In this document: piece by piece, positions 1 through 64,000 of the stretch
How positions within the stretch are numbered: position 1 is the stretch's first letter
Layout: each line of letters opens with the position of its first letter
From: Chlorobiota bacterium
Lineage (GTDB): Bacteria; Bacteroidota; Bacteroidia; Bacteroidales; JAADJA01
Direction: 5' to 3'
NCBI GenBank assembly: GCA_013151015.1
Contig: JAADJA010000091.1
Location: 21,891 to 85,890 of the forward strand
Length of the DNA stretch: 64,000 nucleotides
Notes under the pieces: generated by a model
Seen by the model: only the letters and a program-made list of their open reading frames with translations
Told to the model about the DNA's origin: nothing
Databases searched by the model: none
Translations under genes and position numbers: made by a program

Positions 1-930
1 ATAGCTGAAATTGAAGCGCCCACTGTATTTGTACCTCTTTCGGTAGTTCATACTTGGCTTTACGGCCCAACTTCCGTAAGTGTAAATATCACCCAATAGT
101 TGAAAATCAAGGTAATCGTTGATGGCAAGGTAAACCCCGCCGTTTTCAAAATAAAACCCCCTGTTGGCTGATTCCCCATAAGTAGGTATCATGACTCCCG
201 AGCGTTGGCCCGCTTTGTTTGGGAAAAGACCAAATGGGATAAAGAGGGGAGTTGGCACGCCTTCAACCACAAAATAGGCCGGGCCGGTGACTATCTTTTT
301 ATCGGGGATCATTTTGGCCTTATTGAACTTGAATTCAAAATGTGGCTCCTCAAGCGAACAGGTTGTATAAGCCCCGTGATAAACGTTCACCACCTGGTTG
401 GGCATCTTCTTTACGATTTCACCGTGAAGGTACCCTTCATTGTCTTTGGTGATTATCGTATTTATCAAACCTTTTTCCGATTTGTAATTGTAGCGCATCG
501 ACTTCGATTCAAAGGTGTTGTTTCCTTTTGTGAAAACAGGGCGGCCAACCGGGTTTCCTGCCGAATCAAGGGTTCCTTCGGCAAAAACCTCGTTTTTCGA
601 AAAATCCAATTCCATATAGTCCGATTTCAAATTGATGTCTTCGTAGGAAATGTCGTTTTCTTTGTACATATACACTTTCTGCGATTTTACATCAAAGCGG
701 ATGGAGTCTTTGGCTTTGTAGTCGATGCGTGCATCAATGGCATTTGAGGTGGTTTTTTTTGGGACTGTATCGATAATTGTTTCGTCAATATTTGCCAAAA
801 GCGAATCGGGGGAAGAAACCCGCAATGTGTCTTGTGCTTGTGCAACCAGTTGGAAGCTAATGCTTGCCAGTAGTATAATCGCGCTCCTGAAGCCGATTGT
901 TAATAATTTGGTTGACAATTTGTTTATCAA
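1..930 (-). CDS. LptD/OstA-like outer-membrane LPS-assembly protein, N-terminal part (gene continues off the left edge)
   Basis: The minus-strand frame is open from 930 down to position 1. It is absent from the ORF track because it has no in-window stop. Translation begins LINKLSTKLLTIGFRSAIILLASISFQLVAQAQD (signal-like) and continues IDYKAKDSIRFDVKSQKVYMYKENDISYEDINLKSDYMELDFSKNEVFAEG...YTTCSLEEPHFEF, a pattern I associate with Bacteroidota LptD-like proteins. The start is uncertain: TTG at 930, no nearby in-frame ATG. Confidence 0.6.
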   Translation of the reverse strand, partial: MINKLSTKLLTIGFRSAIILLASISFQLVAQAQDTLRVSSPDSLLANIDETIIDTVPKKTTSNAIDARIDYKAKDSIRFDVKSQKVYMYKENDISYEDINLKSDYMELDFSKNEVFAEGTLDSAGNPVGRPVFTKGNNTFESKSMRYNYKSEKGLINTIITKDNEGYLHGEIVKKMPNQVVNVYHGAYTTCSLEEPHFEFKFNKAKMIPDKKIVTGPAYFVVEGVPTPLFIPFGLFPNKAGQRSGVMIPTYGESANRGFYFENGGVYLAINDYLDFQLLGDIYTYGSWAVKPSMNYRKRYKYSGRFNFSY

Positions 931-1128
931 ATCTTTAGTATAAGTATTAAATTTGCAGAATATGCAACAAAAAAGAGAGTTCAAAACTAAACAAAAATAA
1001 TTCCATAAATAGAAACGTTTAGGACAAAATAATCAACAGGATAACTAAACAGGGAAATGAATAATTTATTATGGGGTTCTCTTAATCTAAAGATTAATCG
1101 TGAAATTTAAAAAGCAAAAAACAAACAT

Positions 1129-2223
1129 ATGAAAAGACGATTGTTGGTTTATCTTATTCTGGGCTTTTTGGTTTTGGATTTTGCTGATGCGAAAGCCCAG
1201 GTTGACAATACCATCAACAAAGTGGTGATAGATGCCGGGCATGGTGGAAAGGATCCGGGCGCCCTTGGGAAAAAGTCGAAGGAAAAAAACATTGCCCTTT
1301 CCGTGGCTCTGAAAACCGGTAAACTTATTACAGATGGTTTTGGGGACGTGGAAGTGGTTTACACCCGTGACACGGATGTTTTCATCGAGTTGCACAAGCG
1401 TGCCGAGATAGCCAACGAAAGTGGTGCCGATGTTTTTATTTCCATTCATTGCAATTCCAATAAATCTTCTTCGCCCTACGGTGCCGAGACATATGTGATG
1501 GGTTTGCACAAGACCCAGGAAAACCTGGATGTGGCGAAAACCGAGAATGCGGCCATCTATTACGAGGAAAATTACAAAGATCAGTACGAAGGTTTCGACC
1601 CGGACTCCGATGAAGGGTATATTGTGCTGTCGATGTTCCAAAGCCTGAACATCAACCAGAGCATCGACCTTGCCCAAAAGGTGGAAGCGGCCTTGCACGA
1701 TAGTGCCAGCAGAAAAAACAGGGGCGTGAAACAGGCAGGTTTTTGGGTGCTCTATAAAACCACTATGCCCGGTGTGTTGGTCGAACTTGGGTTTTTAAGC
1801 AATCCAAAAGAGGAAGCTTTCCTTATTTCCCCCAAGGGGCAGGATAAATTGGCTTCGTCCATTTTTAACGCTTTCAAGTACTATAAACAGGATTTTGAGG
1901 AGGCAAACAAAGATTTGAAACCCGTAGTTGAGAAAGAACCCCCTCCCGAAATTTTTTACCGGGTGCAGTTTGCCTCTTTCCGTAAGGAAAAACCTTTGGG
2001 TTTCCGGAAATTCAAGGGCTTGAAAGAGGTGAAAATGTACAGGCACAATGGGATGTTCAAATATACGGTCGGGAATGCAAAGGATAGGGGGGAAGCAACG
2101 TCCCTGAAAAACGAAATGAAGATAAAAGGGTATAAAGATGTGTTTATTGTTGCGTTTCACAAAAACAAAAGGATATCGAAAGAAGAAGTGGAGAGATTGA
2201 TGAGCGGGAAAAAGGAAAAATAA
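1129..2223 (+). CDS. N-acetylmuramoyl-L-alanine amidase (Amidase_3) with C-terminal SPOR domain
   Basis: 364-aa ORF with a signal peptide. VVIDAGHGGKDPGA and ISIHCNS give the amidase_3 pattern. The C-terminal FYRVQFASF...GYKDVFIVAF segment is SPOR-like. Confidence 0.85.
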   Translation: MKRRLLVYLILGFLVLDFADAKAQVDNTINKVVIDAGHGGKDPGALGKKSKEKNIALSVALKTGKLITDGFGDVEVVYTRDTDVFIELHKRAEIANESGADVFISIHCNSNKSSSPYGAETYVMGLHKTQENLDVAKTENAAIYYEENYKDQYEGFDPDSDEGYIVLSMFQSLNINQSIDLAQKVEAALHDSASRKNRGVKQAGFWVLYKTTMPGVLVELGFLSNPKEEAFLISPKGQDKLASSIFNAFKYYKQDFEEANKDLKPVVEKEPPPEIFYRVQFASFRKEKPLGFRKFKGLKEVKMYRHNGMFKYTVGNAKDRGEATSLKNEMKIKGYKDVFIVAFHKNKRISKEEVERLMSGKKEK

Positions 2224-2251
2224 TTTACCTTTGTGAAAAAAACAGACAAAA

Positions 2252-3199
2252 TTGAAAATAAAAAAAGAATTTAAAATAGGCTTCGTGGTCTTGGTTGCCC
2301 TTGGTTTGCTTTATTGGGGATTTAATTTCCTGAAAGGCGAGGATGTGTTTAGCCGCGAACGGGTTTATATCGCCGTATATAATAATGTGGGCGGGCTTGG
2401 AAAAGCGAATCCTGTTTTTATCAATGGCCTTCGTGTCGGGCAGGTCCGTGATATGTATTTTCAATCGGAAACCACTTCGGAAGTGGTGGTGGAAATGATA
2501 ATCACCAATCCGGTACCCATCCCAAAAAATTCGGTGGCCAATATTTTTGATGCCGACCTGTTGGGTTCCAAGGCCATTGAGATTTCCCTTGGCAATTCAA
2601 AGGAACATGCCGTTTCGGGGGATACCTTGATCGCTTCTAAGGAGATTTCGTTGAAAGACCAGGTGAGCAAGCAGTTCGAGCCCTTGAAGGATAAGGCGGA
2701 ACAACTTATGTTGTCAATTGATACAATGCTGATCGGGTTGAACCAGTTGTTCGATAAATCAAATACGGCAAATATCTCGAAGAGCGTGGAGTATATCGCC
2801 AACTCCTTCCAGAACCTTGAAAGCACTACTGCCACCCTCGATTCGATGATGACGGAACAGAAAAAACGGATCGGGCATATACTCGTGAACACGGAATCCA
2901 TTTCGAGGAACCTTGCTGAAAACGGCGAAAATTTCGATCATATCATGGCCAACCTTTCTTCTTTTTCCGATTCGCTTGCCCAAACAAATTTCAAATCGAC
3001 CATAAACTCGGCCAATAAAGCAATGAACGACGTGGCGGCCATTGTGAAGCGGATCAACGATGGGGAGGGCAGCCTTGGTTTGTTGGTGAACGATGATTCC
3101 CTTTACATCGAACTGGCCAAATCGAGTCACGAGCTGAACCTTTTGCTTGAGGACATCCGAAAGAACCCCAAAAAATATGTGAAGGTTTCGGTGTTCTGA
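2252..3199 (+). CDS. MlaD/MCE-family protein
   Basis: 315-aa ORF with an N-terminal TM helix (FKIGFVVLVALGLLYWGF), then the MCE core YIAVYNNVGGLGKANPVFINGLRVGQV and a long helical tail. Confidence 0.75.
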   Translation: MKIKKEFKIGFVVLVALGLLYWGFNFLKGEDVFSRERVYIAVYNNVGGLGKANPVFINGLRVGQVRDMYFQSETTSEVVVEMIITNPVPIPKNSVANIFDADLLGSKAIEISLGNSKEHAVSGDTLIASKEISLKDQVSKQFEPLKDKAEQLMLSIDTMLIGLNQLFDKSNTANISKSVEYIANSFQNLESTTATLDSMMTEQKKRIGHILVNTESISRNLAENGENFDHIMANLSSFSDSLAQTNFKSTINSANKAMNDVAAIVKRINDGEGSLGLLVNDDSLYIELAKSSHELNLLLEDIRKNPKKYVKVSVF

Positions 3200-3326
3200 A
3201 ATTACTATCCATAGTTTTGTCCACAACATATTCCCATATCCATGGTAGAATTCCGCCATTTTTTTTATAGTGGTTTTCTGCCATGCTTTTCTTGAAACCT
3301 TTGTTTATCCTTGTCGCCTGGATTGT

Positions 3327-3451
3327 AAAAAGTTTACCGCAATCAGCGCAAAAGCAAAGTGAACCTGAACAACTGGCAAAAGGGGATGTACGTGGCCGTG
3401 GTTTACAGCAATGGCCTCCCGGCAGGGGAATGTAAGTTTGTGGTACAATAG
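3327..3451 (+). pseudogene. Decapitated 3' remnant of a T9SS C-terminal-sorting-domain gene (last ~40 codons only)
   Basis: Aligns without gaps to 8077-8201, the 3' end of the 6573-8201 gene, with 18 differences in 125 nt by my manual count. It translates to ...SKVNLNNWQKGMYVAVVYSNGLPAGECKFVVQ* versus ...SKVSLINWQKGMYVAVVYSDGFPVGERKFVVQ*. No upstream ORF body is present. Confidence 0.7.
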
Positions 3452-3648
3452 CCCCTAACCCGTTGGGCCGAAGCAAGCCCGTGCGCTGGCGTCCCGACGG
3501 GTTGAAAAGAAACATTCCCCGACCTGAAGGTACGGGGAAACTCATGGCCGAAGGGCAAAACGGGAGCATCACTTTACGGACTGTAATGGGCAGCATTGTT
3601 CCCCGACCTGAAGGTACGCGGAAACTCATGGGCTGCGGTCAAAAACGA
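3452..3648 (+). repeat. GC-rich hairpin-rich element, copy 1 (candidate structured RNA / repeat)
   Basis: Differs from 8202-8398 at 9 of 197 positions with no indels. It has an 11-bp stem AACCCGTTGGG (3457-3467) / CCCGACGGGTT (3493-3503). It also has two copies of a 10-bp bulged hairpin TTCCCCGACC-TGAA-GGTACGGGGAA (3515-3539 and 3599-3623). Confidence 0.65.
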
Positions 3649-3723
3649 AGTGGACGTATAAAGCGATGCTTCCAGGTCTTGCGAACCCTTAAAGATGTGG
3701 AAAAAACCATTAACTTTGGGTCT

Positions 3724-6393
3724 ATGAAAAAAACAGATACTTCAATTGTGATTTTATTTCTGTTGTTGGCTGCATTGTCCAATAATATTTATTCCCAAAA
3801 CGCCGGTATTACATATAAACGCCTGTACGTTGACAGGGACACGGAAATAAAGGACGGGACGGCCGTTACCGAAACGATAAGGGTAAGGAAAGGCGCAACA
3901 CTTACCGTCAACTGCAAACTCTCCATGGGGCAAAACGCCAAACTCATCGTAGAACCCGGCGGCAAGCTCCATATCAATGGAGGCACCCTCACCAACGCCG
4001 AGGAAGGCAAAACCTGGTACGGCATCGAAGTTTGGGGCGACCCCGCGGCAGGGCAAAACCCCATTGATCAGGGATGGGTGCTGATACAAAACGGGGCAAC
4101 CATCGAAAACTCCGTTCATGGCATAGTCGCCAGCCATTTGGAAGAAGACTCCACTTCCGGGCCGGGGGAACTGACACCCAATCCCGCTTATGCCGGGGGG
4201 ATCGTACAGGCAATTGGGTCCGGTTTTATCAACAACCAATCAACTGTCTGGTTCTATGCTTATCCACAATCCAGTGCAAGTTGGTTCACAGATTGCGATT
4301 TCGAGATAAACGATGGTTATTTTGGCAGTGAAGACCCCGGCTATTTTGTGCGCATGGACGGCATGAAGGGCATTGACTTCACCATTTGCAGGTTCAACAA
4401 CAACACCTCGGGCAATTGTTTTGGGAGCGGTATCTACAGTTTCAATTCAGGGTTTAACGTAAAAGGCAAAAGCACGGGCCTGCCCGCCCCCTTTGATTGG
4501 GAACACAGTAAGTTCAACAACCTAAGGTACGCCGTTTACGCCACTTCGGGCGGCACGCTGAATATACCCGACATAAGCCATTCGCAGTTCACGGGCAACT
4601 ACCGGGGCGTTTATTTTAGCGGTGTCCGCAACAGTATCGTGGAATATTGCGATTTTGTGACCGGTCCTGCTTGTGCAGGTGCCAGTTACGGTATCTACCT
4701 CGACAGGTCCACAGCTTACACCATAGAGGATAACACTTTCTCGCAAGGCGATGGCAACGGCATTGGCCTGGTGGTGAACAATTCCGGGGGCGACCCCAAC
4801 AGGATATACCGCAACAGCTTTACGGGCCTGAAATTTGGCATATTGGCACAGCAGGAAAACCGTGCGGCGGACGGCAACGGCCTGGTGCTGAAGTGCAATA
4901 CCTACAACGAAAACGGCCACGACCAACTCGTTTTGTGGGACGGCCTTTTCATAAGTAAAAAAGCAGGTATCGCAGAAGGCCAGGGCGCCGACATTCCACA
5001 GCCCTATGGGCCTGCAGGGAACTTGTTCAGTTGGACAGGCCCAGAAGGTACGGCAACAGATATATACAATGAAGCCAATAACATTACTTATTATTATCAT
5101 ATTGATGATGATTATCCTCTTAGACCAAAATATGTTTCAGTAGGAAAAGTAATCCCTGAACCCAATAACCATCCAGAGGCCTATTGGGATCCTGAGGAAA
5201 GTTGCCCGCCCTCCGAAAGCGGGGGCGGCACAGGGGACACGGAAGGCCTAAAAAGCCTTGTGGCAACATCTGCACAAAAGGCCGATTCGGTGCAAAACAT
5301 TATCACCATCCTGAAGGACGGGGGGAGCACCGATAACTTGAAAACCGAAGTGGCACTGAGCACACCACCGGAAGCTTTCTCCATATATGCCGAACTTATG
5401 GGAAGCTCCCCCTATATTTCCGATACGGTAATGGCCGCTGCCATCGAAAAAGAGGAGGTGATCCCCAACGTGATGATACGCGACGTGATGGTGGCTAACC
5501 CCCACAATGCCAAGAACAACGAACTCCTTGAGAAAATAGACGAACGCAGCAACCCCATGCCCGATTACATGAAGGCCCAGATAGTACAGGGGGGCGGGCT
5601 GGTATCGCTCTTCGAGGACCTGCAATCACAAAAGGCCTTTTATGTGCAACAACATGTACTGGCACTGAACGCATTGGAAAGGAGCTACCTTGCCGACACC
5701 TTGGCCCCCGTAGCCTCCATTGACAGCCTTAGGGCATTGCTCCAAAACGAAAACAAACTTGCCGCAAAACAGAGCCTGGTGTTTTTGGACATGGGGCGAG
5801 GTGCATGGGGCGAGGTGCAAAACACTCTGGAGGCCATACCACAAAGCTTTAACCTTACGGAAGAAGAAGAGGAAGAACATGCACAGCTCCTGACCTTTAC
5901 AGGTATTGTGGCAAACCTGGCGCAGGAAGGGAAAGGCATCATGGAGGCGGACAGCGCCCAAATAACCGCACTCTTTGGCATTGAGGCATCCAGGACTGGG
6001 ATTGCCGCTGTTTTTGCACGGAACGCACTCCTGGCATTGGACGAAATAAGCTATGATGAACCTGTACTGATGCCCGACTTCCTGAAATCAAGCACCATAG
6101 CCGATGAACACGCCAAACTGATGAAGGCCCTGGAAGAACACCATTATTTAAGGGTGTTCCCCAATCCGGCAAGCGATTACCTCGTAATTGCCCACGAACT
6201 GGAGGCATTGCAGCAAAGCCCCTATGCCGAAATATATGGATTAAAGGGTGGGAAACGGATGCACGTCAAGCTGTCGGGTTTGCACAACCAGGAAACCATC
6301 GACATAAAGGGACTGAAACCGGGGGTTTATATTGTAAGCCTCTTTGCGGACAACAAAGAACTGGAATCGGTGAAATTCACAAAAGTGAAATAA
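3724..6393 (+). CDS. Secreted protein with T9SS type-A C-terminal sorting domain (possible beta-helix repeats)
   Basis: I moved the start from the track's 3463 to the ATG at 3724, which gives the signal peptide MKKTDTSIVILFLLLAALSNNIYSQ. The 3463-3723 extension lies in the repeat element. The C-terminus LRVFPNPASDYLVIAHE...GVYIVSLFADNKELESVKFTKVK is a typical T9SS CTD. The many long antisense ORFs suggest it is GC-richer than its neighbours. Confidence 0.8.
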   Translation: MKKTDTSIVILFLLLAALSNNIYSQNAGITYKRLYVDRDTEIKDGTAVTETIRVRKGATLTVNCKLSMGQNAKLIVEPGGKLHINGGTLTNAEEGKTWYGIEVWGDPAAGQNPIDQGWVLIQNGATIENSVHGIVASHLEEDSTSGPGELTPNPAYAGGIVQAIGSGFINNQSTVWFYAYPQSSASWFTDCDFEINDGYFGSEDPGYFVRMDGMKGIDFTICRFNNNTSGNCFGSGIYSFNSGFNVKGKSTGLPAPFDWEHSKFNNLRYAVYATSGGTLNIPDISHSQFTGNYRGVYFSGVRNSIVEYCDFVTGPACAGASYGIYLDRSTAYTIEDNTFSQGDGNGIGLVVNNSGGDPNRIYRNSFTGLKFGILAQQENRAADGNGLVLKCNTYNENGHDQLVLWDGLFISKKAGIAEGQGADIPQPYGPAGNLFSWTGPEGTATDIYNEANNITYYYHIDDDYPLRPKYVSVGKVIPEPNNHPEAYWDPEESCPPSESGGGTGDTEGLKSLVATSAQKADSVQNIITILKDGGSTDNLKTEVALSTPPEAFSIYAELMGSSPYISDTVMAAAIEKEEVIPNVMIRDVMVANPHNAKNNELLEKIDERSNPMPDYMKAQIVQGGGLVSLFEDLQSQKAFYVQQHVLALNALERSYLADTLAPVASIDSLRALLQNENKLAAKQSLVFLDMGRGAWGEVQNTLEAIPQSFNLTEEEEEEHAQLLTFTGIVANLAQEGKGIMEADSAQITALFGIEASRTGIAAVFARNALLALDEISYDEPVLMPDFLKSSTIADEHAKLMKALEEHHYLRVFPNPASDYLVIAHELEALQQSPYAEIYGLKGGKRMHVKLSGLHNQETIDIKGLKPGVYIVSLFADNKELESVKFTKVK

Positions 6394-6572
6394 TTTTCAA
6401 TAAACATGCCCTCCCCATGGTGTCATTCCGATACCATTATATGGGGACAGGCACAGGAGTGAGGAATCCCCTTGTCATAAAAGGCTGGGGAAAATACAAC
6501 AACGGCCCAATTTATCATGGGGATTCCAACTTCATTTCAATGATTGGATTAAATACATCAAACAGAAACAAC

Positions 6573-8201
6573 ATGAAATCAAAAATAAAAACACTATTGG
6601 CCTTTGTATTGGCTCTCCAGTCCCTGGTCTTGTTTTCACAACCATGGCCTAAATATTATGGTGAACCGAACAAATACGATTTTTCAAAAGACATTGTCGA
6701 ATCCTATGACAAAGGATACTTGATGTGCGGCAACATACAGGTTTATTCAAATGAAGCTGAACAATGGGGCTGGATAATAAAAACAGATATTAACGGTGAA
6801 GTGATATGGGACAAAGTCCTTGAAAACCAAATCCACTTAACATATATTAGGGCAATTGAGAAAACAATGGATGGTGGATTATTGGTTTGTGGGCTTGTTT
6901 ACCCAAGCATATACTATGCAGACCCTTTTGTGATGAAATTAAACGCCTGTGGGGAAAAAGAATGGTGCAAGCAATTTTCGGGAGCATATGACAGCTCACC
7001 TTCGGCAGCAGACATCAAGGAAACCGAAACCGGCGAAATAATCCTGTTGGTAAATGAATGGGGAACCTCCCCCGAAGAAACCATGCACCTTTTCAAATTA
7101 AGCCACGAGGGCGATGTCCTGTGGAAAAAACCCTTTTGCAGTGGGTATGTACACCCAGAAGGGGCGATACCACTCGGGCATAGAGTTCTTATAACATCTG
7201 AAAGTGATTTTTTAATTGCGGGGGAAGTTTACTGGGAAAACCCCTGGAACCCTGGTGGCACAAAAGTTTTAAGGCCATTATTTGTTATGGCTGATAGTTT
7301 GGGAAATGAAAAATGGGTACTTCCTTTTGGGTTACAAGATACTATTGCAGGTGAATCCTATAATGTGATTGAAAAAACGAAAAATGAATTTATTGGTATA
7401 GCTTCTCTCTGGCCAACACAAAATGAAATAAAGCCATTGTTTATCAAGTTTGATAATGAAGGGGCCTCACTTGATTACCAGATTATAAATGTAAAAGAAA
7501 TAGATACAAGTTTTAGCGAAGGACACCTTGGATATATTTTTTTAAAAGATTCGTCATATTACCTAAGTGGAACATTTGAAATTTATTCAACTGAGGTCGG
7601 TCCAGTTACAGAGGTTATTATTGACACAAACCTTTTTGAAACAGAACCACAAATAGTAGATCATTTTATTCATGATAGTCTATTTTGGCCTTACACGTTT
7701 GATACAACATATAACCAAAGATTGATAAGCAACTCCACCTTCAAAGAAACCGGCAACTGGGACATAGCTTTGTCCAAGCTCAACCTTGACCTGGAATACG
7801 ATACCCTGGACCCGGGCAACTATGTTTACGACAGCCTGTGCAGCACCCCCGGCCTTCCGCAGAGCGGTTTTATCTTTTTGGACGATTGCGATATTGTTAC
7901 GGGCATGGATGTGCCCTCACCGGAAGAGTATTATGCCTTTTTGGAAACTATCCCCATAAAGGCTTTTCCAAACCCTGCAAGCGAAGGACAGATTACTTTT
8001 GAATTTAAAAATACCGAACACCATAAAAACATGGAGCTAAGGTGTTTTGATATTTTCGGGAAGGTAATCCATAAAGAAAAAGTTTACCGCTACCAGGGCG
8101 AAAGCAAAGTGAGCCTGATCAACTGGCAAAAGGGGATGTACGTGGCCGTGGTTTACAGCGATGGTTTCCCTGTTGGGGAGCGCAAGTTCGTGGTCCAATA
8201 A
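6573..8201 (+). CDS. Secreted protein with T9SS type-A C-terminal sorting domain
   Basis: Start chosen at ATG 6573, giving the signal peptide MKSKIKTLLAFVLALQSLVLFSQ. The C-terminus IKAFPNPASEGQITFEF...GMYVAVVYSDGFPVGERKFVVQ is a T9SS CTD. Confidence 0.8.
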   Translation: MKSKIKTLLAFVLALQSLVLFSQPWPKYYGEPNKYDFSKDIVESYDKGYLMCGNIQVYSNEAEQWGWIIKTDINGEVIWDKVLENQIHLTYIRAIEKTMDGGLLVCGLVYPSIYYADPFVMKLNACGEKEWCKQFSGAYDSSPSAADIKETETGEIILLVNEWGTSPEETMHLFKLSHEGDVLWKKPFCSGYVHPEGAIPLGHRVLITSESDFLIAGEVYWENPWNPGGTKVLRPLFVMADSLGNEKWVLPFGLQDTIAGESYNVIEKTKNEFIGIASLWPTQNEIKPLFIKFDNEGASLDYQIINVKEIDTSFSEGHLGYIFLKDSSYYLSGTFEIYSTEVGPVTEVIIDTNLFETEPQIVDHFIHDSLFWPYTFDTTYNQRLISNSTFKETGNWDIALSKLNLDLEYDTLDPGNYVYDSLCSTPGLPQSGFIFLDDCDIVTGMDVPSPEEYYAFLETIPIKAFPNPASEGQITFEFKNTEHHKNMELRCFDIFGKVIHKEKVYRYQGESKVSLINWQKGMYVAVVYSDGFPVGERKFVVQ

Positions 8202-8398
8202 CCCCCAACCCATTGGGCTGAAGCAAGCCCGTGCGCTGGCGTCCCGATGGGTTGAAAAGAAACATTCCCCGACCTGAAGGTACGGGGAAACTCATGGCCA
8301 AAGGGCAAAACGGGAGCATCACTTTACGGACTATAATAGGCAGCATTGTTCCCCGACCTGAAAGTACGGGGAAACTCATGGGCTGCGGTCAAAAACGA
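8202..8398 (+). repeat. GC-rich hairpin-rich element, copy 2
   Basis: Lies exactly 4750 bp from copy 1. The stem AACCCATTGGG / CCCGATGGGTT keeps pairing through a double change (G-C in copy 1 becomes A-T at 8212/8248). Confidence 0.65.
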
Positions 8399-8440
8399 GC
8401 AGGTGAGATTGTGATAAGTAAGTATTTTAGTATCCATACA

Positions 8441-8476
8441 AAAAAGCCGTTTCAATTGTTTTGAAACGGCTTTTTC
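8441..8476. terminator. Bidirectional intrinsic terminator between convergent genes
   Basis: AAAAAGCCGTTTCAA-TTGTT-TTGAAACGGCTTTTT: an 11-bp perfect stem flanked by an A-run and a T-run. It sits between the T9SS gene/element (+) and hsp20 (-). Confidence 0.8.
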
Positions 8477-8497
8477 ATTTATGTCCTGAATGCTTTA

Positions 8498-8920
8498 TCA
8501 GGCAACTTTTATTTGCTTGGGTTTCTGGACCTTCTCAACCTTTTTTGGTATTTCCACTACAAGTATCCCCAAATTGTTGGAAGCTTTTATTTTTCCGGAA
8601 TCTACTGAATCGGGCAAGGAAAACCTTCTTTCAAAGGGTTTTATGCTGAATTCCTTGCGGGTGAAGTCTTCGTTTTCCGTCATCAGTTCCTGATCCGAAG
8701 AAATCGTAAGAACGTCTTTGTCGAGTTCGATTTTGATATTCTCCTTGTCACGTCCGGGAACCGCCACATGGATCTCGAATTTCTTATCATCTTCCTTGAT
8801 GTTCACATCCGGCAGGTTTGTTTGCCTGTTTTCGTTGTCCATGAACGAATTGAAATTGCTTTCAAAAAAATCATTTACCGGATTGGGTAAAAAAATCCTG
8901 CTTTTAAGTGTTGGTAACAT
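8498..8920 (-). CDS. Hsp20/alpha-crystallin family small heat-shock protein
   Basis: 140-aa ORF. PDVNIKEDDKKFEIHVAVPGRDKENIKIELDKDVLTISS...FSLPDSVDSGKIKASNNLGILVVEIPK matches the alpha-crystallin domain pattern. Confidence 0.9.
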   Translation of the reverse strand: MLPTLKSRIFLPNPVNDFFESNFNSFMDNENRQTNLPDVNIKEDDKKFEIHVAVPGRDKENIKIELDKDVLTISSDQELMTENEDFTRKEFSIKPFERRFSLPDSVDSGKIKASNNLGILVVEIPKKVEKVQKPKQIKVA

Positions 8921-9057
8921 AATGTTGTCCTCCTATAATTTTTAATTGTTAATATTTGAATTTTTCTTCAGGTTTTCCAAAAGCTGTTCCATTTTGGATT
9001 TTTGCTCAATTTTCCATATTTAGCTGACATATGGGCAGACATTCGCAAATTCCTGAA

Positions 9058-9086
9058 ATTTATTGCGCCATATTGGCGCAATAAAT
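9058..9086. promoter_or_regulatory. Perfect 13-bp-arm palindrome upstream of hsp20 (candidate operator, or terminator of rlmF)
   Basis: ATTTATTGCGCCA-TAT-TGGCGCAATAAAT, located ~140 bp upstream of the hsp20 start codon (8920, minus strand). Confidence 0.4.
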
Positions 9087-9152
9087 AAATTTCAACAGGT
9101 CGGTTATTTCTAAGCCCACATATACGGATTGGTGTTATGCTTAATAGAAAAA

Positions 9153-9238
9153 GCGGCAGGCCCGCCTGCATCGGGCAGGCCCGTTCTGTACCGGGCAGGC
9201 CCGTCTGTACCGGGCAGGCCCGTCTGTACCGGGCAGGC
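9153..9238. repeat. 19-20 bp GC-rich tandem repeat, ~4.5 copies
   Basis: GCGGCAGGCCCGCCTGCAT / CGGGCAGGCCCGTTCTGTAC / CGGGCAGGCCCGTCTGTAC x2 / CGGGCAGGC. Each unit holds a CGGG-N4-CCCG mini-hairpin. Confidence 0.85.
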
Positions 9239-9384
9239 AAGTTTTAGCGGTCTGATTTCATCAATGTATGCTGGTCTGTAAGAATTTGCTTTTGTAGATT
9301 CAAACAGCATGGGTATATTGTTGCCTGGGCGCTATGATTTCTATGGCGGCTGCCTTGTTGCTTTATTTCAGAAGGAAGAAATGG

Positions 9385-10386
9385 CTATGATAATTGCCAA
9401 TTCGCGGTAACCCAATCTTTCTGTTGTCCTTTGGAAAGAAAAGTCCAGGCAACAATACGGCTGATTTTATTTCCGGCTCCCATTGGAATTGTCCTTGTTT
9501 CGATAGCCCCCGCTTTTTTCAAAACCTTGTAAATGCCCTTTAAGTTCGATTGCTTTGAAATCAGGGTCGAGAACCAAAAACAGGATGTTGCGAATTCTTT
9601 ACTTTGATAGATCATGTTTCTTGCAAATCCTTTTTCTCCTCCTTCGCACCATAATTCATTGTTTTGGCCTCCAAAATTCAGGATTGCTTTTGTTGTTTTT
9701 CCCGGGTTCAAATTGTGTAATTTGCGAAGCGTTCCTGAGAGTGTTTCCTCCCGCGATGCATGGAATGGGGGATTGCAAATGGTCAAATCGAACAGCTCCC
9801 CTTTTTTGATAATACCTGCGAAAATATCTTTTGGGTTTTTTTGTAGGCGCAATTCAATATCGCCTGCATTGGCCCTGACTATGTTTTTTGCTGAATCAAC
9901 GGCAACAGGGTCGATATCGGAACCAATAAATTTCCAGCCATATTCCTTGTTTCCAATAATTGGATAAACACAATTGGCCCCAACCCCAATATCCAGGCAG
10001 GTGATTTTTCCCCCCATTGGGATATTCCCGCTGTTGCAGCTTCCCAATAAATCGGCTATATGGTGTATGTAATCGGCCCTTCCGGGAATTGGTGGGCATA
10101 AATAATTGGCCGGGATGTCCCAATTCGCAGTTCCGTAAAAGTGTTTCAACAAAGCCTTGTTTAACATCTTAACTGCTTCCGGTTTAGCGAAATCAATTGA
10201 TTCGTTCCCATATTTGTTCAATTTCACAAACTGATCCAGGTCCGGGCAACTTTTAACAAGCTGATCGAAATTATAGCGGCCGGCATGCTTGTTCCTCGGG
10301 TGCAAGCCGGGCCTTTCTTTCCCTGTTGCTATGTTTGGCCCGGAAGGCTTGTTTTGGTGTTTTTTGTTTTTATGGATCATCAACAA
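9385..10386 (-). CDS. rlmF: 23S rRNA (adenine1618-N6)-methyltransferase RlmF
   Basis: 333-aa ORF. GLHPRNKH..YNFD, WDIPANYLCPPIPGRADYIHHIADLL and ICNPPFH are motifs typical of RlmF/YbiN. Confidence 0.85.
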   Translation of the reverse strand: MLMIHKNKKHQNKPSGPNIATGKERPGLHPRNKHAGRYNFDQLVKSCPDLDQFVKLNKYGNESIDFAKPEAVKMLNKALLKHFYGTANWDIPANYLCPPIPGRADYIHHIADLLGSCNSGNIPMGGKITCLDIGVGANCVYPIIGNKEYGWKFIGSDIDPVAVDSAKNIVRANAGDIELRLQKNPKDIFAGIIKKGELFDLTICNPPFHASREETLSGTLRKLHNLNPGKTTKAILNFGGQNNELWCEGGEKGFARNMIYQSKEFATSCFWFSTLISKQSNLKGIYKVLKKAGAIETRTIPMGAGNKISRIVAWTFLSKGQQKDWVTANWQLS

Positions 10387-10512
10387 ATTTCGTAAAACTA
10401 TTTAACCGGCGATACTTACAAGCAGTAACTTGTCGTTTGAGCATCAACAATGCAAAATTAGCATTATTCTTCAATGCATTAAAATCCATACGCACCCATA
10501 CTAAATAATTCC

Positions 10513-10520
10513 TACTTTTG
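10513..10520 (+). promoter_or_regulatory. Candidate Bacteroidota -7 promoter box for purB
   Basis: TACTTTTG is an exact match to TAnnTTTG and ends 20 nt upstream of the purB ATG. Confidence 0.45.
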
Positions 10521-10540
10521 ACCCAATAAAAAATTGCATT

Positions 10541-11890
10541 ATGAACCTTACACAACTTAGTGCTGTTTCGCCGGTGGACGGTCGTTACAGAAAAGCAACA
10601 GAAAACCTTTCCTATTATTTTTCGGAAGCCGCACTTATAAATTACCGCGTATTTGTGGAGGTGGAATATTTTATCGCTTTGTGCGAATTGCCGCTTCCGC
10701 AACTGCTTGGTTTTAAACATGGCCGTTTTGAGGATTTGCGGGAAATATGCCGTAATTTTTCATTTGAGGAAGCCCAAAGGGTAAAGGACATCGAGAAGGT
10801 GACCAACCATGACGTGAAAGCTGTGGAATATTACCTGAAAGAGGAATTCGACAGATTGGGCCTTGGGGAATTCAAAGAGTTTATCCATTTCGGATTGACC
10901 TCACAGGATATTACGAATACAGCTGTGCCCTATGCTTTAAAACTTGCCTGTAACGATGTTTTGTTCCCTGAAATAGAATTGATAATCGAAAAACTTACGG
11001 CACTTTCCAAAGACTGGAACAACATCGCTATGCTGGCACGCACACATGGGCAGCCCGCATCCCCGACTATCCTTGGAAAAGAAATCGCCGTTTTTGCCGA
11101 AAGGCTCATACTGCAATTTAAGTTGATGAAAGATTTGCCATTTACGGCAAAACTGGGTGGGGCCACGGGGAATTTCAATGCACATCAGGTTGCTTATCCC
11201 GAAATTGATTGGGCAGGTTTTGCGAACAGGTTCCACGAAAGCATGGGCTTGCGTAGGCAACAAACAACAACCCAAATAGAGCATTACGATTTCCTGGCTG
11301 CATTTTTCGACAACATGAAACGGATCAACACCATTTTGATTGATTTGAACCGGGATATCTGGGCCTATATTTCGATGGATTATTTTAAGCAAACAATTAA
11401 GAAAGGTGAAGTGGGTTCTTCCACAATGCCACACAAAGTGAACCCCATCGACTTTGAAAATTCCGAAGGGAACCTGGGTTACGCCAATGCGGTTTTTACA
11501 CATCTGTCAGGGAAGTTGCCGGTTTCAAGGTTGCAGCGCGACCTTACCGATTCCACTGTGGCAAGGAATATTGGAGTTCCTATTGCCCATACGATCATAG
11601 CTTTCAAATCTTTGCTCAAAGGTCTTGGGAAACTGATCCTGAACGAGGAAAAAATCAAAAAGGATTTGGATGCCAATTGGGCTGTTGTAGGTGAGGCCAT
11701 ACAGACTATCCTCCGCCGTGAAGGCTTTCCGAAGCCCTATGAGAAACTAAAAGACTTGACGCGCTTAAATACCACGGTTACCGCTGATTCAATAAAGGCA
11801 TTTGTGGGATCCCTTGAAATATCGGATTCCGTTAAGGAAGAACTTTTGAAGATTACACCTTCAAATTATACAGGGATAAAGATGGTATAA
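10541..11890 (+). CDS. purB: Adenylosuccinate lyase
   Basis: 449-aa ORF. It begins LSAVSPVDGRY and carries the fumarate-lyase signature GSSTMPHKVNP. Confidence 0.95.
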   Translation: MNLTQLSAVSPVDGRYRKATENLSYYFSEAALINYRVFVEVEYFIALCELPLPQLLGFKHGRFEDLREICRNFSFEEAQRVKDIEKVTNHDVKAVEYYLKEEFDRLGLGEFKEFIHFGLTSQDITNTAVPYALKLACNDVLFPEIELIIEKLTALSKDWNNIAMLARTHGQPASPTILGKEIAVFAERLILQFKLMKDLPFTAKLGGATGNFNAHQVAYPEIDWAGFANRFHESMGLRRQQTTTQIEHYDFLAAFFDNMKRINTILIDLNRDIWAYISMDYFKQTIKKGEVGSSTMPHKVNPIDFENSEGNLGYANAVFTHLSGKLPVSRLQRDLTDSTVARNIGVPIAHTIIAFKSLLKGLGKLILNEEKIKKDLDANWAVVGEAIQTILRREGFPKPYEKLKDLTRLNTTVTADSIKAFVGSLEISDSVKEELLKITPSNYTGIKMV

Positions 11891-11895
11891 AACTC

Positions 11896-12066
11896 ATGAA
11901 ATTGACCAAAGCACACGATCGCTTTTTGATTATAGATAAAGCAAGCGTTTATCACTTTGGGGCAAGCTTAAAGGATTTGGGAAAAAAGTGGTTTGCATTT
12001 TCAAAAATGGATATGGAAGCTATGGAAATGATTGCAAAGCTGGAATTTACGAATAGAATGCCATAA
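11896..12066 (+). pseudogene. 56-codon ORF that looks like the C-terminal remnant of a larger DNA-binding/phage-related protein
   Basis: ATG at 11896, 5 nt after the purB stop. Translation: MKLTKAHDRFLIIDKASVYHFGASLKDLGKKWFAFSKMDMEAMEMIAKLEFTNRMP*. I recall the HDRFLIID..VYH.GASLKDLGKKWFAFSK string as the conserved tail of longer Bacteroidota proteins (from memory, unverified). It is below the ORF-track size cutoff. Confidence 0.35.
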
Positions 12067-12120
12067 ATAACCTGACTGAATAAATCAGAAAAGACAAAAT
12101 CAAATTACAAAACAGTCCCT

Positions 12121-13947
12121 ATGTTCAAAAAATACTTAAGGATATTGGCTTACGTAAAACCCTATGCGGGATACGCCATTCTGAACGTCATATTTAATTT
12201 TTTTGTAATCGTGTTTTCACTGGTTTCATTTGTGATGCTGATCCCGTTCCTTAACCTCTTGTTTGGCAAGGAAGCCCTGGTAACCGAAAACCCCGGATTC
12301 TCCTTTAGCCCCGATTCTGCTATGGAATACCTGAACTATTTCATCAGCCAGATAATTATTTCGCATGGGAAAGTGCAGGCACTTATTTTCATTTGCCTGT
12401 TTTTGCTTGGTACGTTCTTTTTCAGGAACCTGTTCCGTTTCCTTGCCATGTTCTACCTTGCAAATGTCCGTATAGGTGCTGTTAAGGGAATCCGCAATGA
12501 TGTTTATAATAAACTGCTCATCCTTCCCCTCTCATTTTATTCCGATCACAAAAAAGGTGATATCATCGCACGCATTACAACGGACGTACAGGAGGTGGAA
12601 TATTCCATCATGAACTACCTTGAAATGATCGTGAGGGATCCAATCACCATTGTGGCCTATTTTATCACCCTTTTTTTAATGAGCACACAACTTACCTTGT
12701 TCGTAATAGTATTGCTGCCCATCACAGGTTATCTGATTGGCCGGATCGGGCGTTCCTTACGAAAAGAATCAAAAATAGGCCAGGAGAAATTTGCTGGTTT
12801 GATGGCCATTATCGAGGAATCCATTTCAGGTTTGCGCATTATCAAGGCGTTTACGGCCATTGACTTTTCAAATGAAAAGTTCACAGGCTTGAACGGCAGC
12901 TATTCCAAAACCTTGTTGAAGATTTATCGCACAAGGGATTTGTCATCTCCGCTAAGCGAGTTCCTTTCGTCGGCTGTAATAGTTGTGGTACTTTGGTTTG
13001 GTGGGAGGTTGGTATTGTCGGATGATGCATCCATAACGGCTGCGGTCTTTATTACCTATATTGTGATTTTTTCACAGATTATCCCTCCGGCAAAAACATT
13101 TGCAACAGGTTTTTACAGTATCCAAAAGGGCCTGGCTTCAGCCGAAAGGGTGTTTGAGATTTTGGATGCTTCGGAAGTCATTGAGGAAAAACCGGATGCA
13201 AAACCCATCCAGTCTTTCAAAAAGGAAATTGAATACCGCAATGTTTTTTTCAAGTACCAAAATGAATATGTTTTACAGAACATAAATTGTACAATCCCCA
13301 AAGGGAAAATAATTGCGATTGTTGGCCCTTCCGGTGGAGGGAAGTCAACCTTTGTGGATATGTTGCCCCGTTTTTACGATACGATCAAAGGGGAAATATT
13401 TATTGATGGTGTTTCGTTGAAAGATTATAAGATCAACGATATCCGTGGCTTGATGGGGATTGTGACACAGGAGGCTATTTTGTTCAATGATACGGTGTTC
13501 AACAATATCGCATTTGGAAAAGAAAACGTGAGCGAAGAAGATGTGATTAATGCCTCCAAGGTTGCCAATGCCCATGAATTTATCGAAAAAATGGAAAACG
13601 CTTACCAATCCAATATCGGCGACCGTGGCACGAAGCTTTCAGGAGGGCAAAGGCAACGCCTAAGTATTGCCCGGGCTGTTTTGCGCAACCCGCCCATCTT
13701 GATAATGGACGAAGCAACTTCTGCTTTGGACACAGAGTCGGAACGCCTTGTACAGGATGCACTTGCAAATGTAATGTCGAACAGGACTTCCATCGTGATT
13801 GCCCACCGGCTTTCCACCATCATCCATGCCGATGAAATCATCGTTTTGCAAAAAGGTGAAATCGTTGAACGGGGAACCCATCACGAACTTTTGGAGAAAA
13901 AAGGGGTTTACCGGAAATTACATGATTTGCAAACTTTTGATTCATAA
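12121..13947 (+). CDS. ABC transporter permease/ATP-binding fusion (MsbA-like exporter)
   Basis: 608 aa. Six-TM N-terminal half, Walker A GPSGGGKST, signature LSGGQRQR, Walker B ILIMDEATSALD. Confidence 0.9.
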   Translation: MFKKYLRILAYVKPYAGYAILNVIFNFFVIVFSLVSFVMLIPFLNLLFGKEALVTENPGFSFSPDSAMEYLNYFISQIIISHGKVQALIFICLFLLGTFFFRNLFRFLAMFYLANVRIGAVKGIRNDVYNKLLILPLSFYSDHKKGDIIARITTDVQEVEYSIMNYLEMIVRDPITIVAYFITLFLMSTQLTLFVIVLLPITGYLIGRIGRSLRKESKIGQEKFAGLMAIIEESISGLRIIKAFTAIDFSNEKFTGLNGSYSKTLLKIYRTRDLSSPLSEFLSSAVIVVVLWFGGRLVLSDDASITAAVFITYIVIFSQIIPPAKTFATGFYSIQKGLASAERVFEILDASEVIEEKPDAKPIQSFKKEIEYRNVFFKYQNEYVLQNINCTIPKGKIIAIVGPSGGGKSTFVDMLPRFYDTIKGEIFIDGVSLKDYKINDIRGLMGIVTQEAILFNDTVFNNIAFGKENVSEEDVINASKVANAHEFIEKMENAYQSNIGDRGTKLSGGQRQRLSIARAVLRNPPILIMDEATSALDTESERLVQDALANVMSNRTSIVIAHRLSTIIHADEIIVLQKGEIVERGTHHELLEKKGVYRKLHDLQTFDS

Positions 13948-14207
13948 AGGCCAGCCAATTATTTAATGGTCGCCAATTGTGAAATACCAAAGGCTTAAAG
14001 ACATGGGTATTGGATTCGTGACCGTTTGTGATAAAAAAGGGCGAGAGCCACAAGTTGAAATACTTTGTGGTCAATCAAAATGCCTTCAGGTCAGAAAAAC
14101 ACAAAAACAAAGGCGTTCAGGATATTTATCGCAGCACTTGAAACTTTAACTCATTTTAAGTTTTTAGAGTTAATTATTCTTTTATTTTTGCCCATAAATT
14201 TTAACCA

Positions 14208-14663
14208 ATGGATTTAAGTAAAATATTATCTATTTCAGGAAAGCCGGGTTTATACGAAACCTTGGCACAAACAAAAAACGGCCTTGTGGTTGCCTCGTTG
14301 ACAGATGGTAAAAAATTTACCGCTTTTTCCCATGAAAAGATCAGTTCGATGGAGGAAATCAGCATTTACACTACCGATGAGGACAGGCCTTTAAAAGAAG
14401 TTTTAAAAGCCATTTTTGAAAAGCAAAATGGCGAAAAAGCACTTTCACATAAATCTTCTGCCGCTGAGCTAAAGGCTTTTTTCAAGGAAACGGTACCCGA
14501 TTACGATGAAGACAATGTGTATGTCTCCGACATTAAAAAGGTCGTCAATTGGTACAATACGCTTGTAGAGCATGAGGTTCTGAATTTTGATGAGGATGAA
14601 AATGCCAAAGAAGATTCTGTTGAAGAAGACAATGTGGATTCTACGGAAGAATCAAAAGAATAG
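14208..14663 (+). CDS. DUF5606-like conserved hypothetical protein with acidic tail
   Basis: 151 aa. The N-terminus MDLSKILSISGKPGLYETLAQTKNGLVVASL resembles the DUF5606 family as I remember it. The C-terminal third is acidic. Confidence 0.6.
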   Translation: MDLSKILSISGKPGLYETLAQTKNGLVVASLTDGKKFTAFSHEKISSMEEISIYTTDEDRPLKEVLKAIFEKQNGEKALSHKSSAAELKAFFKETVPDYDEDNVYVSDIKKVVNWYNTLVEHEVLNFDEDENAKEDSVEEDNVDSTEESKE

Positions 14664-14704
14664 ACCCTTGTGATTTTTGTCCTTACATAAAATCAATTCC
14701 CATA

Positions 14705-15487
14705 TTGCCCATGACAAAAATTATCGCTGACCACGAAATAGTTGACATCCGTATTCCGGCCAATGGGCATCTTTTCATTGTTTTAAAATCCCCGGTCGAT
14801 ATGCCTACGGTCTTTCCGGGTAATTTTGCCGAGTTGCATATCGCCAAATCCCCCGAGGCTTTCCTTCGTCGGCCTTTTGGCATTCTGGACGTGGATTACG
14901 ATAAGCGGCTTATCTCGTTTTATGTAAAGATTGTTGGAAAAGGGACGCGCGAACTCGCAAATTACAAGCAAGGTGAACAATTAAATGTGATTTATCCGCT
15001 GGGAAATTCATTCACGGTTTCGGAAAGAAACAAAGAAGTCTTGATTGTTGGAGGTGGTTCGGGGATAGCGACCTTTATCCTGTTGGGAAAATCGCTGAAG
15101 CAAAATAACGTAAAGGCAACCTATCTGATCGGTGGAAGGGCAAAAGAAGATATTTTGTTGACCAATGAATTGAAAAAGTTCGGACAGGTCCTGATAACCA
15201 CGGAAGATGGCAGTCTTGGGGAAAAAGGATTTGTGACCGATCATTCCATCTTCAAGTCAGGTAGTTTTTGTTTTGACAAAATATATACATGTGGCCCGGA
15301 ACCCATGATGAAAGCCGTTGGGGAAATAGCGCACAAACATCAAATTGATTGCGAGGTCTCATTGGAGAACATGATGGCCTGTGGTTTTGGGGTTTGCCTG
15401 TGCTGTGTTACCGAGACCAAGGAAGGCAACCAACGTGTTTGCATGGAAGGGCCGGTGTTCAATACAGGTACACTGCAGTGGTTTTAG
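14705..15487 (+). CDS. pyrK: Dihydroorotate dehydrogenase B electron-transfer subunit
   Basis: 260 aa. FAD/NAD-binding fold (RRPFGI, LIVGGGSGIA) and a C-terminal 2Fe-2S motif CGFGVCLCC...C. It is adjacent to pyrD. ATG 14711 is an alternative start. Confidence 0.85.
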   Translation: MPMTKIIADHEIVDIRIPANGHLFIVLKSPVDMPTVFPGNFAELHIAKSPEAFLRRPFGILDVDYDKRLISFYVKIVGKGTRELANYKQGEQLNVIYPLGNSFTVSERNKEVLIVGGGSGIATFILLGKSLKQNNVKATYLIGGRAKEDILLTNELKKFGQVLITTEDGSLGEKGFVTDHSIFKSGSFCFDKIYTCGPEPMMKAVGEIAHKHQIDCEVSLENMMACGFGVCLCCVTETKEGNQRVCMEGPVFNTGTLQWF

Positions 15488-15744
15488 CAGGAAAAGGCAA
15501 TGTCGAATAATCAATTAGCTCAATAATTGCAGGAATGATTCAATGCTACTTCGCAAAAACAACGGAGAATATAATGCAAAAACAGGACAAATAAGGGTTA
15601 ATAGTCCCGAAGGTACGTGATTGAAACTTTAGGCAGTACAAGTAATTCAAGCATTCAATCAATATCGCATTTTGCATGGGTTTTCAGAATCAGTGAAATT
15701 AATCTATACCCATATGCTTGTAGAACCATGATAAATAATTTGAA

Positions 15745-16656
15745 ATGGCAGATCTAAGGATAGATATTCATCAATTGCATTTTAAAAACCCGGTTACTAC
15801 CGCTTCGGGCACTTTTGGGTTTGGGGAGGAGTATGATGACTTTTTGGACCTTGACCTGCTTGGTGGCTTTTTTACAAAAGGCCTCACTTTGAAAAACCGG
15901 GAAGGGAACGATTATCCCCGTATGGACGAAACAGCTTCGGGAATGCTGAATGCCGTTGGCTTGCAGAACAAAGGTATTGATTATTTCATCAATGAAACCT
16001 ATCCCCGGATCAAGGATTATGATACGCACATTATTGCCAATATCAATGGTTCCACGATTGAAGAGTACGTTGAGGTTGCGGAGAAGTTGAACGAGCTTGA
16101 AAAGGTTCCTGCCATCGAACTGAACATTTCCTGCCCGAACGTGAAGGAAGGGGGGATGTTGTTCGGTACAAGTTGTCCCTCAGCAGTGGCAGTAACTCAA
16201 GCTATCCGGGACGTTTATAAGAAAACCCTCATTGTAAAGCTTTCCCCCAATGTGACCGATATTGCCGAAATTGCCAAAGCTGTGGAAGGTGCCGGAGCAG
16301 ATGCGGTTTCATTGATCAACACTTTATTGGGAATGGCAGTGAATGCGGAAACCAGGAAACCTGTTCTTTCGACAATTACCGGAGGACTATCTGGCCCGGC
16401 CATCAAGCCTGTTGCTTTGCGGATGGTTTGGCAGGTTTTCAATGCGATTAATGTCCCTGTTTTCGGAATTGGTGGGATAATGAACGCCACCGATGCCATT
16501 GAGTTCATGCTGGCAGGGGCTTCTGCCATACAGGTGGGCACGGCCAGTTTCATCGACCCACAGATAAGCATAAAGATTATTGACGGAATAAACCAATACC
16601 TTGATAAAAACGGGATAAAATCCGTGAATGAAATTATTGGGGCATTGGAAATCTAA
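15745..16656 (+). CDS. pyrD: Dihydroorotate dehydrogenase, class 1B catalytic subunit
   Basis: 303 aa. [21 protein letters not shown] (active-site Cys) and [14 protein letters not shown]. Confidence 0.9.
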
Positions 16657-16768
16657 ACAGAATACCGGGGAAAAGTTGCAGGTTTCTCGTTGCACAAACC
16701 TAAGCCGTAACAAATTTCGTTGATTGGTTTTCCAAGTACCTTCCAACCCGTTGAATATTTTTAAACAC

Positions 16769-17020
16769 TTAGTCCCCTGCGGTTTTCTTCTTCAGCTTTT
16801 CAATTTCGGTTTTCATTTTCCCCAATTCATTTTCCAAATCTTTAATCGTAGCAGATTGTGATCTGATTTCTTTCTTATGCGCATTGATTTCCTTTTTATA
16901 CAGGATAATCTCATTTTGCAAATCAGAGATCGTTCTATCCTTCTGCTGGATATCCGTCAGGTATGCAGTGATTTTTTCTTCAAGAAGTTCTATATTGTTT
17001 TCAAACGTCATGGTCTTCAA
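16769..17020 (-). CDS. Small coiled-coil protein
   Basis: 83 aa, heptad-rich and Lys/Glu-rich. Lies downstream of the LysM gene on the same strand. Confidence 0.5.
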   Translation of the reverse strand: MKTMTFENNIELLEEKITAYLTDIQQKDRTISDLQNEIILYKKEINAHKKEIRSQSATIKDLENELGKMKTEIEKLKKKTAGD

Positions 17021-17050
17021 GTTTAAAGGTTAATAATCGGTATTCCTGAA

Positions 17051-17566
17051 TTAATAATAAATAATCAACTTCTGGCCGGTTTGCACCCGGTTTGGGTCGC
17101 TAATGTTATTGTCTTCGGCAATAATCCCATATTTAAAGCCATTGCCATACACTTTACGGGCGATCGTAAACAGGCTTTCCCCTTCTTTCACCGTCCACTG
17201 TTGTTTTTTCTTTGCCTTAGCCTGCTCCTTTTTGTTCAGCACTGCATTCAAATCCTTGATTTTTGATTGAAGCTGGGTGTTTAGTTTTTTTTCCTGGTTT
17301 ACCTGTTGCGTTAATGCAGTAATCTCAGCATCATTTCCTGACAGTTCTTCTTTTGTTTCTGATTTCCAATGCAGGATACAATTCAAAATCCATGTGACCA
17401 GGATTATCAGGAAAAGTGCAGAGGCAAGATAACCAAAGATAAGCCGGCCTTTTCCTGACTTTTTGATCATTTTTGTTAATTGCAGGGCTTCCAGATCGGC
17501 GCCACAGCTTGGACAGGATTTTGCATCTTCGGGTAAACCTGATGCGTTGCATACGGGACATTCCAT
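17051..17566 (-). CDS. Zinc-ribbon / TM / coiled-coil / LysM domain protein
   Basis: 171 aa. MECPVCNASG...CPSCGADL is a Cys4 ribbon, followed by one TM helix and a C-terminal LysM domain (WTVKEGESLFTIARKVYG...VQTGQKLIIYY). Confidence 0.75.
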   Translation of the reverse strand: MECPVCNASGLPEDAKSCPSCGADLEALQLTKMIKKSGKGRLIFGYLASALFLIILVTWILNCILHWKSETKEELSGNDAEITALTQQVNQEKKLNTQLQSKIKDLNAVLNKKEQAKAKKKQQWTVKEGESLFTIARKVYGNGFKYGIIAEDNNISDPNRVQTGQKLIIYY

Positions 17567-17738
17567 TTTCTTGATTTTTTAGGGATTGATATTTTGAGGC
17601 ACAATATAAGAAATCTGGAAGGCGAAATCAAGTATTTTGTTTTGCGGTTAAAAACGGAAACAAGATAATCAATGCTATAAACCCAAGTGGACATTGAATA
17701 TTTCCTATCTTTGGGCACTTTAAAAATTTGATTTTATT

Positions 17739-18347
17739 ATGCTGTTAAAGATTTATCCTGACAATCCAAGCGAGAAACAAATACGGACTGTTGCCGAATG
17801 CCTGAATGATGGTGGGGTGATAATTTTCCCGACCGATACAATTTATGCGATGGGTTGCGACATCTATAAACCCAGGGCCATCGACCGGGTAGCGCAGATA
17901 AAAGGAATTAAGAAACAAAAAGCAAATTTCTCGTTCATCTGTCATGACCTAAGTCAATTGTCGGATTTCACGAAACCCATTAGCAACGAAGTGTTCAAGC
18001 TGATGAAGAGTTCTCTTCCTGGCCCTTTCACGTTTATCCTGAACGCAAATACAAATGTGCCAAAGATTTTCCAAAGCAAGAAAAAAACCGTTGGTATCCG
18101 TGTTCCCGACAATAATGTCACCCTGCATATCATTCGGGAATTGGGGAATCCGGTCATGTCAACATCCATTCACGATGAGGACGAAATTATTGAATACACC
18201 ACTGACCCTGAATTGATTTACGAAAAATATGGAAATTTGGTCGATATTGTAATCGATTCCGGTTATGGTGATAATACACCATCCACCATAGTTGATTGTA
18301 CGGGAAGTGACATCGTCGTTGTTAGGGAAGGAAAGGGGGTTATTTAA
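17739..18347 (+). CDS. tsaC: L-threonylcarbamoyladenylate synthase (YrdC/TsaC family)
   Basis: 202 aa. GGVIIFPTDTIYAMGCD, IKGIKKQKANFSFIC and VGIRVPDN give the YrdC-domain pattern. Confidence 0.85.
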   Translation: MLLKIYPDNPSEKQIRTVAECLNDGGVIIFPTDTIYAMGCDIYKPRAIDRVAQIKGIKKQKANFSFICHDLSQLSDFTKPISNEVFKLMKSSLPGPFTFILNANTNVPKIFQSKKKTVGIRVPDNNVTLHIIRELGNPVMSTSIHDEDEIIEYTTDPELIYEKYGNLVDIVIDSGYGDNTPSTIVDCTGSDIVVVREGKGVI

Positions 18348-18367
18348 TTGTCTGTTGCATTTAGGTT

Positions 18368-18712
18368 ATGGGGAAAATGGAAATGGTTCGTGGTAATATT
18401 TTTAAATTCACCGAAAAACGAATTGAAAGAGGTGAAACCTTCGAGACACTTTTAAAATCAAAAAGCCTATTATTTGAGAAGATAATGACACATGGTGAAT
18501 TAAAGTCCCCGGGGAAGTGGTATGATCAGGAAAAAGATGAATGGGTGATGCTTGTCCAGGGAAAGGCTATATTGGAGTTTGGGGATAAGAAACATATTGA
18601 AATGTTAAAAGGTGATTATTTGATTATCCCAGCCCATAAAAAACACCGTGTATTGGAAACCAGCGAAAACACTGATTGTATTTGGCTTGCCTTGCATGGA
18701 GACTTCAAATAA
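18368..18712 (+). CDS. Cupin-domain protein
   Basis: 114 aa. The GKAILEFGD...LKGDYLIIPAHKKHRV beta-barrel motif is typical of small cupins. Confidence 0.65.
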   Translation: MGKMEMVRGNIFKFTEKRIERGETFETLLKSKSLLFEKIMTHGELKSPGKWYDQEKDEWVMLVQGKAILEFGDKKHIEMLKGDYLIIPAHKKHRVLETSENTDCIWLALHGDFK

Positions 18713-18789
18713 AATACTAAGGGGATATTTGGTTTATGTCCCGGAATTTCAGTAAAAACCACACGGAAAAATAAATTGAAAAAAAGTTC

Positions 18790-18819
18790 TTGATTTAAAT
18801 AAAAAAAGATTTACTTTTG
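18790..18819 (+). promoter_or_regulatory. Promoter of tRNA-Lys (TTG-N19-TACTTTTG)
   Basis: TTG at 18790-18792, a 19-nt spacer, then TACTTTTG at 18812-18819, an exact TAnnTTTG match. The tRNA starts at 18834. Confidence 0.65.
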
Positions 18820-18833
18820 CACCTCGAAAAAAT

Positions 18834-18906
18834 GATTTCGTAGCTCAGTTGGTAGAGCAACGGCCTTTTAAGCCGTGGGTCCTGGGTTCGAGCCCCAGCG
18901 GAATCA
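18834..18906 (+). tRNA. tRNA-Lys (anticodon UUU)
   Basis: 73 nt. Acceptor GATTTCG/CGGAATC, D-arm TAGCTCAGTTGGTAGAGC, anticodon arm ACGGC-CTTTTAA-GCCGT, T-arm CTGGG-TTCGAGC-CCCAG, discriminator A. CCA is not encoded. Confidence 0.95.
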
Positions 18907-19450
18907 CAAGAAAAGCTCCTTGTTGCAAGGGGCTTTTTTTGGTTATACAGATGATAAATATTATATATTGGAGCTGGGGCGCGAGAAGTCTATCCTGACA
19001 TACAGAGTATCGTCGGGGAGCCCCAGCGGAATCACAAGAAAAGCCCCTTGTTGCAAGGGGCTTTTTTTGGTTATACAGATGATAAATATTATATATTGGA
19101 GCTGGGGCGAGAAGTCTATCCTGACATACGGAGTATCGTCGGGGAGCCCCAGCGGAATCACAAGAAAAGCTCCTTGTTGCAAGGGGCTTTTTTTGGTTAT
19201 ACAGATGATAAATATTATATATTGGAGCTGGGGCGAAGTCTATCCTGACATACAGAGTATCGTCGGGGAGCCCCAGCGGAATCACAAGAAAAGCCCCTTA
19301 TCACAAGGGGCTTTTTTTGGTTATACAGATGAAAAACATTATAAAATGCAGCTGGGGCGAGAAGTCTATCCTGACATACGGAGTATTGTCGGGGAGCCCC
19401 AGCGGAATCACAAGAAAAGCCCCTTATCGCAAGGGGCTTTTTTTGGTTAT
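18890..19450 (+). repeat. Tandem array of ~126-bp modules (4 full + 1 partial) seeded by the tRNA-Lys 3' end; candidate structured RNAs
   Basis: GAGCCCCAGCGGAATCA occurs at 18890, 19018, 19144, 19268 and 19394 (periods 128/126/124/126). Each unit contains a terminator, the GCTGGGGC...GCCCCAGC 8-bp long-range complement and an internal 10-bp bulged hairpin. Confidence 0.9.
18914..18940 (+). terminator. Intrinsic terminator after tRNA-Lys (first of five near-identical ones)
   Basis: AGCTCCTT-GTTGC-AAGGGGCT followed by a T7 run. Copies follow each repeat unit, ending near 19068, 19194, 19318 and 19444. Confidence 0.85.
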
Positions 19451-19553
19451 AATACCTGACAATTCGGCTTTATCGTGCATTCTTTACACCCGTAACCAAA
19501 ATTATTTATCTAATTTCGCATTTAATCTTCAGTTTTCATTTAACAAACAATCA

Positions 19554-20348
19554 ATGATAAGAAATGTGATTTTTGAGGGGAAAAGTATCCACTATAAAGT
19601 GGAAGGCAAGGGGAAACCAATTATCCTTCTTCATGGTTTTCTGGAATCATTGGAAATGTGGGATCGTTTTTCAGACGTACTTTCATGCGAACATACTGTT
19701 ATCCGTATTGATTTACCTGGTTTTGGGAAAAGCCAATCGATTGGCAAAACACATTCCATGGAACTAATGGCCGGTTCGGTGAAAGCGGTCATGGAACAGG
19801 AACAAATTGAAAAAGTGGTCATGGTTGGCCATTCCATGGGAGGATATGCTGCACTTGCCTTTGCTGATAAGTATCCTGAACACCTTACCGGTCTTTGCCT
19901 TTTCCATTCACAGGCCGCTGCCGACACAGAGGAGGCCAAAGCGAACAGGGAACGTACTGTTCAAATTGTTGGGCAAGACCGATTTGGCTTTATCAGCAAT
20001 TTTATACCGGATTTGTTTGCCCCTGAAAATATCCAAAAATTCAGTAGGCAAATCGAAAGCCTGAAAAGCAGTGCGATGCTTACAAGTAAAGAAGGGGTTA
20101 TTGCCGCCCTAAGGGGAATGAAGGAGCGTACGGAAAAATTTGAACTTCTTGATAAATTGGTTATCCCTATATTGTTTATTGCCGGGAAAAAGGACAAACG
20201 CATTCCAGCAACCACAATTATGGAGCAAGCTCTTTTACCAAGTCACAGCGAAGTATTATTGTTGGGAAATGTTGGTCATATGGGTTATATTGAGGCTGAA
20301 AAAGAGACTCTGGGGACGCTTCGTTGTTTTATGAAAAAATGTGTTTGA
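19554..20348 (+). CDS. Alpha/beta hydrolase
   Basis: I moved the start from the track's 19317 (inside the repeat array) to ATG 19554 (MIRNVIFEGKSIHYKVEGKGKPIILLHGF). It has the nucleophile elbow GHSMGG and a C-terminal GHMGYIE. Confidence 0.85.
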   Translation: MIRNVIFEGKSIHYKVEGKGKPIILLHGFLESLEMWDRFSDVLSCEHTVIRIDLPGFGKSQSIGKTHSMELMAGSVKAVMEQEQIEKVVMVGHSMGGYAALAFADKYPEHLTGLCLFHSQAAADTEEAKANRERTVQIVGQDRFGFISNFIPDLFAPENIQKFSRQIESLKSSAMLTSKEGVIAALRGMKERTEKFELLDKLVIPILFIAGKKDKRIPATTIMEQALLPSHSEVLLLGNVGHMGYIEAEKETLGTLRCFMKKCV

Positions 20349-20357
20349 AATAAGGCC

Positions 20358-22445
20358 CTACCTTAGTAAGGTGAGGTTTCCCCGTATTTTGGATTCACCC
20401 TTAAAGAATTCGTTTTCTTCAAAACTGGTGGCATCGATCACCCATATATAGGCTCCTATGGGGCAGGGCATATTGTTGAAGGTGCCATCCCATCCATCCT
20501 CAATCCTTTTTGACTTAAAAACCCGTTCGCCCCATCTGTTGAAAATCGACATACGAAATTGGATTTCTGTTTCATACGAGGCCATTGCCTGAAATGTGTC
20601 GTTCAACCCATCTCCATTTGGGGAAAAAGCTGTTGGCACATGGATCGTAAATGGGATAGCCTCAATGTAAATGGTGTCAGAAGTTTTACAACCATCATCG
20701 TTCTGTACTTCCACCCAATAGATGCCCGGATAGTCCAGGATATATTCGGATAGCTCGCTGCCGTCCTGCCATACATAGTTGCTAAAGTCGTTTCCCGGAT
20801 CCAGCGTTATGGTCGTGTTGTACATGATCACCGTATCATTTCCCAAATCAATTTCGGGCAATTCCTGTACACCAAGAAACACCGTATCGTAGTCAGTGCC
20901 ACAGATATCCGTTACCCTGACCCAATATTCGCCTTCCTGATAAGCTGTAAATAGAGATGAAGTATGGGAATCGTCATCCATCCATTGATAGGAGTCAAAT
21001 CCTTCCCCGGAATAAAAAACAATGGAATCCCCGTCACAAATTAACCGGTCATCACCCAAATCAACATCTGGCAACGGCAGTATTTCAATTGTTTTGGTAA
21101 TCGTTTTGTCGGTAATATGGGTTATGGTCGCTGTTACTTCGTAACTTCCGGGCTCGGTATAAATATGCCATGGGAAATAAAGTTCCGAACTGTCTGCAGC
21201 ACCACTTTGTGGGTCTCCGAAATTCCAGGAAATCGACTGGATCCAGGCCGTATCGGAAAGTGAAAAAAAGATCGTATCGTACGCACATTGATGTTCATGT
21301 TCGATCCAAACCACATTAAAATAACTTTGGATAAAAGAGGGGAGGCCTTCTTTTGAAAGACAAGTTTCGCAAAGGTCAAATGCAGCATATTCAAAGTTGC
21401 AGGCCGACCCTTCGTTATCGGGTGCATGGACAATGCTTAAGAATTTTTGCGATTTATGGGCAATATAGATTTTCCCGTTAGGCGCCATTTGTAATGCCCC
21501 GCCCAGTTTTTTGCCAAAAACGCCAACGGTTTTCCTGGAATCGATCACGGCGTTCTCATCGCCGGCCTCCAGGTCCCACTGGTACAAATGATTGTCATAT
21601 CTTTCATCGGCATAAAGAAAGCGGGAGTCCTTTGAAAATTCAAGGCCATATGGCAAATCCCCTGCCGGTAGGCTAATAGGGTTGGAGATTTGTCCGTTCA
21701 CATTGTTGAAATCAAATACCTGGATTATGTTCGACATTTGAATTGCCACTGCGATACGGTCTCCCGATGTAGAAGCCTTCATATATCCCTTGCCATTGTT
21801 GATCGGGCTTTCATGGATGAGGCCCACATTGGAATACACGGGGTTGTTGATATCAATGCCATTTGCAGTAACGAGGAAAGAAATAAAACGATTGCTTTCC
21901 CATTCGTGGCCAATCACCCAAATCCCAAATTCATTGTAATTCTTTACCGATGTAATCCGTTCCGTGGTTGGCTCAAAAAGCAAGAGGTTTTTTTCGCCGG
22001 GCACAACGCCCCCTTTTCCTCCATCCAACTCCATGTTGACCTTTGAATACCGGAAACCTTCCATATTGGAACTCCAATCGAGGTTGCTCACCGTGAACAC
22101 ATAAAAAATATCAGGTTTGTCGGGGACTGGTACTATAACACCAGATTGGGTGGCCGATGAGTTGCCGCTGAGCTCGGTACCATTAAGCATAACATTGTGT
22201 AACCTGTTGTAAATGGTAATCCCATCGGTATAAAAAAGGAGTTCACCCTCCGTATTTGATATGGAAGAACAACCCTCACTCGTGTTCAGGGCTCCGTTCG
22301 ACAAGGCCGTGGGTGGTTCGCTTTGAAATGACATCCCTGCAAAACTCCCAAAATACCATTCCGAGCCTTCCTGTTGACCATACGATATATGGGACATTGC
22401 AAGAATTGCCACAGTAGTTATAAATCGTGCGAATGGTATTTTCAT
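20358..22445 (-). CDS. Large secreted protein with T9SS type-B (gliding-motility-associated) C-terminal domain
   Basis: 695 aa with a signal peptide and a PKD-like segment. The C-terminus is VPTAFSPNGDGLNDTF...IFNRWGERVF...GWDGTFNN...GAYIWVI. Confidence 0.8.
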   Translation of the reverse strand: MKIPFARFITTVAILAMSHISYGQQEGSEWYFGSFAGMSFQSEPPTALSNGALNTSEGCSSISNTEGELLFYTDGITIYNRLHNVMLNGTELSGNSSATQSGVIVPVPDKPDIFYVFTVSNLDWSSNMEGFRYSKVNMELDGGKGGVVPGEKNLLLFEPTTERITSVKNYNEFGIWVIGHEWESNRFISFLVTANGIDINNPVYSNVGLIHESPINNGKGYMKASTSGDRIAVAIQMSNIIQVFDFNNVNGQISNPISLPAGDLPYGLEFSKDSRFLYADERYDNHLYQWDLEAGDENAVIDSRKTVGVFGKKLGGALQMAPNGKIYIAHKSQKFLSIVHAPDNEGSACNFEYAAFDLCETCLSKEGLPSFIQSYFNVVWIEHEHQCAYDTIFFSLSDTAWIQSISWNFGDPQSGAADSSELYFPWHIYTEPGSYEVTATITHITDKTITKTIEILPLPDVDLGDDRLICDGDSIVFYSGEGFDSYQWMDDDSHTSSLFTAYQEGEYWVRVTDICGTDYDTVFLGVQELPEIDLGNDTVIMYNTTITLDPGNDFSNYVWQDGSELSEYILDYPGIYWVEVQNDDGCKTSDTIYIEAIPFTIHVPTAFSPNGDGLNDTFQAMASYETEIQFRMSIFNRWGERVFKSKRIEDGWDGTFNNMPCPIGAYIWVIDATSFEENEFFKGESKIRGNLTLLR

Positions 22446-22757
22446 TTCCCTTTTCTGCTTTGTTGAAAAATGTAATTAGTTTCTATTTCGTAAAAATAAC
22501 AATAATAAACGAGATAATAAATGCCAATATTTCAATATCGCCCCGAACATCTTTAAAAAAGAAAAAAAAGCCAGGCAACATAAATTCAGGTTTACTTGAA
22601 TAAGTCATAAGAAAGGAATTGAAAAAGCATTTCATGCTGACATGGCTCTTTTTACGTGGATAAAATTAATTGCTTAATGTTGAAAATGCAACGCTAAACC
22701 AGTTAACGGTAGGATAAAATCAGGTAACGGTAAAATTTATTGGAATATAGTGTCTGA

Positions 22758-23339
22758 TCAAAGTTTGCTTTTGCCATTTAGCCAATTCCCAATTATATCC
22801 CCGCCAAATTCCGTCATAATGGATTCGGGGTGAAACTGCAATCCGTGAACATCAAAATCTTTATGTGCCAAGGCCATAATTTCTCCATTAGTTGATTTGG
22901 CCGTAATTTGGAGGTTTTCGGGAAAACCTTTGTCGTCCACAACCCAGGAATGGTAGAGGCCACCAAGAAAGGATCGGGGAAGTCTTTTGAACAAATACTC
23001 ATCCTTTCCTGTGATTTCCATCTTTTTTGGAACACCGTGAAATACGCCATCTAACCGGCGCAAATTTCCATTATATGCCCGGGCAATGGCATCATGCCCA
23101 AGGCAGATACCAAGGATGCTTTTTGTTGACTCAAATTCCCTGATCCATTTCTCCAAGTTCGGAAAATCATCAGGGGTTCCCGGGCCTGGGGAAATCAGGA
23201 TTTTATCAAAATGCCCGACAATACCGGAATTCACTTCACCATATTTTATTACTTCGATATCCTTACACCCCTGCTCCCTTACCAATTGCAGCAGGTTGTA
23301 CGTAAACGAATCGTAATTATCGATCAGGAGCAGGCCCAT
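22758..23339 (-). CDS. pabA: Aminodeoxychorismate/anthranilate synthase component II (glutamine amidotransferase)
   Basis: GLLLIDNYDSFTYNL, GICLGH (Cys nucleophile) and LQFHPESI. I prefer ATG 23339 to the track's TTG at 23366. Confidence 0.8.
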   Translation of the reverse strand: MGLLLIDNYDSFTYNLLQLVREQGCKDIEVIKYGEVNSGIVGHFDKILISPGPGTPDDFPNLEKWIREFESTKSILGICLGHDAIARAYNGNLRRLDGVFHGVPKKMEITGKDEYLFKRLPRSFLGGLYHSWVVDDKGFPENLQITAKSTNGEIMALAHKDFDVHGLQFHPESIMTEFGGDIIGNWLNGKSKL

Positions 23340-23378
23340 TTGTTGTTCAATTAAGTATTTTTGCAATTTTACAATAAA

Positions 23379-24356
23379 ATGCAGGACGCCAAAGATATAT
23401 TATTTCGGATGAATTCGTATGGAAAGGGGTCGGTTCCATTTTTGTTCATTATTGATTTCGATATAAAGAAACCGAAAATTTACAGGATAGATGAACTTCA
23501 GGAGAATGGTATTTGTGCGCAAATTGGAAACTTGAACCTTAAACCCGAATCAGGGGGAAACCTTTCTTCATTTCATTTTGGGAAAAAACCTGTTTCATTT
23601 GAAAGATACATGAAAGCTTTTCGGAAAGTGATGAATGCCGTCGAGCTGGGCGATACGTTTTTGACTAACCTTACTTTTCCTACCGAAATAGAGACAAAAT
23701 TGAAATTACAGGATATTTATCTCAGTAGCGAAGCAAAATACAAACTTCTTTATAAAGACAAGTTTGTGGTGTTTTCACCTGAGCCCTTTATCCGAATCAC
23801 TGAAAACCTTATTTCTTCATTTCCAATGAAAGGGACAATTGACTCGGCAATTAAAGATGCAGGGAAATGCCTTATGGAAAGCGAAAAGGAAAAATCGGAA
23901 CACAATACAATCGTTGATTTGATCAGGAACGACCTGAGCATGGTAGCCGAAAAAGTCAGGGTAAAACGTTTCCGATATATGGAAAAAATAAAAACCCTTG
24001 ACAAAGGATTATTACAGACCAGCTCGGAAATTTCGGGGGAATTGCCGAAAAACTGGAAAGGGAATATTGGCGATATTGTTTTTCGCCTGTTACCGGCAGG
24101 TTCCATCAGCGGTGCGCCAAAAAAGAAAACCTGTGAAATTATCAAGGATGCCGAAAATTATGACAGGGGGTTTTTCACAGGGATTTTTGGATATTTTGAT
24201 GGGGAAAGCCTGGACAGTGCGGTAATGATCCGGTTTATCGAGAAACAAGGTGAAAAGATGTTTTTCAAAAGTGGTGGCGGGATTACCTCGATGAGCAAGG
24301 CAAAAGAGGAATATGAAGAGATGATCGATAAGGTGTATTTGCCCTTTGCTCAATAA
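23379..24356 (+). CDS. pabB: Aminodeoxychorismate synthase component I (short chorismate-binding enzyme)
   Basis: MKGTIDS, NDLSMV, AGSISGAPK and SGGGITS are chorismate-binding motifs. I prefer ATG 23379; the track's start at 23361 is a TTG that overlaps pabA. Confidence 0.75.
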   Translation: MQDAKDILFRMNSYGKGSVPFLFIIDFDIKKPKIYRIDELQENGICAQIGNLNLKPESGGNLSSFHFGKKPVSFERYMKAFRKVMNAVELGDTFLTNLTFPTEIETKLKLQDIYLSSEAKYKLLYKDKFVVFSPEPFIRITENLISSFPMKGTIDSAIKDAGKCLMESEKEKSEHNTIVDLIRNDLSMVAEKVRVKRFRYMEKIKTLDKGLLQTSSEISGELPKNWKGNIGDIVFRLLPAGSISGAPKKKTCEIIKDAENYDRGFFTGIFGYFDGESLDSAVMIRFIEKQGEKMFFKSGGGITSMSKAKEEYEEMIDKVYLPFAQ

Positions 24357-24512
24357 ACCTTTTTGGTCGAAGAAAGCCTGTGCAGTTGGCGACCAGAAAG
24401 GTTGGGAAAACCAGGTTAGGGCAGAATATGTTATGGGTTAGGCGAAGACTCCCAAAATGAAATACGTGATGTTTAATATACACCCCTGTCATTTGCAATC
24501 AAAATATACGAA

Positions 24513-25106
24513 ATGCAGTTTTTTGAAACAATAAAAATAGAAGGAAACCAATTGTCCAACCTGGCTTATCATCAGGAAAGGATGGACAGGGCCCGCCTTG
24601 AAGTTTTGGGTTTGAACGTCCCCCTTGAACTGAAAAAAGCAATTGTTATCCCAAAAGGATTATCCGGACAGCTATTGAAATGTCGTGTAATTTATTCTGA
24701 AAGGATCGAAAAGCTTGAGTTTGAACCTTATGCCCCGCGAAAAATAAAATCTTTGAAAATTGTTGTTGACAATACGATTGAATACAACTATAAATATTCT
24801 GACCGGGGAAAACTCAATCTCCTGTCGAGCCAAAAAGGTAATTGCGACGAAATCCTGATCGTAAAGAACGGCTTGGTTACCGATACCTCCTTCTCCAATG
24901 TCGTTTTTTTTGATGGCAATAATTATGTTACTCCAGCCAAACCTTTGTTGAAAGGGACTTTGCGGCAAAGCCTTTTGGAGAAAGGTAGGATTTCAGAAGG
25001 TAGTATAGGATTATCAGATATTAAAGGTTTTAAATCTGTCTTTCTCATTAATGCCATGCTTGACCTGGAAAGTGCAATGGAAATAAAAATTGAGGATATA
25101 GTTTAA
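24513..25106 (+). CDS. pabC: Aminotransferase class IV family protein, likely 4-amino-4-deoxychorismate lyase
   Basis: 197 aa with fold-type IV-like features (LNLLSSQKGNCDEILIVKNGLVTDTSFSNVVF). The call leans on its position next to pabA/pabB. Confidence 0.6.
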   Translation: MQFFETIKIEGNQLSNLAYHQERMDRARLEVLGLNVPLELKKAIVIPKGLSGQLLKCRVIYSERIEKLEFEPYAPRKIKSLKIVVDNTIEYNYKYSDRGKLNLLSSQKGNCDEILIVKNGLVTDTSFSNVVFFDGNNYVTPAKPLLKGTLRQSLLEKGRISEGSIGLSDIKGFKSVFLINAMLDLESAMEIKIEDIV

Positions 25107-25175
25107 GGGGTAATGAAAAAGGTAATTGATTGGAATTAAGTTGTAATGCGTGGACAATTACGGACAAAGTCCAAA

Positions 25176-26261
25176 TTACACCGCCGTATCGATAAACCTA
25201 ACCGCCGAGGCCTTAAAATTCACATAGACTTCTTTCCCTTCCTTCAATTCCAGTTTTTCTACCGATTGTTCTGTGATAAGTGCAGTTAACCGAATCCCTG
25301 CATCCAACAGGACTTCTACCCCGGTAATTGATGGGGAAATATGTAGGATTTTTCCTTTGAAATTATTCGTAAAACTCGAAACCAGGGCTTCACATGAAAT
25401 CACCACATCTTCCGCACGGAACAGGGCAAAGCCTGTTTTCCCCTTTTCGGCAGCGGGAAGGTGTATTTCTTTTTTTTGTTCCAAAATGGCTTTTCCTTTT
25501 CCGGTAATTTCTGCATTATAGAAATTCTTTATCCCTGTCAGATTTGCGATATACAATGATTTCGGGCTGTGAAAGACCTCCTTCAATGTCCCGGTTTGCT
25601 CTAATGTCCCGGAATCAATTATCCCAACCCTGCTTGCAAGGGAAACGGCTTCTTCATAATTATGGGTAACGTGGATGATTGTCAACCCATCTTTGTTCAG
25701 TTTCCTGAGCATGGTCCGCAAGTCATGTTGAAGCTGTACATCAAGTGAAGAAAGGGGCTCATCCAGTAAAATACATTTTGGATCTGTAGCAAGTGCCCGG
25801 GCCAATGCGACCCTTTGCAGTTCACCACCGGACAAAGTCGTTGTCCTTCGGTTTAAAAGGTGTCCGATCCCAAGCCGTTCAGCCAATTCCTTTGCCCTTT
25901 TATCCTGTTCATGTTTATTGACATTCTTTGCCCTTAACGGATAGCAGATATTCTCTTTAACGGAAAGGTGCGGAAAAACGGCATAATCCTGGAACACGAT
26001 GGCCACCTCCCTTTTTTGGATCCGTTCTTCGGTTATGTCTTTGCCCGATAGAAAAACCTTGCCGGAACCGGGTTTTAACATTCCTGCAATAATCTCAAGG
26101 ATGAGGGATTTTCCCGCCCCGGATTTTCCAAGCAGGACAAAGTACTCCCCTTGTTCCACCGAGAAACTTATTTCCCTCAGGGAAAATTCTTTGAAATTGA
26201 GCGATATGTTTTTTAGTTCAAGCATAAACCTTTTTGTAGTCAGGGCCTGACTCGAAGTCAA
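25176..26261 (-). CDS. ABC transporter ATP-binding protein with C-terminal TOBE-like domain (tungstate/molybdate type)
   Basis: Walker A GKSGAGKS, signature LSGGELQR, Walker B ILLDEPLSSLD, and a C-terminal beta-rich tail (GKEVYVNFKASAVRF). The start could instead be the internal Met (MLELKNISL, 26225). Confidence 0.85.
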   Translation of the reverse strand: MTSSQALTTKRFMLELKNISLNFKEFSLREISFSVEQGEYFVLLGKSGAGKSLILEIIAGMLKPGSGKVFLSGKDITEERIQKREVAIVFQDYAVFPHLSVKENICYPLRAKNVNKHEQDKRAKELAERLGIGHLLNRRTTTLSGGELQRVALARALATDPKCILLDEPLSSLDVQLQHDLRTMLRKLNKDGLTIIHVTHNYEEAVSLASRVGIIDSGTLEQTGTLKEVFHSPKSLYIANLTGIKNFYNAEITGKGKAILEQKKEIHLPAAEKGKTGFALFRAEDVVISCEALVSSFTNNFKGKILHISPSITGVEVLLDAGIRLTALITEQSVEKLELKEGKEVYVNFKASAVRFIDTAV

Positions 26262-26276
26262 GCCCTGACTTTAAAA

Positions 26277-27056
26277 TTATTCTGTTTTCCTTGCCGCTAC
26301 CACCCTAAGCAAAACAAAAAACACCAAAGAGACAAGGATGAAGATAACAGCGACCGGTTGGGCATACTTTAGCCCGAAAGCACCAAGGCGGTCATAAATC
26401 ATAATGGGGGCAACCATGGGATGATAGGCGATGATGACCACGGCCCCAAACTCGCTCATGCCACGGGCAAACATCATGATGGCACCCGATAATATGCTCC
26501 TCCATGCAAGGGGCAGCGAAATGGTGAAGAATACCCTTGCCGGGGAGGCGCCCAGGTTTAAGGCCGCTTTTTCCAATCTTATGGGGACAGCCGAAAAGCC
26601 ATCCCGGGCTGCGTTCAACAAAAACGGCACACTCACAAAAGCCATTGCCAATGAAATCCCAATGGGGTTACCAATTAACTCCAAACCAAGGTAGCCGGCA
26701 AATTTCCCTACCGTGCTGTCCCTTGAGATAAAACCCAAAATTGCAATTCCGGCTGCCGTATGGGGGATGACCACGGGCAAATCCATAATCCCCATCACGA
26801 CTTTTTTCCCGGGGAAATCTTTTCGCGCAAGCAAATAGGCCAACGGAACTATCATCAGCCCAAAGAAAAATGTTGCAAAGAAAGCGGTGGAAAGGGTTAG
26901 TGAGATGCTTCCCTGTACTTCTTTGTCTTTTGTGGTTTCCAGCAATTGTGGAACAGAAGAAGAAAAAAACAATCCGGTTATGGGCGCCAATATAAAAAGC
27001 AGTACCAAACCGCTTAAGAAAAGGATAATAAGATGAAAAACACCGTTTTGTTTCAT
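26277..27056 (-). CDS. ABC transporter permease (tungstate/molybdate type)
   Basis: 259 aa, multi-TM, with an EAA-like loop LEKAALNLGASPARVFFTISLP. Confidence 0.85.
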   Translation of the reverse strand: MKQNGVFHLIILFLSGLVLLFILAPITGLFFSSSVPQLLETTKDKEVQGSISLTLSTAFFATFFFGLMIVPLAYLLARKDFPGKKVVMGIMDLPVVIPHTAAGIAILGFISRDSTVGKFAGYLGLELIGNPIGISLAMAFVSVPFLLNAARDGFSAVPIRLEKAALNLGASPARVFFTISLPLAWRSILSGAIMMFARGMSEFGAVVIIAYHPMVAPIMIYDRLGAFGLKYAQPVAVIFILVSLVFFVLLRVVAARKTE

Positions 27057-27195
27057 GGTTAAAATGTAATTAACTTTGCTGCCTGCCCCTTCGTAGCTTG
27101 CGAAGGCGGGTAATATTTTTACATAGATTCTATTATTTTACAATTTAATGGCTTCCTGATGACCGCACTTCAACAAGCTCAGTACGACCACTTGA

Positions 27196-28449
27196 TTACT
27201 CTTTCTTAAAAAACACCGGATCGATGGTAAGCATCAAATAAGCCCAACTGTTATATTCATGATAATCGCCCCCTTTGATTACGGACATTGATTGCGTTGG
27301 CAGTAAAAAAGCATAGCCCCCTTCCAACTTCATATAACTATTGAACCTTGCTTTAAACTTCAGGTCAAACTCACTTCCAAGGTTTTTGTTTATAAGCTCC
27401 CCCTTGTCGATATAATCCCCAAAAAGCCTGAAATGATGATATGTTGCAAACAGGTCCACTTTTTTGGAAATATCAAACTTCATACGGAAATACGGATTAA
27501 CAAGTCCCGCACTGTTTGTTGTGACCGGGACCGAAAAATAATCCATGTCCCCATTGAACTTGTGCCGGCTTCCATATAGAATGTTAAATGCGTGATCGAC
27601 AGTCTTCAGGCTGTCCTTTGCATTGTTCCCACTAAATATCTCTGCCCCGCCTATCAAAGTTATTTTTTCACTTACTGCAAGGCTGCCATCAACATTGGCA
27701 TACCATGCAGAAACATCCTCACCTGTCTGAAGTTTTCCCCCTTGATAAAACCCGCGTCCGGTAAGGTGATGCCCGTTGTTCTTGTATTTTGCGATAAAAC
27801 CGCCCGTATATCGCATGTAAATTGTCGATTCCGTCCCTTCTTTTTGATAACCATCGAGGAAGCCCTGAAAAACCATATTGGTCTTTCCAAATTGCTTGCT
27901 AAGCCAGATGAAATTCATTGTCCGGTAATTTGCGAGCAAATCTGAATAATCCGATCCAAACTTATTTTGTCCCGATTGATTATAGGCTGCGCCAAAATCG
28001 AAAACCAAATCTGCCTTTTTATATTTAAACAGGATCAAATCATGTGAAGCCCCAATTTGGTTCCAATTCACCGGCGACATTAACCTGTAATTGCCATAAG
28101 CGAGTGACTGTCTCCCAATTCTTAATGCAATGTACTCTGACAAGCCTATTTCAACCCAGCCTTCGGCCAAGCCCACGGAAGACACATCGGACTTTAAAGC
28201 CTGGTCGCCCCACACCCGTGCATCATAAAAGACAATCCTCATTTTGATGTTCTCATTGGCGTATTTAATTCCCAACCGTGTCCGTTGGCTTACAAAGGTG
28301 GCGGCATCCAGCATGGTATCCCGCAAGGTGCTATATCCGTTCCGGTATTCGGCACGGGGGCGAACAATACCGTACAATTCAAACTGTGCATAGCTTCGGA
28401 TTCCCGAAAACAAAGCCATCAGAATAAAAACTTTCCTTAAACTTTTCAT
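27196..28449 (-). CDS. Outer-membrane beta-barrel porin (alginate-export-like) embedded in the ABC operon
   Basis: 417 aa with a signal peptide ending YAQ, alternating beta-strand pattern and a C-terminal aromatic-rich strand. Confidence 0.6.
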   Translation of the reverse strand: MKSLRKVFILMALFSGIRSYAQFELYGIVRPRAEYRNGYSTLRDTMLDAATFVSQRTRLGIKYANENIKMRIVFYDARVWGDQALKSDVSSVGLAEGWVEIGLSEYIALRIGRQSLAYGNYRLMSPVNWNQIGASHDLILFKYKKADLVFDFGAAYNQSGQNKFGSDYSDLLANYRTMNFIWLSKQFGKTNMVFQGFLDGYQKEGTESTIYMRYTGGFIAKYKNNGHHLTGRGFYQGGKLQTGEDVSAWYANVDGSLAVSEKITLIGGAEIFSGNNAKDSLKTVDHAFNILYGSRHKFNGDMDYFSVPVTTNSAGLVNPYFRMKFDISKKVDLFATYHHFRLFGDYIDKGELINKNLGSEFDLKFKARFNSYMKLEGGYAFLLPTQSMSVIKGGDYHEYNSWAYLMLTIDPVFFKKE

Positions 28450-28556
28450 CTATTGGGTATTGGTAATTTATATAAATGCCGATAAGGCAATCTTCTTTTT
28501 GACTAAAGGTTTTCCCCCCGTGCAACGTTGAAGCATTGAACCATTGTAATCTTCAC

Positions 28557-29525
28557 CTATTCCCTCACAAAGCCTTTTAGCTCTTTTGGAACAGAATCAA
28601 AGGTTTCGCATTTTTCAGGGATGAGGGAAGGTTGGCCGTTTTTCTCCATAATCTCCATCCCATTTTCTTTTTCAAGGAGGAATTCAACAAACTTCAAGGC
28701 AACTTCCTTGTTGGGCGCATCATTGATTATGGTAATCCCATATACCATTGGTTCACCCTTCTTTGCAATTTTTTCCCCGGGCTTTTTCCCCGAAACCCCA
28801 ACATTTACAGAATTGTACAAAGATGTTAAATTAGGGTTTTTTAAATTCACCTCATCGGGCAATAACAGGAATTTAAGGCCATGTTGTTTGGCCACCGAGC
28901 GGTATAGGAAAATATAATCCAGGTTGCCCGACTCAAGTAATCCAAGTAAATCGGTTTCTTTTGGACGGATGTATTTCTTGTCCTTTTCAAGAAGTTCAGC
29001 GGCAATGCCCGGTCTTTTATAAAATTCCTCGGCCAACTTCATGGTGAGAACCGTACGATAGCCGCAAGGATCGGAATCGGGATCGGAACGGCCGTAAGCA
29101 ACCTCTTGGTTTAACAATATATCAATCCAATTGTCCTTATTGATTTCTTTATTGGATTTTGATTTTTCCGTAAAGACCAAAGCCATTTCATTGCTTGCAA
29201 ATTTAATGTTCCACGAAGCATGGTCGGGGATCAATAATTGGTCAATTACGGTATAATCGGCCGAGGCCATAATGTCGCAATCTTTTTTCATGTCGGTAAT
29301 TTTTCTTGCGCATGTACGGCTGCCCGCTGCCTCCATCAAAATATTGACATTGGGGTTTTCTTTCATAAAAGCAGCTGAAATTTCCTTAAACGGAACGGAA
29401 AGGCTCCCGGCATGAAAGATTATTAAGTTCCCCGATAACCCTTTGGCTTTGTTTTCTCCATGTTTGTTGCTGGTGCAGGAAATGAGAAATACGCTGAACA
29501 AGGCGATCATTACAATGTTTTTCAT
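28557..29525 (-). CDS. wtpA: Tungstate/molybdate ABC transporter substrate-binding lipoprotein, WtpA family
   Basis: Lipobox LISC. FHAGSLSVPFKEI..., SADYTVID, SDPDSDPCGYRT, LDYIFLYRSVAKQHGLKF and PMVYGITI track the archaeal/bacterial WtpA sequence as I remember it. Confidence 0.8.
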   Translation of the reverse strand: MKNIVMIALFSVFLISCTSNKHGENKAKGLSGNLIIFHAGSLSVPFKEISAAFMKENPNVNILMEAAGSRTCARKITDMKKDCDIMASADYTVIDQLLIPDHASWNIKFASNEMALVFTEKSKSNKEINKDNWIDILLNQEVAYGRSDPDSDPCGYRTVLTMKLAEEFYKRPGIAAELLEKDKKYIRPKETDLLGLLESGNLDYIFLYRSVAKQHGLKFLLLPDEVNLKNPNLTSLYNSVNVGVSGKKPGEKIAKKGEPMVYGITIINDAPNKEVALKFVEFLLEKENGMEIMEKNGQPSLIPEKCETFDSVPKELKGFVRE

Positions 29526-29536
29526 AATTAAATCCT

Positions 29537-29570
29537 ATTTTCGATTTGCACGTGCAAACATATCGAAAAT
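29537..29570. promoter_or_regulatory. Compound palindrome next to the wtpA start codon (candidate operator or 5'-UTR hairpin)
   Basis: ATTTTCGAT-TTGCACGTGCAA-ACAT-ATCGAAAAT: 9-bp outer arms around a 12-bp perfect inner palindrome. It ends 12 nt from the wtpA ATG (29525, minus strand). Confidence 0.45.
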
Positions 29571-29673
29571 TTCAAAACACCAAAACATTTTCTGTAAAAG
29601 TTTGTTAGTTGATAATTGTCCATTTGCATCGGAAATATTAAGGGAACAATAATCAATTTAAAACACAAATATA

Positions 29674-30456
29674 ATGGAACAACAAATAAAAACAATGGAA
29701 CATGAACATGCATATCAGGAAGAGCATAGCTGTGGATGCGGTTCAGGTGGCTGTGGAAGTCATGGTGGAAATGGAGGGCATTCCGATTTGCCCATTAAAT
29801 TCCAAATATTAAGAGCGGGCGACAAGGTAGTGGAATTGGGTTCGGGAACCGGAAACGATTGCTTCGCGGTTAGCCAGATTGTCGGAACGGAAGGGAATGT
29901 GGTCGGTGTTGATACTTCGGAGGAGAATATCAGTATTGCACGGAATTTTCAGGACCAGTTGAAAATAAGCAATGTGGAATTCAAGTCGGGGAAACTTGAG
30001 AATGTGCCATTGCCCAACGATTATGCGGATATCCTCTATTGCAACACTGCCTTTAACCTATATAACGACAAACAGAAAATCGCGGATGAAATGTACCGGG
30101 TCAGTAACCACAACGGTCTTTCGTGTGTGACCGATTTTATCGTTTTCCATGATATCCCCGAAGGCTTGAGAAAAGATGCGGCCAAATTTGCCGATTCCAT
30201 TTCCGGGGCTGAATCACCAGAGAAATTCATGGGATATTTCAGGAAGACCGGTTTTGGGAATGTGGATATCATTGAAATAAATAAAGTGCAGTTTCCCGAT
30301 GGTGTATTTGAAAAACACCTCGATGACGAACAAATAAGGCAGTACAATGATGTGGAATCGGACAAAGGTATCTTCAAGGTAACCCTGATTGCCGAAAAGC
30401 CAACGACCTGTGCCCCGGAGACTTGTTGCTGCAACCATGAAAAGCACTTGAATTAA
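29674..30456 (+). CDS. Class I SAM-dependent methyltransferase with Cys-rich termini (ArsM-like)
   Basis: VVELGSGTGNDCF is the SAM motif I. N-terminal CGCGSGGCGSHGG and C-terminal CAPETCCCNHE cysteine clusters are present. Confidence 0.65.
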   Translation: MEQQIKTMEHEHAYQEEHSCGCGSGGCGSHGGNGGHSDLPIKFQILRAGDKVVELGSGTGNDCFAVSQIVGTEGNVVGVDTSEENISIARNFQDQLKISNVEFKSGKLENVPLPNDYADILYCNTAFNLYNDKQKIADEMYRVSNHNGLSCVTDFIVFHDIPEGLRKDAAKFADSISGAESPEKFMGYFRKTGFGNVDIIEINKVQFPDGVFEKHLDDEQIRQYNDVESDKGIFKVTLIAEKPTTCAPETCCCNHEKHLN

Positions 30457-30466
30457 GCATATTTCA

Positions 30467-30500
30467 TTAAGGGCTTCACTTTGAGTGAAGCCCTTAATTT
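30467..30500. terminator. Bidirectional intrinsic terminator
   Basis: TTAAGGGCTTCAC-TTTGA-GTGAAGCCCTTAA followed by TTT: a 13-bp perfect stem between convergent genes. Confidence 0.8.
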
Positions 30501-30508
30501 ATTGTCAA

Positions 30509-33376
30509 TTACTCTTTTGCTTCCGGGACAATCTTCAATTTCACGGTTTCGCCATTGCGGTTAACGCTCACATCATATTCAATATCGGGTTTCATTTCGT
30601 TCATGATGTTCATGAAATCATAAATATTCTTCACATCTTTCCCGGCAAGGCTGATGATCACATCGCCACCAAGGATACCGGCCTTTGCGGCCGGGCCTCC
30701 GTCACGGGTTCCCTGGACTCCCATTCCCGTTCCATCACCGCCCGAATAAACGGGGATGGTCCCTAAGGTTATGGAGTAGGAACCTTTTGTCCCCTTTGTC
30801 TTTCTGATTTTTACTTTTTGATATGTAATTGTTTGATCGGGCTTCATCATTTCCTTGATAATAAGGGAAGCCAATTTGGTCCCTCGCTGTAAATCCCCGA
30901 AATTGATCAGTTCCACATCGTCTTTGTAAGTGTGGTAATCCATATGGATGCCCGAAAAGAAACTGATGACCGGGATTTTTTGCAGATAAAATGATGTAAC
31001 ATCCGTTGGCAAATACGGATCATCCGTCATGCTAAGGTTAAACCCAGTTACAATGTTCTTTTTCTCAAAAATCTTTTTCCATTCGGTTGCAGAAGCCACT
31101 CCCTGGATTTCCAGTTTATTGTCTTTTACACGGCCTACCATATCAAAGTTCACATAGGCCTTTATTTTATCGGCAGGAACGGGTAGGTCAGACGTAAAAG
31201 CGGCAGAACCAAGCAATCCCAATTCCTCGCCCGACCAAAGGCAGAAAACAAGATTGGCCGTAATAGCTTCGGGATTCTCTTTTTTTAGCCCGGCAAAATA
31301 TTCTGCCAGCTCCAAAACGGTAACTGTTCCCGAACCATTGTCATCGGCGCCATTGCAGATGTCATGTTTGTGTCCTTCGTCCGAGCGGCTGTTCACCTCG
31401 CCATATCCCAAATGATCGTAATGGCCCCCGATAAATATATAGGGAGCATCTTTATCTTCGGAATAAATTGCTCCCACAATGTTATTGTCCTGCTTTACGA
31501 CACGTTCCAGTTTTGTCTTGATCTTTACTTTTGTGTTCAGTGCAAATAAATGTTTGTTTGCTTTGGGATCGCCACCTTCCAGGTTTTTCTTTGCTTCCTC
31601 AACACTTAGTTCTTTTTCGGCCAGCAGGACATTTGCAACCGATTCGGAAATGTTCAATGAAATAATCCCGGCCGAGCCCACCATCTCTTTGGAACGTTCA
31701 TTATTTATTTCACCTGTGATTATCAAAATGGCTTTGGCGCCCAACTGACGGGCCAGCATTTGTTTGTAACCACCTGAAATATTCCGTTCAAAAAGCTCTT
31801 GTTTTTCTTTATCAAGCCCTTCGGGGATTCCTTCAAGGACCATCACAACCTTATCTTTTACATCAATATCCGAGTAGGAATTGTAATGGTAGTTGCCTTT
31901 TTCGTCCACCTTAAGTCCATAACCTGCAAAAACCACTTCCGATTTCACTTCCCCATTATCGCTTGAAGACAGCGGGACATAGTCTGTATTGAGCTTGTAG
32001 GGTTTTCCATCCACGATAAACTCATTGGCCTCTGCGATTACTTTGTAATCCGACACAAAATCAAATGGGAAAAGGTAATCTTTGTTTTCGGCCAGAGGCT
32101 GTAACCCCAGGTCAGAAAAGATATTTGAAATATAATCGGCGGCTTTTTTTGCCCCTTCGCTCCCGGTCAATCGGCCTTCCAGTTCATCCGAGGCAATGTA
32201 GGTCAATTTTTCTTCCAGTTCCCCTGTTTTTATTTCAGGAAGAAAGTGATAGTTTAGTTTATCTTTTTTTTTTTCTCTCAATGGAGCATTTTCCAAAGCT
32301 TTCATTGCGTATTCGTTGTCCCAGTCGGCGATAAAGAGCTGTGCTTCTTTGCCATCGATCCTGGAAGATGTCCAGACCAGTTTTTTGCCATCGGGGGTAA
32401 AAACCGGCAAGCCGTCAAAACTCTCCGTATAGGTAACCCTCACGGGTTCTTTTAATCCTGCGGTATCGACCAGGAAGAGTTCAAAATTCGAGTACCCCAA
32501 TTTATTGGATGCGAAAATGATATACCCTGCTTCTGGATAGTGGTAGTACGGTGCCCAGGCAAGGCAATCAAAATCGGTGATCCGTTTTACGTTGCTGCCA
32601 TCGATATCCATGGTAAACACATCGGCCATATCGCCTTCTGGGGTAAAGCGGCGCCATATGATTTTCTTTCCATCGGGCGAAAAAAACGGGCCTCCGTCGT
32701 AACCCGGTGTGTCGGTCAGCTTTTTCAAATTTGAACCATCGGCATCCATGATGTAAAGTTCGCAAAAGTAGGCGGGGTTGAGCTTTAACCAGTTTTTCTC
32801 TTCTGTTGTGAGTTCATGGTCAAAAGCTGTCCGGTTGGATGCAAAAACGATGTGTTTTCCATCCGGCGAATAAGCACCTTCGGCATCATAACCATAGGCA
32901 TCGGTCAATTGTTTTATGTCGGAGCCATCCCTGTTTGCCGAAAATATGTCCATATAAGGCTCATAATCCCAACTGTATCGTTTCTTCTGCCCCGAAGCCC
33001 TGAAGTCGAGTTCCTCTTTTTGCTTTTTGCGGGCATCCGGATCAAGGTGGCTGGAAGCGAACAAAACCCTGTTGCCTTCATCGCCCCATTGAAAATAGGA
33101 GCAAGTGGTTTTCCCATATCCAGGAGACACCCTGTTCACGTCCCCGGTTTCAAAATCGAGGATGTATATCTGGTAAAACGGGTTGTCGGCTTCCCGTTCG
33201 CTTTGGAAGATCATATATCTCCCGTCCTGTGAGAAATAACCTTCGCCCGAACGTTTCCCTTCATAAATAAGCTGGCGGGTGTTTTTCAGGAAATTCTTTT
33301 CAACAGCCCCTTTTTCCTGGGCAAATAATTGAAATGACAAAACAGTTGCGAATGCAATAACAAAAAACTTTTTCAT
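30509..33376 (-). CDS. Multidomain periplasmic protein: PD40/TolB-like beta-propeller + M28 aminopeptidase + C-terminal PDZ
   Basis: Repeated PD40-like SPDGK motifs (SPDGKHIVFASNR, FFSPDGKKIIWRR, FTPDGKKLVWTSSR). M28 region (GGHYDHLG, NGADDNGSG, SGEELGLLGS). PDZ-like tail (GGPAAKAGILGGDVIISLAGKDV). Start taken at MKKFFVIAF (33376); ATG 33397 is also possible. Confidence 0.8.
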   Translation of the reverse strand: MKKFFVIAFATVLSFQLFAQEKGAVEKNFLKNTRQLIYEGKRSGEGYFSQDGRYMIFQSEREADNPFYQIYILDFETGDVNRVSPGYGKTTCSYFQWGDEGNRVLFASSHLDPDARKKQKEELDFRASGQKKRYSWDYEPYMDIFSANRDGSDIKQLTDAYGYDAEGAYSPDGKHIVFASNRTAFDHELTTEEKNWLKLNPAYFCELYIMDADGSNLKKLTDTPGYDGGPFFSPDGKKIIWRRFTPEGDMADVFTMDIDGSNVKRITDFDCLAWAPYYHYPEAGYIIFASNKLGYSNFELFLVDTAGLKEPVRVTYTESFDGLPVFTPDGKKLVWTSSRIDGKEAQLFIADWDNEYAMKALENAPLREKKKDKLNYHFLPEIKTGELEEKLTYIASDELEGRLTGSEGAKKAADYISNIFSDLGLQPLAENKDYLFPFDFVSDYKVIAEANEFIVDGKPYKLNTDYVPLSSSDNGEVKSEVVFAGYGLKVDEKGNYHYNSYSDIDVKDKVVMVLEGIPEGLDKEKQELFERNISGGYKQMLARQLGAKAILIITGEINNERSKEMVGSAGIISLNISESVANVLLAEKELSVEEAKKNLEGGDPKANKHLFALNTKVKIKTKLERVVKQDNNIVGAIYSEDKDAPYIFIGGHYDHLGYGEVNSRSDEGHKHDICNGADDNGSGTVTVLELAEYFAGLKKENPEAITANLVFCLWSGEELGLLGSAAFTSDLPVPADKIKAYVNFDMVGRVKDNKLEIQGVASATEWKKIFEKKNIVTGFNLSMTDDPYLPTDVTSFYLQKIPVISFFSGIHMDYHTYKDDVELINFGDLQRGTKLASLIIKEMMKPDQTITYQKVKIRKTKGTKGSYSITLGTIPVYSGGDGTGMGVQGTRDGGPAAKAGILGGDVIISLAGKDVKNIYDFMNIMNEMKPDIEYDVSVNRNGETVKLKIVPEAKE

Positions 33377-33416
33377 AGTGTTTATCGATAGATTCATACG
33401 TGTATTAAAACTGTGG

Positions 33417-33424
33417 CAAAAGTA
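33417..33424 (-). promoter_or_regulatory. Candidate -7 box for the peptidase gene
   Basis: The minus strand reads TACTTTTG (exact TAnnTTTG), 20-40 nt upstream of the candidate start codons. Confidence 0.4.
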
Positions 33425-33476
33425 TATCTTTTTATGTGAATGTTTATGTTTTTGTGTGCTACTTATTTTGGATATA

Positions 33477-33507
33477 TTGCATAATAATGCGAATCAAGGC
33501 TTAAAAT
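33477..33507 (+). promoter_or_regulatory. Conserved ~30-nt motif, copy 1 (TTGCAT..TAATGCGAATCAAGGSTTAAAAT)
   Basis: Near-identical to 63887-63916. It contains a 5-codon mini-ORF ATG CGA ATC AAG GCT TAA (33487-33504). Confidence 0.5.
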
Positions 33508-33644
33508 CAAATTCAAGATTTTTCAAAACCTCCCTGAAAGTGCAGCTTGTTTGGCCCAATGGCATCCTGCCTGCGGTAAGCAGTCACCTTGCGATGAAAT
33601 ATTTTAATCCTGATAGTTCACCAAAAAAACATATCTTTGCTTTC

Positions 33645-34217
33645 ATGGACAACGATACCCTTTATATTAAAAATATGGTTTGCCCCCGATGTATCCAATC
33701 CGTTCAACGAATAATCACGGAGGCCGAACTGGATTTGGTCCATATCGAGTTGGGAAAAGTAGTTGTGTACAATAAAGTAAGCAGGGAACAACTTTCAGAA
33801 ATAGACAAACAACTAAAAGACAGCGGTTTTGAACTCTTACAGGACAAGACCCAAAAAACCATCGAAGAAATAAAAACGGAAATTATCAATATGATCCATT
33901 ACGAAAAAAAGATTGATGGGCATGTGAACATATCCAACCATCTTTCAAAAAAAACGGGATGTGATTATTCCTACCTCAGCAACTTGTTCTCTTCTGTGGA
34001 AGGTATCACCATCGAGAAGTACCTTATCAGGCAAAAAATAGAACGGGCAAAAGAGTTGTTGGTTTATGATGAGCTTAGCTTGAAGGAGATTTCATGGGAC
34101 CTGGGCTATAGTAGCGTTCAGCACCTCTCCACCCAATTCAGGAAAATCACGGGATTAAGCCCATCGCAATTCAAAAAGCTTCGTTCTATTGAGCGGAAGC
34201 CTTTGGATCAGGTGTAG
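33645..34217 (+). CDS. AraC-family transcriptional regulator with N-terminal HMA-like metal-binding domain
   Basis: I moved the start to ATG 33645 (MDNDTLYIKNMVCPRC), which gives an MxCxxC HMA-type motif. The C-terminal AraC HTH is SLKEISWDLGYSSVQHLSTQFRKITGLSPSQF. Confidence 0.8.
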   Translation: MDNDTLYIKNMVCPRCIQSVQRIITEAELDLVHIELGKVVVYNKVSREQLSEIDKQLKDSGFELLQDKTQKTIEEIKTEIINMIHYEKKIDGHVNISNHLSKKTGCDYSYLSNLFSSVEGITIEKYLIRQKIERAKELLVYDELSLKEISWDLGYSSVQHLSTQFRKITGLSPSQFKKLRSIERKPLDQV

Positions 34218-34499
34218 GGGGGGTATTTGGTAAAACCCAAAGCCCAAAATTCAAATATCGAACAGAGCCCCAAAATCCAATCGGCAGATAAATTTCTATT
34301 AAGGTCAAAAACCAGATTTTTTAATCTGGTAAAAACCATAATTCAGAAGTATGCACAACTTTATTGCCTTTATTCTTAGGATAATTTGTTTTACGCTAAG
34401 CAAGGGGTTCTGGATCTGTTATTCTTCTGTGATTCTATCAATTGCCTTCAAATTTCGTATTGAATTAACACCAATTTCCTTGTCAAATTTCAATGCTCC

Positions 34500-34564
34500 C
34501 CAAAATCATATAACTATTTCCCAAAATTATATAACAATTATGATTGAACAATTATGTACTTTTG
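34500..34564 (+). promoter_or_regulatory. Candidate activator-dependent promoter of the efflux operon: two 15-bp direct repeats plus a -7 box
   Basis: CCAAAATCATATAAC (34500-34514) and CCAAAATTATATAAC (34521-34535) have a 21-bp period. TACTTTTG lies at 34557-34564. The ATG is at 34583. Confidence 0.5.
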
Positions 34565-34582
34565 CCGTTGTAAATTTTAATA

Positions 34583-34960
34583 ATGATAAAAAGAGCAAGT
34601 CATATCGTCCTCGTCATTATCCTAATGGTCTCAACCACAGGGGTTGCCTTCTCAAAGCACTACATGATGGGCGAGTTGTTCGATGTATCTATAATAGGTG
34701 ATGCTGATCATTGCTGCACAATCCCGTGCGATTGTTGCGATGATGAATTTGAATTTCACAAATTGGAAGTGAAATTTATTGGTTCAGATGTGCAGGTTAC
34801 GTTCAATGAAATAAAACCAATTGATTTATTGATCAATACGTTGTTTTTTGATGTTGAAGCCGAAATGGATATCCTTGCAAACAAAATTGAATTTGCAAAT
34901 AACCATCCACCGCCAAAGGATTCCTTTGCACCGACTTTTACGCAATCATTTCTTTTATAA
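34583..34960 (+). CDS. HYC_CC_PP-family small membrane-anchored protein
   Basis: 125 aa with an N-terminal TM helix, then KHYMMGE, the CC cluster (HCCTIPCDCCDDE) and HPPP near the C-terminus. This matches the family name as I recall it, and the family is commonly found upstream of Bacteroidota metal RND pumps. Confidence 0.65.
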   Translation: MIKRASHIVLVIILMVSTTGVAFSKHYMMGELFDVSIIGDADHCCTIPCDCCDDEFEFHKLEVKFIGSDVQVTFNEIKPIDLLINTLFFDVEAEMDILANKIEFANNHPPPKDSFAPTFTQSFLL

Positions 34961-35291
34961 ATATTCTTTTAAAGGCTTAGGAGAGAGTTCTGGTATCCCG
35001 TCCTGCATTTTGTGGCAGTAAACGGCAGGCCAAAGCCGAACTTCCTATTGCCACTGTGATTTCAGGGAAACCGGGACTGAAATACCTTTGGGCATTTAAC
35101 TCGTTATACTTCCCTTTCCTGAAACAACTCCACTATCAACAAGATTTGAAAATTATTTGTTCAATCTAATTAATTACAAGATGTTAAATAAAATAAGCAA
35201 ATTTCTCCTTGTTTATAGTCTCTGGTGTTTGTTTGTAATACCATCAATTGTCTTTTGTAAATATAATTCATAACCTCTAATAATAACAAGT

Positions 35292-38200
35292 ATGCTAAAT
35301 AAGATAATAAAATATTTTTTGGAAAACAAGCTGGTAACGAGTATGGTTGTACTGGGGTTCGTTCTCTGGGGGATATCAACAGCACCTTTTGACTGGGGCG
35401 AAGGCCTGATACCAAGGGATCCCGTACCAGTAGATGCCATTCCCGATATTGGCGAAAACCAGCAAATAGTGTTTACTGAATGGATGGGTCGTTCGCCACA
35501 AGATGTTGAGGATCAGATTACATATCCCTTGACGGTAGCCATGTTGGGAGTCCCGGGGGTAAAAACCATTCGCAGTAGCTCTATTTTTGGGCTATCGACC
35601 ATTTATATCATCTTTGAAGATAATATTGAGTTTTACTGGAGCCGGACTCGGATACTCGAAAAGCTGAGTTCCCTTCCATCCGGTACATTGCCTTCGGGGA
35701 TACAACCGGCACTTGGCCCCGATGCCACAGCACTGGGCCAGGTATATTGGTACACATTGGAAGGCCGCAATCCCGAAACAGGTGAGCCCACAGGTGGCTG
35801 GGACCCCCAGGAATTAAGGACTATACAGGACTTTTATGTGGGATATGCCCTTACTTCGGCCGGAGGGGTTTCGGAGGTGGCTGCCATTGGCGGATTTGTA
35901 AAAGAATATCAGGTTGATATCGATCCCGATGCCATGAAAGCGGCCAACGTAACAGTTGCACAGATAATGAAGGCCGTAAAAGAGAGCAACCTGGATGTCG
36001 GTGCCAGGACAATGGAATACAACCGGGCCGAGTATATCGTAAGGAGCCTTGGCTATGTTCAAAACCTTGATGACCTAAGAGAGGCCGTTGTTGCGGTAAA
36101 CGACAATACACCCATACGCATAAAAGATGTGGCCGTTGTTAATTATGGACCCGAAACCCGTAGGGGCGGGCTTGACAAAGGCGGTGCCGATGCTACAGGG
36201 GCAGTAGTTGTTTCGCGCTATGGCGAGAATCCACTTGAGGTGATAAACAATGTGAAAAAAGTAATCGAAGATATTTCGCCCGGCCTGCCCAGTAAAACAT
36301 TGCCCGATGGGACAATTTCAAAAGTTACCATAGTGCCTTTTTACGACCGTTCAGGCCTGATCAAGGAAACCATTGGTACTTTGGAAGAGGGCTTGGGTCT
36401 CGAAATACTCATCAGTATCATAGTGGTGATGATCTTGGTGCTCAACCTTCGCGCATCAATCTTAATATCCAGCTTATTGCCCATCGGCGTACTGATGACT
36501 TTTATTACCATGCGCAAATTCGGGGTTGATGCCAATATCGTGGCCTTATCGGGCATTGCAATCGCTATTGGCGTAATGGTGGATGTGGGCATTGTTTTTA
36601 CCGAGAACATAGTCCGACATCTCGAGTTTCCCGAGAACAAAGGTATCAGGGGAAAAAAACTGCTTGTCGTGATTTACGAGGCAACCATTGAGGTCGCATC
36701 GGCCGTGATCACTGCCCTGGCAACAACCGTGGTTAGTTTTTTACCGGTATTCGCTATGCAGGCAGCAGAAGGGAAACTGTTCAGGCCTTTGGCTTTTACG
36801 AAAACATTCGCCCTCTTATCGGCTTTGGTGATTGCATTGGTCGTTATCCCGGCCATGGCCCATGTGTTGTTTAATATCAATTTTGAGAAAAAGCGGATCA
36901 AGCGTATTTGGAACGGATCACTGATCGCCCTGGGGATCGGGCTGGCAATTTATTCAGGAATCCTGCTGGCTCTCGTACTTGTTGTTTTTGGGATAAATAA
37001 CCTGCTTGAAAACCGCTGGCCCGAAAACAAAAGAAAATATGTCAACATCATCAATATAGTGATTTCGCTAGTGGTAGTGGTTTATTTCCTTACCCATGTC
37101 TGGATGCCAATGGGCGCCCAAAACAGCATGTTGGTCAACTTCCTCTTTGTTTCGGTGCTCATTGGGATTGTGCTTGGGTCACTTATGACCGTTGTTCACT
37201 TTTACTCTTATATATTAAGATGGTGCCTTAACAATAAATGGACTTTCTTGTTTATCCCAATAGCAATTATCCTTTTCGGGATTACGACATGGCTTGGGTT
37301 CAATAGTGTTTTTGGCTTTGTTGCAGATGGGGTCAATGTGGTTGGGATAGACCTACGGCAAACAAGTGGTTGGCAGGCAATTGACAAAAAACTCCCAGGG
37401 GCAGGAAAAGAGTTTATGCCTGCCTTGGACGAAGGTTCGTACCTGCTTATGCCTACCACCATGTCGCACTCGGGTGTTGAAGAAAACATGGAGGTCATAC
37501 GGATCGTTGACCAGAAAGTAGGTGCCATACCCGAAGTTGAATCGGTCGTGGGGAAATGGGGCCGTGTAAAATCAGCTCTTGACCCAGCACCTATTTCAAT
37601 GTTTGAGAATACCATCAATTATAAATCGGAATTTATGGTAAACGAGGCCGGCTACCGGATTCGTTTCAAGGTGGACGATGACGATGCTTTTATGCTTAAA
37701 GACGGCACCACTTATAAGTTCGGGGAAGACGAATTCCGACAGATAGCAAGGGAAGACCTGATCGAAGACAAGAAAAACGGGAATTACTTCCGTCAATGGC
37801 GCGAAGAAATCAAATCGCCCGATGATATATGGCAGGAAATCGTAAAAGCGGCCAAAGTGCCCGGAATGACTTCCGCCCCAAAATTGCAGCCTATCCAAAC
37901 GAGATTGATCATGCTTTCGACAGGAATGCGGGCTCCCATTGGCATAAAGGTTTTCGGACCTGATTTGGAAACAATAGAAAAAGTGGGCCTCGATTTGGAA
38001 AAAATCCTGCAACAGGTGCCGAGCATCGAACGCTCATCGGTATTTGCCGACAGAATCGTGGGAAAACCGTATTTGGAATTTGATATTGACCGGAAAGAAA
38101 TTGCCCGGTATGGGCTTACCATGAAGGACATTCAAAACTACATTGAGGTTGCCATTGGTGGCATTAAGCTCTCCACTACCGTGGAAGGCAGGGAACGGTT

Positions 38201-39119
38201 CCCGATCAGGGTGCGTTATGCACGTGAATTCAGGGATTCCCCCTCGGAAATTGGGAATATCCTTATCCCAACACCATCAGGGGAGCAAGTGCCATTGATC
38301 GAATTGGCTGAAATTACCTATCGCCGTGGGCCGCAGATTATCAAAAGTGAAGATACTTTTCTGGATGGTTATGTGATCTTTGACAAAAAACCCGGCTATG
38401 CAGAAGTTGATGTGGTGGAAGATGCGAAGCGCATCATCGAATCCAAGATCGCTTCCGGTGAGTTTGTGGTGCCGCCTGGCGTGAATTATAAATTTACGGG
38501 AAATTACGAAAACCAAATCAGGGCTACCAAGCGGTTGGCAATTGTTGTTCCCCTGTCGCTGCTGGTAATTTTCCTGATCCTTTATTTCCAGTTTGGGAAT
38601 GTGCCCACTACAGGCATGGTTTTTTCAGGGATATTCGTGGCATTCTCGGGAGGGTTCATTATGATTTGGCTTTATGGCCAGGGCTGGTTCCTGAATTTTG
38701 ATGTGGCAGGGATGAATATACACGCACTTTTCCAAATGCACACCATTAACCTTAGTGTGGCCGTCTGGGTCGGGTTTATTGCCCTGTTTGGTGTGGCAAC
38801 GGACGATGGCGTGATCATGGGTACCTATATTATGCAAACCTTTGACAAGGAGAAGCCAAAAACCATAACTGCAATAAGGGATGCCGTCCTTCATGCCGGC
38901 AGCAAAAGGGTAAGGCCTGCAATGATGACAGCGGCAACTACCATTATCGCATTGGTCCCCATACTTACCTCAACAGGAAAAGGATCTGACATAATGGTTC
39001 CTATGGCAATTCCAACTTTTGGTGGAATGATAATACAAGTAATGACCATGTTCATCGTGCCGACATTGTACAGTATGTGGCAGGAAGGAAGATTAAAACG
39101 TCAATTAAAAAGAAATTAA
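35292..39119 (+). CDS. CusA/CzcA-family heavy-metal efflux RND permease (long form)
   Basis: 1275 aa. The N-terminus [35 protein letters not shown] is typical of HME-RND pumps. There are 12+ TM segments and a ~200-aa extra soluble insert around residues 750-830. Confidence 0.9.
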   Translation: [1275 protein letters not shown]

Positions 39120-39120
39120 T

Positions 39121-40368
39121 ATGAAAACGATAGGACTAATAATAGGTGTTCTCTTTGGCCTTTTGATAAGTGGTAACTCTTATGCACAAGAATACTTGGA
39201 CAAATACCTGAAAACAGCGGCAGAAAATAATCCGGGCTTAAAAGCAAAATTTAACGATTACTTATCTGTTGTGGAAAAAGCCCCCCAAATAGGGACGATC
39301 CCGGATCCGGTAGTGGCGTTTGGCTATTTTATTTCACCTGTGGAAACCAGGGTAGGCCCTCAGAATTTTGTAATATCAGCCGCTCAGACATTCCCGTGGT
39401 TTGGGAAACTGAGCACAGCAGAAGATGCCGTTATCGAACTTGCCAATTCAAAGCTCGAAGTGTTTGAAGATGCCAGGTCGAAGTTGTTTTACGATATTAA
39501 ATCTGCCTACTATAATTTATACTTTGTTCAAAAAGGTATAGGGATCACAAGGGAAAACATTGATATTTTGTCAACATTTAGGCAACTTGCTTTAATAAAA
39601 CTTGAATCGGGGAAAGCTTCTGCGGTCGATGAGCTAAGGGTTGAGATGGAGATTGCGGATATAGAAGATCAATTGGCTTATTTGCTCGACAGCAAGTACC
39701 AATTAGAGGTAAAGTTCAACAACTTATTGAATGTGGACAATCAAAGCGAAATTGTACTGCCAACTGTTTTGTTGAACGAAGGCCTTTCCTTTAGCAGGTC
39801 GCAGTTGATGGATAGCATAGCAGCGAACAACCACGGCATAAAGCAAATAGAACACAGGATACTTTCCTGGGAAAACCGGCGGTATTCGGCCAGGAAATCC
39901 GAGGGGCCGAGTTTTTCGATAGGGCTTGATTATATTAATGTTGGGAAAATCGATAATCCTTCCCTTGAACTAAGCCAAAATGGAAAAGATGTTTTCCTTG
40001 CCAAAGTTGGCATCAGTATTCCATTGTACAGCAGAAAGTATGATGGGATGATACAGGAAGCAAGTTTCCAGATTGAGTCGGCAAGTTTCGAGAAGATAGA
40101 TAAGGTAAACCAGCTTAATACACTGTTTGAACTTGGGTACAGGGATTTTAGGGATGGTGAAAGGCGTATAGCCTTGTACATCAAGCAACTACAATTGGCC
40201 AAAAATGCACTTGACATATTGCTGGCCGAATATTCTACTGATGGGCAAAACTTCGAAGAAGTACTGCGCATGGAAAGAAAAGTGCTTAAATACGAGTTGG
40301 AACTCGACAAAGCAAGGGCAGATAACAATGCTGCGGTTGCATTCATTGATTATTTATTAGGTAAGTAA
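39121..40368 (+). CDS. TolC-family outer-membrane efflux protein
   Basis: 415 aa with a signal peptide and two OEP repeats. The start lies 1 nt after the RND stop. Confidence 0.85.
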   Translation: MKTIGLIIGVLFGLLISGNSYAQEYLDKYLKTAAENNPGLKAKFNDYLSVVEKAPQIGTIPDPVVAFGYFISPVETRVGPQNFVISAAQTFPWFGKLSTAEDAVIELANSKLEVFEDARSKLFYDIKSAYYNLYFVQKGIGITRENIDILSTFRQLALIKLESGKASAVDELRVEMEIADIEDQLAYLLDSKYQLEVKFNNLLNVDNQSEIVLPTVLLNEGLSFSRSQLMDSIAANNHGIKQIEHRILSWENRRYSARKSEGPSFSIGLDYINVGKIDNPSLELSQNGKDVFLAKVGISIPLYSRKYDGMIQEASFQIESASFEKIDKVNQLNTLFELGYRDFRDGERRIALYIKQLQLAKNALDILLAEYSTDGQNFEEVLRMERKVLKYELELDKARADNNAAVAFIDYLLGK

Positions 40369-40415
40369 AAGTGTAAATTTTAAAAAGCAATCGCTTTATA
40401 TAAAAACAAAATGAT

Positions 40416-42239
40416 ATGAAAATAAAAATTTCAAAGAAAGACATGGGAAAAGCAGCCGGGATATTAGTCCTGGGCGTTATACTTGGCTGGGTCTTTTTTG
40501 GTGGAAACGGAAACAATGAGAATGCCAAAACTACCGAACAACACGATCACTCAGCAGAATCATCCACGGTTTGGACATGCAGTATGCACCCACAAATTAA
40601 ACAGGACAAACCAGGGAATTGTCCGATTTGCGGCATGGAGCTCATCCCTTTGGAAAGTGAGGAAGGAGACGATGAGGAACTCTCATTGTCGGAGATAAAG
40701 ATGTCAAAATCGGCCATGAAGATTGCTGAAGTGCAAACCACGATAATTGAAAAGAAAGCCCCATACAAAGAGGTTTATTTTCCTGGAACGGTAAAGCCCG
40801 ATGAAAGGAATATTGTTGAACTGACCGCACGTTTTGGGGGCAGGATAGAAAAGCTGTATGTTAATTTTACCGGGCAGAAAGTTAAACAAGGTGAAAAACT
40901 GGCATCCATTTATTCGCCGGATTTGGTTACCGCACAAAAAGAATTGTTCGAAGCGATGAAATTCAAGGAAAACAATTCTGCTTTCTACCGTGCGGCCAGG
41001 GGCAAACTGAAACTTTGGGATTTGTCCGATGAACAAATAGATACCATCGAGGCAAGTGGCGAACCTGTATTCTATTTCGATGTGCAATCGCCCATATCCG
41101 GTACGGTTATGATGCGCCATATAGCCATTGGTGATTATGTTAAGGAAGGCACTCCCTTGTTCAAGGTAATCAACCTCGATCATTTATGGGTTATGTTCGA
41201 GGCTTATGAAAGCGATATCCCCTGGGTTAAAATGGGCGATAAAATCAATTTCACTATCAAGTCCATACCTGCAAAGGTTTTCACAAGTACGGTCACTTTT
41301 ATCGATCCCGTTGTGGATCAACGTAAAAGAGTAGCCTATGTGAGGACAGAGCTTGACAATAGGGGAGGCTTGCTAAAGCCCGGTATGTTTGCACGCGGTA
41401 TATTGAAAACCATGCTCCCCAATGTAAAGGATGCCGTTGTTGTGCCTAAATCAGCTATTTTATGGACGGGTAAACGAGCTATCGTTTATGTGAAAGTCCC
41501 CAATAAAGAAATGGTTTTCGAACACCGTGAGATAGAATTGGGCGAAGATGCGGGCTCATATTATGTAGTGGCGAGTGGTCTTAAAGACGGAGAGGAAGTA
41601 GCGACAAACGGGGTGTTCAAAATTGATGCTGCCTCGCAATTGTTGAGCAAACAAAGTATGATGACGCCTGCCGGTGGAAAATCATCGCTCGGGGGCCATG
41701 CCGGAATGGACATGGGCGGAGAGGACAAAGAAATGGACAAGGAAATGGACATGCCCGTTAAGACGAAAAAAATGAAAGCAGTTGACATAAGCCCTGAATT
41801 TAAAGTGCAATTGGGCAATGTGGTCACTAAATACCTCGAGCTGAAAGATGCCCTGGTAAACGATGATGCAAGTAAGGCCAAAGCTGCTGGGAAAGACATG
41901 AACACGGCCATTGGGAAAGTAAACATGAAACTACTTACCGACAACGACCATCACATGGAATGGATGAATTCATCAAAAATGCTGAAAATGAAGCTTGACA
42001 AAATAAGTGCAGAGGACAATATCGATAAGCAAAGAAAAGTGTTCAGCAAGTTGAGCGATGACCTTACGAACCTGATCCAGGTCTTGGGCGTAAATATGGA
42101 AAATGGGCCACTCTATGTGGAGTATTGCCCAATGGCCGAAGCGTTTTGGTTAAGCCTGGAAAAGGAAATAGAAAACCCTTACTATGGCCAGGATATGTTG
42201 AAATGTGGTGAAGTAAAACAAACCATTCAGGTAAAATAA
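40416..42239 (+). CDS. Efflux RND periplasmic adaptor fused to an N-terminal heavy-metal-binding domain and a C-terminal DUF3347 domain
   Basis: WTCSMHPQIKQDKPGNCPICGMEL is the HMBD. The central part is a barrel-sandwich/beta-barrel adaptor. The C-terminus YVEYCPMA..WLS.EKEIENPYYGQDMLKCGEV is DUF3347-like. Confidence 0.85.
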   Translation: MKIKISKKDMGKAAGILVLGVILGWVFFGGNGNNENAKTTEQHDHSAESSTVWTCSMHPQIKQDKPGNCPICGMELIPLESEEGDDEELSLSEIKMSKSAMKIAEVQTTIIEKKAPYKEVYFPGTVKPDERNIVELTARFGGRIEKLYVNFTGQKVKQGEKLASIYSPDLVTAQKELFEAMKFKENNSAFYRAARGKLKLWDLSDEQIDTIEASGEPVFYFDVQSPISGTVMMRHIAIGDYVKEGTPLFKVINLDHLWVMFEAYESDIPWVKMGDKINFTIKSIPAKVFTSTVTFIDPVVDQRKRVAYVRTELDNRGGLLKPGMFARGILKTMLPNVKDAVVVPKSAILWTGKRAIVYVKVPNKEMVFEHREIELGEDAGSYYVVASGLKDGEEVATNGVFKIDAASQLLSKQSMMTPAGGKSSLGGHAGMDMGGEDKEMDKEMDMPVKTKKMKAVDISPEFKVQLGNVVTKYLELKDALVNDDASKAKAAGKDMNTAIGKVNMKLLTDNDHHMEWMNSSKMLKMKLDKISAEDNIDKQRKVFSKLSDDLTNLIQVLGVNMENGPLYVEYCPMAEAFWLSLEKEIENPYYGQDMLKCGEVKQTIQVK

Positions 42240-42244
42240 AAGTT

Positions 42245-42826
42245 ATGGAAAATTCAATAAAAATCCCCTTGTTTGTGGTTTTGCCCTTACTGGCAATTTT
42301 TTCGACCACTGTTTATGCACAGCACAACCATGGCAACATGGAAGGGGGAATGCACAATATGGAAATGATGCAAGCCCCTCATGGGGGTGAATTAAAAAAA
42401 GCGGGCAAATACCATGTAGAAATGCTTGCCGATTTGTTGCTCAAAAAAAACCAGTTGGCCTTCTATCTTTTTAAAGGTAGTTTAAAACCGGTTTCCCTGA
42501 AAGGGATAACGGGGACAATTGCTTTTGAACAGGATGATGGCACATCACGGGTTGATACCCTGGTATTGCAAGGGGACGCCCGCTTTGTGGCACAATTGAA
42601 GGACAAGAAAGCTTTTAAATGCAAAGTAAGGTTCTTGGTGAAGGGCAAAACTGTTTCAGCGGATTTTTCGCATAAAGGCCTGGAGTCAAGTGTTCTTGGC
42701 AATTACCGTTGCCCAATGCATACGGATGTTGTTGCCAATGAACCTGGAAACTGCCCCAAATGCGGGATGGAACTGGTATTGAAAGAGAAGGAAGGAACAG
42801 GCAATGGCCATCGGCACAATAATTAA
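42245..42826 (+). CDS. Periplasmic His/Met-rich protein with C-terminal heavy-metal-binding domain
   Basis: Signal peptide, QHNHGNMEGGMHNMEMMQAPHGG, and C-terminal YRCPMHTDVVANEPGNCPKCGMEL. Confidence 0.75.
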   Translation: MENSIKIPLFVVLPLLAIFSTTVYAQHNHGNMEGGMHNMEMMQAPHGGELKKAGKYHVEMLADLLLKKNQLAFYLFKGSLKPVSLKGITGTIAFEQDDGTSRVDTLVLQGDARFVAQLKDKKAFKCKVRFLVKGKTVSADFSHKGLESSVLGNYRCPMHTDVVANEPGNCPKCGMELVLKEKEGTGNGHRHNN

Positions 42827-42838
42827 AACCAATATGAT

Positions 42839-43642
42839 ATGAAAACTTTAAAGTTGCTATCATCGATGAAGAACAGTAAAGGACTGATTGTCCATACCAT
42901 TGTAGGGTTGTTGATCGGGTATTTCCTGCTGCACCCCGTTAGCATGGTCATTTATTGGTTTGAGATGAACGATATGGATTTTACCATGGCTAATTTCACC
43001 AGGGTTTTTTACGATAGCATTGCCCATACGTTTAGCCTGCACATGATGCCCATGTCGGTGGCTTTTGCTTGCCTTGGCGCAATCATTGGTTTTGGTTCGG
43101 GCTTATATTATATGTCTATCAAGAAAAAGGACCATGCCTTGTACGGGAAAAGACAGCTTTTGCAGCAAAGTATCCCCATTATGATAGAAGAAGGTGAAAA
43201 TGAATTTGTTGAGTTCAAACCGTCATTAAGGTACGACTACCGGCAAATCAAAACGGATAAAAACCTTGAAGATGTTATCCTAAAGTCTATTGCGGGTTTT
43301 TTAAATGCAAAAGGGGGGACATTATTGATAGGCGTAAATGCCAATGGTGAAATATTGGGCCTTGCAAACGACTATTGGACATTGAAGAAGAAGAACAAAA
43401 ATGGGTTTCAGCAGCGGATAATATTGTTGGTGTCCAATGCTTATGGAAAGGATGTTTGTTCAAAAATACATATTTCTTTTCACCTGATCGGGGACAAGGA
43501 GATATGTACCTTGCTTATCGAACCTTCTAAAGAACCTGTTTATTTTGTCGAACAGAACCGAACGCTTTTCTTTTTGAGGATGGGCAATATTACGAATCCA
43601 CTCACTACAAGTGAAACAGTTAAATACCTACAAACAAATTGA
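42839..43642 (+). CDS. Membrane-anchored AlbA_2 (Schlafen-type putative nucleic-acid-binding) domain protein
   Basis: Two predicted TM helices (GLIVHTIVGLLIGYFLLHPVSMVIYWF; MMPMSVAFACLGAIIGFGSGLYYM). They are followed by EGENEFVEFKPSL...SIAGFLNAKGGTLLIGVNANGEILGL...LRMGN, the AlbA_2 pattern. Confidence 0.7.
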   Translation: MKTLKLLSSMKNSKGLIVHTIVGLLIGYFLLHPVSMVIYWFEMNDMDFTMANFTRVFYDSIAHTFSLHMMPMSVAFACLGAIIGFGSGLYYMSIKKKDHALYGKRQLLQQSIPIMIEEGENEFVEFKPSLRYDYRQIKTDKNLEDVILKSIAGFLNAKGGTLLIGVNANGEILGLANDYWTLKKKNKNGFQQRIILLVSNAYGKDVCSKIHISFHLIGDKEICTLLIEPSKEPVYFVEQNRTLFFLRMGNITNPLTTSETVKYLQTN

Positions 43643-43659
43643 ATTAATAAACAAAAACA

Positions 43660-44175
43660 ATGAAAACGATGAAAACAATGAAGTATTTAGGATTGGCCTC
43701 AATTACCATGATATTGGTATTTGCGGTATCCTGTAAAAAAGACAATGAAGAAACCAGGGACCTTACGGTAAATGTTGTGGGCACTTACAAAGGGACACTT
43801 GCCGAGGACAATCAACCGGGAAGCATTGAAGCAACGGCCGATGTGACAAAAGCCGATTTTAATATTGTGCATATCAGTTGTTACGGGCCGGGGTTCGACA
43901 CCACGTTCCTGATGGAATTATACGAAAACGGCGACAGTATGATGGTTTGCAACACCGGGGCCGATTTCAAAATGCAGTATGGCCACGATCAGATGGAGGA
44001 ACACCACAGCATGATGGGCGATTCCAACTGGCAAGACTGGGGCCACCATATGGGTGAAGAACACGATGGGGGCGATGAGCATTTTGGTGGTTTCGATATG
44101 GACAACCGAAGCTTCGGTTACAGGTTCGTGATCAGCAGTGATTCAACACTTCAATTTAACGGCTTAAAACAATGA
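43660..44175 (+). CDS. His/Met/Asp-rich lipoprotein (putative periplasmic metal binder)
   Basis: Lipobox FAVSC, followed by HDQMEEHHSMMGDSNWQDWGHHMGEEHDGGDEH. Confidence 0.65.
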   Translation: MKTMKTMKYLGLASITMILVFAVSCKKDNEETRDLTVNVVGTYKGTLAEDNQPGSIEATADVTKADFNIVHISCYGPGFDTTFLMELYENGDSMMVCNTGADFKMQYGHDQMEEHHSMMGDSNWQDWGHHMGEEHDGGDEHFGGFDMDNRSFGYRFVISSDSTLQFNGLKQ

Positions 44176-44203
44176 TATTTATAAACACTAAAAAAAAACA
44201 AAC

Positions 44204-44773
44204 ATGAAAACACACACATTAATAGTAATTGTAAGCCTGTTCGTATTTGGTATGGGCAGCATGATGGGACAACACTCCCATGAAAACAACCAGGGCCACA
44301 AGGATGGCATGAATGCCACCGAAACACCTGAGGCCTTTCAAAAACAACTTAAAGAAGTGGTAAACGAATACCTTGTTTTGAAAGATGCCTTTGTCGCATC
44401 CAATGAAGCTGATGCAGAAGCCGCTGCCACCAAGACACTTGCGGCCCTCGACAAAGTTGAAATGGGTTTGCTCAAGGGTGATGCGCACATGGAGTGGATG
44501 GGCCAACTGAAGCTTATCAAAAGCAATCTCAATGGAATTGTCCAGATGAAAGGGATCGAAATGAAGCGCAGCCATTTTACATCCGTGTCGGAAAACCTCT
44601 CTGCGGCCATTGAAAGTTTTGGTGTGGAAAACGAGGAAACCATCTATCTGGCTTATTGCCCCATGGCAAATAACAGGGAAGGGGCATATTGGTTGAGCGG
44701 TGAGAAAGAAATCCGCAATCCGTATTTTGGCGATAAAATGTTGAAATGTGGGTCGGTAAAAAAAGAGTTTTAA
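44204..44773 (+). CDS. DUF3347 domain-containing protein
   Basis: LKEVVNEYLVLKDAFV, HMEWMG and YLAYCPMANNREGAYWLSGEKEIRNPYFGDKMLKCGSV parallel the adaptor C-terminus. Confidence 0.75.
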   Translation: MKTHTLIVIVSLFVFGMGSMMGQHSHENNQGHKDGMNATETPEAFQKQLKEVVNEYLVLKDAFVASNEADAEAAATKTLAALDKVEMGLLKGDAHMEWMGQLKLIKSNLNGIVQMKGIEMKRSHFTSVSENLSAAIESFGVENEETIYLAYCPMANNREGAYWLSGEKEIRNPYFGDKMLKCGSVKKEF

Positions 44774-44845
44774 TCAGTAACCGAGAGAAAAACAAATAGT
44801 TTAGGTGCTTTATGACGATAAGTCAAAAAAAATAATAGCTGATTT

Positions 44846-44885
44846 CCTGTCCACCCGATTTTACCTCTTCATGACGGTGGACAGG
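44846..44885 (+). terminator. Hairpin after the DUF3347 gene (possible terminator/attenuator)
   Basis: CCTGTCCACC-N20-GGTGGACAGG is a 10-bp perfect stem, followed by GCACCTTTTCTT. Confidence 0.5.
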
Positions 44886-44916
44886 GCACCTTTTCTTAAC
44901 CCGAAAAACAACAAGA

Positions 44917-45723
44917 ATGAAAAAAACACAAGTCCTTTTTGCTTTACTGGCCTTGATGATCGTTGTCCAGTCCAGGGCCCAGATCGAGTGGGAGAACTCC
45001 TATGAAGGAACGGTATATCAAACAAAGACAGCCGTAAAGGGAGATATCTATTACTCGATTGACAGCTATAACAACAAATGTGTTTTGTACAATAGCGATC
45101 ATTCCATCTGGAAAACCATTGATATCAATATTCCGGAGGACAACTATATTTATGAAATCAAATATGTTTCCCAACATTTGTTCAATAGCGATGACCTTGT
45201 CGAACTATTGGTTGTTTATTCGGAATATAAATACACAAACGATACGATTGGTTATTATGAATTTACCACGATGATAGTGAATGAAACAGATGGGGAATTG
45301 TTGTCGGTCTTGGGCGGGGCAAATCCATATGTTTTCAATAATGGGGGTTCGTCAAGCAAACTGATGATCTATATATATGATTACTCATTGCAGTTGTATC
45401 CCCTGCAAACACAGGTTTATCATTTGCCCGGGGTTCAGTTGGCCGTTAACGATTTGGAAGATCCGGGTGGTTTCCCCTTGAAGAACCCATTCCCAAACCC
45501 TTCCCGATCGGAAATCACCATTCCTTATAATTTAAGTGCAGGGGAAGAATCAGGGTACTTGGTGATTGCCGATAATACCGGGAAAACTATCGATAAATAC
45601 TTTGTTGGCCAAAAGGAGGATCAGTTGAAAATAAATATAAGTTCCCTTAAATCCGGCATTTACTTGTATTGGATCGAATCACCAAACAGAAAATCGGCAA
45701 CGCGAAAATTCATTGTTGAATAA
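44917..45723 (+). CDS. T9SS type-A C-terminal sorting domain protein, function unknown
   Basis: Signal peptide. The C-terminus NPFPNPSRSEITIPYNL...GIYLYWIESPNRKSATRKFIVE is a T9SS CTD. Confidence 0.75.
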   Translation: MKKTQVLFALLALMIVVQSRAQIEWENSYEGTVYQTKTAVKGDIYYSIDSYNNKCVLYNSDHSIWKTIDINIPEDNYIYEIKYVSQHLFNSDDLVELLVVYSEYKYTNDTIGYYEFTTMIVNETDGELLSVLGGANPYVFNNGGSSSKLMIYIYDYSLQLYPLQTQVYHLPGVQLAVNDLEDPGGFPLKNPFPNPSRSEITIPYNLSAGEESGYLVIADNTGKTIDKYFVGQKEDQLKINISSLKSGIYLYWIESPNRKSATRKFIVE

Positions 45724-45780
45724 AGCCGGTTAAATAATCAGAATATGAATTACCAAATTATCAATTAAACAGAAAATAAC

Positions 45781-47496
45781 ATGAGAACAAAGATTACACT
45801 TATTTTACTTGCCTTTGTGGGTTCTTTAAACGCACAAAACCCTTTATTGATCCCCGGCACGATTTCAGGGACGGAATTTGACCTCACTTTGCAAAATGGC
45901 ACTTACCAGTTTTGGGATGGGGTAAATACAACCACCATGGGCGTGAACGGCCCTATCCTGGGACCTACCCTGATAATGGACAAGGGGGACGAGGTGGATA
46001 TTACGGTCAATAACCAATTGAGCGATACCACTACGATCCACTGGCATGGAATGCACGTTTCAGCAGAGAATGACGGTGGGCCGCACACGGTTATTTTGCC
46101 TGGCGAAACCTGGAACCCGACCTTTGAGGTGATGGACAAGGCAGGGACTTACTGGTACCATCCGCATTTGCACATGAAGACCAATTTGCATGTTTCCATG
46201 GGGATTGCCGGTTTTATAATTGTAAGGGACGATGAAGAAGCTGCCCTGGATTTGCCAAGGACCTATGGTGTGGATGATTTTCCCCTTGCCGTACAGACAA
46301 AGGACTTTGATGAAAACAACCAAATTGTGGGTTCCTCCAATTCGGATGACGTGGTGATGGTGAACGCCACCATTGATGCCAACCTCGATGTTCCCGCCCA
46401 GGTGGTTCGCTTCCGTTTGTTGAATGGGACCTCCCAAAGGGTATTGAACTTTGGATTGTCGGGGAATGCTCCGTTTTATCAAATAGGTTCCGATGGTGGT
46501 TTGCTGAGCAATGCAATCGAGCTTACGCGCCTGGAACTTCCTCCCGGTGCAAGGGCCGAGATATTGATCGATTTCAGCAATATGCAGGGTCAAAATATGC
46601 AATTGATGAGCTATGCCTCTGAATTCCCCAACGGGATTTATGGGGCAACCTATCCGGGGACCATGACTTTCATGGAACTTATCGGGTATAACCCCAATCC
46701 GATAAATGGTGCGGATTTTAACCTGATGCAATTTACTGTGGTGGCACCCAATGGAAACCCGGTCACAACCATCCCTGATGATTTGGTAACGGTCACCCCG
46801 ATTCCCGAAGCTTCGGCAGATACCATAAGGACACTGGAATTTACCCCAGAAGCCATGGGGCCAAATCAATTGAACGGCCTTTTCCTTATCAATGGGGTAA
46901 GCTATGATATGGATGTGATAAATATCACCGTGCCTTTGGACAATATAGAAATCTGGAGCATCTCCAACCAAACGGCCATTGCCCACCCTTTTCATATCCA
47001 CGACGTGCAATTCTTTGTGCTCGACAGGAACGGTGTTGCCCCACCACTAAGCGAACAGGGCAGAAAGGACGATATCCTTGTAAAACCGCAGGAAACGGTT
47101 CGCTTCATCACACAATTCAGTGATTTTGCCAACGACCCTGTCCCATATATGTACCATTGCCATATGTTGGTCCATGAAGATGGCGGGATGATGGGTCAGT
47201 TTGAAGTAGTGGACAACACAATCGGGATAGATGAAAACGCGGGCAATAGCATGGATGTTTCCCTTTATCCAAACCCTGTTTCTGGAATGCAGGCAACATT
47301 GGGCTTTCCTGGAAAAAACACATACTTGTTGTCGTATGAAATCTACAATACATCTGGTGGGCTTGTTGCTTCCAAAACTATTGATAAAAAAATCAATGCA
47401 TTGGATATTGATCTAAAGGGGATGAACCAGGGGATTTATTTCCTGAAGGTTTATACTAAAGATGCGGTTTATTTCAAAAAATTAATCAGGAAATAA
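45781..47496 (+). CDS. Multicopper oxidase carrying a T9SS type-A C-terminal sorting domain
   Basis: Copper-ligand motifs HWHGMH, YWYHPH, HPFHIHDV and HCHMLVHEDGGMM. The C-terminal CTD is VSLYPNPVSGMQATLGF...GIYFLKVYTKDAVYFKKLIRK. Confidence 0.9.
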   Translation: MRTKITLILLAFVGSLNAQNPLLIPGTISGTEFDLTLQNGTYQFWDGVNTTTMGVNGPILGPTLIMDKGDEVDITVNNQLSDTTTIHWHGMHVSAENDGGPHTVILPGETWNPTFEVMDKAGTYWYHPHLHMKTNLHVSMGIAGFIIVRDDEEAALDLPRTYGVDDFPLAVQTKDFDENNQIVGSSNSDDVVMVNATIDANLDVPAQVVRFRLLNGTSQRVLNFGLSGNAPFYQIGSDGGLLSNAIELTRLELPPGARAEILIDFSNMQGQNMQLMSYASEFPNGIYGATYPGTMTFMELIGYNPNPINGADFNLMQFTVVAPNGNPVTTIPDDLVTVTPIPEASADTIRTLEFTPEAMGPNQLNGLFLINGVSYDMDVINITVPLDNIEIWSISNQTAIAHPFHIHDVQFFVLDRNGVAPPLSEQGRKDDILVKPQETVRFITQFSDFANDPVPYMYHCHMLVHEDGGMMGQFEVVDNTIGIDENAGNSMDVSLYPNPVSGMQATLGFPGKNTYLLSYEIYNTSGGLVASKTIDKKINALDIDLKGMNQGIYFLKVYTKDAVYFKKLIRK

Positions 47497-47573
47497 AAGA
47501 GGCCGAACCCGGCCTTGATTATCTGAAAGGGATTAAAACTAACGAACTCACTTAACTCTAAATACTACAAATT

Positions 47574-47891
47574 ATGAACGACTACAAAACAAAAGTTGAA
47601 TTCCAGTCAGGTAGGACACTTGACCAAAGTGAAATTGGTACGATTATCCTTCGTTTATCAAATGAAGATGGGATTTCAGACATTCGGATTGAACCGGATA
47701 CGGTCCAATTGGAATATCTTAACCATTTACACAGTTCTGCATCTGTTAAAGATGCTTTGGTAAGGGCCGGGTTCCCTTTTATTGCACAAAAAAAGAAACC
47801 GGGGATATTTAAGCGGTTTATTGAAGATCTCGCCCAACAAAACAAGAAAACCTATGGCAACAAACGGCTTGACTGCTGCAATACGGATTGA
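47574..47891 (+). CDS. Small protein ending in an LDCC motif (putative metal-binding)
   Basis: 105 aa, possibly a ferredoxin-like/HMA-like fold without the CxxC, with C-terminal GNKRLDCCNTD. I recall an LDCC-motif putative metal-binding family (unverified). Confidence 0.55.
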   Translation: MNDYKTKVEFQSGRTLDQSEIGTIILRLSNEDGISDIRIEPDTVQLEYLNHLHSSASVKDALVRAGFPFIAQKKKPGIFKRFIEDLAQQNKKTYGNKRLDCCNTD

Positions 47892-48009
47892 CCGGGGGAA
47901 AAGCTTCAAGTATCATTGATGCAACATAGAAACGCATAAATTATAACCCCTGCGCAGCTATGGCAAAGTAGGGCATAACAGATAACACATAACTCTTAAC
48001 ACGCAACTC

Positions 48010-48198
48010 ATGTGGTTTGGGATAATAATAATAACGGTAATCGTCGTTGGTTTTTTGGCTGTTTCGCTTTGGTTAAAGGAATCATATGAAAAAAAACACA
48101 ATATCGATTGCGAATTGGAGGAGGGGACACTTCCTGATAACGATTCATGCAGCCATTGCGGTATCAAAGATATTGCAAACTGTTCACATAATCAATAA
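48010..48198 (+). CDS. Small single-TM protein with Cys/His-rich tail
   Basis: 62 aa. TM helix WFGIIIITVIVVGFLAVSLW, then C..., CSHCG and CSH in the tail. Confidence 0.4.
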   Translation: MWFGIIIITVIVVGFLAVSLWLKESYEKKHNIDCELEEGTLPDNDSCSHCGIKDIANCSHNQ

Positions 48199-48209
48199 AA
48201 CACAGACCT

Positions 48210-48785
48210 ATGAAAACACATAAGAAAAGAAAAAACAGCGGGATTAAATGGATGACAATGCTTTTGCTTTTTGCAGGGTTTGGCTTCAACAGTGCCCTTG
48301 CACAAGGCCAGTTTTACCGGACGGCGACAGGAAGGCTTATCATCAAGGCCGACTTGAACGATGTGTCTGTTACAATCGAGTCAAAGGATTTGCTCATCCA
48401 GCTCGACTACGAAACGGGAAATGTTGTGATAAGACAGGAGATATCTGCCATGAAAGCTGATAACGATTCCATACAGAGCATGATAAAAAACAATGAAAAC
48501 GGATTTTTGAAATTTATCGGGAAGCTTGGGCTGGATTATGTGAACACAACGGACCATGCCCCGCTTGATTTTGGGGTGGAGGGCACATTGTTCCCCCAAA
48601 ACATACATGTTATAGGGACAGGGCATTTGGAACATATTGCCCAAAGGACAACAAGTGCATGCCTTTTGAGCCTGGAGTTTATTTTGGAATCCGGGGTATT
48701 GTTCCCCGAAAACCAAATACCGGGCCTCCACAAGAACATACATATTAAGGTAATACAGTCGCTATTGGCCACAGGTGGCGAATAG
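48210..48785 (+). CDS. Secreted hypothetical protein
   Basis: 191 aa with the signal peptide MTMLLLFAGFGFNSALAQ. I recognise no motif. Confidence 0.55.
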   Translation: MKTHKKRKNSGIKWMTMLLLFAGFGFNSALAQGQFYRTATGRLIIKADLNDVSVTIESKDLLIQLDYETGNVVIRQEISAMKADNDSIQSMIKNNENGFLKFIGKLGLDYVNTTDHAPLDFGVEGTLFPQNIHVIGTGHLEHIAQRTTSACLLSLEFILESGVLFPENQIPGLHKNIHIKVIQSLLATGGE

Positions 48786-48834
48786 TGCAAATAGGTAAAA
48801 CACATTTATTATTAACAATTTAAAAACTATCATT

Positions 48835-49251
48835 ATGAAAAAAAAATCAAAAAATTACTTACAAATTCTCGGTGTACTAATGTTCCTGGCTTTTTCGGCT
48901 CAGGCAATTGCCCAGGAAAAGAATAGCAATGAATGGGTCGCTCCTGAAGAAGCAAATAAAGTGGTGAACCCATTAAAGGGGAATGCAGAAGCAACGAAAG
49001 CAGGGAAAAAGCTATACAAACAGCAATGTGCGATTTGCCACGGCGATACGGGAAAAGGAGATGGTGTTGCAGGTATGTCGCTTACCCCAAAACCAACAAA
49101 TTTCACTTTGGAAAAAGTGCAAGCCGAAACAGATGGTGGAATATTTTGGAAACTGACCAATGGAAAAGCCCCAATGGCAGCTTATAAGGATATCCTTACG
49201 GAAGAGCAACGATGGCAATTGGTAAATTATATACGAACACTTTCAAAATAA
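48835..49251 (+). CDS. Monoheme c-type cytochrome
   Basis: Signal peptide, haem site CAICHG, a distal Met region (GKAPMAAY) and a class-I-like C-terminus (QRWQLVNYIRTL). Confidence 0.8.
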   Translation: MKKKSKNYLQILGVLMFLAFSAQAIAQEKNSNEWVAPEEANKVVNPLKGNAEATKAGKKLYKQQCAICHGDTGKGDGVAGMSLTPKPTNFTLEKVQAETDGGIFWKLTNGKAPMAAYKDILTEEQRWQLVNYIRTLSK

Positions 49252-49275
49252 CAATTAAATTCTAAATTTATCATC

Positions 49276-50442
49276 ATGAAAAAAATTTCAATCATAATAT
49301 GTGTGGGCCTCCTGATAATCGGGGGGACCGTTAATGCCCAGGAATCGAAACCAGCAAAAACACAATTTATGGTAAGGGGCTACGGCCATGCGGGAATGGA
49401 TTATTTGAAAACCGAACAGGGAAAAGATGTCAGTTATATAGGATCTGCATTTGCCCCCATTTTCTTGTTCAAACAAGGGAATCGGTTTATGTTTGAAACA
49501 GAGTTGGAATTTGAACTGCAGGATAACCAATTGGAAATTGGCCTGGAGTACGCCAACCTGATGTATGTGCTGAACAAATACGTGACGGTACGGGCTGGTA
49601 AGTTCTTGCTCCCTTTCGGTACGTTTATGGAACGCCTCCACCCTGCATGGATAAACCGGCTATCAACAAAACCCCTGGGTTTTGGTCATGATGGTATTTC
49701 GCCCGCTTCGGGGATAGGGATTGAACTAAGGGGGGCGGCGCCCATTGGCAGCACGACCATTAACTATTCGATCTATACCACAAATGGTCCACGCTTGAAA
49801 GACGGCAGCATTGAACCCGAAGAAGCGGGCATGCTCAATTTCGAGAATTACACGGACAACAATAACAACAAAGCCGTTGGAGGCAGGATAGGCTACTTGC
49901 CCCTTTCCAATTCCTCAATGGAGTTGGGTGTTTCTTATTATACCGGAAAAGTGGGCGACAAAGAATCGATTTATGAAGATGTAAGCGCCAACTTGTGGGC
50001 TTATGATTTTTCGTATGTGAAACAAATAAGTGCCTTAAAGGGTGTTGTGGATATCAAGGCCCAATACAACCAAACAAGTGTTTCTGATGCATACTACCTT
50101 GCAGCTGAAGAAACCCGTGATACCGCCACCGTTTTTACCTTCGATAATTATAGCAATGCATATTATGGGCAATTAAGTTACAGGCCGTCCATGGTGGGCA
50201 ACGGTTTTCTGAAGAACCTCGAATTCATTGGCAGGTACTCCCGCTTGCAGACCCCCGAAGGCGCTGGATGGGAATCGACCCAAACCGAAACAACCGTAGG
50301 TTTGAATTATTGGATCAGTTGGAGACAGGTCATTAAGATCAATTATGGTTTTATAACCAGTGAAGGAGGCCATGACGCCGAAGAAGGCGCAGGGGAACAA
50401 AAATCAAACTCACTATTCGTGCATTGGGCAATAGGCTTTTAA
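49276..50442 (+). CDS. Outer-membrane porin (phosphate-selective porin O/P-like)
   Basis: 388 aa with a signal peptide, beta-strand periodicity and a terminal ...FVHWAIGF. Confidence 0.65.
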   Translation: MKKISIIICVGLLIIGGTVNAQESKPAKTQFMVRGYGHAGMDYLKTEQGKDVSYIGSAFAPIFLFKQGNRFMFETELEFELQDNQLEIGLEYANLMYVLNKYVTVRAGKFLLPFGTFMERLHPAWINRLSTKPLGFGHDGISPASGIGIELRGAAPIGSTTINYSIYTTNGPRLKDGSIEPEEAGMLNFENYTDNNNNKAVGGRIGYLPLSNSSMELGVSYYTGKVGDKESIYEDVSANLWAYDFSYVKQISALKGVVDIKAQYNQTSVSDAYYLAAEETRDTATVFTFDNYSNAYYGQLSYRPSMVGNGFLKNLEFIGRYSRLQTPEGAGWESTQTETTVGLNYWISWRQVIKINYGFITSEGGHDAEEGAGEQKSNSLFVHWAIGF

Positions 50443-50502
50443 GGTCTGTGACCGATGTTGTATTTTGAAAGTTAACTGTAAACAAACATAAAATATAAAA
50501 TC

Positions 50503-50775
50503 ATGAAAAAGATATTTTTGATAAGCGTACTGGTGCTTTCGATTGCTGCCACAGCAGTCTTCACTAGTAGTTGTGCCACACAACGTGAACTATCCGCACA
50601 AAAAACAGGAGCAGAACTCTGGGCGCAAAACTGTATAAGGTGCCACAATATCCCATCTCCCGATGCCTATAACAACGATGATTGGGAAACCATTGGGCTC
50701 CATATGAAAATAAGGGCAAATATGACTTCCGAACAAGTCGATAAGATTATCGAGTTTATGAAGACGGCCAATTAA
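50503..50775 (+). CDS. Small lipoprotein c-type cytochrome
   Basis: 90 aa with lipobox FTSSC and haem site CIRCHN. Confidence 0.65.
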   Translation: MKKIFLISVLVLSIAATAVFTSSCATQRELSAQKTGAELWAQNCIRCHNIPSPDAYNNDDWETIGLHMKIRANMTSEQVDKIIEFMKTAN

Positions 50776-50797
50776 ACTAATTTAAATCAAATAAATC

Positions 50798-51139
50798 ATG
50801 AAATTAATAAAGGCTTATATCAGGCACAGAAAAGTTGATGATGTTTTTAAGGCATTGAGCGCAAATGGGTTTTGCTGTATGACGATGGTAGAATGTGAAG
50901 GTACCGGACAGTATTCCGATCACGAACGAAAACACATAAGCGACAAATACCCTTTTGCCGAAGCGTACCGGGTAATTAAACTTGAAATACTTGTGAGCAT
51001 TTCATCGGTTGAAAAAGTCATTGGCTTGATACGTGAATCCGGTCGGACCGGCTACCGGGGAGATGGGATGATTATCGTTTCGCCCGTTGACAATGTGCAT
51101 AAAGTAAGGACTGATGAATCCGGGATATATGCTATTTGA
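50798..51139 (+). CDS. P-II (GlnB-like) family protein with a divergent T-loop
   Basis: 113 aa. MKLIKAYIRHRKVDDVFKALS...RTGYRGDGMIIVSPVDNVHKVRTDESG aligns with P-II. The loop region GTGQYSDHERKHISDKYPF is atypical. Confidence 0.7.
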   Translation: MKLIKAYIRHRKVDDVFKALSANGFCCMTMVECEGTGQYSDHERKHISDKYPFAEAYRVIKLEILVSISSVEKVIGLIRESGRTGYRGDGMIIVSPVDNVHKVRTDESGIYAI

Positions 51140-51156
51140 TTTATATATACTGTCCC

Positions 51157-51296
51157 GTTTAGGATTTCGGGCATTTCAACAAGATAATTTTTTCTTTTAC
51201 AAAATTCAATAAGATAAGCATGGCCATGGTTGCGGTTCATTCTTTTAGTAGAAGAAAAAGGGGGAAAGTTGAAATTGATAAACCGAAATCCTAAAT
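51157..51296. repeat. 140-bp extended imperfect palindrome (MITE-like or large RNA hairpin)
   Basis: Arms: GTTTAGGATTTCGG/CCGAAATCCTAAAT, ATTTCAAC/GTTGAAAT, TTTTTCTTTTAC/GTAGAAGAAAAA. The central palindrome is CATGGCCATG (51219-51228). Confidence 0.6.
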
Positions 51297-51398
51297 GTGG
51301 TGGTATGGGTAGAGGATTTCCGAAAACCCGGATTATGTAACATGACTTTGTCATGAGAACTAAAAGTGCAATAAAACACAAATAGTGATTTTACCGAT

Positions 51399-52730
51399 AT
51401 GAAAGATTGCGATCAAAACAATTGTTACGAAAAAATGCGGATTTGTGTTCCTGACACCACACTCCCAAGGGTTGTGGTAGTAGGAGGCGGGTTTGCCGGT
51501 TTGTCTTTTGTGAAAAGGCTTAAGAACAAGCCGGTACAATTGATACTGATCGATAAAGGGAACCATCATCAGTTCCTGCCCTTGCTTTATCAGGTCGCCA
51601 CAAGCGGCATTGAGCCTGACAGTATTGTGTTCCCTTTTCGCAAGCTGTTCAGGGGCTACAAAAACTTGTTGTACCGCATGGCCGAAGTGAAGAGGGTGGA
51701 TGTGAGGATGAAAAAAGTGGAAACCGATATTGGGGAAATCGATTATGATTATCTGGTATTGGCCACTGGAAGTGTCACGAATTTCTTTGGCAACAGCGAA
51801 ATTGCGGAAATGGGCCTTGGCCTTAAATCCGTTACCGATGCGCTTGATATAAGGAGCCACCTTCTTCAAAACCTTGAAAAGGCCGCAATATCTTGCATCG
51901 AAGCCGAAAAGGAATCTTTGGGGAGTGTGGTTGTTGTGGGCGGAGGGCCAGCCGGTGTTGAAATGGCCGGTGCCTTGGCCGAATTCAAAAAGTATGTATT
52001 GCCCGAGGATTACCCGGAATTGAAAAACACAAATATGAACGTCTATCTTGTTGAGGCCTCAGATGGTTTATTGGGCGTTATGCCGGAAAGACTTTCGCAA
52101 AACACCTTGAAATACCTAAAAAGAATGGGCGTAAAGGTATTGTTGGACACAGTGGTTGAATCCTACGATGGTGAAATAGTGAAGTTGGGGAATTCGGGCA
52201 AAATACATGCCTCTGCACTGATCTGGACGGCCGGGATAAAGGGCGTGGCTCCTTCAGGGTTTGAAAATGATGTTAATAAGCAAGGGAGGATTGTCGTAAA
52301 CAACTTAAATGGCCTGATTGGTTTCGATGATGTTTACGCAATCGGGGATGTGGCTTTTATGGAGACCAGGAAATACCCAAAAGGTCATCCTATGGTTGCC
52401 CAGGTAGCGATTCAGCAAGGCAGGAAACTTGCGGATAACCTGTTGGCAATGATAAATGGAAAGCATGTCACCGGTTTTGGCTACAAAGATAAAGGTTCGA
52501 TGGCCACCATTGGGAAGAAAAAAGCCGTTGCGAATATTTATAACCTGAATGTGTCTGGTTTTGCTGCATGGTTGATTTGGTCTTTCATCCATTTGATGAG
52601 TATCGTTGGGGTGCGCAACAGGATGTTGATCGGTTTTAACTGGATGTGGAGTTATTTGTCCTACGACAAAGGCGACAGGGTTATCATCCGGAAATATGAA
52701 CCGGGCACAAAAATGAAATACAATGAATAG
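51399..52730 (+). CDS. ndh: Type II NADH dehydrogenase (NDH-2) / FAD-dependent pyridine nucleotide-disulfide oxidoreductase
   Basis: VVVVGGGFAGL, VVVVGGGPAGVEMAGAL, AIGDVA and a C-terminal membrane-anchor helix. The start could instead be the internal Met at 51435. Confidence 0.85.
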   Translation: MKDCDQNNCYEKMRICVPDTTLPRVVVVGGGFAGLSFVKRLKNKPVQLILIDKGNHHQFLPLLYQVATSGIEPDSIVFPFRKLFRGYKNLLYRMAEVKRVDVRMKKVETDIGEIDYDYLVLATGSVTNFFGNSEIAEMGLGLKSVTDALDIRSHLLQNLEKAAISCIEAEKESLGSVVVVGGGPAGVEMAGALAEFKKYVLPEDYPELKNTNMNVYLVEASDGLLGVMPERLSQNTLKYLKRMGVKVLLDTVVESYDGEIVKLGNSGKIHASALIWTAGIKGVAPSGFENDVNKQGRIVVNNLNGLIGFDDVYAIGDVAFMETRKYPKGHPMVAQVAIQQGRKLADNLLAMINGKHVTGFGYKDKGSMATIGKKKAVANIYNLNVSGFAAWLIWSFIHLMSIVGVRNRMLIGFNWMWSYLSYDKGDRVIIRKYEPGTKMKYNE

Positions 52731-52950
52731 AACAATAATATTGGGCTTTATCCCTGGATTGTCCGCCAATGTTTGGTGGATTTTGGCCATAGTGTTTTTT
52801 ATCTTGGTCATAAGTTCATGGATGATTCCCAGGATGTGCCAACCAGAAAACAGGACCAGGGAAAGATCAAGGCTTGATATTTTAAGGAAGAGATACATAA
52901 GGGGCGAAATTTCAAAGGATATGTTCCTGGAAACATTGAAAGACATTTAA
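52723..52950 (+). CDS. SHOCT-domain small membrane protein
   Basis: 75 aa with a TM helix and C-terminal LDILRKRYIRGEISKDMFLETLKDI (SHOCT). It overlaps ndh by 8 nt (ATGAATAG). Confidence 0.6.
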   Translation: MNRTIILGFIPGLSANVWWILAIVFFILVISSWMIPRMCQPENRTRERSRLDILRKRYIRGEISKDMFLETLKDI

Positions 52951-52985
52951 CAAAAATTCTACTTAACTTATAAATTATAAAAGCT

Positions 52986-55610
52986 ATGGAACCTAAAATC
53001 AATAAGTATTATTGCCCCATGAAATGCGAGGGCGAAAAACAATATGATGCACCCGGTAGTTGCCCGGTCTGCAATATGCACCTGGTTATCGTTGGGAGCG
53101 AAAAAGAGAACACCGATCACGGCCATACTGGTAATCACAAGCACCAAGAGCATCAAATGCACAGTGGACATGAAAAATATTATTGCGCTATGAAATGTGA
53201 GGGCGACAAGCAATACGATGCCCCCGGGAAATGCCCTGTCTGCAATATGGAACTCCTTGTTGTGGGAAATGGCAAAGCAGAAAGCGGCCACGTCCACCAC
53301 GATCATGGGGAACACAACCACCATGACCATGGGAAACATGACCATGGGAAACATGACCACCATGGCCATGGGGACAGCAAGAAAGCATCTGGGACCTATT
53401 ATTGTCCAATGCGATGTGAAGGCGACAAAACCTATGAGCAGGCAGGTGATTGCCCAGAGTGCGGGATGCACCTTGTAAAAGAGGCCAGTGCGGTTCCTTC
53501 CGGGACTATCTATTCCTGCTCCATGCACCCCGAAATAAAACGGAACAAGCCGGGAAGCTGTCCAATTTGTGGCATGGAGCTGATCCCCGAAGCCGGTGAT
53601 ATAGAAAGTGAGGAGGAAAAGGCATATAAGAAAATGGCAAAGAAGTTCAAAGTGGCCATCCTATTATCTGTCCCCGTGCTTTTTATTGCCATGTCGGAAT
53701 ATATCCCATTTATTGATTTGGAAATAATTGCGCCCAAAAAAGTTTGGAACTGGATCGAATTTGTTTTGGCAACGCCCGTCTTGTTTTATTCAAGTTGGGT
53801 TTTCTTCAAAAGGGGCTGGAGTTCCATCATACGATGGACACCCAATATGTGGACCCTGATTTCAATTGGCGTTGGTGCGGCCTATATTTTTAGTGTCATT
53901 GCCCTGATATTGCCAGATTTATTCCCTCCGCAGTTTCAGGATGGAAACGGAAATGTCCATATTTATTTCGAGGCAGTGGCCGTTATCCTCACCCTTGTTA
54001 TCCTGGGTCAGGTTCTCGAACTACGTGCCCACAGCAAGACCAATTCGGCCATAAAGGCTCTGTTGGGCCTTGTCCCGCCGGTTGCCAGGATCATCCGAAA
54101 TGGCATGGAAGAGGAAATCCCTTTGGAAGAGGTAAGGCCTGGAAATATCCTGAAAGTTAAGCCTGGAGAGAAAATCCCCGTTGATGGGAAAATCAAGGAG
54201 GGCACTGCCGTAATTGATGAAGGCATGATCACCGGTGAACCCATCCCAGTTGAGAAAAGCAATGGCGACAAAGTGACCGCCGGGACCATAAATGGCAAGA
54301 CGGCATTTGAGATGGAAGCCGTTAAAGTGGGAAGTGATACCTTGTTGGCCCAGATAATCGAAATGGTCAATCAGGCAAGCCGTTCAAGGGCGCCCATTCA
54401 GAAACTGGCCGATGTGGTGGCAAAATACTTTGTGCAAATTGTTATTTCGGTCGCTATAATTACCTTTGCTGTTTGGGCAATCTGGGGACCTGAGCCAGCC
54501 TACGTTTATGCTTTTGTAAATGCCGTGGCGGTTTTGATCATAGCTTGTCCGTGCGCACTCGGGCTGGCAACGCCCATGTCCATCATGGTCGGGACCGGGA
54601 GGATGGCACAGGCCGGGGTTTTGGTAAAAGATGCACAGGCCATTGAGGAAATGAATAAAATAAACACCCTTATAATTGATAAAACCGGGACCATTACCGA
54701 AGGGAAGCCAAGCCTCAAGGAGTTTACTTCATTTGGGGAATTGAGCGATGAAGACATATTGCGCTATGCCGCTGCAGTGGATGCCGACAGCGAACACCCG
54801 ATTGCTGATGCCATTGTGAAAGGGGCAAAGGATAAGGGGGTTGGCATTTTTAAGGTTGAAGATTTTGAGTCTGTAACTGGAAAAGGTGTACAGGCCATGT
54901 ATAAAGGTGAAAAAGTAGGACTTGGCAACGATCGCCTGGTCGAATCGTTTTCCGCATCCATCTCAAGCGAAAACCGGGAATTGGTAAAAGCATGGCAAGC
55001 GATCGGACAAACGGTCATGTATCTTCTCCGCGGCAAAAAGGTGGAAGGGATTGTCAGTGTCGCAGATGCCATCAAACCAACCTCTGCCAAAGCAATTAAA
55101 GACCTGCAATCCATGGGGATTGAAGTTCATATGCTCACGGGCGACAACGAACTTACTGCAAAAGCGGTATCGGACTCATTGCACCTTGATGGCTTTCAGG
55201 CCAATTGCTTGCCGGATGATAAATACAGCAAAGTGAAAGAGCTCCAGGAGCAAGGCCATATAGTTGCGATGGCCGGCGATGGGATCAATGATGCACCCGC
55301 CCTGGCGCAAGCCAACGTGGGGATCGCCATGGGAACAGGTACTGATATAGCCATGCAAAGCGCGGAAATTACCTTGGTAAAAGGAAATCTTGACGGTATT
55401 GTGCGCGCCCGTGACCTAAGTGCGAAAGTGATGCGGAACATCAAACAAAACCTGTTTTTTGCATTTGTTTACAATGCACTTGGCGTACCGGTTGCCGCTG
55501 GGGTTCTTTTCCCGTTTTTTGGGATTTTGTTGAGCCCGGTAATCGCTGCCGCTGCCATGAGTTTTAGCTCTGTGTCCGTAATCTCGAACGCTTTGCGCTT
55601 AAGACGATAA
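52986..55610 (+). CDS. copA: Copper/silver-translocating P1B-type ATPase with four N-terminal heavy-metal-binding domains and a His-rich linker
   Basis: CPC (IIACPCALG), DKTGT, GDGINDAP, YN in TM7 and MSFSS in TM8. The N-terminus has 3 x YYCxMxCEGxKxYxxxGxCPxCxMxL plus CSMHPEIKRNKPGSCPICGMEL. The linker is HVHHDHGEHNHHDHGKHDHGKHDHHGHG. Confidence 0.95.
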   Translation: MEPKINKYYCPMKCEGEKQYDAPGSCPVCNMHLVIVGSEKENTDHGHTGNHKHQEHQMHSGHEKYYCAMKCEGDKQYDAPGKCPVCNMELLVVGNGKAESGHVHHDHGEHNHHDHGKHDHGKHDHHGHGDSKKASGTYYCPMRCEGDKTYEQAGDCPECGMHLVKEASAVPSGTIYSCSMHPEIKRNKPGSCPICGMELIPEAGDIESEEEKAYKKMAKKFKVAILLSVPVLFIAMSEYIPFIDLEIIAPKKVWNWIEFVLATPVLFYSSWVFFKRGWSSIIRWTPNMWTLISIGVGAAYIFSVIALILPDLFPPQFQDGNGNVHIYFEAVAVILTLVILGQVLELRAHSKTNSAIKALLGLVPPVARIIRNGMEEEIPLEEVRPGNILKVKPGEKIPVDGKIKEGTAVIDEGMITGEPIPVEKSNGDKVTAGTINGKTAFEMEAVKVGSDTLLAQIIEMVNQASRSRAPIQKLADVVAKYFVQIVISVAIITFAVWAIWGPEPAYVYAFVNAVAVLIIACPCALGLATPMSIMVGTGRMAQAGVLVKDAQAIEEMNKINTLIIDKTGTITEGKPSLKEFTSFGELSDEDILRYAAAVDADSEHPIADAIVKGAKDKGVGIFKVEDFESVTGKGVQAMYKGEKVGLGNDRLVESFSASISSENRELVKAWQAIGQTVMYLLRGKKVEGIVSVADAIKPTSAKAIKDLQSMGIEVHMLTGDNELTAKAVSDSLHLDGFQANCLPDDKYSKVKELQEQGHIVAMAGDGINDAPALAQANVGIAMGTGTDIAMQSAEITLVKGNLDGIVRARDLSAKVMRNIKQNLFFAFVYNALGVPVAAGVLFPFFGILLSPVIAAAAMSFSSVSVISNALRLRR

Positions 55611-55657
55611 TAAAAACCATTGGAATTAACATATTGTTTAATTAAAAACTTACCAAA

Positions 55658-56047
55658 ATGAATTATTATTTTAATAAAAAGTTTGCCGGGATCGAATTTG
55701 ACGAAGGCATCGAAATGGTAACCGAAGAACTTAAAAAAGAGGGTTTCGGTATATTAACGGAAGTTGATGTGAAAGCTACTTTCAAGAAAAAACTCGATAT
55801 TGATTTCAGGAAATATAAAATCCTGGGGGCTTGTAACCCACCGAGTGCTTTCAAGGCATTGAATGCCGAACATACGATCGGGTTGATGTTGCCTTGCAAT
55901 GTGGTGGTAGAGGAAGATGAGGACGGGTACATATCGATTTCGGCAATAAACCCACTTGCTACCATGCAGGCCGCCGATAACAAGGAACTCATTGAAGTGG
56001 CAAAGCATATCAGTGGAAAGCTTAAAAAAGTCATTGATGCACTTTAG
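55658..56047 (+). CDS. DUF302 domain-containing protein
   Basis: 129 aa. EGFGILTEVDVKATFKKKLDIDFRKYKILGACNP matches DUF302 as I recall it. Confidence 0.7.
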   Translation: MNYYFNKKFAGIEFDEGIEMVTEELKKEGFGILTEVDVKATFKKKLDIDFRKYKILGACNPPSAFKALNAEHTIGLMLPCNVVVEEDEDGYISISAINPLATMQAADNKELIEVAKHISGKLKKVIDAL

Positions 56048-56171
56048 GCTTTTTCCCTGAGTGGAAATTCTTATTGGTTCGGCTGTGCCCACCATTTAAA
56101 AAGCCGGGAAGGCCTGTCGAAGCTTGTATCAAAAAGGTTGAATACATAATTCCTTAACTTTTTTGACATTG

Positions 56172-56258
56172 GCCGGGACGGGCAGGAATATTCTATCGGA
56201 TTAATTTCAGCAGTATATGCCGGTCTTTAAGAATTTGTTGCAAAATCTTCGGTACTAA
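56172..56258. repeat. Second copy of a short intergenic repeat family shared with 9192-9313
   Basis: The core ATTTCAGCAGTATATGCCGGTCTTTAAGAATTTG (56204-56237) matches 9255-9288 at 29 of 34 positions without gaps. It is flanked by CCGGGACGGGCAGG and AAACAGCAAGGG, as in the other copy. Confidence 0.55.
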
Positions 56259-56377
56259 AACAGCAAGGGAATGATTAGTTTAGGGTTCCATGAACATTGG
56301 GATTGAATTTTTGTTGTTTTACTGCCCGGACTGTCGAATGAAAAAATGTCATTAGTATTCATCTTAATAAATAGTTT

Positions 56378-56986
56378 ATGAAAATCAGAAAATTTAAAGC
56401 AATTGCTTTAATAACAGTAGGCCTGTTTTTAATGGGCGCATGTGGAAACCCTTCACAAGAGGGGAATTCGGAAATGCATTCACATAATGAAAATGAAAAA
56501 GACCATGATGAAACCGGCGAAATGGGCGGCCATATGCACGGCGAAGGAATGGAGGATCATGTGCACGGTGAAGGAATGGAGGGTCACATGGAACATATGG
56601 GCGATGTGAGGACTTGGCTAAAGACCGAACTTGGTGACAAATATGACCAGGAGGTCCCTGCTTCAACGGATGAGGAAATCAAGGCGGGGAAAACCGTTTT
56701 TATGAAAGTTTGTCAATCATGTCATGGTGCATCGGGTAAAGGTGACGGCCCTGCAGCAGCAGGTCTCGATCCAAAACCCGCAGATTTTACCGATCCAAGC
56801 CATTCAAGGTATTATTCGGATATGGGCAGGCTTCATATTATCCAAAAAGGGATTAAGGGTTCCGTGATGGTTGGATGGGAAAACATCCTCAGCGAAACCG
56901 AAATCAATAATGTATATGCTTATGTCAGGTCGTTGCGTGGAGCAGGTGGAGATGATGGGCATGACGGTCACGACCACAGCCATTAA
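56378..56986 (+). CDS. Lipoprotein c-type cytochrome with His/Met/Glu-rich N-terminal region
   Basis: Lipobox LMGAC, HGEGMEDHVHGEGMEGHMEHMG, haem site CQSCHG and a C-terminal HDGHDHSH. Confidence 0.8.
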   Translation: MKIRKFKAIALITVGLFLMGACGNPSQEGNSEMHSHNENEKDHDETGEMGGHMHGEGMEDHVHGEGMEGHMEHMGDVRTWLKTELGDKYDQEVPASTDEEIKAGKTVFMKVCQSCHGASGKGDGPAAAGLDPKPADFTDPSHSRYYSDMGRLHIIQKGIKGSVMVGWENILSETEINNVYAYVRSLRGAGGDDGHDGHDHSH

Positions 56987-57049
56987 CAGGGATTGCAATT
57001 TGCAAAACGGAATAAAACAACATAAACAATCAATAAAAACAATTTGACA

Positions 57050-57511
57050 ATGAAAACAAAAAGAATTTATTTAACAGTAATCGCAGCGATTTTGTTTGCT
57101 GCCGGCAGCATTGCCATTACAGGATGTGGCAACGCTTCAAACAATAAAAGCACCGAACACCAGCACGAAGCCACCGAAGCCGAACACCAGCACGATATGG
57201 ACGGTGACCACGACATGGACAAAGGCCATGAAATGGAAGAGGGGCATGAAATGGAAGAAGGGCATGAACATGGCGATATGGCCGAAGCCCATTACCAATG
57301 CCCCATGAAATGCGAAGGCGATAAAATGTACGACAAACCTGGGAAATGCCCAAAATGCAATATGGATTTGAAGAAGGTCGATATGGATATGGCACATTAT
57401 CAATGTCCCATGAAATGTGAAGGTGACAAGATGTACGACAAACCGGGGAAATGCCCGAAATGCGATATGGATATGAAAAAAGTGGACGGGGATCATGACC
57501 ACGATCACTAA
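57050..57511 (+). CDS. Lipoprotein with His-rich region and two tandem heavy-metal-binding domains
   Basis: ATG 57050 (the track's 57044 is a TTG). Lipobox ITGC. Two copies of AHYQCPMKCEGDKMYDKPGKCPKC.MD, 35 aa apart. Confidence 0.8.
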   Translation: MKTKRIYLTVIAAILFAAGSIAITGCGNASNNKSTEHQHEATEAEHQHDMDGDHDMDKGHEMEEGHEMEEGHEHGDMAEAHYQCPMKCEGDKMYDKPGKCPKCNMDLKKVDMDMAHYQCPMKCEGDKMYDKPGKCPKCDMDMKKVDGDHDHDH

Positions 57512-57522
57512 AAGTATTTGTT

Positions 57523-57556
57523 AAAAAAAAGGGGCATTTAGTTGCCCCTTTTTTTT
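57523..57556. terminator. Bidirectional intrinsic terminator closing the metal island and the convergent YgfK operon
   Basis: A8-GGGGCA-TTTAGT-TGCCCC-T8. Confidence 0.85.
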
Positions 57557-57597
57557 GCACATTCCTATCACACATAAAACACAATCAAACCGGTGTC

Positions 57598-57699
57598 CTA
57601 TCCCTTTTTCCTCATTTTCCAAAAAGCCCAGGCAAACCCGGCCAGCAAATGCAGCATTACAATGGCAAAAATGATGTAGGCAATTGTAAAATCAGCCAT
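57598..57699 (-). CDS. Possible 33-aa hydrophobic micro-protein at the operon 3' end
   Basis: MADFTIAYIIFAIVMLHLLAGFAWAFWKMRKKG* is a single TM helix with a basic tail. It lies 33 nt downstream of the ThrC-like gene and just before the terminator. There is no homology evidence. Confidence 0.3.
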   Translation of the reverse strand: MADFTIAYIIFAIVMLHLLAGFAWAFWKMRKKG

Positions 57700-57732
57700 A
57701 ACTTAATGTGTTTTTCAACGAGCGACTCGAAA

Positions 57733-58998
57733 TCACCCGGTGATTATGTGCAATAGGTTCTTAATATTGGGCTCGATGGCTTTGGGAATCCGTATAATGT
57801 CTTTCAACACCTGAATATCCTTCAATCCACTTCCGGTGAGCAAAACGAGATTTGAAGAACCGGTTTCAAGTTTTTCATTTTCCCTATATTTCAACATCCC
57901 CGCAAAAGCTGTAGTGGCAGCCGGTTCGGCAAACAAACCGGAGTTCCTTGAAAGTATGGACGAAGCATCCATGATTTCCCTATCGTTTACCGTAATCCAT
58001 TCCCCGTTGTACTTCAGGAGATAATCGCGGGCCATATAAAAATTCCTTGGGATATCAACGGAAATGGAATCGGCAAGGGTGTCACTGATTTTTATTGTAA
58101 AGCTTTTCCCTTCAATGTTCCTTGTCAGGTTGTCGCTTCCCTTGGCTTGTACGGCAACAATTACCGGTATTTTTTCAATGATCCCCAAATTCATTAAATC
58201 CTCGAAACCCTTGTAAACCCCTGAAATGATAACACCATCGCCAACAGGGACAAAAATCCTGTCGGGAAGCATCTTCCCCATTTGCCCAAAGATTTCAAAA
58301 GAAACGGTTTTCTTTCCTTCAATGGTTAGCGGGTTAAAGGCTGTATTGCGGTTGTACCAACCAAATTCCTCTGTGGCCTTAATGCTCAGGTCGAAGGCAT
58401 CGTCATAAGTCCCTTTCACGGGGACAATTGTGGCCCCGTACATCACAATTTGCGTGAGTTTTGCGATGGGTGCGGTTTCGGGAACCATGATGATGGCTTT
58501 CTGGTTTTGCGAAGCACAAATCCCTGCCAAAGAAGAACCCGCATTCCCGGTGGAGGCGGCAATGATCACATCCAAACCATTTTCCCCGGCATAGGCCGAA
58601 ACAAGTGCCGATGCCCTGTCCTTAAACGAATAGGTAGGGTTCTGGGAATCGTCTTTTAAAAAAAGCTTGAAAGGTAAATCTTCATTGTCCAATTTCCCGA
58701 ATTCATAAAGAGGTGTATTTCCGGTTTTAAGCTTGGGCAGGCTTTTTAAATCATTGATCGGCAATAAATCAATGAACCCTGTTCGACTTAGTTTTTGAAA
58801 ACCGAACCCGGCTTTTTGCAGGCCATCATAATCATAAACCGTTTTCAGAACCCCTTTGGGCGGTTTGTCCGGGGTGTTTGATTTGTTGCAATCCGGGCAA
58901 AGGTATGTTACCTTGTTTGCCCCGTATTGCTTATTGCAATAGGTACAGATGTAATTAAATTTGTTTAAAGATAAGTTGCTCATTATGGTTTTATTCAT
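57733..58998 (-). CDS. Threonine-synthase-like fold-type II PLP enzyme with N-terminal Cys4 zinc ribbon
   Basis: CTYCNKQY...CPDCNK, then the PLP-lysine motif YSFKDRAS and ASTGNAGSS. The start overlaps the upstream gene's stop by 8 nt (ATGAATAA). Confidence 0.8.
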   Translation of the reverse strand: MNKTIMSNLSLNKFNYICTYCNKQYGANKVTYLCPDCNKSNTPDKPPKGVLKTVYDYDGLQKAGFGFQKLSRTGFIDLLPINDLKSLPKLKTGNTPLYEFGKLDNEDLPFKLFLKDDSQNPTYSFKDRASALVSAYAGENGLDVIIAASTGNAGSSLAGICASQNQKAIIMVPETAPIAKLTQIVMYGATIVPVKGTYDDAFDLSIKATEEFGWYNRNTAFNPLTIEGKKTVSFEIFGQMGKMLPDRIFVPVGDGVIISGVYKGFEDLMNLGIIEKIPVIVAVQAKGSDNLTRNIEGKSFTIKISDTLADSISVDIPRNFYMARDYLLKYNGEWITVNDREIMDASSILSRNSGLFAEPAATTAFAGMLKYRENEKLETGSSNLVLLTGSGLKDIQVLKDIIRIPKAIEPNIKNLLHIITG

Positions 58999-60469
58999 AC
59001 TCCTTTATCACCCCTGTCCTCTCGTTGAATTCCCTGATTTTTTCGTCCCATTCGTCAACTTTTGCGTAGCGTGATTTCCAATAGTTTTCATCGTACCATT
59101 GTGCATTGAGTTCCTCAACGGTTTTGCCCTGCTGTTCTATCCATGTGAAATATTTGAGGTTGTGCATCCGCTTTTTCTCATAATAATTCATTTCGATCAT
59201 ATGGTCGATATTGAGGCCCAAAATACCCGAATCAAAACTAACGGCAGCATCCGTTTCAGTAAACAAACCATGTTTTTCGTTTTCTTCTGCCATTCGCGAT
59301 TGGTACATTTCCATGGAATCTGTGGCAACGGTAAGAATCACATCGTTTTCGTCCATTTCAAAGTATTTTGCCAGTTTGATGGATCCCATCATATTGGCAA
59401 TGGACGAAATGCCCAATAGTTCGAGCTTGTCAACAAGTTCGGGACTGATCCCAATTTCTTTCTTTAGATATTCATGTCCTGCAGCTTCATTGAAAAGGCG
59501 CATGATACGGATATTGGCATTGTCATCGATTCCGCCCACCAAATCCATGTTTTTAATGTTGTGAATCCAGGGAACATGTTTATCACCAATTCCTTCGATC
59601 CGGTGTTCGCCATAGCCATTCTCAAGTAGGGTAGGGCATTGTAAAGCTTCACCGGCACAGACTTTAACATTGGGGAATTTCTCCCTTAAATAATCCGTGC
59701 TGCCTAAAGTGCCAGCTGAACCTTGCGTAAGGAAAACGCCACTGAAGCGGTCATTGGCCTTTTTGTTCAGGTTGAACACTTCCTCCATTGCCGAACCTGT
59801 TACAGCATAATGCCACAGTGGGTTTCCGATTTCCTCGAACTGGTTCAGGTTAACGATGGAATCGCCCCTTTCGGCCAACAATTCTTTCACTTTGTCGTAA
59901 ATCTCTTTTACATTGCTTTCGGTCCCCGGTGTGGCAAAAACCTCTGCTCCCACTTTATGGAGCCAGTCAAAGCGTTCTTTCGACATTCCTTCCGGTAGAA
60001 CGGCAATGGATTCACAGCCCAGCAAATAGGAATCATAAGCTCCGCCACGGCAATAATTTCCGGTTGAAGGCCAAAGGGCTTTTTGGCTAGTGGGGTCAAA
60101 CCTGCCGTCAATCAGTTTTTCGACCAGAGGCCCAAAGGTTGCCCCCACTTTATGCGCCCCGGTCGGGAAATATTTCCCGATGAGGACAAATATCCGTGCT
60201 TTAACGCCCGTAAGCTCCGAAGGTAGTTCAATGTAGTTCACATTGCCATAACCGCCACCTTTTGTCACCGGTTCGTTTTTCCAGGTAATCCTGAAAAGGT
60301 TGAGCGAATTCAAATCCCAAAGGCCGATATTTGCCAGTTTTGCTTTTATCTTTTCCGGGATTAATTCCGGGTTTCGCATTTGTTTGTAGGTAGGGAGAAT
60401 GATGTGACGTTCCCTGCATCTCTGTATCGTGTTTTCCAGTACTTTTTCTTTGTTTCTCATATTGTTCAT
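58991..60469 (-). CDS. TrpB-like fold-type II PLP-dependent enzyme, specificity unknown
   Basis: 492 aa. FPTGAHKVGA is a TrpB-style PLP lysine. STGNYCRGGAY and GSAGTLG are also present. Confidence 0.7.
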   Translation of the reverse strand: MNNMRNKEKVLENTIQRCRERHIILPTYKQMRNPELIPEKIKAKLANIGLWDLNSLNLFRITWKNEPVTKGGGYGNVNYIELPSELTGVKARIFVLIGKYFPTGAHKVGATFGPLVEKLIDGRFDPTSQKALWPSTGNYCRGGAYDSYLLGCESIAVLPEGMSKERFDWLHKVGAEVFATPGTESNVKEIYDKVKELLAERGDSIVNLNQFEEIGNPLWHYAVTGSAMEEVFNLNKKANDRFSGVFLTQGSAGTLGSTDYLREKFPNVKVCAGEALQCPTLLENGYGEHRIEGIGDKHVPWIHNIKNMDLVGGIDDNANIRIMRLFNEAAGHEYLKKEIGISPELVDKLELLGISSIANMMGSIKLAKYFEMDENDVILTVATDSMEMYQSRMAEENEKHGLFTETDAAVSFDSGILGLNIDHMIEMNYYEKKRMHNLKYFTWIEQQGKTVEELNAQWYDENYWKSRYAKVDEWDEKIREFNERTGVIKEYE

Positions 60470-60525
60470 ATTCTTTTTATGAAAATTCTTTACATTCCAT
60501 TTGATCTTGCGAAAATCATTTTTTA

Positions 60526-63500
60526 CTATTTCGATTCAATACCCAAAAACGCCATTGCCCCTTTCAATACCACGCTCATTTCCGCTGCCGTTTTTAAACT
60601 GGTTTCAAAATTACCGTTTTCCGGGCAATTAACATCTTTAATATTAAAAGATTCTTTTTCAAGGATTACATTGATATTGTCTGTTTTAAAAATGTAATTG
60701 CCGTTATTTAGACTCAGGGATGAAATATGGCCATCTTTCTTCAAGATAAGTTTGGGTGATTTATTTCCCCCCTCAAAATAATAGCCTTCGATATCGTTTT
60801 CAAACGCTTGTTTGTTCAGGTATAGATGTGGCTTCTCTTTGTATGGTGAGCCGGATGTCGGACAAAATGTGGTACAGTTCCCACACTCGTTGCACCAGTC
60901 GGCAATATGCAATATCTGGTGTTTTTGTTTTACTTCAAAAGTATTGGAATCTTCCAACTGGTAATTTCCATTTTTTACCAAAACTTTTTGCAACGTATAT
61001 TGGATAGGTTCAATGTCAAATCCGTAAAGTGCCAGGTTGGGGCAAAGCGTAGTGCAAATATTACAGGTCTCGTCGCAAAGCAAACAGCGTGATGCTTCGG
61101 CCATTGCTTGTTCCTGCGATAGGGGCGATGTAACAAGGTCAAAGTTTTTCCTGTTATTGATTTCGGTTTCTTCGATTTTTACAGGGGTGATTTTTGTACT
61201 GCGTTTCAGCTTATGCCAGAGATTGTTTTGTTCAGTCCTGCTTTCAGGCAAATTATTTTCAAATTGGATATGGGCTTTTTGGATTATCTCTTCTGCGGCT
61301 TTCCTGCCGTCACCAATGGCATTGATGGCCGTTGAAGCCCCACGCATGGCGTCACCACCGATAAAAACACCTTGGATTTTGGTTTCGTACGAACCCTCTT
61401 TTACCGCAAGCAGTTTTGTGTCCACAAAATCAATGTCCAAATCCTGCCCCACGGCCGGGATAATAGTATCAAACTCCATAAAAAATTCCGAACCTTCAAT
61501 TTCTACTGGTCTTGGTCTTCCACCTTTATCTTCGTCACCTAACTTCATTCGGACACATTTCAGGCCTGTTACCCTTTCATCTTCAAGGATTACTTCATGT
61601 GGGCTTACCAGTTCCATGATGTTCATCCCTTCCTCCAATACGGCCTTTATTTCGCCCATATCGGCGGGCATTTGTTTCATGGTGCGGCGGTAAACAATAG
61701 TCACTTCACCATCTTTGCCCACAAGGCGATATGCTGTTCGGGCCGCATCCATGGCGGTATTCCCGCCGCCGATGATGGCCACCTTCTTTCCAATTTCCGC
61801 TTTTCCCCCGTTTTTTACATCAAACAGGAATTCCAGTGGGTCCAAAACCTGAGCAGCCTCGGAACCGGTGATGTTCATTTTCCTTGAACGTATTGCACCC
61901 GTTGCGATATAGGTGAAATCAGATTCGTTTTTGATTAGCTCGAAATAGGTTTCGTCGATGGTAGAGCCATAATGGATTTCCGCTCCCATTTCCAATATCC
62001 GCATTAAATCGATTTCGTAAGCTTCGTCCGTAAGCCGGAAAGAAGGGATCGCCCCGGAAACCATGCCACCGGATTTTTCCTTTGTCTCGTATATTTCCAC
62101 ATGGATGCCCGCTTTCCGAAGGAAATAGGCACATGACAAACCAGATGGACCGGCACCTATTATCGAAACCCTTATCTTTCTTTCATTTTCAGTTGTTGTT
62201 GGCTTTTCCCCCTTGTCCTGGTTTTCGGCTATAAATCTTTTGATTTCACGGATAAGCACGGGCTTGTCGTAATTGATTCGGGTGCATTTAGTCTGGCAAA
62301 GATGGTCGCAAATCATCCCGGTCGTATTGGGGAAAGGGTTCTTGTCCATGATCACCTCAAAGGCTTTTTGAAAATCGCCTTTCGCCGTATAATACATATA
62401 ATCGGGAATGTCCTGGTTGGTGGGACAAGTGTTCACGCAAGGTGCCTGAATGCAATCAAAAGCTGAGAGTTTGCGCCGGGTCTTGATGCTGGGTTCCTGG
62501 ATATCCGTTTTTTTGTAATCGGGGTTTTGTAAAACAGAATGATAGTATTTGTCGAGATTGGCAATGATGGCTTTTGCAACGGTTTTTTCCTCGGAAGACC
62601 TGAGAATAAAACTTTCCATGTTTTTTGCCCCTGTTTTTTCAAAACTGCTTTGAAGCGATTCGATATATTGGTGGAACAAACCATAACCACCGGGTTTTAG
62701 GATGTCGGAACAAACCGTGGCAGGGAAAAGGCCACAAGCCGTAACTTCACTGATGTTTTTATAATCCACCCCGCCCGAAAATGAAATGTCCAACCGGCCT
62801 TCAAACTCATTTTGCAGTTTTTTTGCAAGGCCAACCGAGATGGGGTGCAATGCCCGGCCACTCATGTACATCATTTTCTCGTTTTCGGGGAATACGTCTT
62901 TGTGGTTTTTGCTTTCGAGGGTGTTGGTGAGTTTTATCCCAAATCCAACATTATGTTCCTTGGCAGTGTCTTGCAGGTTTTTGATTATGGAAATTGCTTC
63001 GGGGTATTTTAGGTCGTGTTCAAAAGCAATATCAGGGACATGTGTGTCAAAACCGGCATTTTTGATGATGTCGTGCAATTCCCCTTTCCCAAGTAATGTT
63101 GGGTTTAGTTTGATTGTGGTGTTTAACTTCTTTTCCCCAATCAAATACCTCCCGATCTTTTCGATTTCGTCCGGTGGGCAACCGTGCATGGTCGAAAGGG
63201 TGATATTGTCCGAAATCCGGGGACTGATATTGAGATTGACAATATTGGGATAAATCGCTTTTAGTGATTCAACTTTCTCTTCAAGTTCTTTGGACGCATC
63301 GGCCATTTTATTAAAAAACCACTGCACATTGTCTTTCACAATCCCCTCGTAATCATAGCCCACGCTCATATTGAAAATAAAACCCGGTTCATCTTTGTCA
63401 CCGTGATTTAATTTGTTCTTTAAAACATGGATAAGTATCCAGGCATCGAGATATTGGTTAAAGGATTCATGGATTTTGAGCTCTTGTGACCACTCGCAAT

Positions 63501-63822
63501 TATAACCCTCGTCCTGCATGTCGATACAAGGTTTTGACACATCCAGTTCATCAAGGGTTTGTATGGTTTTCAGTTCGATATATCGTGCGCCCGTGAGCCA
63601 GGCCACAACAATGTTCTGGGCCATTTGCGTGTGCGGGCCGGCGGCAACCCCAAATGGTGTTTCGAGCAATTGCCCGTAACGATATGACCTAAATGGGTCT
63701 TCCGCATTGGGCTTGAAAAAGAGATCTTCGGGTATCCCAAATACTTCCTTGTGATTGTCTAATTGCGAAAGGGTGATTTCTGTAAGTTGCGATAAAGGGA
63801 TAATTGAAAAACGATCTGTCAT
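60526..63822 (-). CDS. ygfK: YgfK-like flavo-iron-sulfur oxidoreductase (putative selenate reductase subunit YgfK family)
   Basis: 1098 aa. The N-terminal DPD/DHODH-like barrel is FGVAAGPHTQMAQNIVVAWLTGARYIELKTIQ. The GltD-like domain has VSIIGAGPSGLSCAYFL and VAIIGGGNTAMDAART. The C-terminal Cys clusters are CLLCDETCNICTTLCPN and CNECGNCTTFCP. Confidence 0.8.
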   Translation of the reverse strand: MTDRFSIIPLSQLTEITLSQLDNHKEVFGIPEDLFFKPNAEDPFRSYRYGQLLETPFGVAAGPHTQMAQNIVVAWLTGARYIELKTIQTLDELDVSKPCIDMQDEGYNCEWSQELKIHESFNQYLDAWILIHVLKNKLNHGDKDEPGFIFNMSVGYDYEGIVKDNVQWFFNKMADASKELEEKVESLKAIYPNIVNLNISPRISDNITLSTMHGCPPDEIEKIGRYLIGEKKLNTTIKLNPTLLGKGELHDIIKNAGFDTHVPDIAFEHDLKYPEAISIIKNLQDTAKEHNVGFGIKLTNTLESKNHKDVFPENEKMMYMSGRALHPISVGLAKKLQNEFEGRLDISFSGGVDYKNISEVTACGLFPATVCSDILKPGGYGLFHQYIESLQSSFEKTGAKNMESFILRSSEEKTVAKAIIANLDKYYHSVLQNPDYKKTDIQEPSIKTRRKLSAFDCIQAPCVNTCPTNQDIPDYMYYTAKGDFQKAFEVIMDKNPFPNTTGMICDHLCQTKCTRINYDKPVLIREIKRFIAENQDKGEKPTTTENERKIRVSIIGAGPSGLSCAYFLRKAGIHVEIYETKEKSGGMVSGAIPSFRLTDEAYEIDLMRILEMGAEIHYGSTIDETYFELIKNESDFTYIATGAIRSRKMNITGSEAAQVLDPLEFLFDVKNGGKAEIGKKVAIIGGGNTAMDAARTAYRLVGKDGEVTIVYRRTMKQMPADMGEIKAVLEEGMNIMELVSPHEVILEDERVTGLKCVRMKLGDEDKGGRPRPVEIEGSEFFMEFDTIIPAVGQDLDIDFVDTKLLAVKEGSYETKIQGVFIGGDAMRGASTAINAIGDGRKAAEEIIQKAHIQFENNLPESRTEQNNLWHKLKRSTKITPVKIEETEINNRKNFDLVTSPLSQEQAMAEASRCLLCDETCNICTTLCPNLALYGFDIEPIQYTLQKVLVKNGNYQLEDSNTFEVKQKHQILHIADWCNECGNCTTFCPTSGSPYKEKPHLYLNKQAFENDIEGYYFEGGNKSPKLILKKDGHISSLSLNNGNYIFKTDNINVILEKESFNIKDVNCPENGNFETSLKTAAEMSVVLKGAMAFLGIESK

Positions 63823-63850
63823 TGTTAATGCCTGTTTTTTACAAAGGGAT

Positions 63851-63858
63851 CAAAAGTA
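63851..63858 (-). promoter_or_regulatory. Candidate -7 box for the YgfK operon
   Basis: The minus strand reads TACTTTTG (exact TAnnTTTG), ending 28 nt upstream of the ATG at 63822. Confidence 0.4.
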
Positions 63859-63886
63859 CAAAATTGAACGGCTTCTTTTAATACTT

Positions 63887-63916
63887 TTGCATTTAATGCG
63901 AATCAAGGGTTAAAAT
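63887..63916 (+). promoter_or_regulatory. Conserved ~30-nt motif, copy 2
   Basis: TTGCATTTAATGCGAATCAAGGGTTAAAAT. The plus-strand TACTTTTG box at 63882-63889 overlaps its first three bases. The mini-ORF is ATG CGA ATC AAG GGT TAA (63896-63913). Confidence 0.5.
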
Positions 63917-64000
63917 ATTAGATTAATAAAAGCCGCAGCAATCTTACCAAATACGTGAACCATAAGCCCCCTAGTTGATCTGACCTTGCTTGCTTTTTGG

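Follow-up and report, generated by a model that had tools for sequence, protein, structure and literature searches.

Introduction

[quoted passage not shown] The ISC (IscB) and IS605B (TnpB-only) transposons have in common terminal imperfect hairpins that are recognised by Y1 transposases, with the tnpB gene antisense, and PATEs and REPs are protein-less derivatives of such elements (PMC4810608). According to the literature, the Y1 (HUH) transposases recognise these hairpins on single-stranded DNA. In Bacteroidetes there are Y1 subclasses flanked by atypical hairpins without GTAG, and the repeats of subclass 2.6 lack it too (PMC6006769). For the REP elements of E. coli, work cited in PMC6006769 gives a role in the protection or processing of mRNA 3' ends.

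Here we analyze a 64-kb stretch of DNA from a Bacteroidales-like lineage (the window), which contains two copies of a 197-nt element. A preliminary description had treated the element as one GC-rich, multi-hairpin unit. We find instead that the 197 nt are a mosaic of two unrelated modules, A and B. The nearest precedent is the set of Borrelia IS605 stem-loops described by Delihas. As in Borrelia, transposon-specific stem-loops occur without a transposase gene, at the 3' ends of genes and gene fragments for surface or secreted proteins, in duplicated paralogue families, and some of the hairpins show RNA-type conservation with G-U pairs while others decay. The differences are that the phylum and the hairpin sequence are other ones, that a 21-nt hairpin alone is common to our element and the IS family, with no parent IS known in the host, and that the hairpin which is selectively kept here, module A, is not of the IS type.

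Extent and divergence of the repeat

By alignment we confirmed a gap-free direct repeat in which 3327-3648 matches 8077-8398 at an offset of 4750 nt. The region with both copies is bordered by mlaD (2252-3199) and hsp20 (8498-8920). Its parts and the features next to it are:

3329-3451, + strand: what is left of a T9SS C-terminal sorting domain (CTD), namely its final 40 codons and TAG; forms the 5' section of repeat copy 1
3452-3648, + strand: first copy of the 197-nt element, made up of module A and two module B units, upstream of gene 3724-6393
3457-3503, + strand: module A copy 1, stem 3457-3469 with 3491-3503, 21-nt loop GAAGCAAGCCCGTGCGCTGGC
3515-3539, no strand assigned: module B1 hairpin TTCCCCGACC-TGAA-GGT(A)CGGGGAA, core 3517-3537, unit about 3511-3594
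3599-3623, no strand assigned: hairpin of module B2 with its core at 3601-3621, where C3619 breaks one pair; unit about 3595 to 3648
6573-8201, + strand: intact T9SS cargo gene with a Por_Secre_tail match; its 3' end, 8077-8201, is the coding part of copy 2
8202-8398, + strand: second copy of the 197-nt element, with module A (8207-8253) and the cores of B1 (8267-8287) and B2 (8351-8371)
8441-8475, no strand assigned: intrinsic terminator of canonical, bidirectional form, separating the cargo gene from the convergent hsp20 gene, 15-nt arms, 100% complementary

The counts of differences reported earlier were reproduced, with 9 of 197 positions and no indels between the non-coding parts (3452-3648 and 8202-8398) and 18 of 125 between the coding-derived parts (3327-3451 in copy 1). 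The non-coding part is indeed the less diverged of the two (Fisher p=0.0032). The tract of low divergence does not begin at the stop codon of the coding part, however, but within module A. Specifically, the copies differ at six positions in 3327-3369, at none in 3370-3409, at 15 (25%) in 3410-3469 and at 6 of 179 (3.4%) in 3470-3648. The low divergence of this last segment could mark a recent conversion tract instead of constraint. Its excess conservation may be due either to constraint on module A combined with such a tract, or to mosaic recombination among paralogous tails. A diversity-generating retroelement was considered and rejected, as just 8 of the 18 differences in the coding part have A in copy 1 and there is no reverse transcriptase among the window ORFs tested. 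The right flanks of the two copies part exactly after 3648 and 8398 and have no tetranucleotide in common; the left flank is shared (one independent insertion). In predicted folding energy, the 197 nt as a whole surpass shuffles only modestly (z = -2.0 and -2.45).

The patchy divergence, with its empty, dense and sparse segments, resembles what conversion tracts leave behind, and it suggests that the element could be a neutral by-product of one recent duplication of a gene tail and whatever came after it, its hairpins functionless and its compensatory pair a product of chance or a conversion artefact. Also in line with this are the facts that only two copies with A and B together are known, 4.75 kb apart, in direct orientation and with the coding tail attached, and that the closest orthologue of the cargo gene is without a recognisable element (see below). 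We nevertheless hold a neutral origin to be unlikely. It is refuted for module A by covariation at independent loci and genomes and by retention of the module at the pabB site amid a randomised spacer, and the 21-nt identity of module B with a transposon terminus also argues against it; both are described below.

Relation to T9SS genes and coding potential

The element had been placed downstream of T9SS genes. This is correct for copy 2, which follows an intact cargo gene, but not for copy 1, which follows nothing more than a 41-codon CTD remnant. The translation of the remnant (3329-3451), KVYRNQRKSKVNLNNWQKGMYVAVVYSNGLPAGECKFVVQ followed by a stop, aligns to the end of the intact gene; there is no gene body, and a stop lies just upstream. 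When the proteins of the relative L175 were compared with this region of the window by tblastn, the match was restricted to 3329-3445 of the remnant. The intact gene at 6573-8201 corresponds to the database protein P0001 (542 aa, 100% identical), whose start is 52 codons past the first ATG (6417) of its ORF.

A specific tie between the element and T9SS cargo could not be upheld, since module A also occurs after pabB and after a Peptidase_C10 gene, and there are other T9SS genes without the element. In the window itself, a search with the module A covariance model R1 (see below) found no element 3' of the T9SS genes at 3724-6393 and 44917-45723. Relatives were located through protein homologues and exact protein matches. 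The closest orthologue, in L175 (75% identity), has unrelated sequence downstream, and the similarity of that sequence to the element was reached by 65 of 500 shuffles; a candidate for an orthologous decay remnant in it, GTGCGTTGGCG ... CCCCGAGCTG, was dropped for this reason. Neither is there an element at the 67% homologue in L176/L177, where the gene abuts a convergent gene. In the 55% relative L190, adjacent T9SS paralogues have a different hairpin in common, about 10 nt past their stops.

The absence of a T-run terminator inside the element was borne out, as none was found there, and a perfect 15-bp terminator lies farther downstream at 8441-8475. Because copy 2 comes after the stop codon (8201) and ahead of this canonical terminator, a 3'-UTR position is plausible for it. 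Copy 1 would be a leftover.

The position of copy 2 is also one of the observations that would be expected if the whole 197 nt were a dedicated structured RNA for T9SS cargo genes, acting as a 3' UTR in cis-regulation or as a small RNA derived from the 3' end. The covariation and strand-specific G.U pairs of module A, the lower divergence of the non-coding part compared with the coding remnant (p=0.003) and the folding z-scores point the same way. However, module A stands alone after pabB and the C10 peptidase gene, module B has no relatives in related genomes, and the B2 hairpin of each copy has suffered a disruptive change without compensation. Furthermore, the other T9SS genes of the window and the 75% and 67% homologues do without the element, and copy 1 has only a dead gene remnant to serve. 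Rfam 15 gave no match for module A or B either at the gathering threshold or up to E=10, save for a chance match to NrsZ. We therefore consider a dedicated RNA of this kind doubtful. The 197-nt element was also absent from both the viral contigs and the plasmids searched.

As described earlier, ORFs are open through the element on both strands (3463-6393 on the + strand, 3054-3629 on the - strand). The first of these crosses copy 1 in frame with the downstream gene, and the region might accordingly encode either a small protein or additional N-terminal sequence of the product of gene 3724-6393. Against this, a TGA at 8219-8221 closes that frame, the only long one, in copy 2; the downstream protein starts with a typical signal peptide at its own ATG, 3724; a 1-nt indel among the module A copies breaks any shared frame; and base pairing, not codon positions, governs the substitutions. 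Translation is for these reasons hardly credible, and the earlier view of the region as non-coding stands.

Structure and covariation of module A

The compensatory change in an 11-bp stem, to which the preliminary description had drawn attention, was confirmed: AACCCGTTGGG/CCCGACGGGTT in copy 1 becomes AACCCATTGGG/CCCGATGGGTT in copy 2, where A8212-T8248 replaces G3462-C3498. The stem is real and under selection, and it extends to 13 bp; in nine copies, drawn from four kinds of locus, four of its pairs covary. The 13-position stem consists of 12 pairs and one C/T mismatch in both copies of the element, and the loop of about 21 nt is purine-rich and conserved, with the pattern GAAG.A.G.C.G..C. 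Over the thirteen pairs of the nine copies, 96.6% of cells are paired, and in four stem pairs both partners have changed (16 cells). Slid controls reach a covariation score of at most 0.2, compared with 0.483 for the real pairing. None of 500 shuffles reached the observed number of paired cells, the number of cells with changes on both sides or the covariation score; the count of double-change pairs was reached by 126 of 500 and the count of pair types by 249 of 500. An inner 3-bp helix within the loop, GCC/GGC, was discarded after inspection of the alignment, as it is not kept in L181 or L184.

All known copies lie sense to the upstream gene, 0-24 nt past its stop. Eleven cells are G.U (6, 2 and 3 at three pairs), with pairing on the + strand only, and one of the three pairs that bear them is C-G in three copies. 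A 1-nt indel distinguishes the copies; extrahelical bases are absent, and four of the nine copies have one internal mismatch. Module A is a structured motif backed by compensatory changes across independent sequences. The sense orientation and the G.U pairs on the + strand suggest that it may act as RNA, although single-stranded DNA would give a like signal, and by sequence alone an RNA-level and a DNA-level origin are inseparable.

A covariance model, R1, was built on six module A copies. It scores copy 1 at 79.8 bits and copy 2 at 76 bits, and with filters off it finds three copies in the 64 kb of the window and at most one in each relative locus of 2-22 kb. Two of the three in the window stem from the duplication. 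The third was found by a profile search of the window with nhmmer:

24356-24403, + strand: third, diverged solo copy of module A, AACCTTTTTGGTC / 22-nt loop / GACCAGAAAGGTT, R1 score 81.1 bits

The first base of this copy is also the final base of the stop codon of pabB, a chorismate-binding gene. Its loop sequence is kept, and its stem differs yet is complementary. The preliminary description would have been refuted by a restriction to two copies with no covariation in a wider alignment; for module A, further copies and covariation were both found.

Orthologous copies follow the pabB stop in four relatives (L178, L179, L181 and L182), whose pabB proteins are 93-80% identical to that of the window. 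With R1, a separate type of locus was found in three of the 65% relatives, L183, L184 and L185, where module A lies about 24 nt past the gene for a 1623-aa Peptidase_C10 protein (E 3e-7 to 8e-6); the corresponding position in L188 has no module A. In L175 a truncated module A, its first 26 nt, follows a second CTD gene.

The pabB site also gives the history of the module. In L180 the gap between pabB and pabC is 7 nt, and in seven of the eight contigs with 65%-identity homologues the two genes overlap as called (among them L183-L185 and L187-L189); in the eighth, L186, pabC is called 40 nt downstream of pabB. Because relatives have an overlap or a 7-nt gap, the spacer of 120-166 nt that starts with module A is an insertion. 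Between genomes, module A at this site is 75-89% identical and the adjacent coding DNA 73-88%, but the spacer outside module A is only 46-61% identical, which is the level of shuffles. Since module A has kept its identity while the remaining spacer has fallen to shuffle level, this is direct evidence that the module has been under selection since its insertion at pabB. The spacer beyond module A has no significant homology to the rest of the 197-nt element. A search of the genome collection for the loop pattern GAAGNAAGCCNGTGCN{2,3}TGGCG gave at least 117 matches; those listed arose by chance within coding sequence of genomes rich in GC, and none of them had the stem. Module A was likewise not found at IS-element ends in 377 kb of IS loci.

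Several known kinds of hairpin resemble module A. It shares with intrinsic terminators a GC-rich stem directly past a stop codon; unlike them it has no T-run, its loop of 21-22 nt is conserved, it also stands between the co-transcribed pabB and pabC, and at the cargo gene there is a separate canonical terminator (8441-8475). With the attC sites of integrons it shares its place at the 3' end of genes and its AAC...GTT feet, the hairpin opening with AAC and closing with GTT, and the GTTGAAC of L179, L182 and L184 even agrees with GTTRRRY. Together with its variable presence among relatives, this raises the possibility that module A is an attC or another cassette recombination site, with the T9SS genes as cassettes. 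However, there are no extrahelical bases, the stem stops short of RYYY/RRRY, and the loop sequence is conserved, as that of attC is not. The R' consensus is not kept, failing in the window copies (GTTGAAA, GTTGGGA); no integrase is found among the window ORFs tested; and the pabB-pabC site is an operon spacer with no cassette array. We regard a cassette recombination site as highly improbable.

Module B and transposon ends

The two TGAA-loop hairpins described in each copy were also recovered. They belong to a 33-mer, TTCCCCGACCTGAAGGTACGGGGAAACTCATGG, that starts at 3515, 3599, 8265 and 8349 with 0-1 mismatch, a result that none of the shuffles gave. Module B consists of two tandem units 84 nt apart, each with the hairpin CCCCGACC-TGAA-GGT(A)CGGGG followed by AAACTCATGG, a small variable hairpin and CAAAA(A)CG. 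The B1 hairpin is intact in both copies, whereas in B2 pairing is broken by G3619C in copy 1 and by another change, G8363A, in copy 2. Because the two B2 mutations are different, module B appears to be under little constraint, and there is no sign of present constraint on it. All four module B hairpins of the window lie inside the two duplicated copies. An independent module B was found neither in about 150 kb of the relatives' DNA (L175-L190) nor in viral contigs with the flank of the window.

A metagenome scan with the 21-nt core gave 57 loci, none with the window's flanks. In about 50 of these the exact 21-nt hairpin lies 8-10 nt inward from a sharp border where conserved sequence gives way to variable sequence, for example TTGACATCCA[hairpin]ATTCCC... 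and GTCAGCAA[hairpin]CTTC.... In L174 and L124 the hairpin is immediately beyond the 3' end of a TnpB gene (OrfB_IS605 + Cas12f1-like_TNB) and runs antisense to it, and in L171 it is upstream of, and sense to, an ORF with an RRXRR domain (IscB type). The L174 element matches annotated TnpB / IS891-IS1136-IS1341 elements of cyanobacterial plasmids, and its 3' part, hairpin included, matches Streptomyces plasmids, where TnpB is annotated. There is also a non-coding family of about 375 nt which begins at the same boundary as the hairpin-bearing IS elements, that is, a protein-less derivative. A literature search on the hairpin sequence found no paper.

The module B core is thus identical over 21 nt to a subterminal hairpin of the IS605 superfamily (TnpB-only and IscB-like), and this identity to a transposon terminus cannot be a matter of chance. 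As in the terminal hairpin of IS605B (IS1341-like) and ISC elements, the matched sequence is 8-10 nt from the terminus, on the side of the omega-RNA guide, and its orientation in the metagenome, antisense to tnpB and sense to iscB, is that described by Kapitonov et al. 2016 (PMC4810608). The likeness to the IS ends stops 1-5 nt beyond the hairpin. Unlike IS605B and ISC elements, the window has no tnpB or iscB and no guide-RNA scaffold, its hairpins have the flanks CATT..AAACTCATGG, and there are two tandem units. Specifically, neither Y1 transposase nor TnpB nor IscB was found in the 64-kb window by tblastn or by Pfam scans of 36 ORFs. One match to an IS200-like transposase, at 14768-15016, turned out to be the Fe-S subunit of dihydroorotate dehydrogenase B. 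The hairpin is the one feature that module B has in common with PATEs, and its termini, target site and mobility as a PATE-like element are putative. Of the suggestion that the element is a recombination or mobilisation signal, the part that survives is that the TGAA hairpin is identical to an IS605-superfamily terminal hairpin; what goes against it is that no transposase is nearby and that the only two known copies are locally duplicated.

The two module B units could alternatively be a locus of the guide-RNA type, either an orphan mini CRISPR array or an orphan omega-RNA scaffold. The sequence GTTCCCCG...CGGGGAAAC has what we take to be the shape of a CRISPR repeat (type I-E), and the hairpin of TnpB elements forms the final stem ahead of the guide. 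We find such a locus very unlikely, given that there are only two repeats, that the sequence after the repeat is conserved as well (AAACTCATGG..CAAAACG), leaving no spacers in the CRISPR sense, that no cas, tnpB or iscB occurs in the 64 kb, and that the remaining guide-RNA scaffold is missing.

A further possibility follows from the arrangement of the copies. Identical Y1-type hairpins in like orientation flank the 4.75-kb segment that holds two T9SS cargo genes (3724-8201), and the repeats might be the working ends of a cargo-carrying unit of IS605 type, a two-gene T9SS cassette moved by a Y1 transposase in trans. Module A would then be a host-selected RNA hairpin travelling along with the cassette. 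The orientation of the hairpins and the repeat boundary common to both copies, at 3648/8398, are compatible with this. Neither a second insertion nor an empty site nor a transposase was seen, and we judge a mobile cassette of this kind to be quite unlikely.

Discussion

The explanation we favour, with a probability of roughly 0.55, is that the element is a mosaic of extragenic hairpin modules of the REP/PATE/BIME kind which has been duplicated along with a gene tail, that of a T9SS cargo gene. The mosaic and the final ~125 nt of the gene would have been copied by local segmental duplication or by recombination among paralogous tails, and copy 1 would be the remainder after loss of the gene body. 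In general, the tails of paralogous cargo genes get duplicated along with whichever hairpin comes next. Module B is probably a transposase-less relic, or a PATE/REP-like derivative, of an IS605-superfamily end, and is now decaying; a Y1 enzyme encoded elsewhere and acting on single-stranded DNA could have made or moved it. Module A was inserted just past the stops of unrelated genes in this lineage, and selection has since kept both its pairing and its loop sequence. In a transcript it may form a hairpin at the 3' end or between cistrons, much as E. coli REP elements do, where it could protect the upstream mRNA or offer through its loop a site for protein binding or processing. Dispersal of module A as single-stranded DNA may also have happened. 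As direct repeats, the two copies can in principle cause the pair of cargo genes that they enclose to be deleted or duplicated, which would be a consequence and not a designed function.

The mosaic resembles PATE, REP and BIME elements in being made of short extragenic imperfect hairpins with a bulged base, in mixing module types, and in its position just past genes with a presence that varies among relatives; an RNA-level effect on mRNA 3' ends is plausible as well. It differs in that its termini and target site are not definable and no cognate Y1 gene was seen in the 64-kb window. Unlike REPs, it has no GT[AG]G foot, the feet being ..CT/TA|AACC for module A and CATT|CCCC, or on the other strand GTTT|CCCC, for module B, and its copy number is very low, with three module A copies in 64 kb instead of the high copy number of REPs. 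The two B hairpins are direct and not inverted, as they would be in REPINs, and the conserved 21-nt loop of module A is far longer than is typical of REP and IS605 hairpins.

Nothing that we found points to a new kind of system. If the explanation is true, a Bacteroidales-like lineage repeats the case of the Borrelia plasmids, in that hairpins of single-strand transposons outlast the transposons themselves at the tails of genes for surface and secreted proteins. Such hairpins, duplicated along with gene tails, could then drive paralogues to be gained and lost.

Of the two modules, A is the more useful one and the part worth following up: it shows clear covariation and a conserved loop, it was inserted past stops and then kept, and its small motif has no Rfam family and was not found in the literature searched. 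It offers a tractable case for the role of post-stop hairpins in the Bacteroidota, where little is known of 3'-UTR biology.

Other features of the window

Three large ORFs (35292-42239), of which the second encodes an outer-membrane efflux protein (OEP), are followed downstream, at window 42245-44773 and 57044-57511, by small ORFs with heavy-metal-binding domains (HMBD), together with a Schlafen/AlbA_2 ORF and a DUF3347 ORF. The window also carries a tRNA:

18834-18906: tRNA

T9SS genes and their paralogues

The 594-aa cargo ORF begins 52 codons (window 6417-6572) upstream of the start given for P0001, a database protein of 542 aa with identical sequence, and the true start of the gene is probably 6573. 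A terminator separates the cargo gene from the convergent hsp20 (8498-8920):

8441-8475, bidirectional: terminator, a perfect 15-bp inverted repeat with A-runs and T-runs on its flanks

The 889-aa beta-helix/T9SS gene contains an exact 14-nt tandem duplication, CATGGGGCGAGGTG twice in succession, at window 5790-5817.

The closest relative (L175) has an additional tandem paralogue of the cargo gene at 2449-4052, interrupted by a stretch of N in the scaffold. Behind the C-terminal sorting domain of this paralogue stand just the initial 26 nt of module A, the first hairpin of the duplicated 197-nt element. A relative at 55% identity (L190) has two adjacent T9SS paralogues, each with a 12-bp hairpin about 10 nt past the stop codon; this hairpin is common to both paralogues and has no relation to module A:

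L190 11630-11670 and 13850-13885: 12-bp hairpin CCGCTTAGCACTT...AGTGCTTAGCGG with one T.T mismatch

Module A between pabB and pabC

The pabB-pabC spacer of the window is about 157 nt long, is an insertion when compared with more distant relatives, and houses a copy of module A:

24356-24403: module A, solo diverged copy, beginning on the final base of the stop codon of pabB

At the relatives' locus L181, where the same spacer also holds module A, there is a second hairpin at 5590-5661, its foot AACCTGTT / AACAGGTT common with module A and its loop different; this second hairpin scores 15.5 bits (E=0.024) with R1, the covariance model built on six copies of module A.

Strand of module B and its IS605-type hairpin

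The B2 hairpins, from the second tandem unit of module B, carry different mutations in the two copies of the element (window 3619 and 8363). G3619C in copy 1 loses the pair on both strands. G8363A in copy 2 leaves a mispaired C.A on the + strand and a G.T wobble on the - strand, a weak hint that the relevant strand of module B is opposite to that of module A. Within the 889-aa gene, at window 3917-3947, CATGGGGCAAAACG and AAACTCAT resemble the module B tail (AAACTCATGG..GGGCAAAACG) in a different order, probably by chance.

Seven metagenome contigs with the IS605-type hairpin (L120, L125, L127, L129, L131, L138 and L166) contain a non-coding repeat family of about 375 nt, which starts about 10 nt ahead of the hairpin. 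The family appears to derive from the end of the TnpB element where the transposon guide RNA would lie, as a protein-less (PATE-like) form:

L131 7607-7990: example of the repeat

Three further loci place the 21-nt hairpin beside a transposon-type ORF:

L174 3151-3171, antisense to tnpB: 21-nt hairpin
L124 1165-1185, antisense to tnpB: 21-nt hairpin
L171 9968-9988, sense to an RRXRR (IscB-type) ORF: 21-nt hairpin

Since the hairpin is antisense to tnpB at two of these loci and sense to the RRXRR ORF at the third, the common feature is one DNA strand and not one RNA, which fits recognition by a Y1 transposase as in PMC4810608.

Follow-up and report, generated by a model that had tools for sequence, protein, structure and literature searches.

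Immediately downstream of the tRNA-Lys(UUU) gene in the window (by which is meant the whole stretch of 64,000 nucleotides analysed here) lies a tandem array of units of about 126 bp, in each of which a copy of the 3′ end of the tRNA gene recurs. The reading we favour, with a confidence that falls a little short of even, is that the repeated unit is a conserved, dispensable non-coding element linked to tRNA-Lys, probably a small RNA, and that it has recently been amplified from dimer to tetramer by unequal recombination. The element is dispensable, since the locus of the closest relative (L010) has identical flanks and no unit at all.

Anatomy of the tRNA-Lys locus and its array

The tRNA-Lys gene does not encode CCA, and its last 17 nt (18890-18906) begin within the T-loop, between TTC and GAGC. 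This 17-mer, GAGCCCCAGCGGAATCA, occurs exactly five times in the 64 kb, at 18890, 19018, 19144, 19268 and 19394, a count reached in no shuffle; the preliminary description had placed it at these positions, with periods of 128, 126, 124 and 126 bp, and all were re-found as exact matches. The shared block had, on the other hand, been taken to be 17 nt long, when in fact the tRNA-flank block spans 58 nt, from the 17-mer through GGTTATA. The array is composed of five copies of this block A (58 nt: tRNA 3′ 17-mer, linker and intrinsic terminator) and four of a block B (about 68 nt: an AT-rich spacer followed by a 44-nt core), numbers that rest on a metagenome assembly and may be wrong (Table 1). 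The copies are 94–99% identical to each other, and TRF reports a single array (18890-19451; period 126, 4.5 copies, 94% matches), scoring a period of 250 bp as equally good. The terminator that stands ahead of every unit is strong (8–16 bp plus U7), and the hairpin CCTGACATACNGAGTATYGTCGGG is present four times in the sequence against none expected.

It had been argued that the long ORFs running across the array are artefacts, the unit lengths not being multiples of three. As regards the lengths this is right for 128 and 124 bp, which shift the frame, and wrong for 126 bp (3 × 42), which keeps it; the verdict on the ORFs stands, as they are without homologues in protein searches (the 194-aa array ORF, when translated, matched none of 5.8 billion proteins), and the calling of spurious ORFs across 18.85–19.46 kb is accounted for by the unit.

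Table 1 Features of the tRNA-Lys locus and its array. P2 is the predicted bulged hairpin of the unit; CM denotes a covariance-model match.
Feature	Position	Strand	Basis and remarks
Sua5/YciO/YrdC-family gene	17739-18347	+	Pfam; upstream neighbour
Small cupin gene	18368-18712	+	Pfam; upstream neighbour
Presumed tRNA promoter -7 box	18812-18819	+	TACTTTTG, Bacteroidota-type (TAnnTTTG); sequence read directly
tRNA-Lys(UUU) gene	18834-18907 (Rfam end 18906)	+	ARAGORN; Rfam RF00005, 72.1 bits
Block A0	18890-18947	+	17-mer, CAAGAAAAG, terminator hairpin AGCTCCTT-GTTGC-AAGGGGCT, T7, GGTTATA
Block B1	18948-19017	+	AT-rich spacer and core; linker GCGCGAGAAG, P2 loop AGA; CM match (core plus 17-mer) 18973-19035, 82 bits
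Block A1	19018-19075	+	17-mer and terminator 19042-19068, C variant of stem
Block B2	19076-19143	+	CM match 19101-19161, 91.2 bits; P2 loop GGA
Block A2	19144-19201	+	17-mer and terminator, T variant (G-U)
Block B3	19202-19267	+	CM match 19227-19285, 80.4 bits; linker shortened to GCGAAG, P2 loop AGA
Block A3	19268-19325	+	17-mer and terminator, loop ATCAC
Block B4	19326-19393	+	CM match 19351-19411, 91.5 bits; P2 loop GGA, bulge T
Block A4	19394-19451	+	17-mer and terminator, loop ATCGC; unique flank afterwards
Alpha/beta-hydrolase gene	19545-20348	+	Downstream of array

The box TACTTTTG is one that we take to be the tRNA promoter on the strength of the published Bacteroides consensus. Within the array a promoter-like motif, TTTG-N20-TATATTGG, is present in units 1–3 only; read directly, the TATATTGG box is missing from unit 4 and from the homologous units of L011, L012 and L015, so that no promoter is conserved. 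The neighbours of the array comprise the Sua5, cupin and hydrolase genes, a T9SS protein and PabA/B-like genes. The order Sua5-cupin-tRNA-Lys is kept in all relatives, while the hydrolase is not linked to the unit in them: what comes after the unit is a convergent dnaE in L012 and an unrelated ORF on the minus strand in L011.

Homologous loci in relatives

At least four other uncultured relatives (L011, L012, L014 and L015) have homologous units 3′ of tRNA-Lys, only five lineages with the unit having been seen. Copy number, when compared at the orthologous tRNA-Lys locus, as the preliminary description had suggested doing, varies, being 0 in L010, 1 in L011 and in L012, at least 2 in L015 and 4 in the window; the contig of L014 is cut inside a unit. 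The divergence over which the unit persists can be judged from the neighbouring cupin, which is only 61–76% identical as protein in relatives with homologous units, while tRNA-Lys itself is 100% identical across all relatives compared. Between genomes the B core is 76–89% identical, similar to the tRNA promoter region (79–93% over the 90 nt 5′ of the tRNA), and the spacer 41–63%, shuffled spacers giving 48 ± 5%. The 5′ boundary of the conserved block, GCTGGGG, is common to 9/9 copies, and a terminator is kept after every unit even where its sequence is wholly different: L015 has three terminators, all different in sequence, with two stem types that show compensating changes (GCCCCUU/AAGGGGC versus GCCUCUC/GAGAGGC, read directly). 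Judged from these sequence comparisons, the combination of a fixed boundary, a shared fold (see below), an own terminator and randomised spacers resembles a small gene, not a decaying scar.

In the window, L011 and L012 the A repeat runs some 40 nt beyond the 17-mer, through the terminator, and in L015 it is limited to about 17 nt. Linker variants are lineage-specific, and the two A copies of a given genome have the same one (CACGGAAAAAG in L012, for example), the mark of ongoing homogenisation of A while B stays conserved. Unit b of L015 has lost its tRNA-derived tail and kept its core, so that the tail is not needed for conservation of the core. Covariance model CM R1, run over the window and 13 loci, found no extra copies outside tRNA-Lys loci. 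Searches with exact junction patterns returned one chance match, in an acidobacterial intergenic region, from the GTDB species-representative genomes, and three, in GC-rich coding DNA, from the JGI metagenomes, with no true copies in either.

It is at this point that the possibility of a neutral minisatellite has to be weighed, in which the 3′ flank of the tRNA, duplicated by accident, would have been expanded by slippage or unequal crossing-over, without function and with a copy number that short-read assembly may have inflated or deflated. What such a history explains is the amplification; it does not explain why a 44-nt core should retain its identity amid randomised spacers when the cupin protein has diverged as far as it has, and it leaves the maintenance of independent terminators unexplained. 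We therefore regard it as improbable, even though it would fit comfortably with the near-identity of the copies, with the 250-bp higher-order period, with a number that varies among close relatives and with the dispensability of the element. Metagenome assemblies, moreover, handle 126-bp repeats poorly, and the contigs of four relatives do stop at or just past the 3′ end of the tRNA, as a repeat would make them do.

Predicted fold and its conservation

The MFE fold of the unit (-51.4 kcal/mol, z = -5.8) contains the pairing GCTGGGGC/GCCCCAGC, a 10-bp bulged hairpin and the terminator; that this pairing encloses the hairpin had been proposed beforehand, and is also predicted independently by RNAalifold. 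The predicted closing helix, P1, is formed by GCUGGGGC/GCCCCAGC, and its 3′ strand is a copy of the end of the tRNA T-loop, the 3′ strand of the T-stem and the first acceptor base. CM R1 weakly aligns the true T-arm to P1 (14.5 bits), an alignment that complementarity necessitates and that is not evidence of homology. The other parts are a purine-rich, highly conserved internal loop (GAGAAGUC.A), the bulged hairpin P2, whose loop is free to vary (AGA, GGA, ACA or GAA, and 5 nt in L011), and a single-stranded tail (GGAAUCAC...) followed by the unit's own intrinsic terminator. A dyad seen in the window at the junction of B and the 17-mer (CGTCGGGG-AG-CCCCAGCG) is not conserved in L011 or L015, and an antiterminator pairing of AGCCCC with GGGGCU is possible on paper, if much weaker than the terminator.

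Counted by column, the differences between copies amount to 13 variable events, and the earlier claim that they fall at unpaired sites holds up well: 12 of them lie in unpaired columns (53 of the 128 columns being paired), and the remaining one alters a terminator-stem pair (G-C/G-U) without breaking it. This bias would have P ~0.01 if the events were independent, which they are not, since 8 of the 13 are found in the last unit or units.

The homologues all share one MFE architecture, and RNAalifold gives the same three helices. The + strand is more stable than the - strand in every homologue (-27.1/-21.3, -29.8/-27.0, -22.2/-21.3, -21.7/-19.3 and -11.9/-9.7 kcal/mol for the + and - strands, respectively). 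Changes in the stems are mostly pair-preserving (one pair appears as U-G, U-A and C-G, another as U-G and C-G), and several G-U pairs are seen but none of A-C, a pattern consistent with + strand folding. There is also an A-A mismatch in P2 in three units and a C-C at the loop-closing pair in L011, and unit b of L015 folds weakly (z = -0.7). Covariation across the 6 distinct sequences is not significant, with 95.6% of cells pairing as compared with 94.7% in shuffles and only one pair showing change on both sides. The units show the conserved sequence, defined boundaries and favoured, conserved fold by which a structured small RNA is recognised; the preliminary suggestion of a family of structured RNAs of about 100 nt thus gains from the homologues, the fixed boundary, the common fold and the own terminator, and loses from the null result for covariation, the lack of a conserved promoter and the strong terminator ahead of each unit.

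The balance of G-U over A-C pairs, together with the consistently more stable + strand, also tells against the core being a DNA-level site (an operator, or a protein-binding site related to recombination or replication) kept beside tRNA-Lys, for which the folds would be incidental inverted repeats. So do the one-base asymmetry (the bulge) that is conserved inside a palindrome whose central loop varies, the terminator retained after each unit, and a downstream gene that differs between genomes, which implies that there is no common regulated target. Such a site, to which we would assign only a low probability, would be in keeping with the covariation and promoter results, and also with the pattern of conservation itself, in that unpaired regions are as conserved as stems, equally fitting a protein-binding DNA site, and the most invariant parts (GAGAAGTC and GACATA) are predicted to be single-stranded.

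Possible relation to tRNA-targeting integrative elements

A more serious alternative, although still an unlikely one, is that the array was built up from minimal att-type remnants, stacked on one another, of integrative elements targeting the T-loop of tRNA-Lys, or is a miniature non-autonomous derivative of such elements. The B core would then be the element-side arm beside a 17-nt crossover/identity block (attR type), conserved as a recombinase-binding arm common to related elements, and the terminator after each 17-mer would be supplied by the element, keeping the tRNA functional. Integration classically leaves behind a partial 3′ tRNA copy in direct orientation (PMC9897764), and among the ssrA islands of Dehalococcoides, which have a conserved non-tRNA motif directly upstream of each repeat and occur in tandem stacks, some are cis-mobilisable and gene-poor (PMC3146451). 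The array resembles such attL/attR partial-tRNA repeats (Dehalococcoides ssrA-GIs, PMC3146451; attR fragments, PMC9897764) in its direct 3′ copies downstream of an intact gene (here five exact 17-mers), in an identity block that begins within the T-loop, where known tRNA/tmRNA integration sites also have theirs, in the conserved non-tRNA motif abutting each repeat on its 5′ side, in tandem stacking, and in island-like presence or absence between strains (L010 versus the window). Further, the successive terminators of L015 are non-homologous, as if each insertion had brought its own, and the unit at the array edge, B4, is the most diverged (5 substitutions in its spacer), as if the edge unit were the oldest and those closest to the tRNA the newest.

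However, only some 68 nt and no genes lie between the repeats here; no integrase, excisionase or other mobile-element gene was found between or near them in the window or in L010–L012, and no mobile-element genes lie within 5 kb on either side of the array. The core is kept at the same locus over deep divergence with a fixed boundary, when a neutral scar between direct repeats of about 60 nt should have decayed or vanished; the spacer between terminator and core is in five independent cases only 20–38 nt and unrelated, and random deletions would not all stop near the same boundary. That the identity of A copies within a genome extends past the 17-mer and through the terminator is, again, not predicted by integration, and a 126-bp circle is an implausible substrate for recombination. 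The core is carried by no known element: a unit compared by blastn with phage and plasmid collections gave terminator-like fragments only, pattern scans of IMG/VR for the core and junction gave only chance coding matches, and a scan of IMG/VR for the 17-mer gave matches only in a phage coding region, exact-pattern searching being insensitive. An integrative element using the 17-nt core as its att site was not found in any of these collections. The idea of att scars, as raised in the preliminary description, is weakened by the lack of an integrase and by the fixed boundary, yet the identity block does start in the T-loop as known sites do.

Comparison with known RNA families and systems

Only the tRNA reaches the gathering threshold in Rfam 15, the units giving only sub-threshold, terminator-driven matches; RF00005 does not match the units at E <= 10, ARAGORN finds one gene, and literature searches produced no description of such a module. 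Several specific candidates were also considered and set aside. These were a decayed tRNA (no RF00005 match, and an alignment of the core to the 5′ 56 nt of the tRNA no better than with shuffles), a riboswitch or attenuator (the downstream gene differs, being the hydrolase here, the convergent dnaE in L012 and the minus-strand ORF in L011), a type III toxin-antitoxin RNA array (period 126 nt, every unit terminated, alpha/beta hydrolase downstream), and kink-turn, integron attC (RYYYAAC/GTTRRRY) and hammerhead-like readings (consensus, by eye, missing or in the non-conserved spacer).

A few known systems are nevertheless instructive. In E. coli, glyW-cysT-leuZ has a 3′ external transcribed spacer, a tRNA-operon regulatory RNA that lies between tRNA and the only terminator of the operon and is released by processing. 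So far as prediction goes, the unit would likewise be a small structured RNA that is physically linked to a tRNA gene and has its end at an intrinsic terminator, but in the array each unit is set apart from the tRNA by a full terminator and contains a copy of part of that tRNA. The ToxI antitoxin of type III toxin-antitoxin systems also consists of head-to-tail repeats of a folded RNA unit (predicted, in the present case), but its units are of about 36 nt, without internal terminators, and are cut by the adjacent toxin, whereas here they are longer and terminated and no toxin gene is adjacent. YrlA (a bacterial Y RNA) and the tRNA-like domain of tmRNA similarly re-use T-arm or acceptor sequence in another RNA; they keep the T-loop and acceptor helix, while in the unit the T-loop is replaced, the acceptor strand is unpaired and no Rfam model is matched.

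Alike in design are modules linked to GIY-YIG genes, tandemly repeated and breaking contigs, in the relatives L004 and L006, both of whose loci are cut short. In these too, one or more internal hairpins lie within a helix closed by a 5′ strand that is complementary to a T-stem 3′ strand, and a tail resembling the acceptor 3′ strand is followed by an own terminator, although the modules are not similar in sequence to the B core, an ORF of about 100 aa (GIY-YIG) is carried, and the tRNA-like 3′ end is a different one; this tail does not match tRNA-Leu in L012, and a viral-contig search with the GIY-YIG protein found nothing. It is conceivable, if quite improbable, that the B unit and these modules are two branches of an undescribed class of elements colonising tRNA 3′ flanks in uncultured Bacteroidota, each with a replacement tRNA copy (T-loop to 3′ end) locked in a helix with an upstream complementary strand and with its own terminator, and spreading in tandem via nuclease-triggered repair or acting as RNAs that pair with or mimic the T-arm of pre-tRNA; the 126-bp unit would then be the ORF-less form.

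A model for the unit and its amplification

To return to the conserved element proposed at the outset, the unit would most likely be a lineage-restricted, terminator-ended small RNA of about 100 nt transcribed from the + strand. The loci compared show that the ancestral state in the clade is tRNA-A-B-A, with one unit. Recombination between the flanking A repeats (58 nt here) lets copy number drift to the values seen, from 0 through 1 and at least 2 to 4, A copies being homogenised within each genome. In this genome a two-unit block has been duplicated, which accounts for the alternating AGA/GGA and T/C variants and for the 250-bp period. L010, which has identical flanks, no unit and a sole terminator with the loop and stem of that in A4, is what would be expected as the product of an A × A deletion.

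Selection presumably keeps the core despite such deletion-prone flanking repeats, and the unit would act as an RNA, expressed either by read-through of the tRNA terminator or from the weak promoter-like motif of units 1–3. It may have been an integration event at the T-loop that first duplicated part of the tRNA 3′ end. Our guess would be that interactions take place at the conserved single-stranded GAGAAGUC loop, with the tRNA-derived strand having a structural role and not that of a decoy.

The known distribution of the unit is narrow (a few uncultured lineages) and its practical impact modest for now, and it is as a candidate new motif that it is moderately interesting. As a minimal att-type module, if such it is, the unit would illustrate the degree to which elements that target tRNA genes may shrink while still being maintained, and would serve as a warning that such arrays can break metagenome assemblies at tRNA genes. 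If it is a real RNA, it would be a new compact motif with a closing helix borrowed from the tRNA T-arm, and a clean natural case of variation in small-RNA gene dosage (0 to 4 copies) through unequal recombination.

Anatomy of the array

That the last 17 nt of tRNA-Lys, GAGCCCCAGCGGAATCA, are repeated downstream of the gene, as the preliminary description had it, is borne out: further exact copies lie at 19018, 19144, 19268 and 19394, giving five matches in 64 kb, a number that shuffled sequences never reached. The recurrence of a segment shared with the tRNA flank is thus real, but the block concerned is 58 nt long and not 17. This block A comprises the 17-mer, CAAGAAAAG, an intrinsic terminator stem of 8 bp (which A-U pairs can lengthen to about 16 bp), a U7 run and GGTTATA. 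It alternates with a block B of 66-70 nt, in which an AT-rich spacer precedes a 44-nt core, GCTGGGGC-GAGAAGTCTAT-CCTGACATAC-NGA-GTATYGTCGGG, and the whole is best written A-B-A-B-A-B-A-B-A.

Tandem Repeats Finder scores a 250-bp period equally with the 126-bp one. Along the array the terminator stem variants run T, C, T, C, C, and the loops of P2 (the bulged hairpin enclosed by P1, the closing helix of the unit) run AGA, GGA, AGA, GGA; this alternation, together with the 250-bp period, shows that a two-unit block was duplicated in this genome by unequal crossing-over of the ordinary kind, with A blocks as the sites of exchange. Divergence is greatest in the unit at the 3' edge, a common pattern at the ends of arrays. 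The linker after P1 varies between units in 2-nt steps (GC, GA), which looks like dinucleotide slippage in a loop that is otherwise highly conserved and whose length, unlike in the window, does not change in other genomes.

Features of the window and of orthologous loci located by way of the cupin gene upstream (percentages are cupin identities)
Feature or locus	Position or accession	Cupin	Description
tRNA-Lys(UUU)	window 18834-18907		Rfam tRNA, 72 bits
Tandem array	window 18890-19451		single array, period 126, 4.5 copies, 94% matches (Tandem Repeats Finder)
Linker after P1	window 18981-18990, 19109-19116, 19235-19240		GCGCGAGAAG, GCGAGAAG, GCGAAG
Mechanical 343-aa ORF	window 19317-20348		TTG start
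Sua5/YciO/YrdC-family gene, small cupin, tRNA-Lys(UUU)	window 17739-18907		order kept in all relatives recovered (L010-L015, L022, L023)
L010	GCA_024278155.1	95%	zero units; tRNA and a single A block
L011		76%	tRNA-A-B-A, one unit
L012		61%	tRNA-A-B-A, one unit
L015		69%	two units
L014		same protein as L015	other sample; contig ends inside first core

Reading frames and gene neighbourhood

The unit lengths had been described as not divisible by three, which 126 is; the accompanying view that the long ORFs are artefacts stands, the two that cross the array having no homologues among 5.8 billion proteins. The mechanical 343-aa ORF begins inside the array and continues into the hydrolase gene; its 5' extension is spurious, because the Pfam matches begin close to ATG 19545 and a database protein of 100% identity spans 99% of the reading from that ATG.

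The gene order is PyrK/PyrD-like, LysM, Sua5/YrdC, cupin, tRNA-Lys, array, alpha/beta hydrolase, T9SS CHU_C protein and PabA/PabB-like; all genes up to 5 kb either side of the array are housekeeping genes. TsaC/Sua5 makes threonylcarbamoyl-AMP, used for the t6A37 that tRNA-Lys(UUU) carries, and the linkage of these two genes may therefore be functional. What precedes the hydrolase gene varies within the clade: the intergenic region ahead of its orthologue in the related locus L002 (560-760) has, in place of a tRNA or array, a repeat of the CTCTCCT.../AAGGAGAGG type in inverted copies.

Homologous loci and repeat dynamics

One protein of the window has a 100% identical match in a MAG labelled 'Chlorobi bacterium', and the relatives of the window are uncultured Bacteroidota. 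Searching by exact pattern for the core/17-mer junction gave only chance matches in species-representative genomes, JGI metagenomes and IMG/VR; the key evidence comes from the orthologous loci in the table. The closest locus by cupin, L010, shares the window's order Sua5-cupin-tRNA-Lys-hydrolase and carries a terminator identical to the window's last one; this is what a deletion by A x A recombination should leave, and the flanking repeats make such loss easy. That 4/5 lineages have retained the unit points to selection or else to repeated re-insertion. The downstream gene is not constant (the hydrolase in the window, a convergent dnaE in L012), and since the unit follows tRNA-Lys whatever gene comes next, a leader of the downstream gene was rejected.

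Core identity between genomes is 76-89%, about as high as in the 90 nt ahead of the tRNA (79-93%). The terminator-to-core spacers, at 41-63%, are no more alike than random sequence (shuffled spacers give 48 +/- 5%). The 5' boundary of the core, GCTGGGG, is common to 9/9 copies. The A copies are more alike within one genome than across genomes (both L012 copies, for instance, have the linker CACGGAAAAAG), so recombination is homogenising the flanking repeats, and the core that they enclose is kept. A decayed tRNA as the origin of the core was ruled out, since its similarity to the 5' 56 nt of the tRNA does not exceed chance and the covariance model for tRNA gives no hit on it.

In four relatives the contig ends inside the 3' end of tRNA-Lys or within about 85 nt after it (L013 at 3484, L022 at 1031, L023 at 910, L014 at 2553), the breaks lying at GGAATCAC in L013, within the T-arm in L023 and within the B core in L014. 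This suggests that repeated tRNA 3' ends are common in the clade and break short-read assemblies. Up to its end L014 is close to L015, with a few spacer and core differences in the tRNA/unit part. A long near-perfect hairpin at L015 31-234, which gives strong but spurious matches to plant and animal microRNA precursors in Rfam, is probably a palindromic assembly artefact at a MEGAHIT contig start.

Predicted RNA structure

The fold put forward earlier for the unit (P1, bulged P2, terminator) is reproduced by minimum free energy prediction of a single unit (-51.4 kcal/mol, z = -5.8), P1 being GCUGGGGC/GCCCCAGC, with a tRNA-derived 3' strand, and P2 a 10-11-bp hairpin with a one-base bulge. RNAalifold returned all three elements independently from seven full units; P1 and P2 are predicted in every homologue, as is greater stability of the + strand. 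The observation that units differ at unpaired positions also holds (12/13 events, the remaining one being G-C/G-U in the terminator stem); the clustering is suggestive, at P about 0.01 by our own arithmetic, although the events are not independent, because 8 fall in the last one or two copies.

Changes that preserve pairing are seen in P2 (outermost pair U-G, U-A, C-G; middle pair U-G, C-G), in P1 (C-G to U-G) and in the terminator stem (C-G, U-G, U-A), and the terminator types GCCCCUU/AAGGGGC and GCCUCUC/GAGAGGC have two pairs altered on both sides. The occurrence of G-U pairs at five positions and of A-C at none favours folding of the + strand. A formal covariation test on six distinct sequences was null (pairing in 95.6% of cells; shuffles, 94.7%), with one pair changed on both sides. 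P2 contains an A-A mismatch in three units, its loop varies freely, and in L011 the loop-closing pair is lost; invariance is greatest in GAGAAGTC, which is predicted to be single-stranded. Unit b of L015 keeps the core having lost most of the tRNA-derived tail (AGCCCAAGTATAATAAC), so the acceptor-strand copy is not what is conserved. The covariance model matches the true T-arm weakly, but the 5' strand of P1, as the partner of the T-stem 3' strand, is bound to look like the T-stem 5' strand, and a resemblance thus forced is not evidence of homology.

Possible integration remnants, expression and known systems

A partial copy of a tRNA 3' end is normally an attR site (PMC9897764), and the units might accordingly be scars left by integration at tRNA-Lys. 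The layout of core and 17-mer is formally that of the Dehalococcoides ssrA islands, where a conserved motif abuts the repeat (PMC3146451), and the non-homologous terminators of L015 would fit serial insertions. We nevertheless think this origin for the units the less likely reading, though one of appreciable probability: genes of an integrative element are lacking (neither an integrase nor any other mobile-element gene lies within 5 kb either side of the array), the core has no match in phage, plasmid or viral collections, the repeats run on through the terminator, and the core is conserved at a single locus despite deep divergence, with spacers of only 20-38 nt of unrelated sequence and an identical core boundary in five independent cases. 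The first partial tRNA duplication may well have been made by an integration event, even supposing that the core now belongs to the host.

As for the RNA model, TTTG-N20-TATATTGG, ending 1 nt before GCTGGGG, agrees with the Bacteroides -33/-7 promoter layout; the promoter-like box reported earlier is indeed present in units 1-3, but the motif is absent from unit 4, L011, L012 and L015. With this signal not conserved and a strong terminator ahead of each unit, transcription is the main weak point of the model.

No family in Rfam 15 matches the unit. It differs from 3'ETS-type RNA in that a terminator separates it from the tRNA, from ToxI-type arrays in period, internal terminators and the absence here of a toxin gene, and from tRNA mimics in having neither T-loop nor acceptor helix. 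It is rated as a small structured element ending in a terminator, or else as a minimal module of att type. Both the conservation of the core and the helix taken from the tRNA are genuine and out of the ordinary; the distribution known so far is narrow.

GIY-YIG modules in two relatives

Upstream of the hydrolase orthologue in two other loci (L006 1-570 and L004 1-382) lies a GIY-YIG ORF of roughly 100 aa, whose last codons reach into a structure of very high stability (MFE -74.7 kcal/mol, z = -9.8). The outer helix of this structure, GAUGGGGU/AUCCCAUC, uses a T-stem-3'-strand-like sequence and encloses two long hairpins; after it come a tRNA-like T-loop, T-stem 3' strand and acceptor 3' strand (TTCAAATCCCATCATGCACCCA), then a terminator. 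Both contigs begin within the module, which is tandem in L006 (1-123 = 447-569, 99%) and has no Rfam match. Its design matches that of the B unit, whereas sequence similarity between them is nil. These GIY-YIG modules may matter more than the tRNA-Lys array itself.
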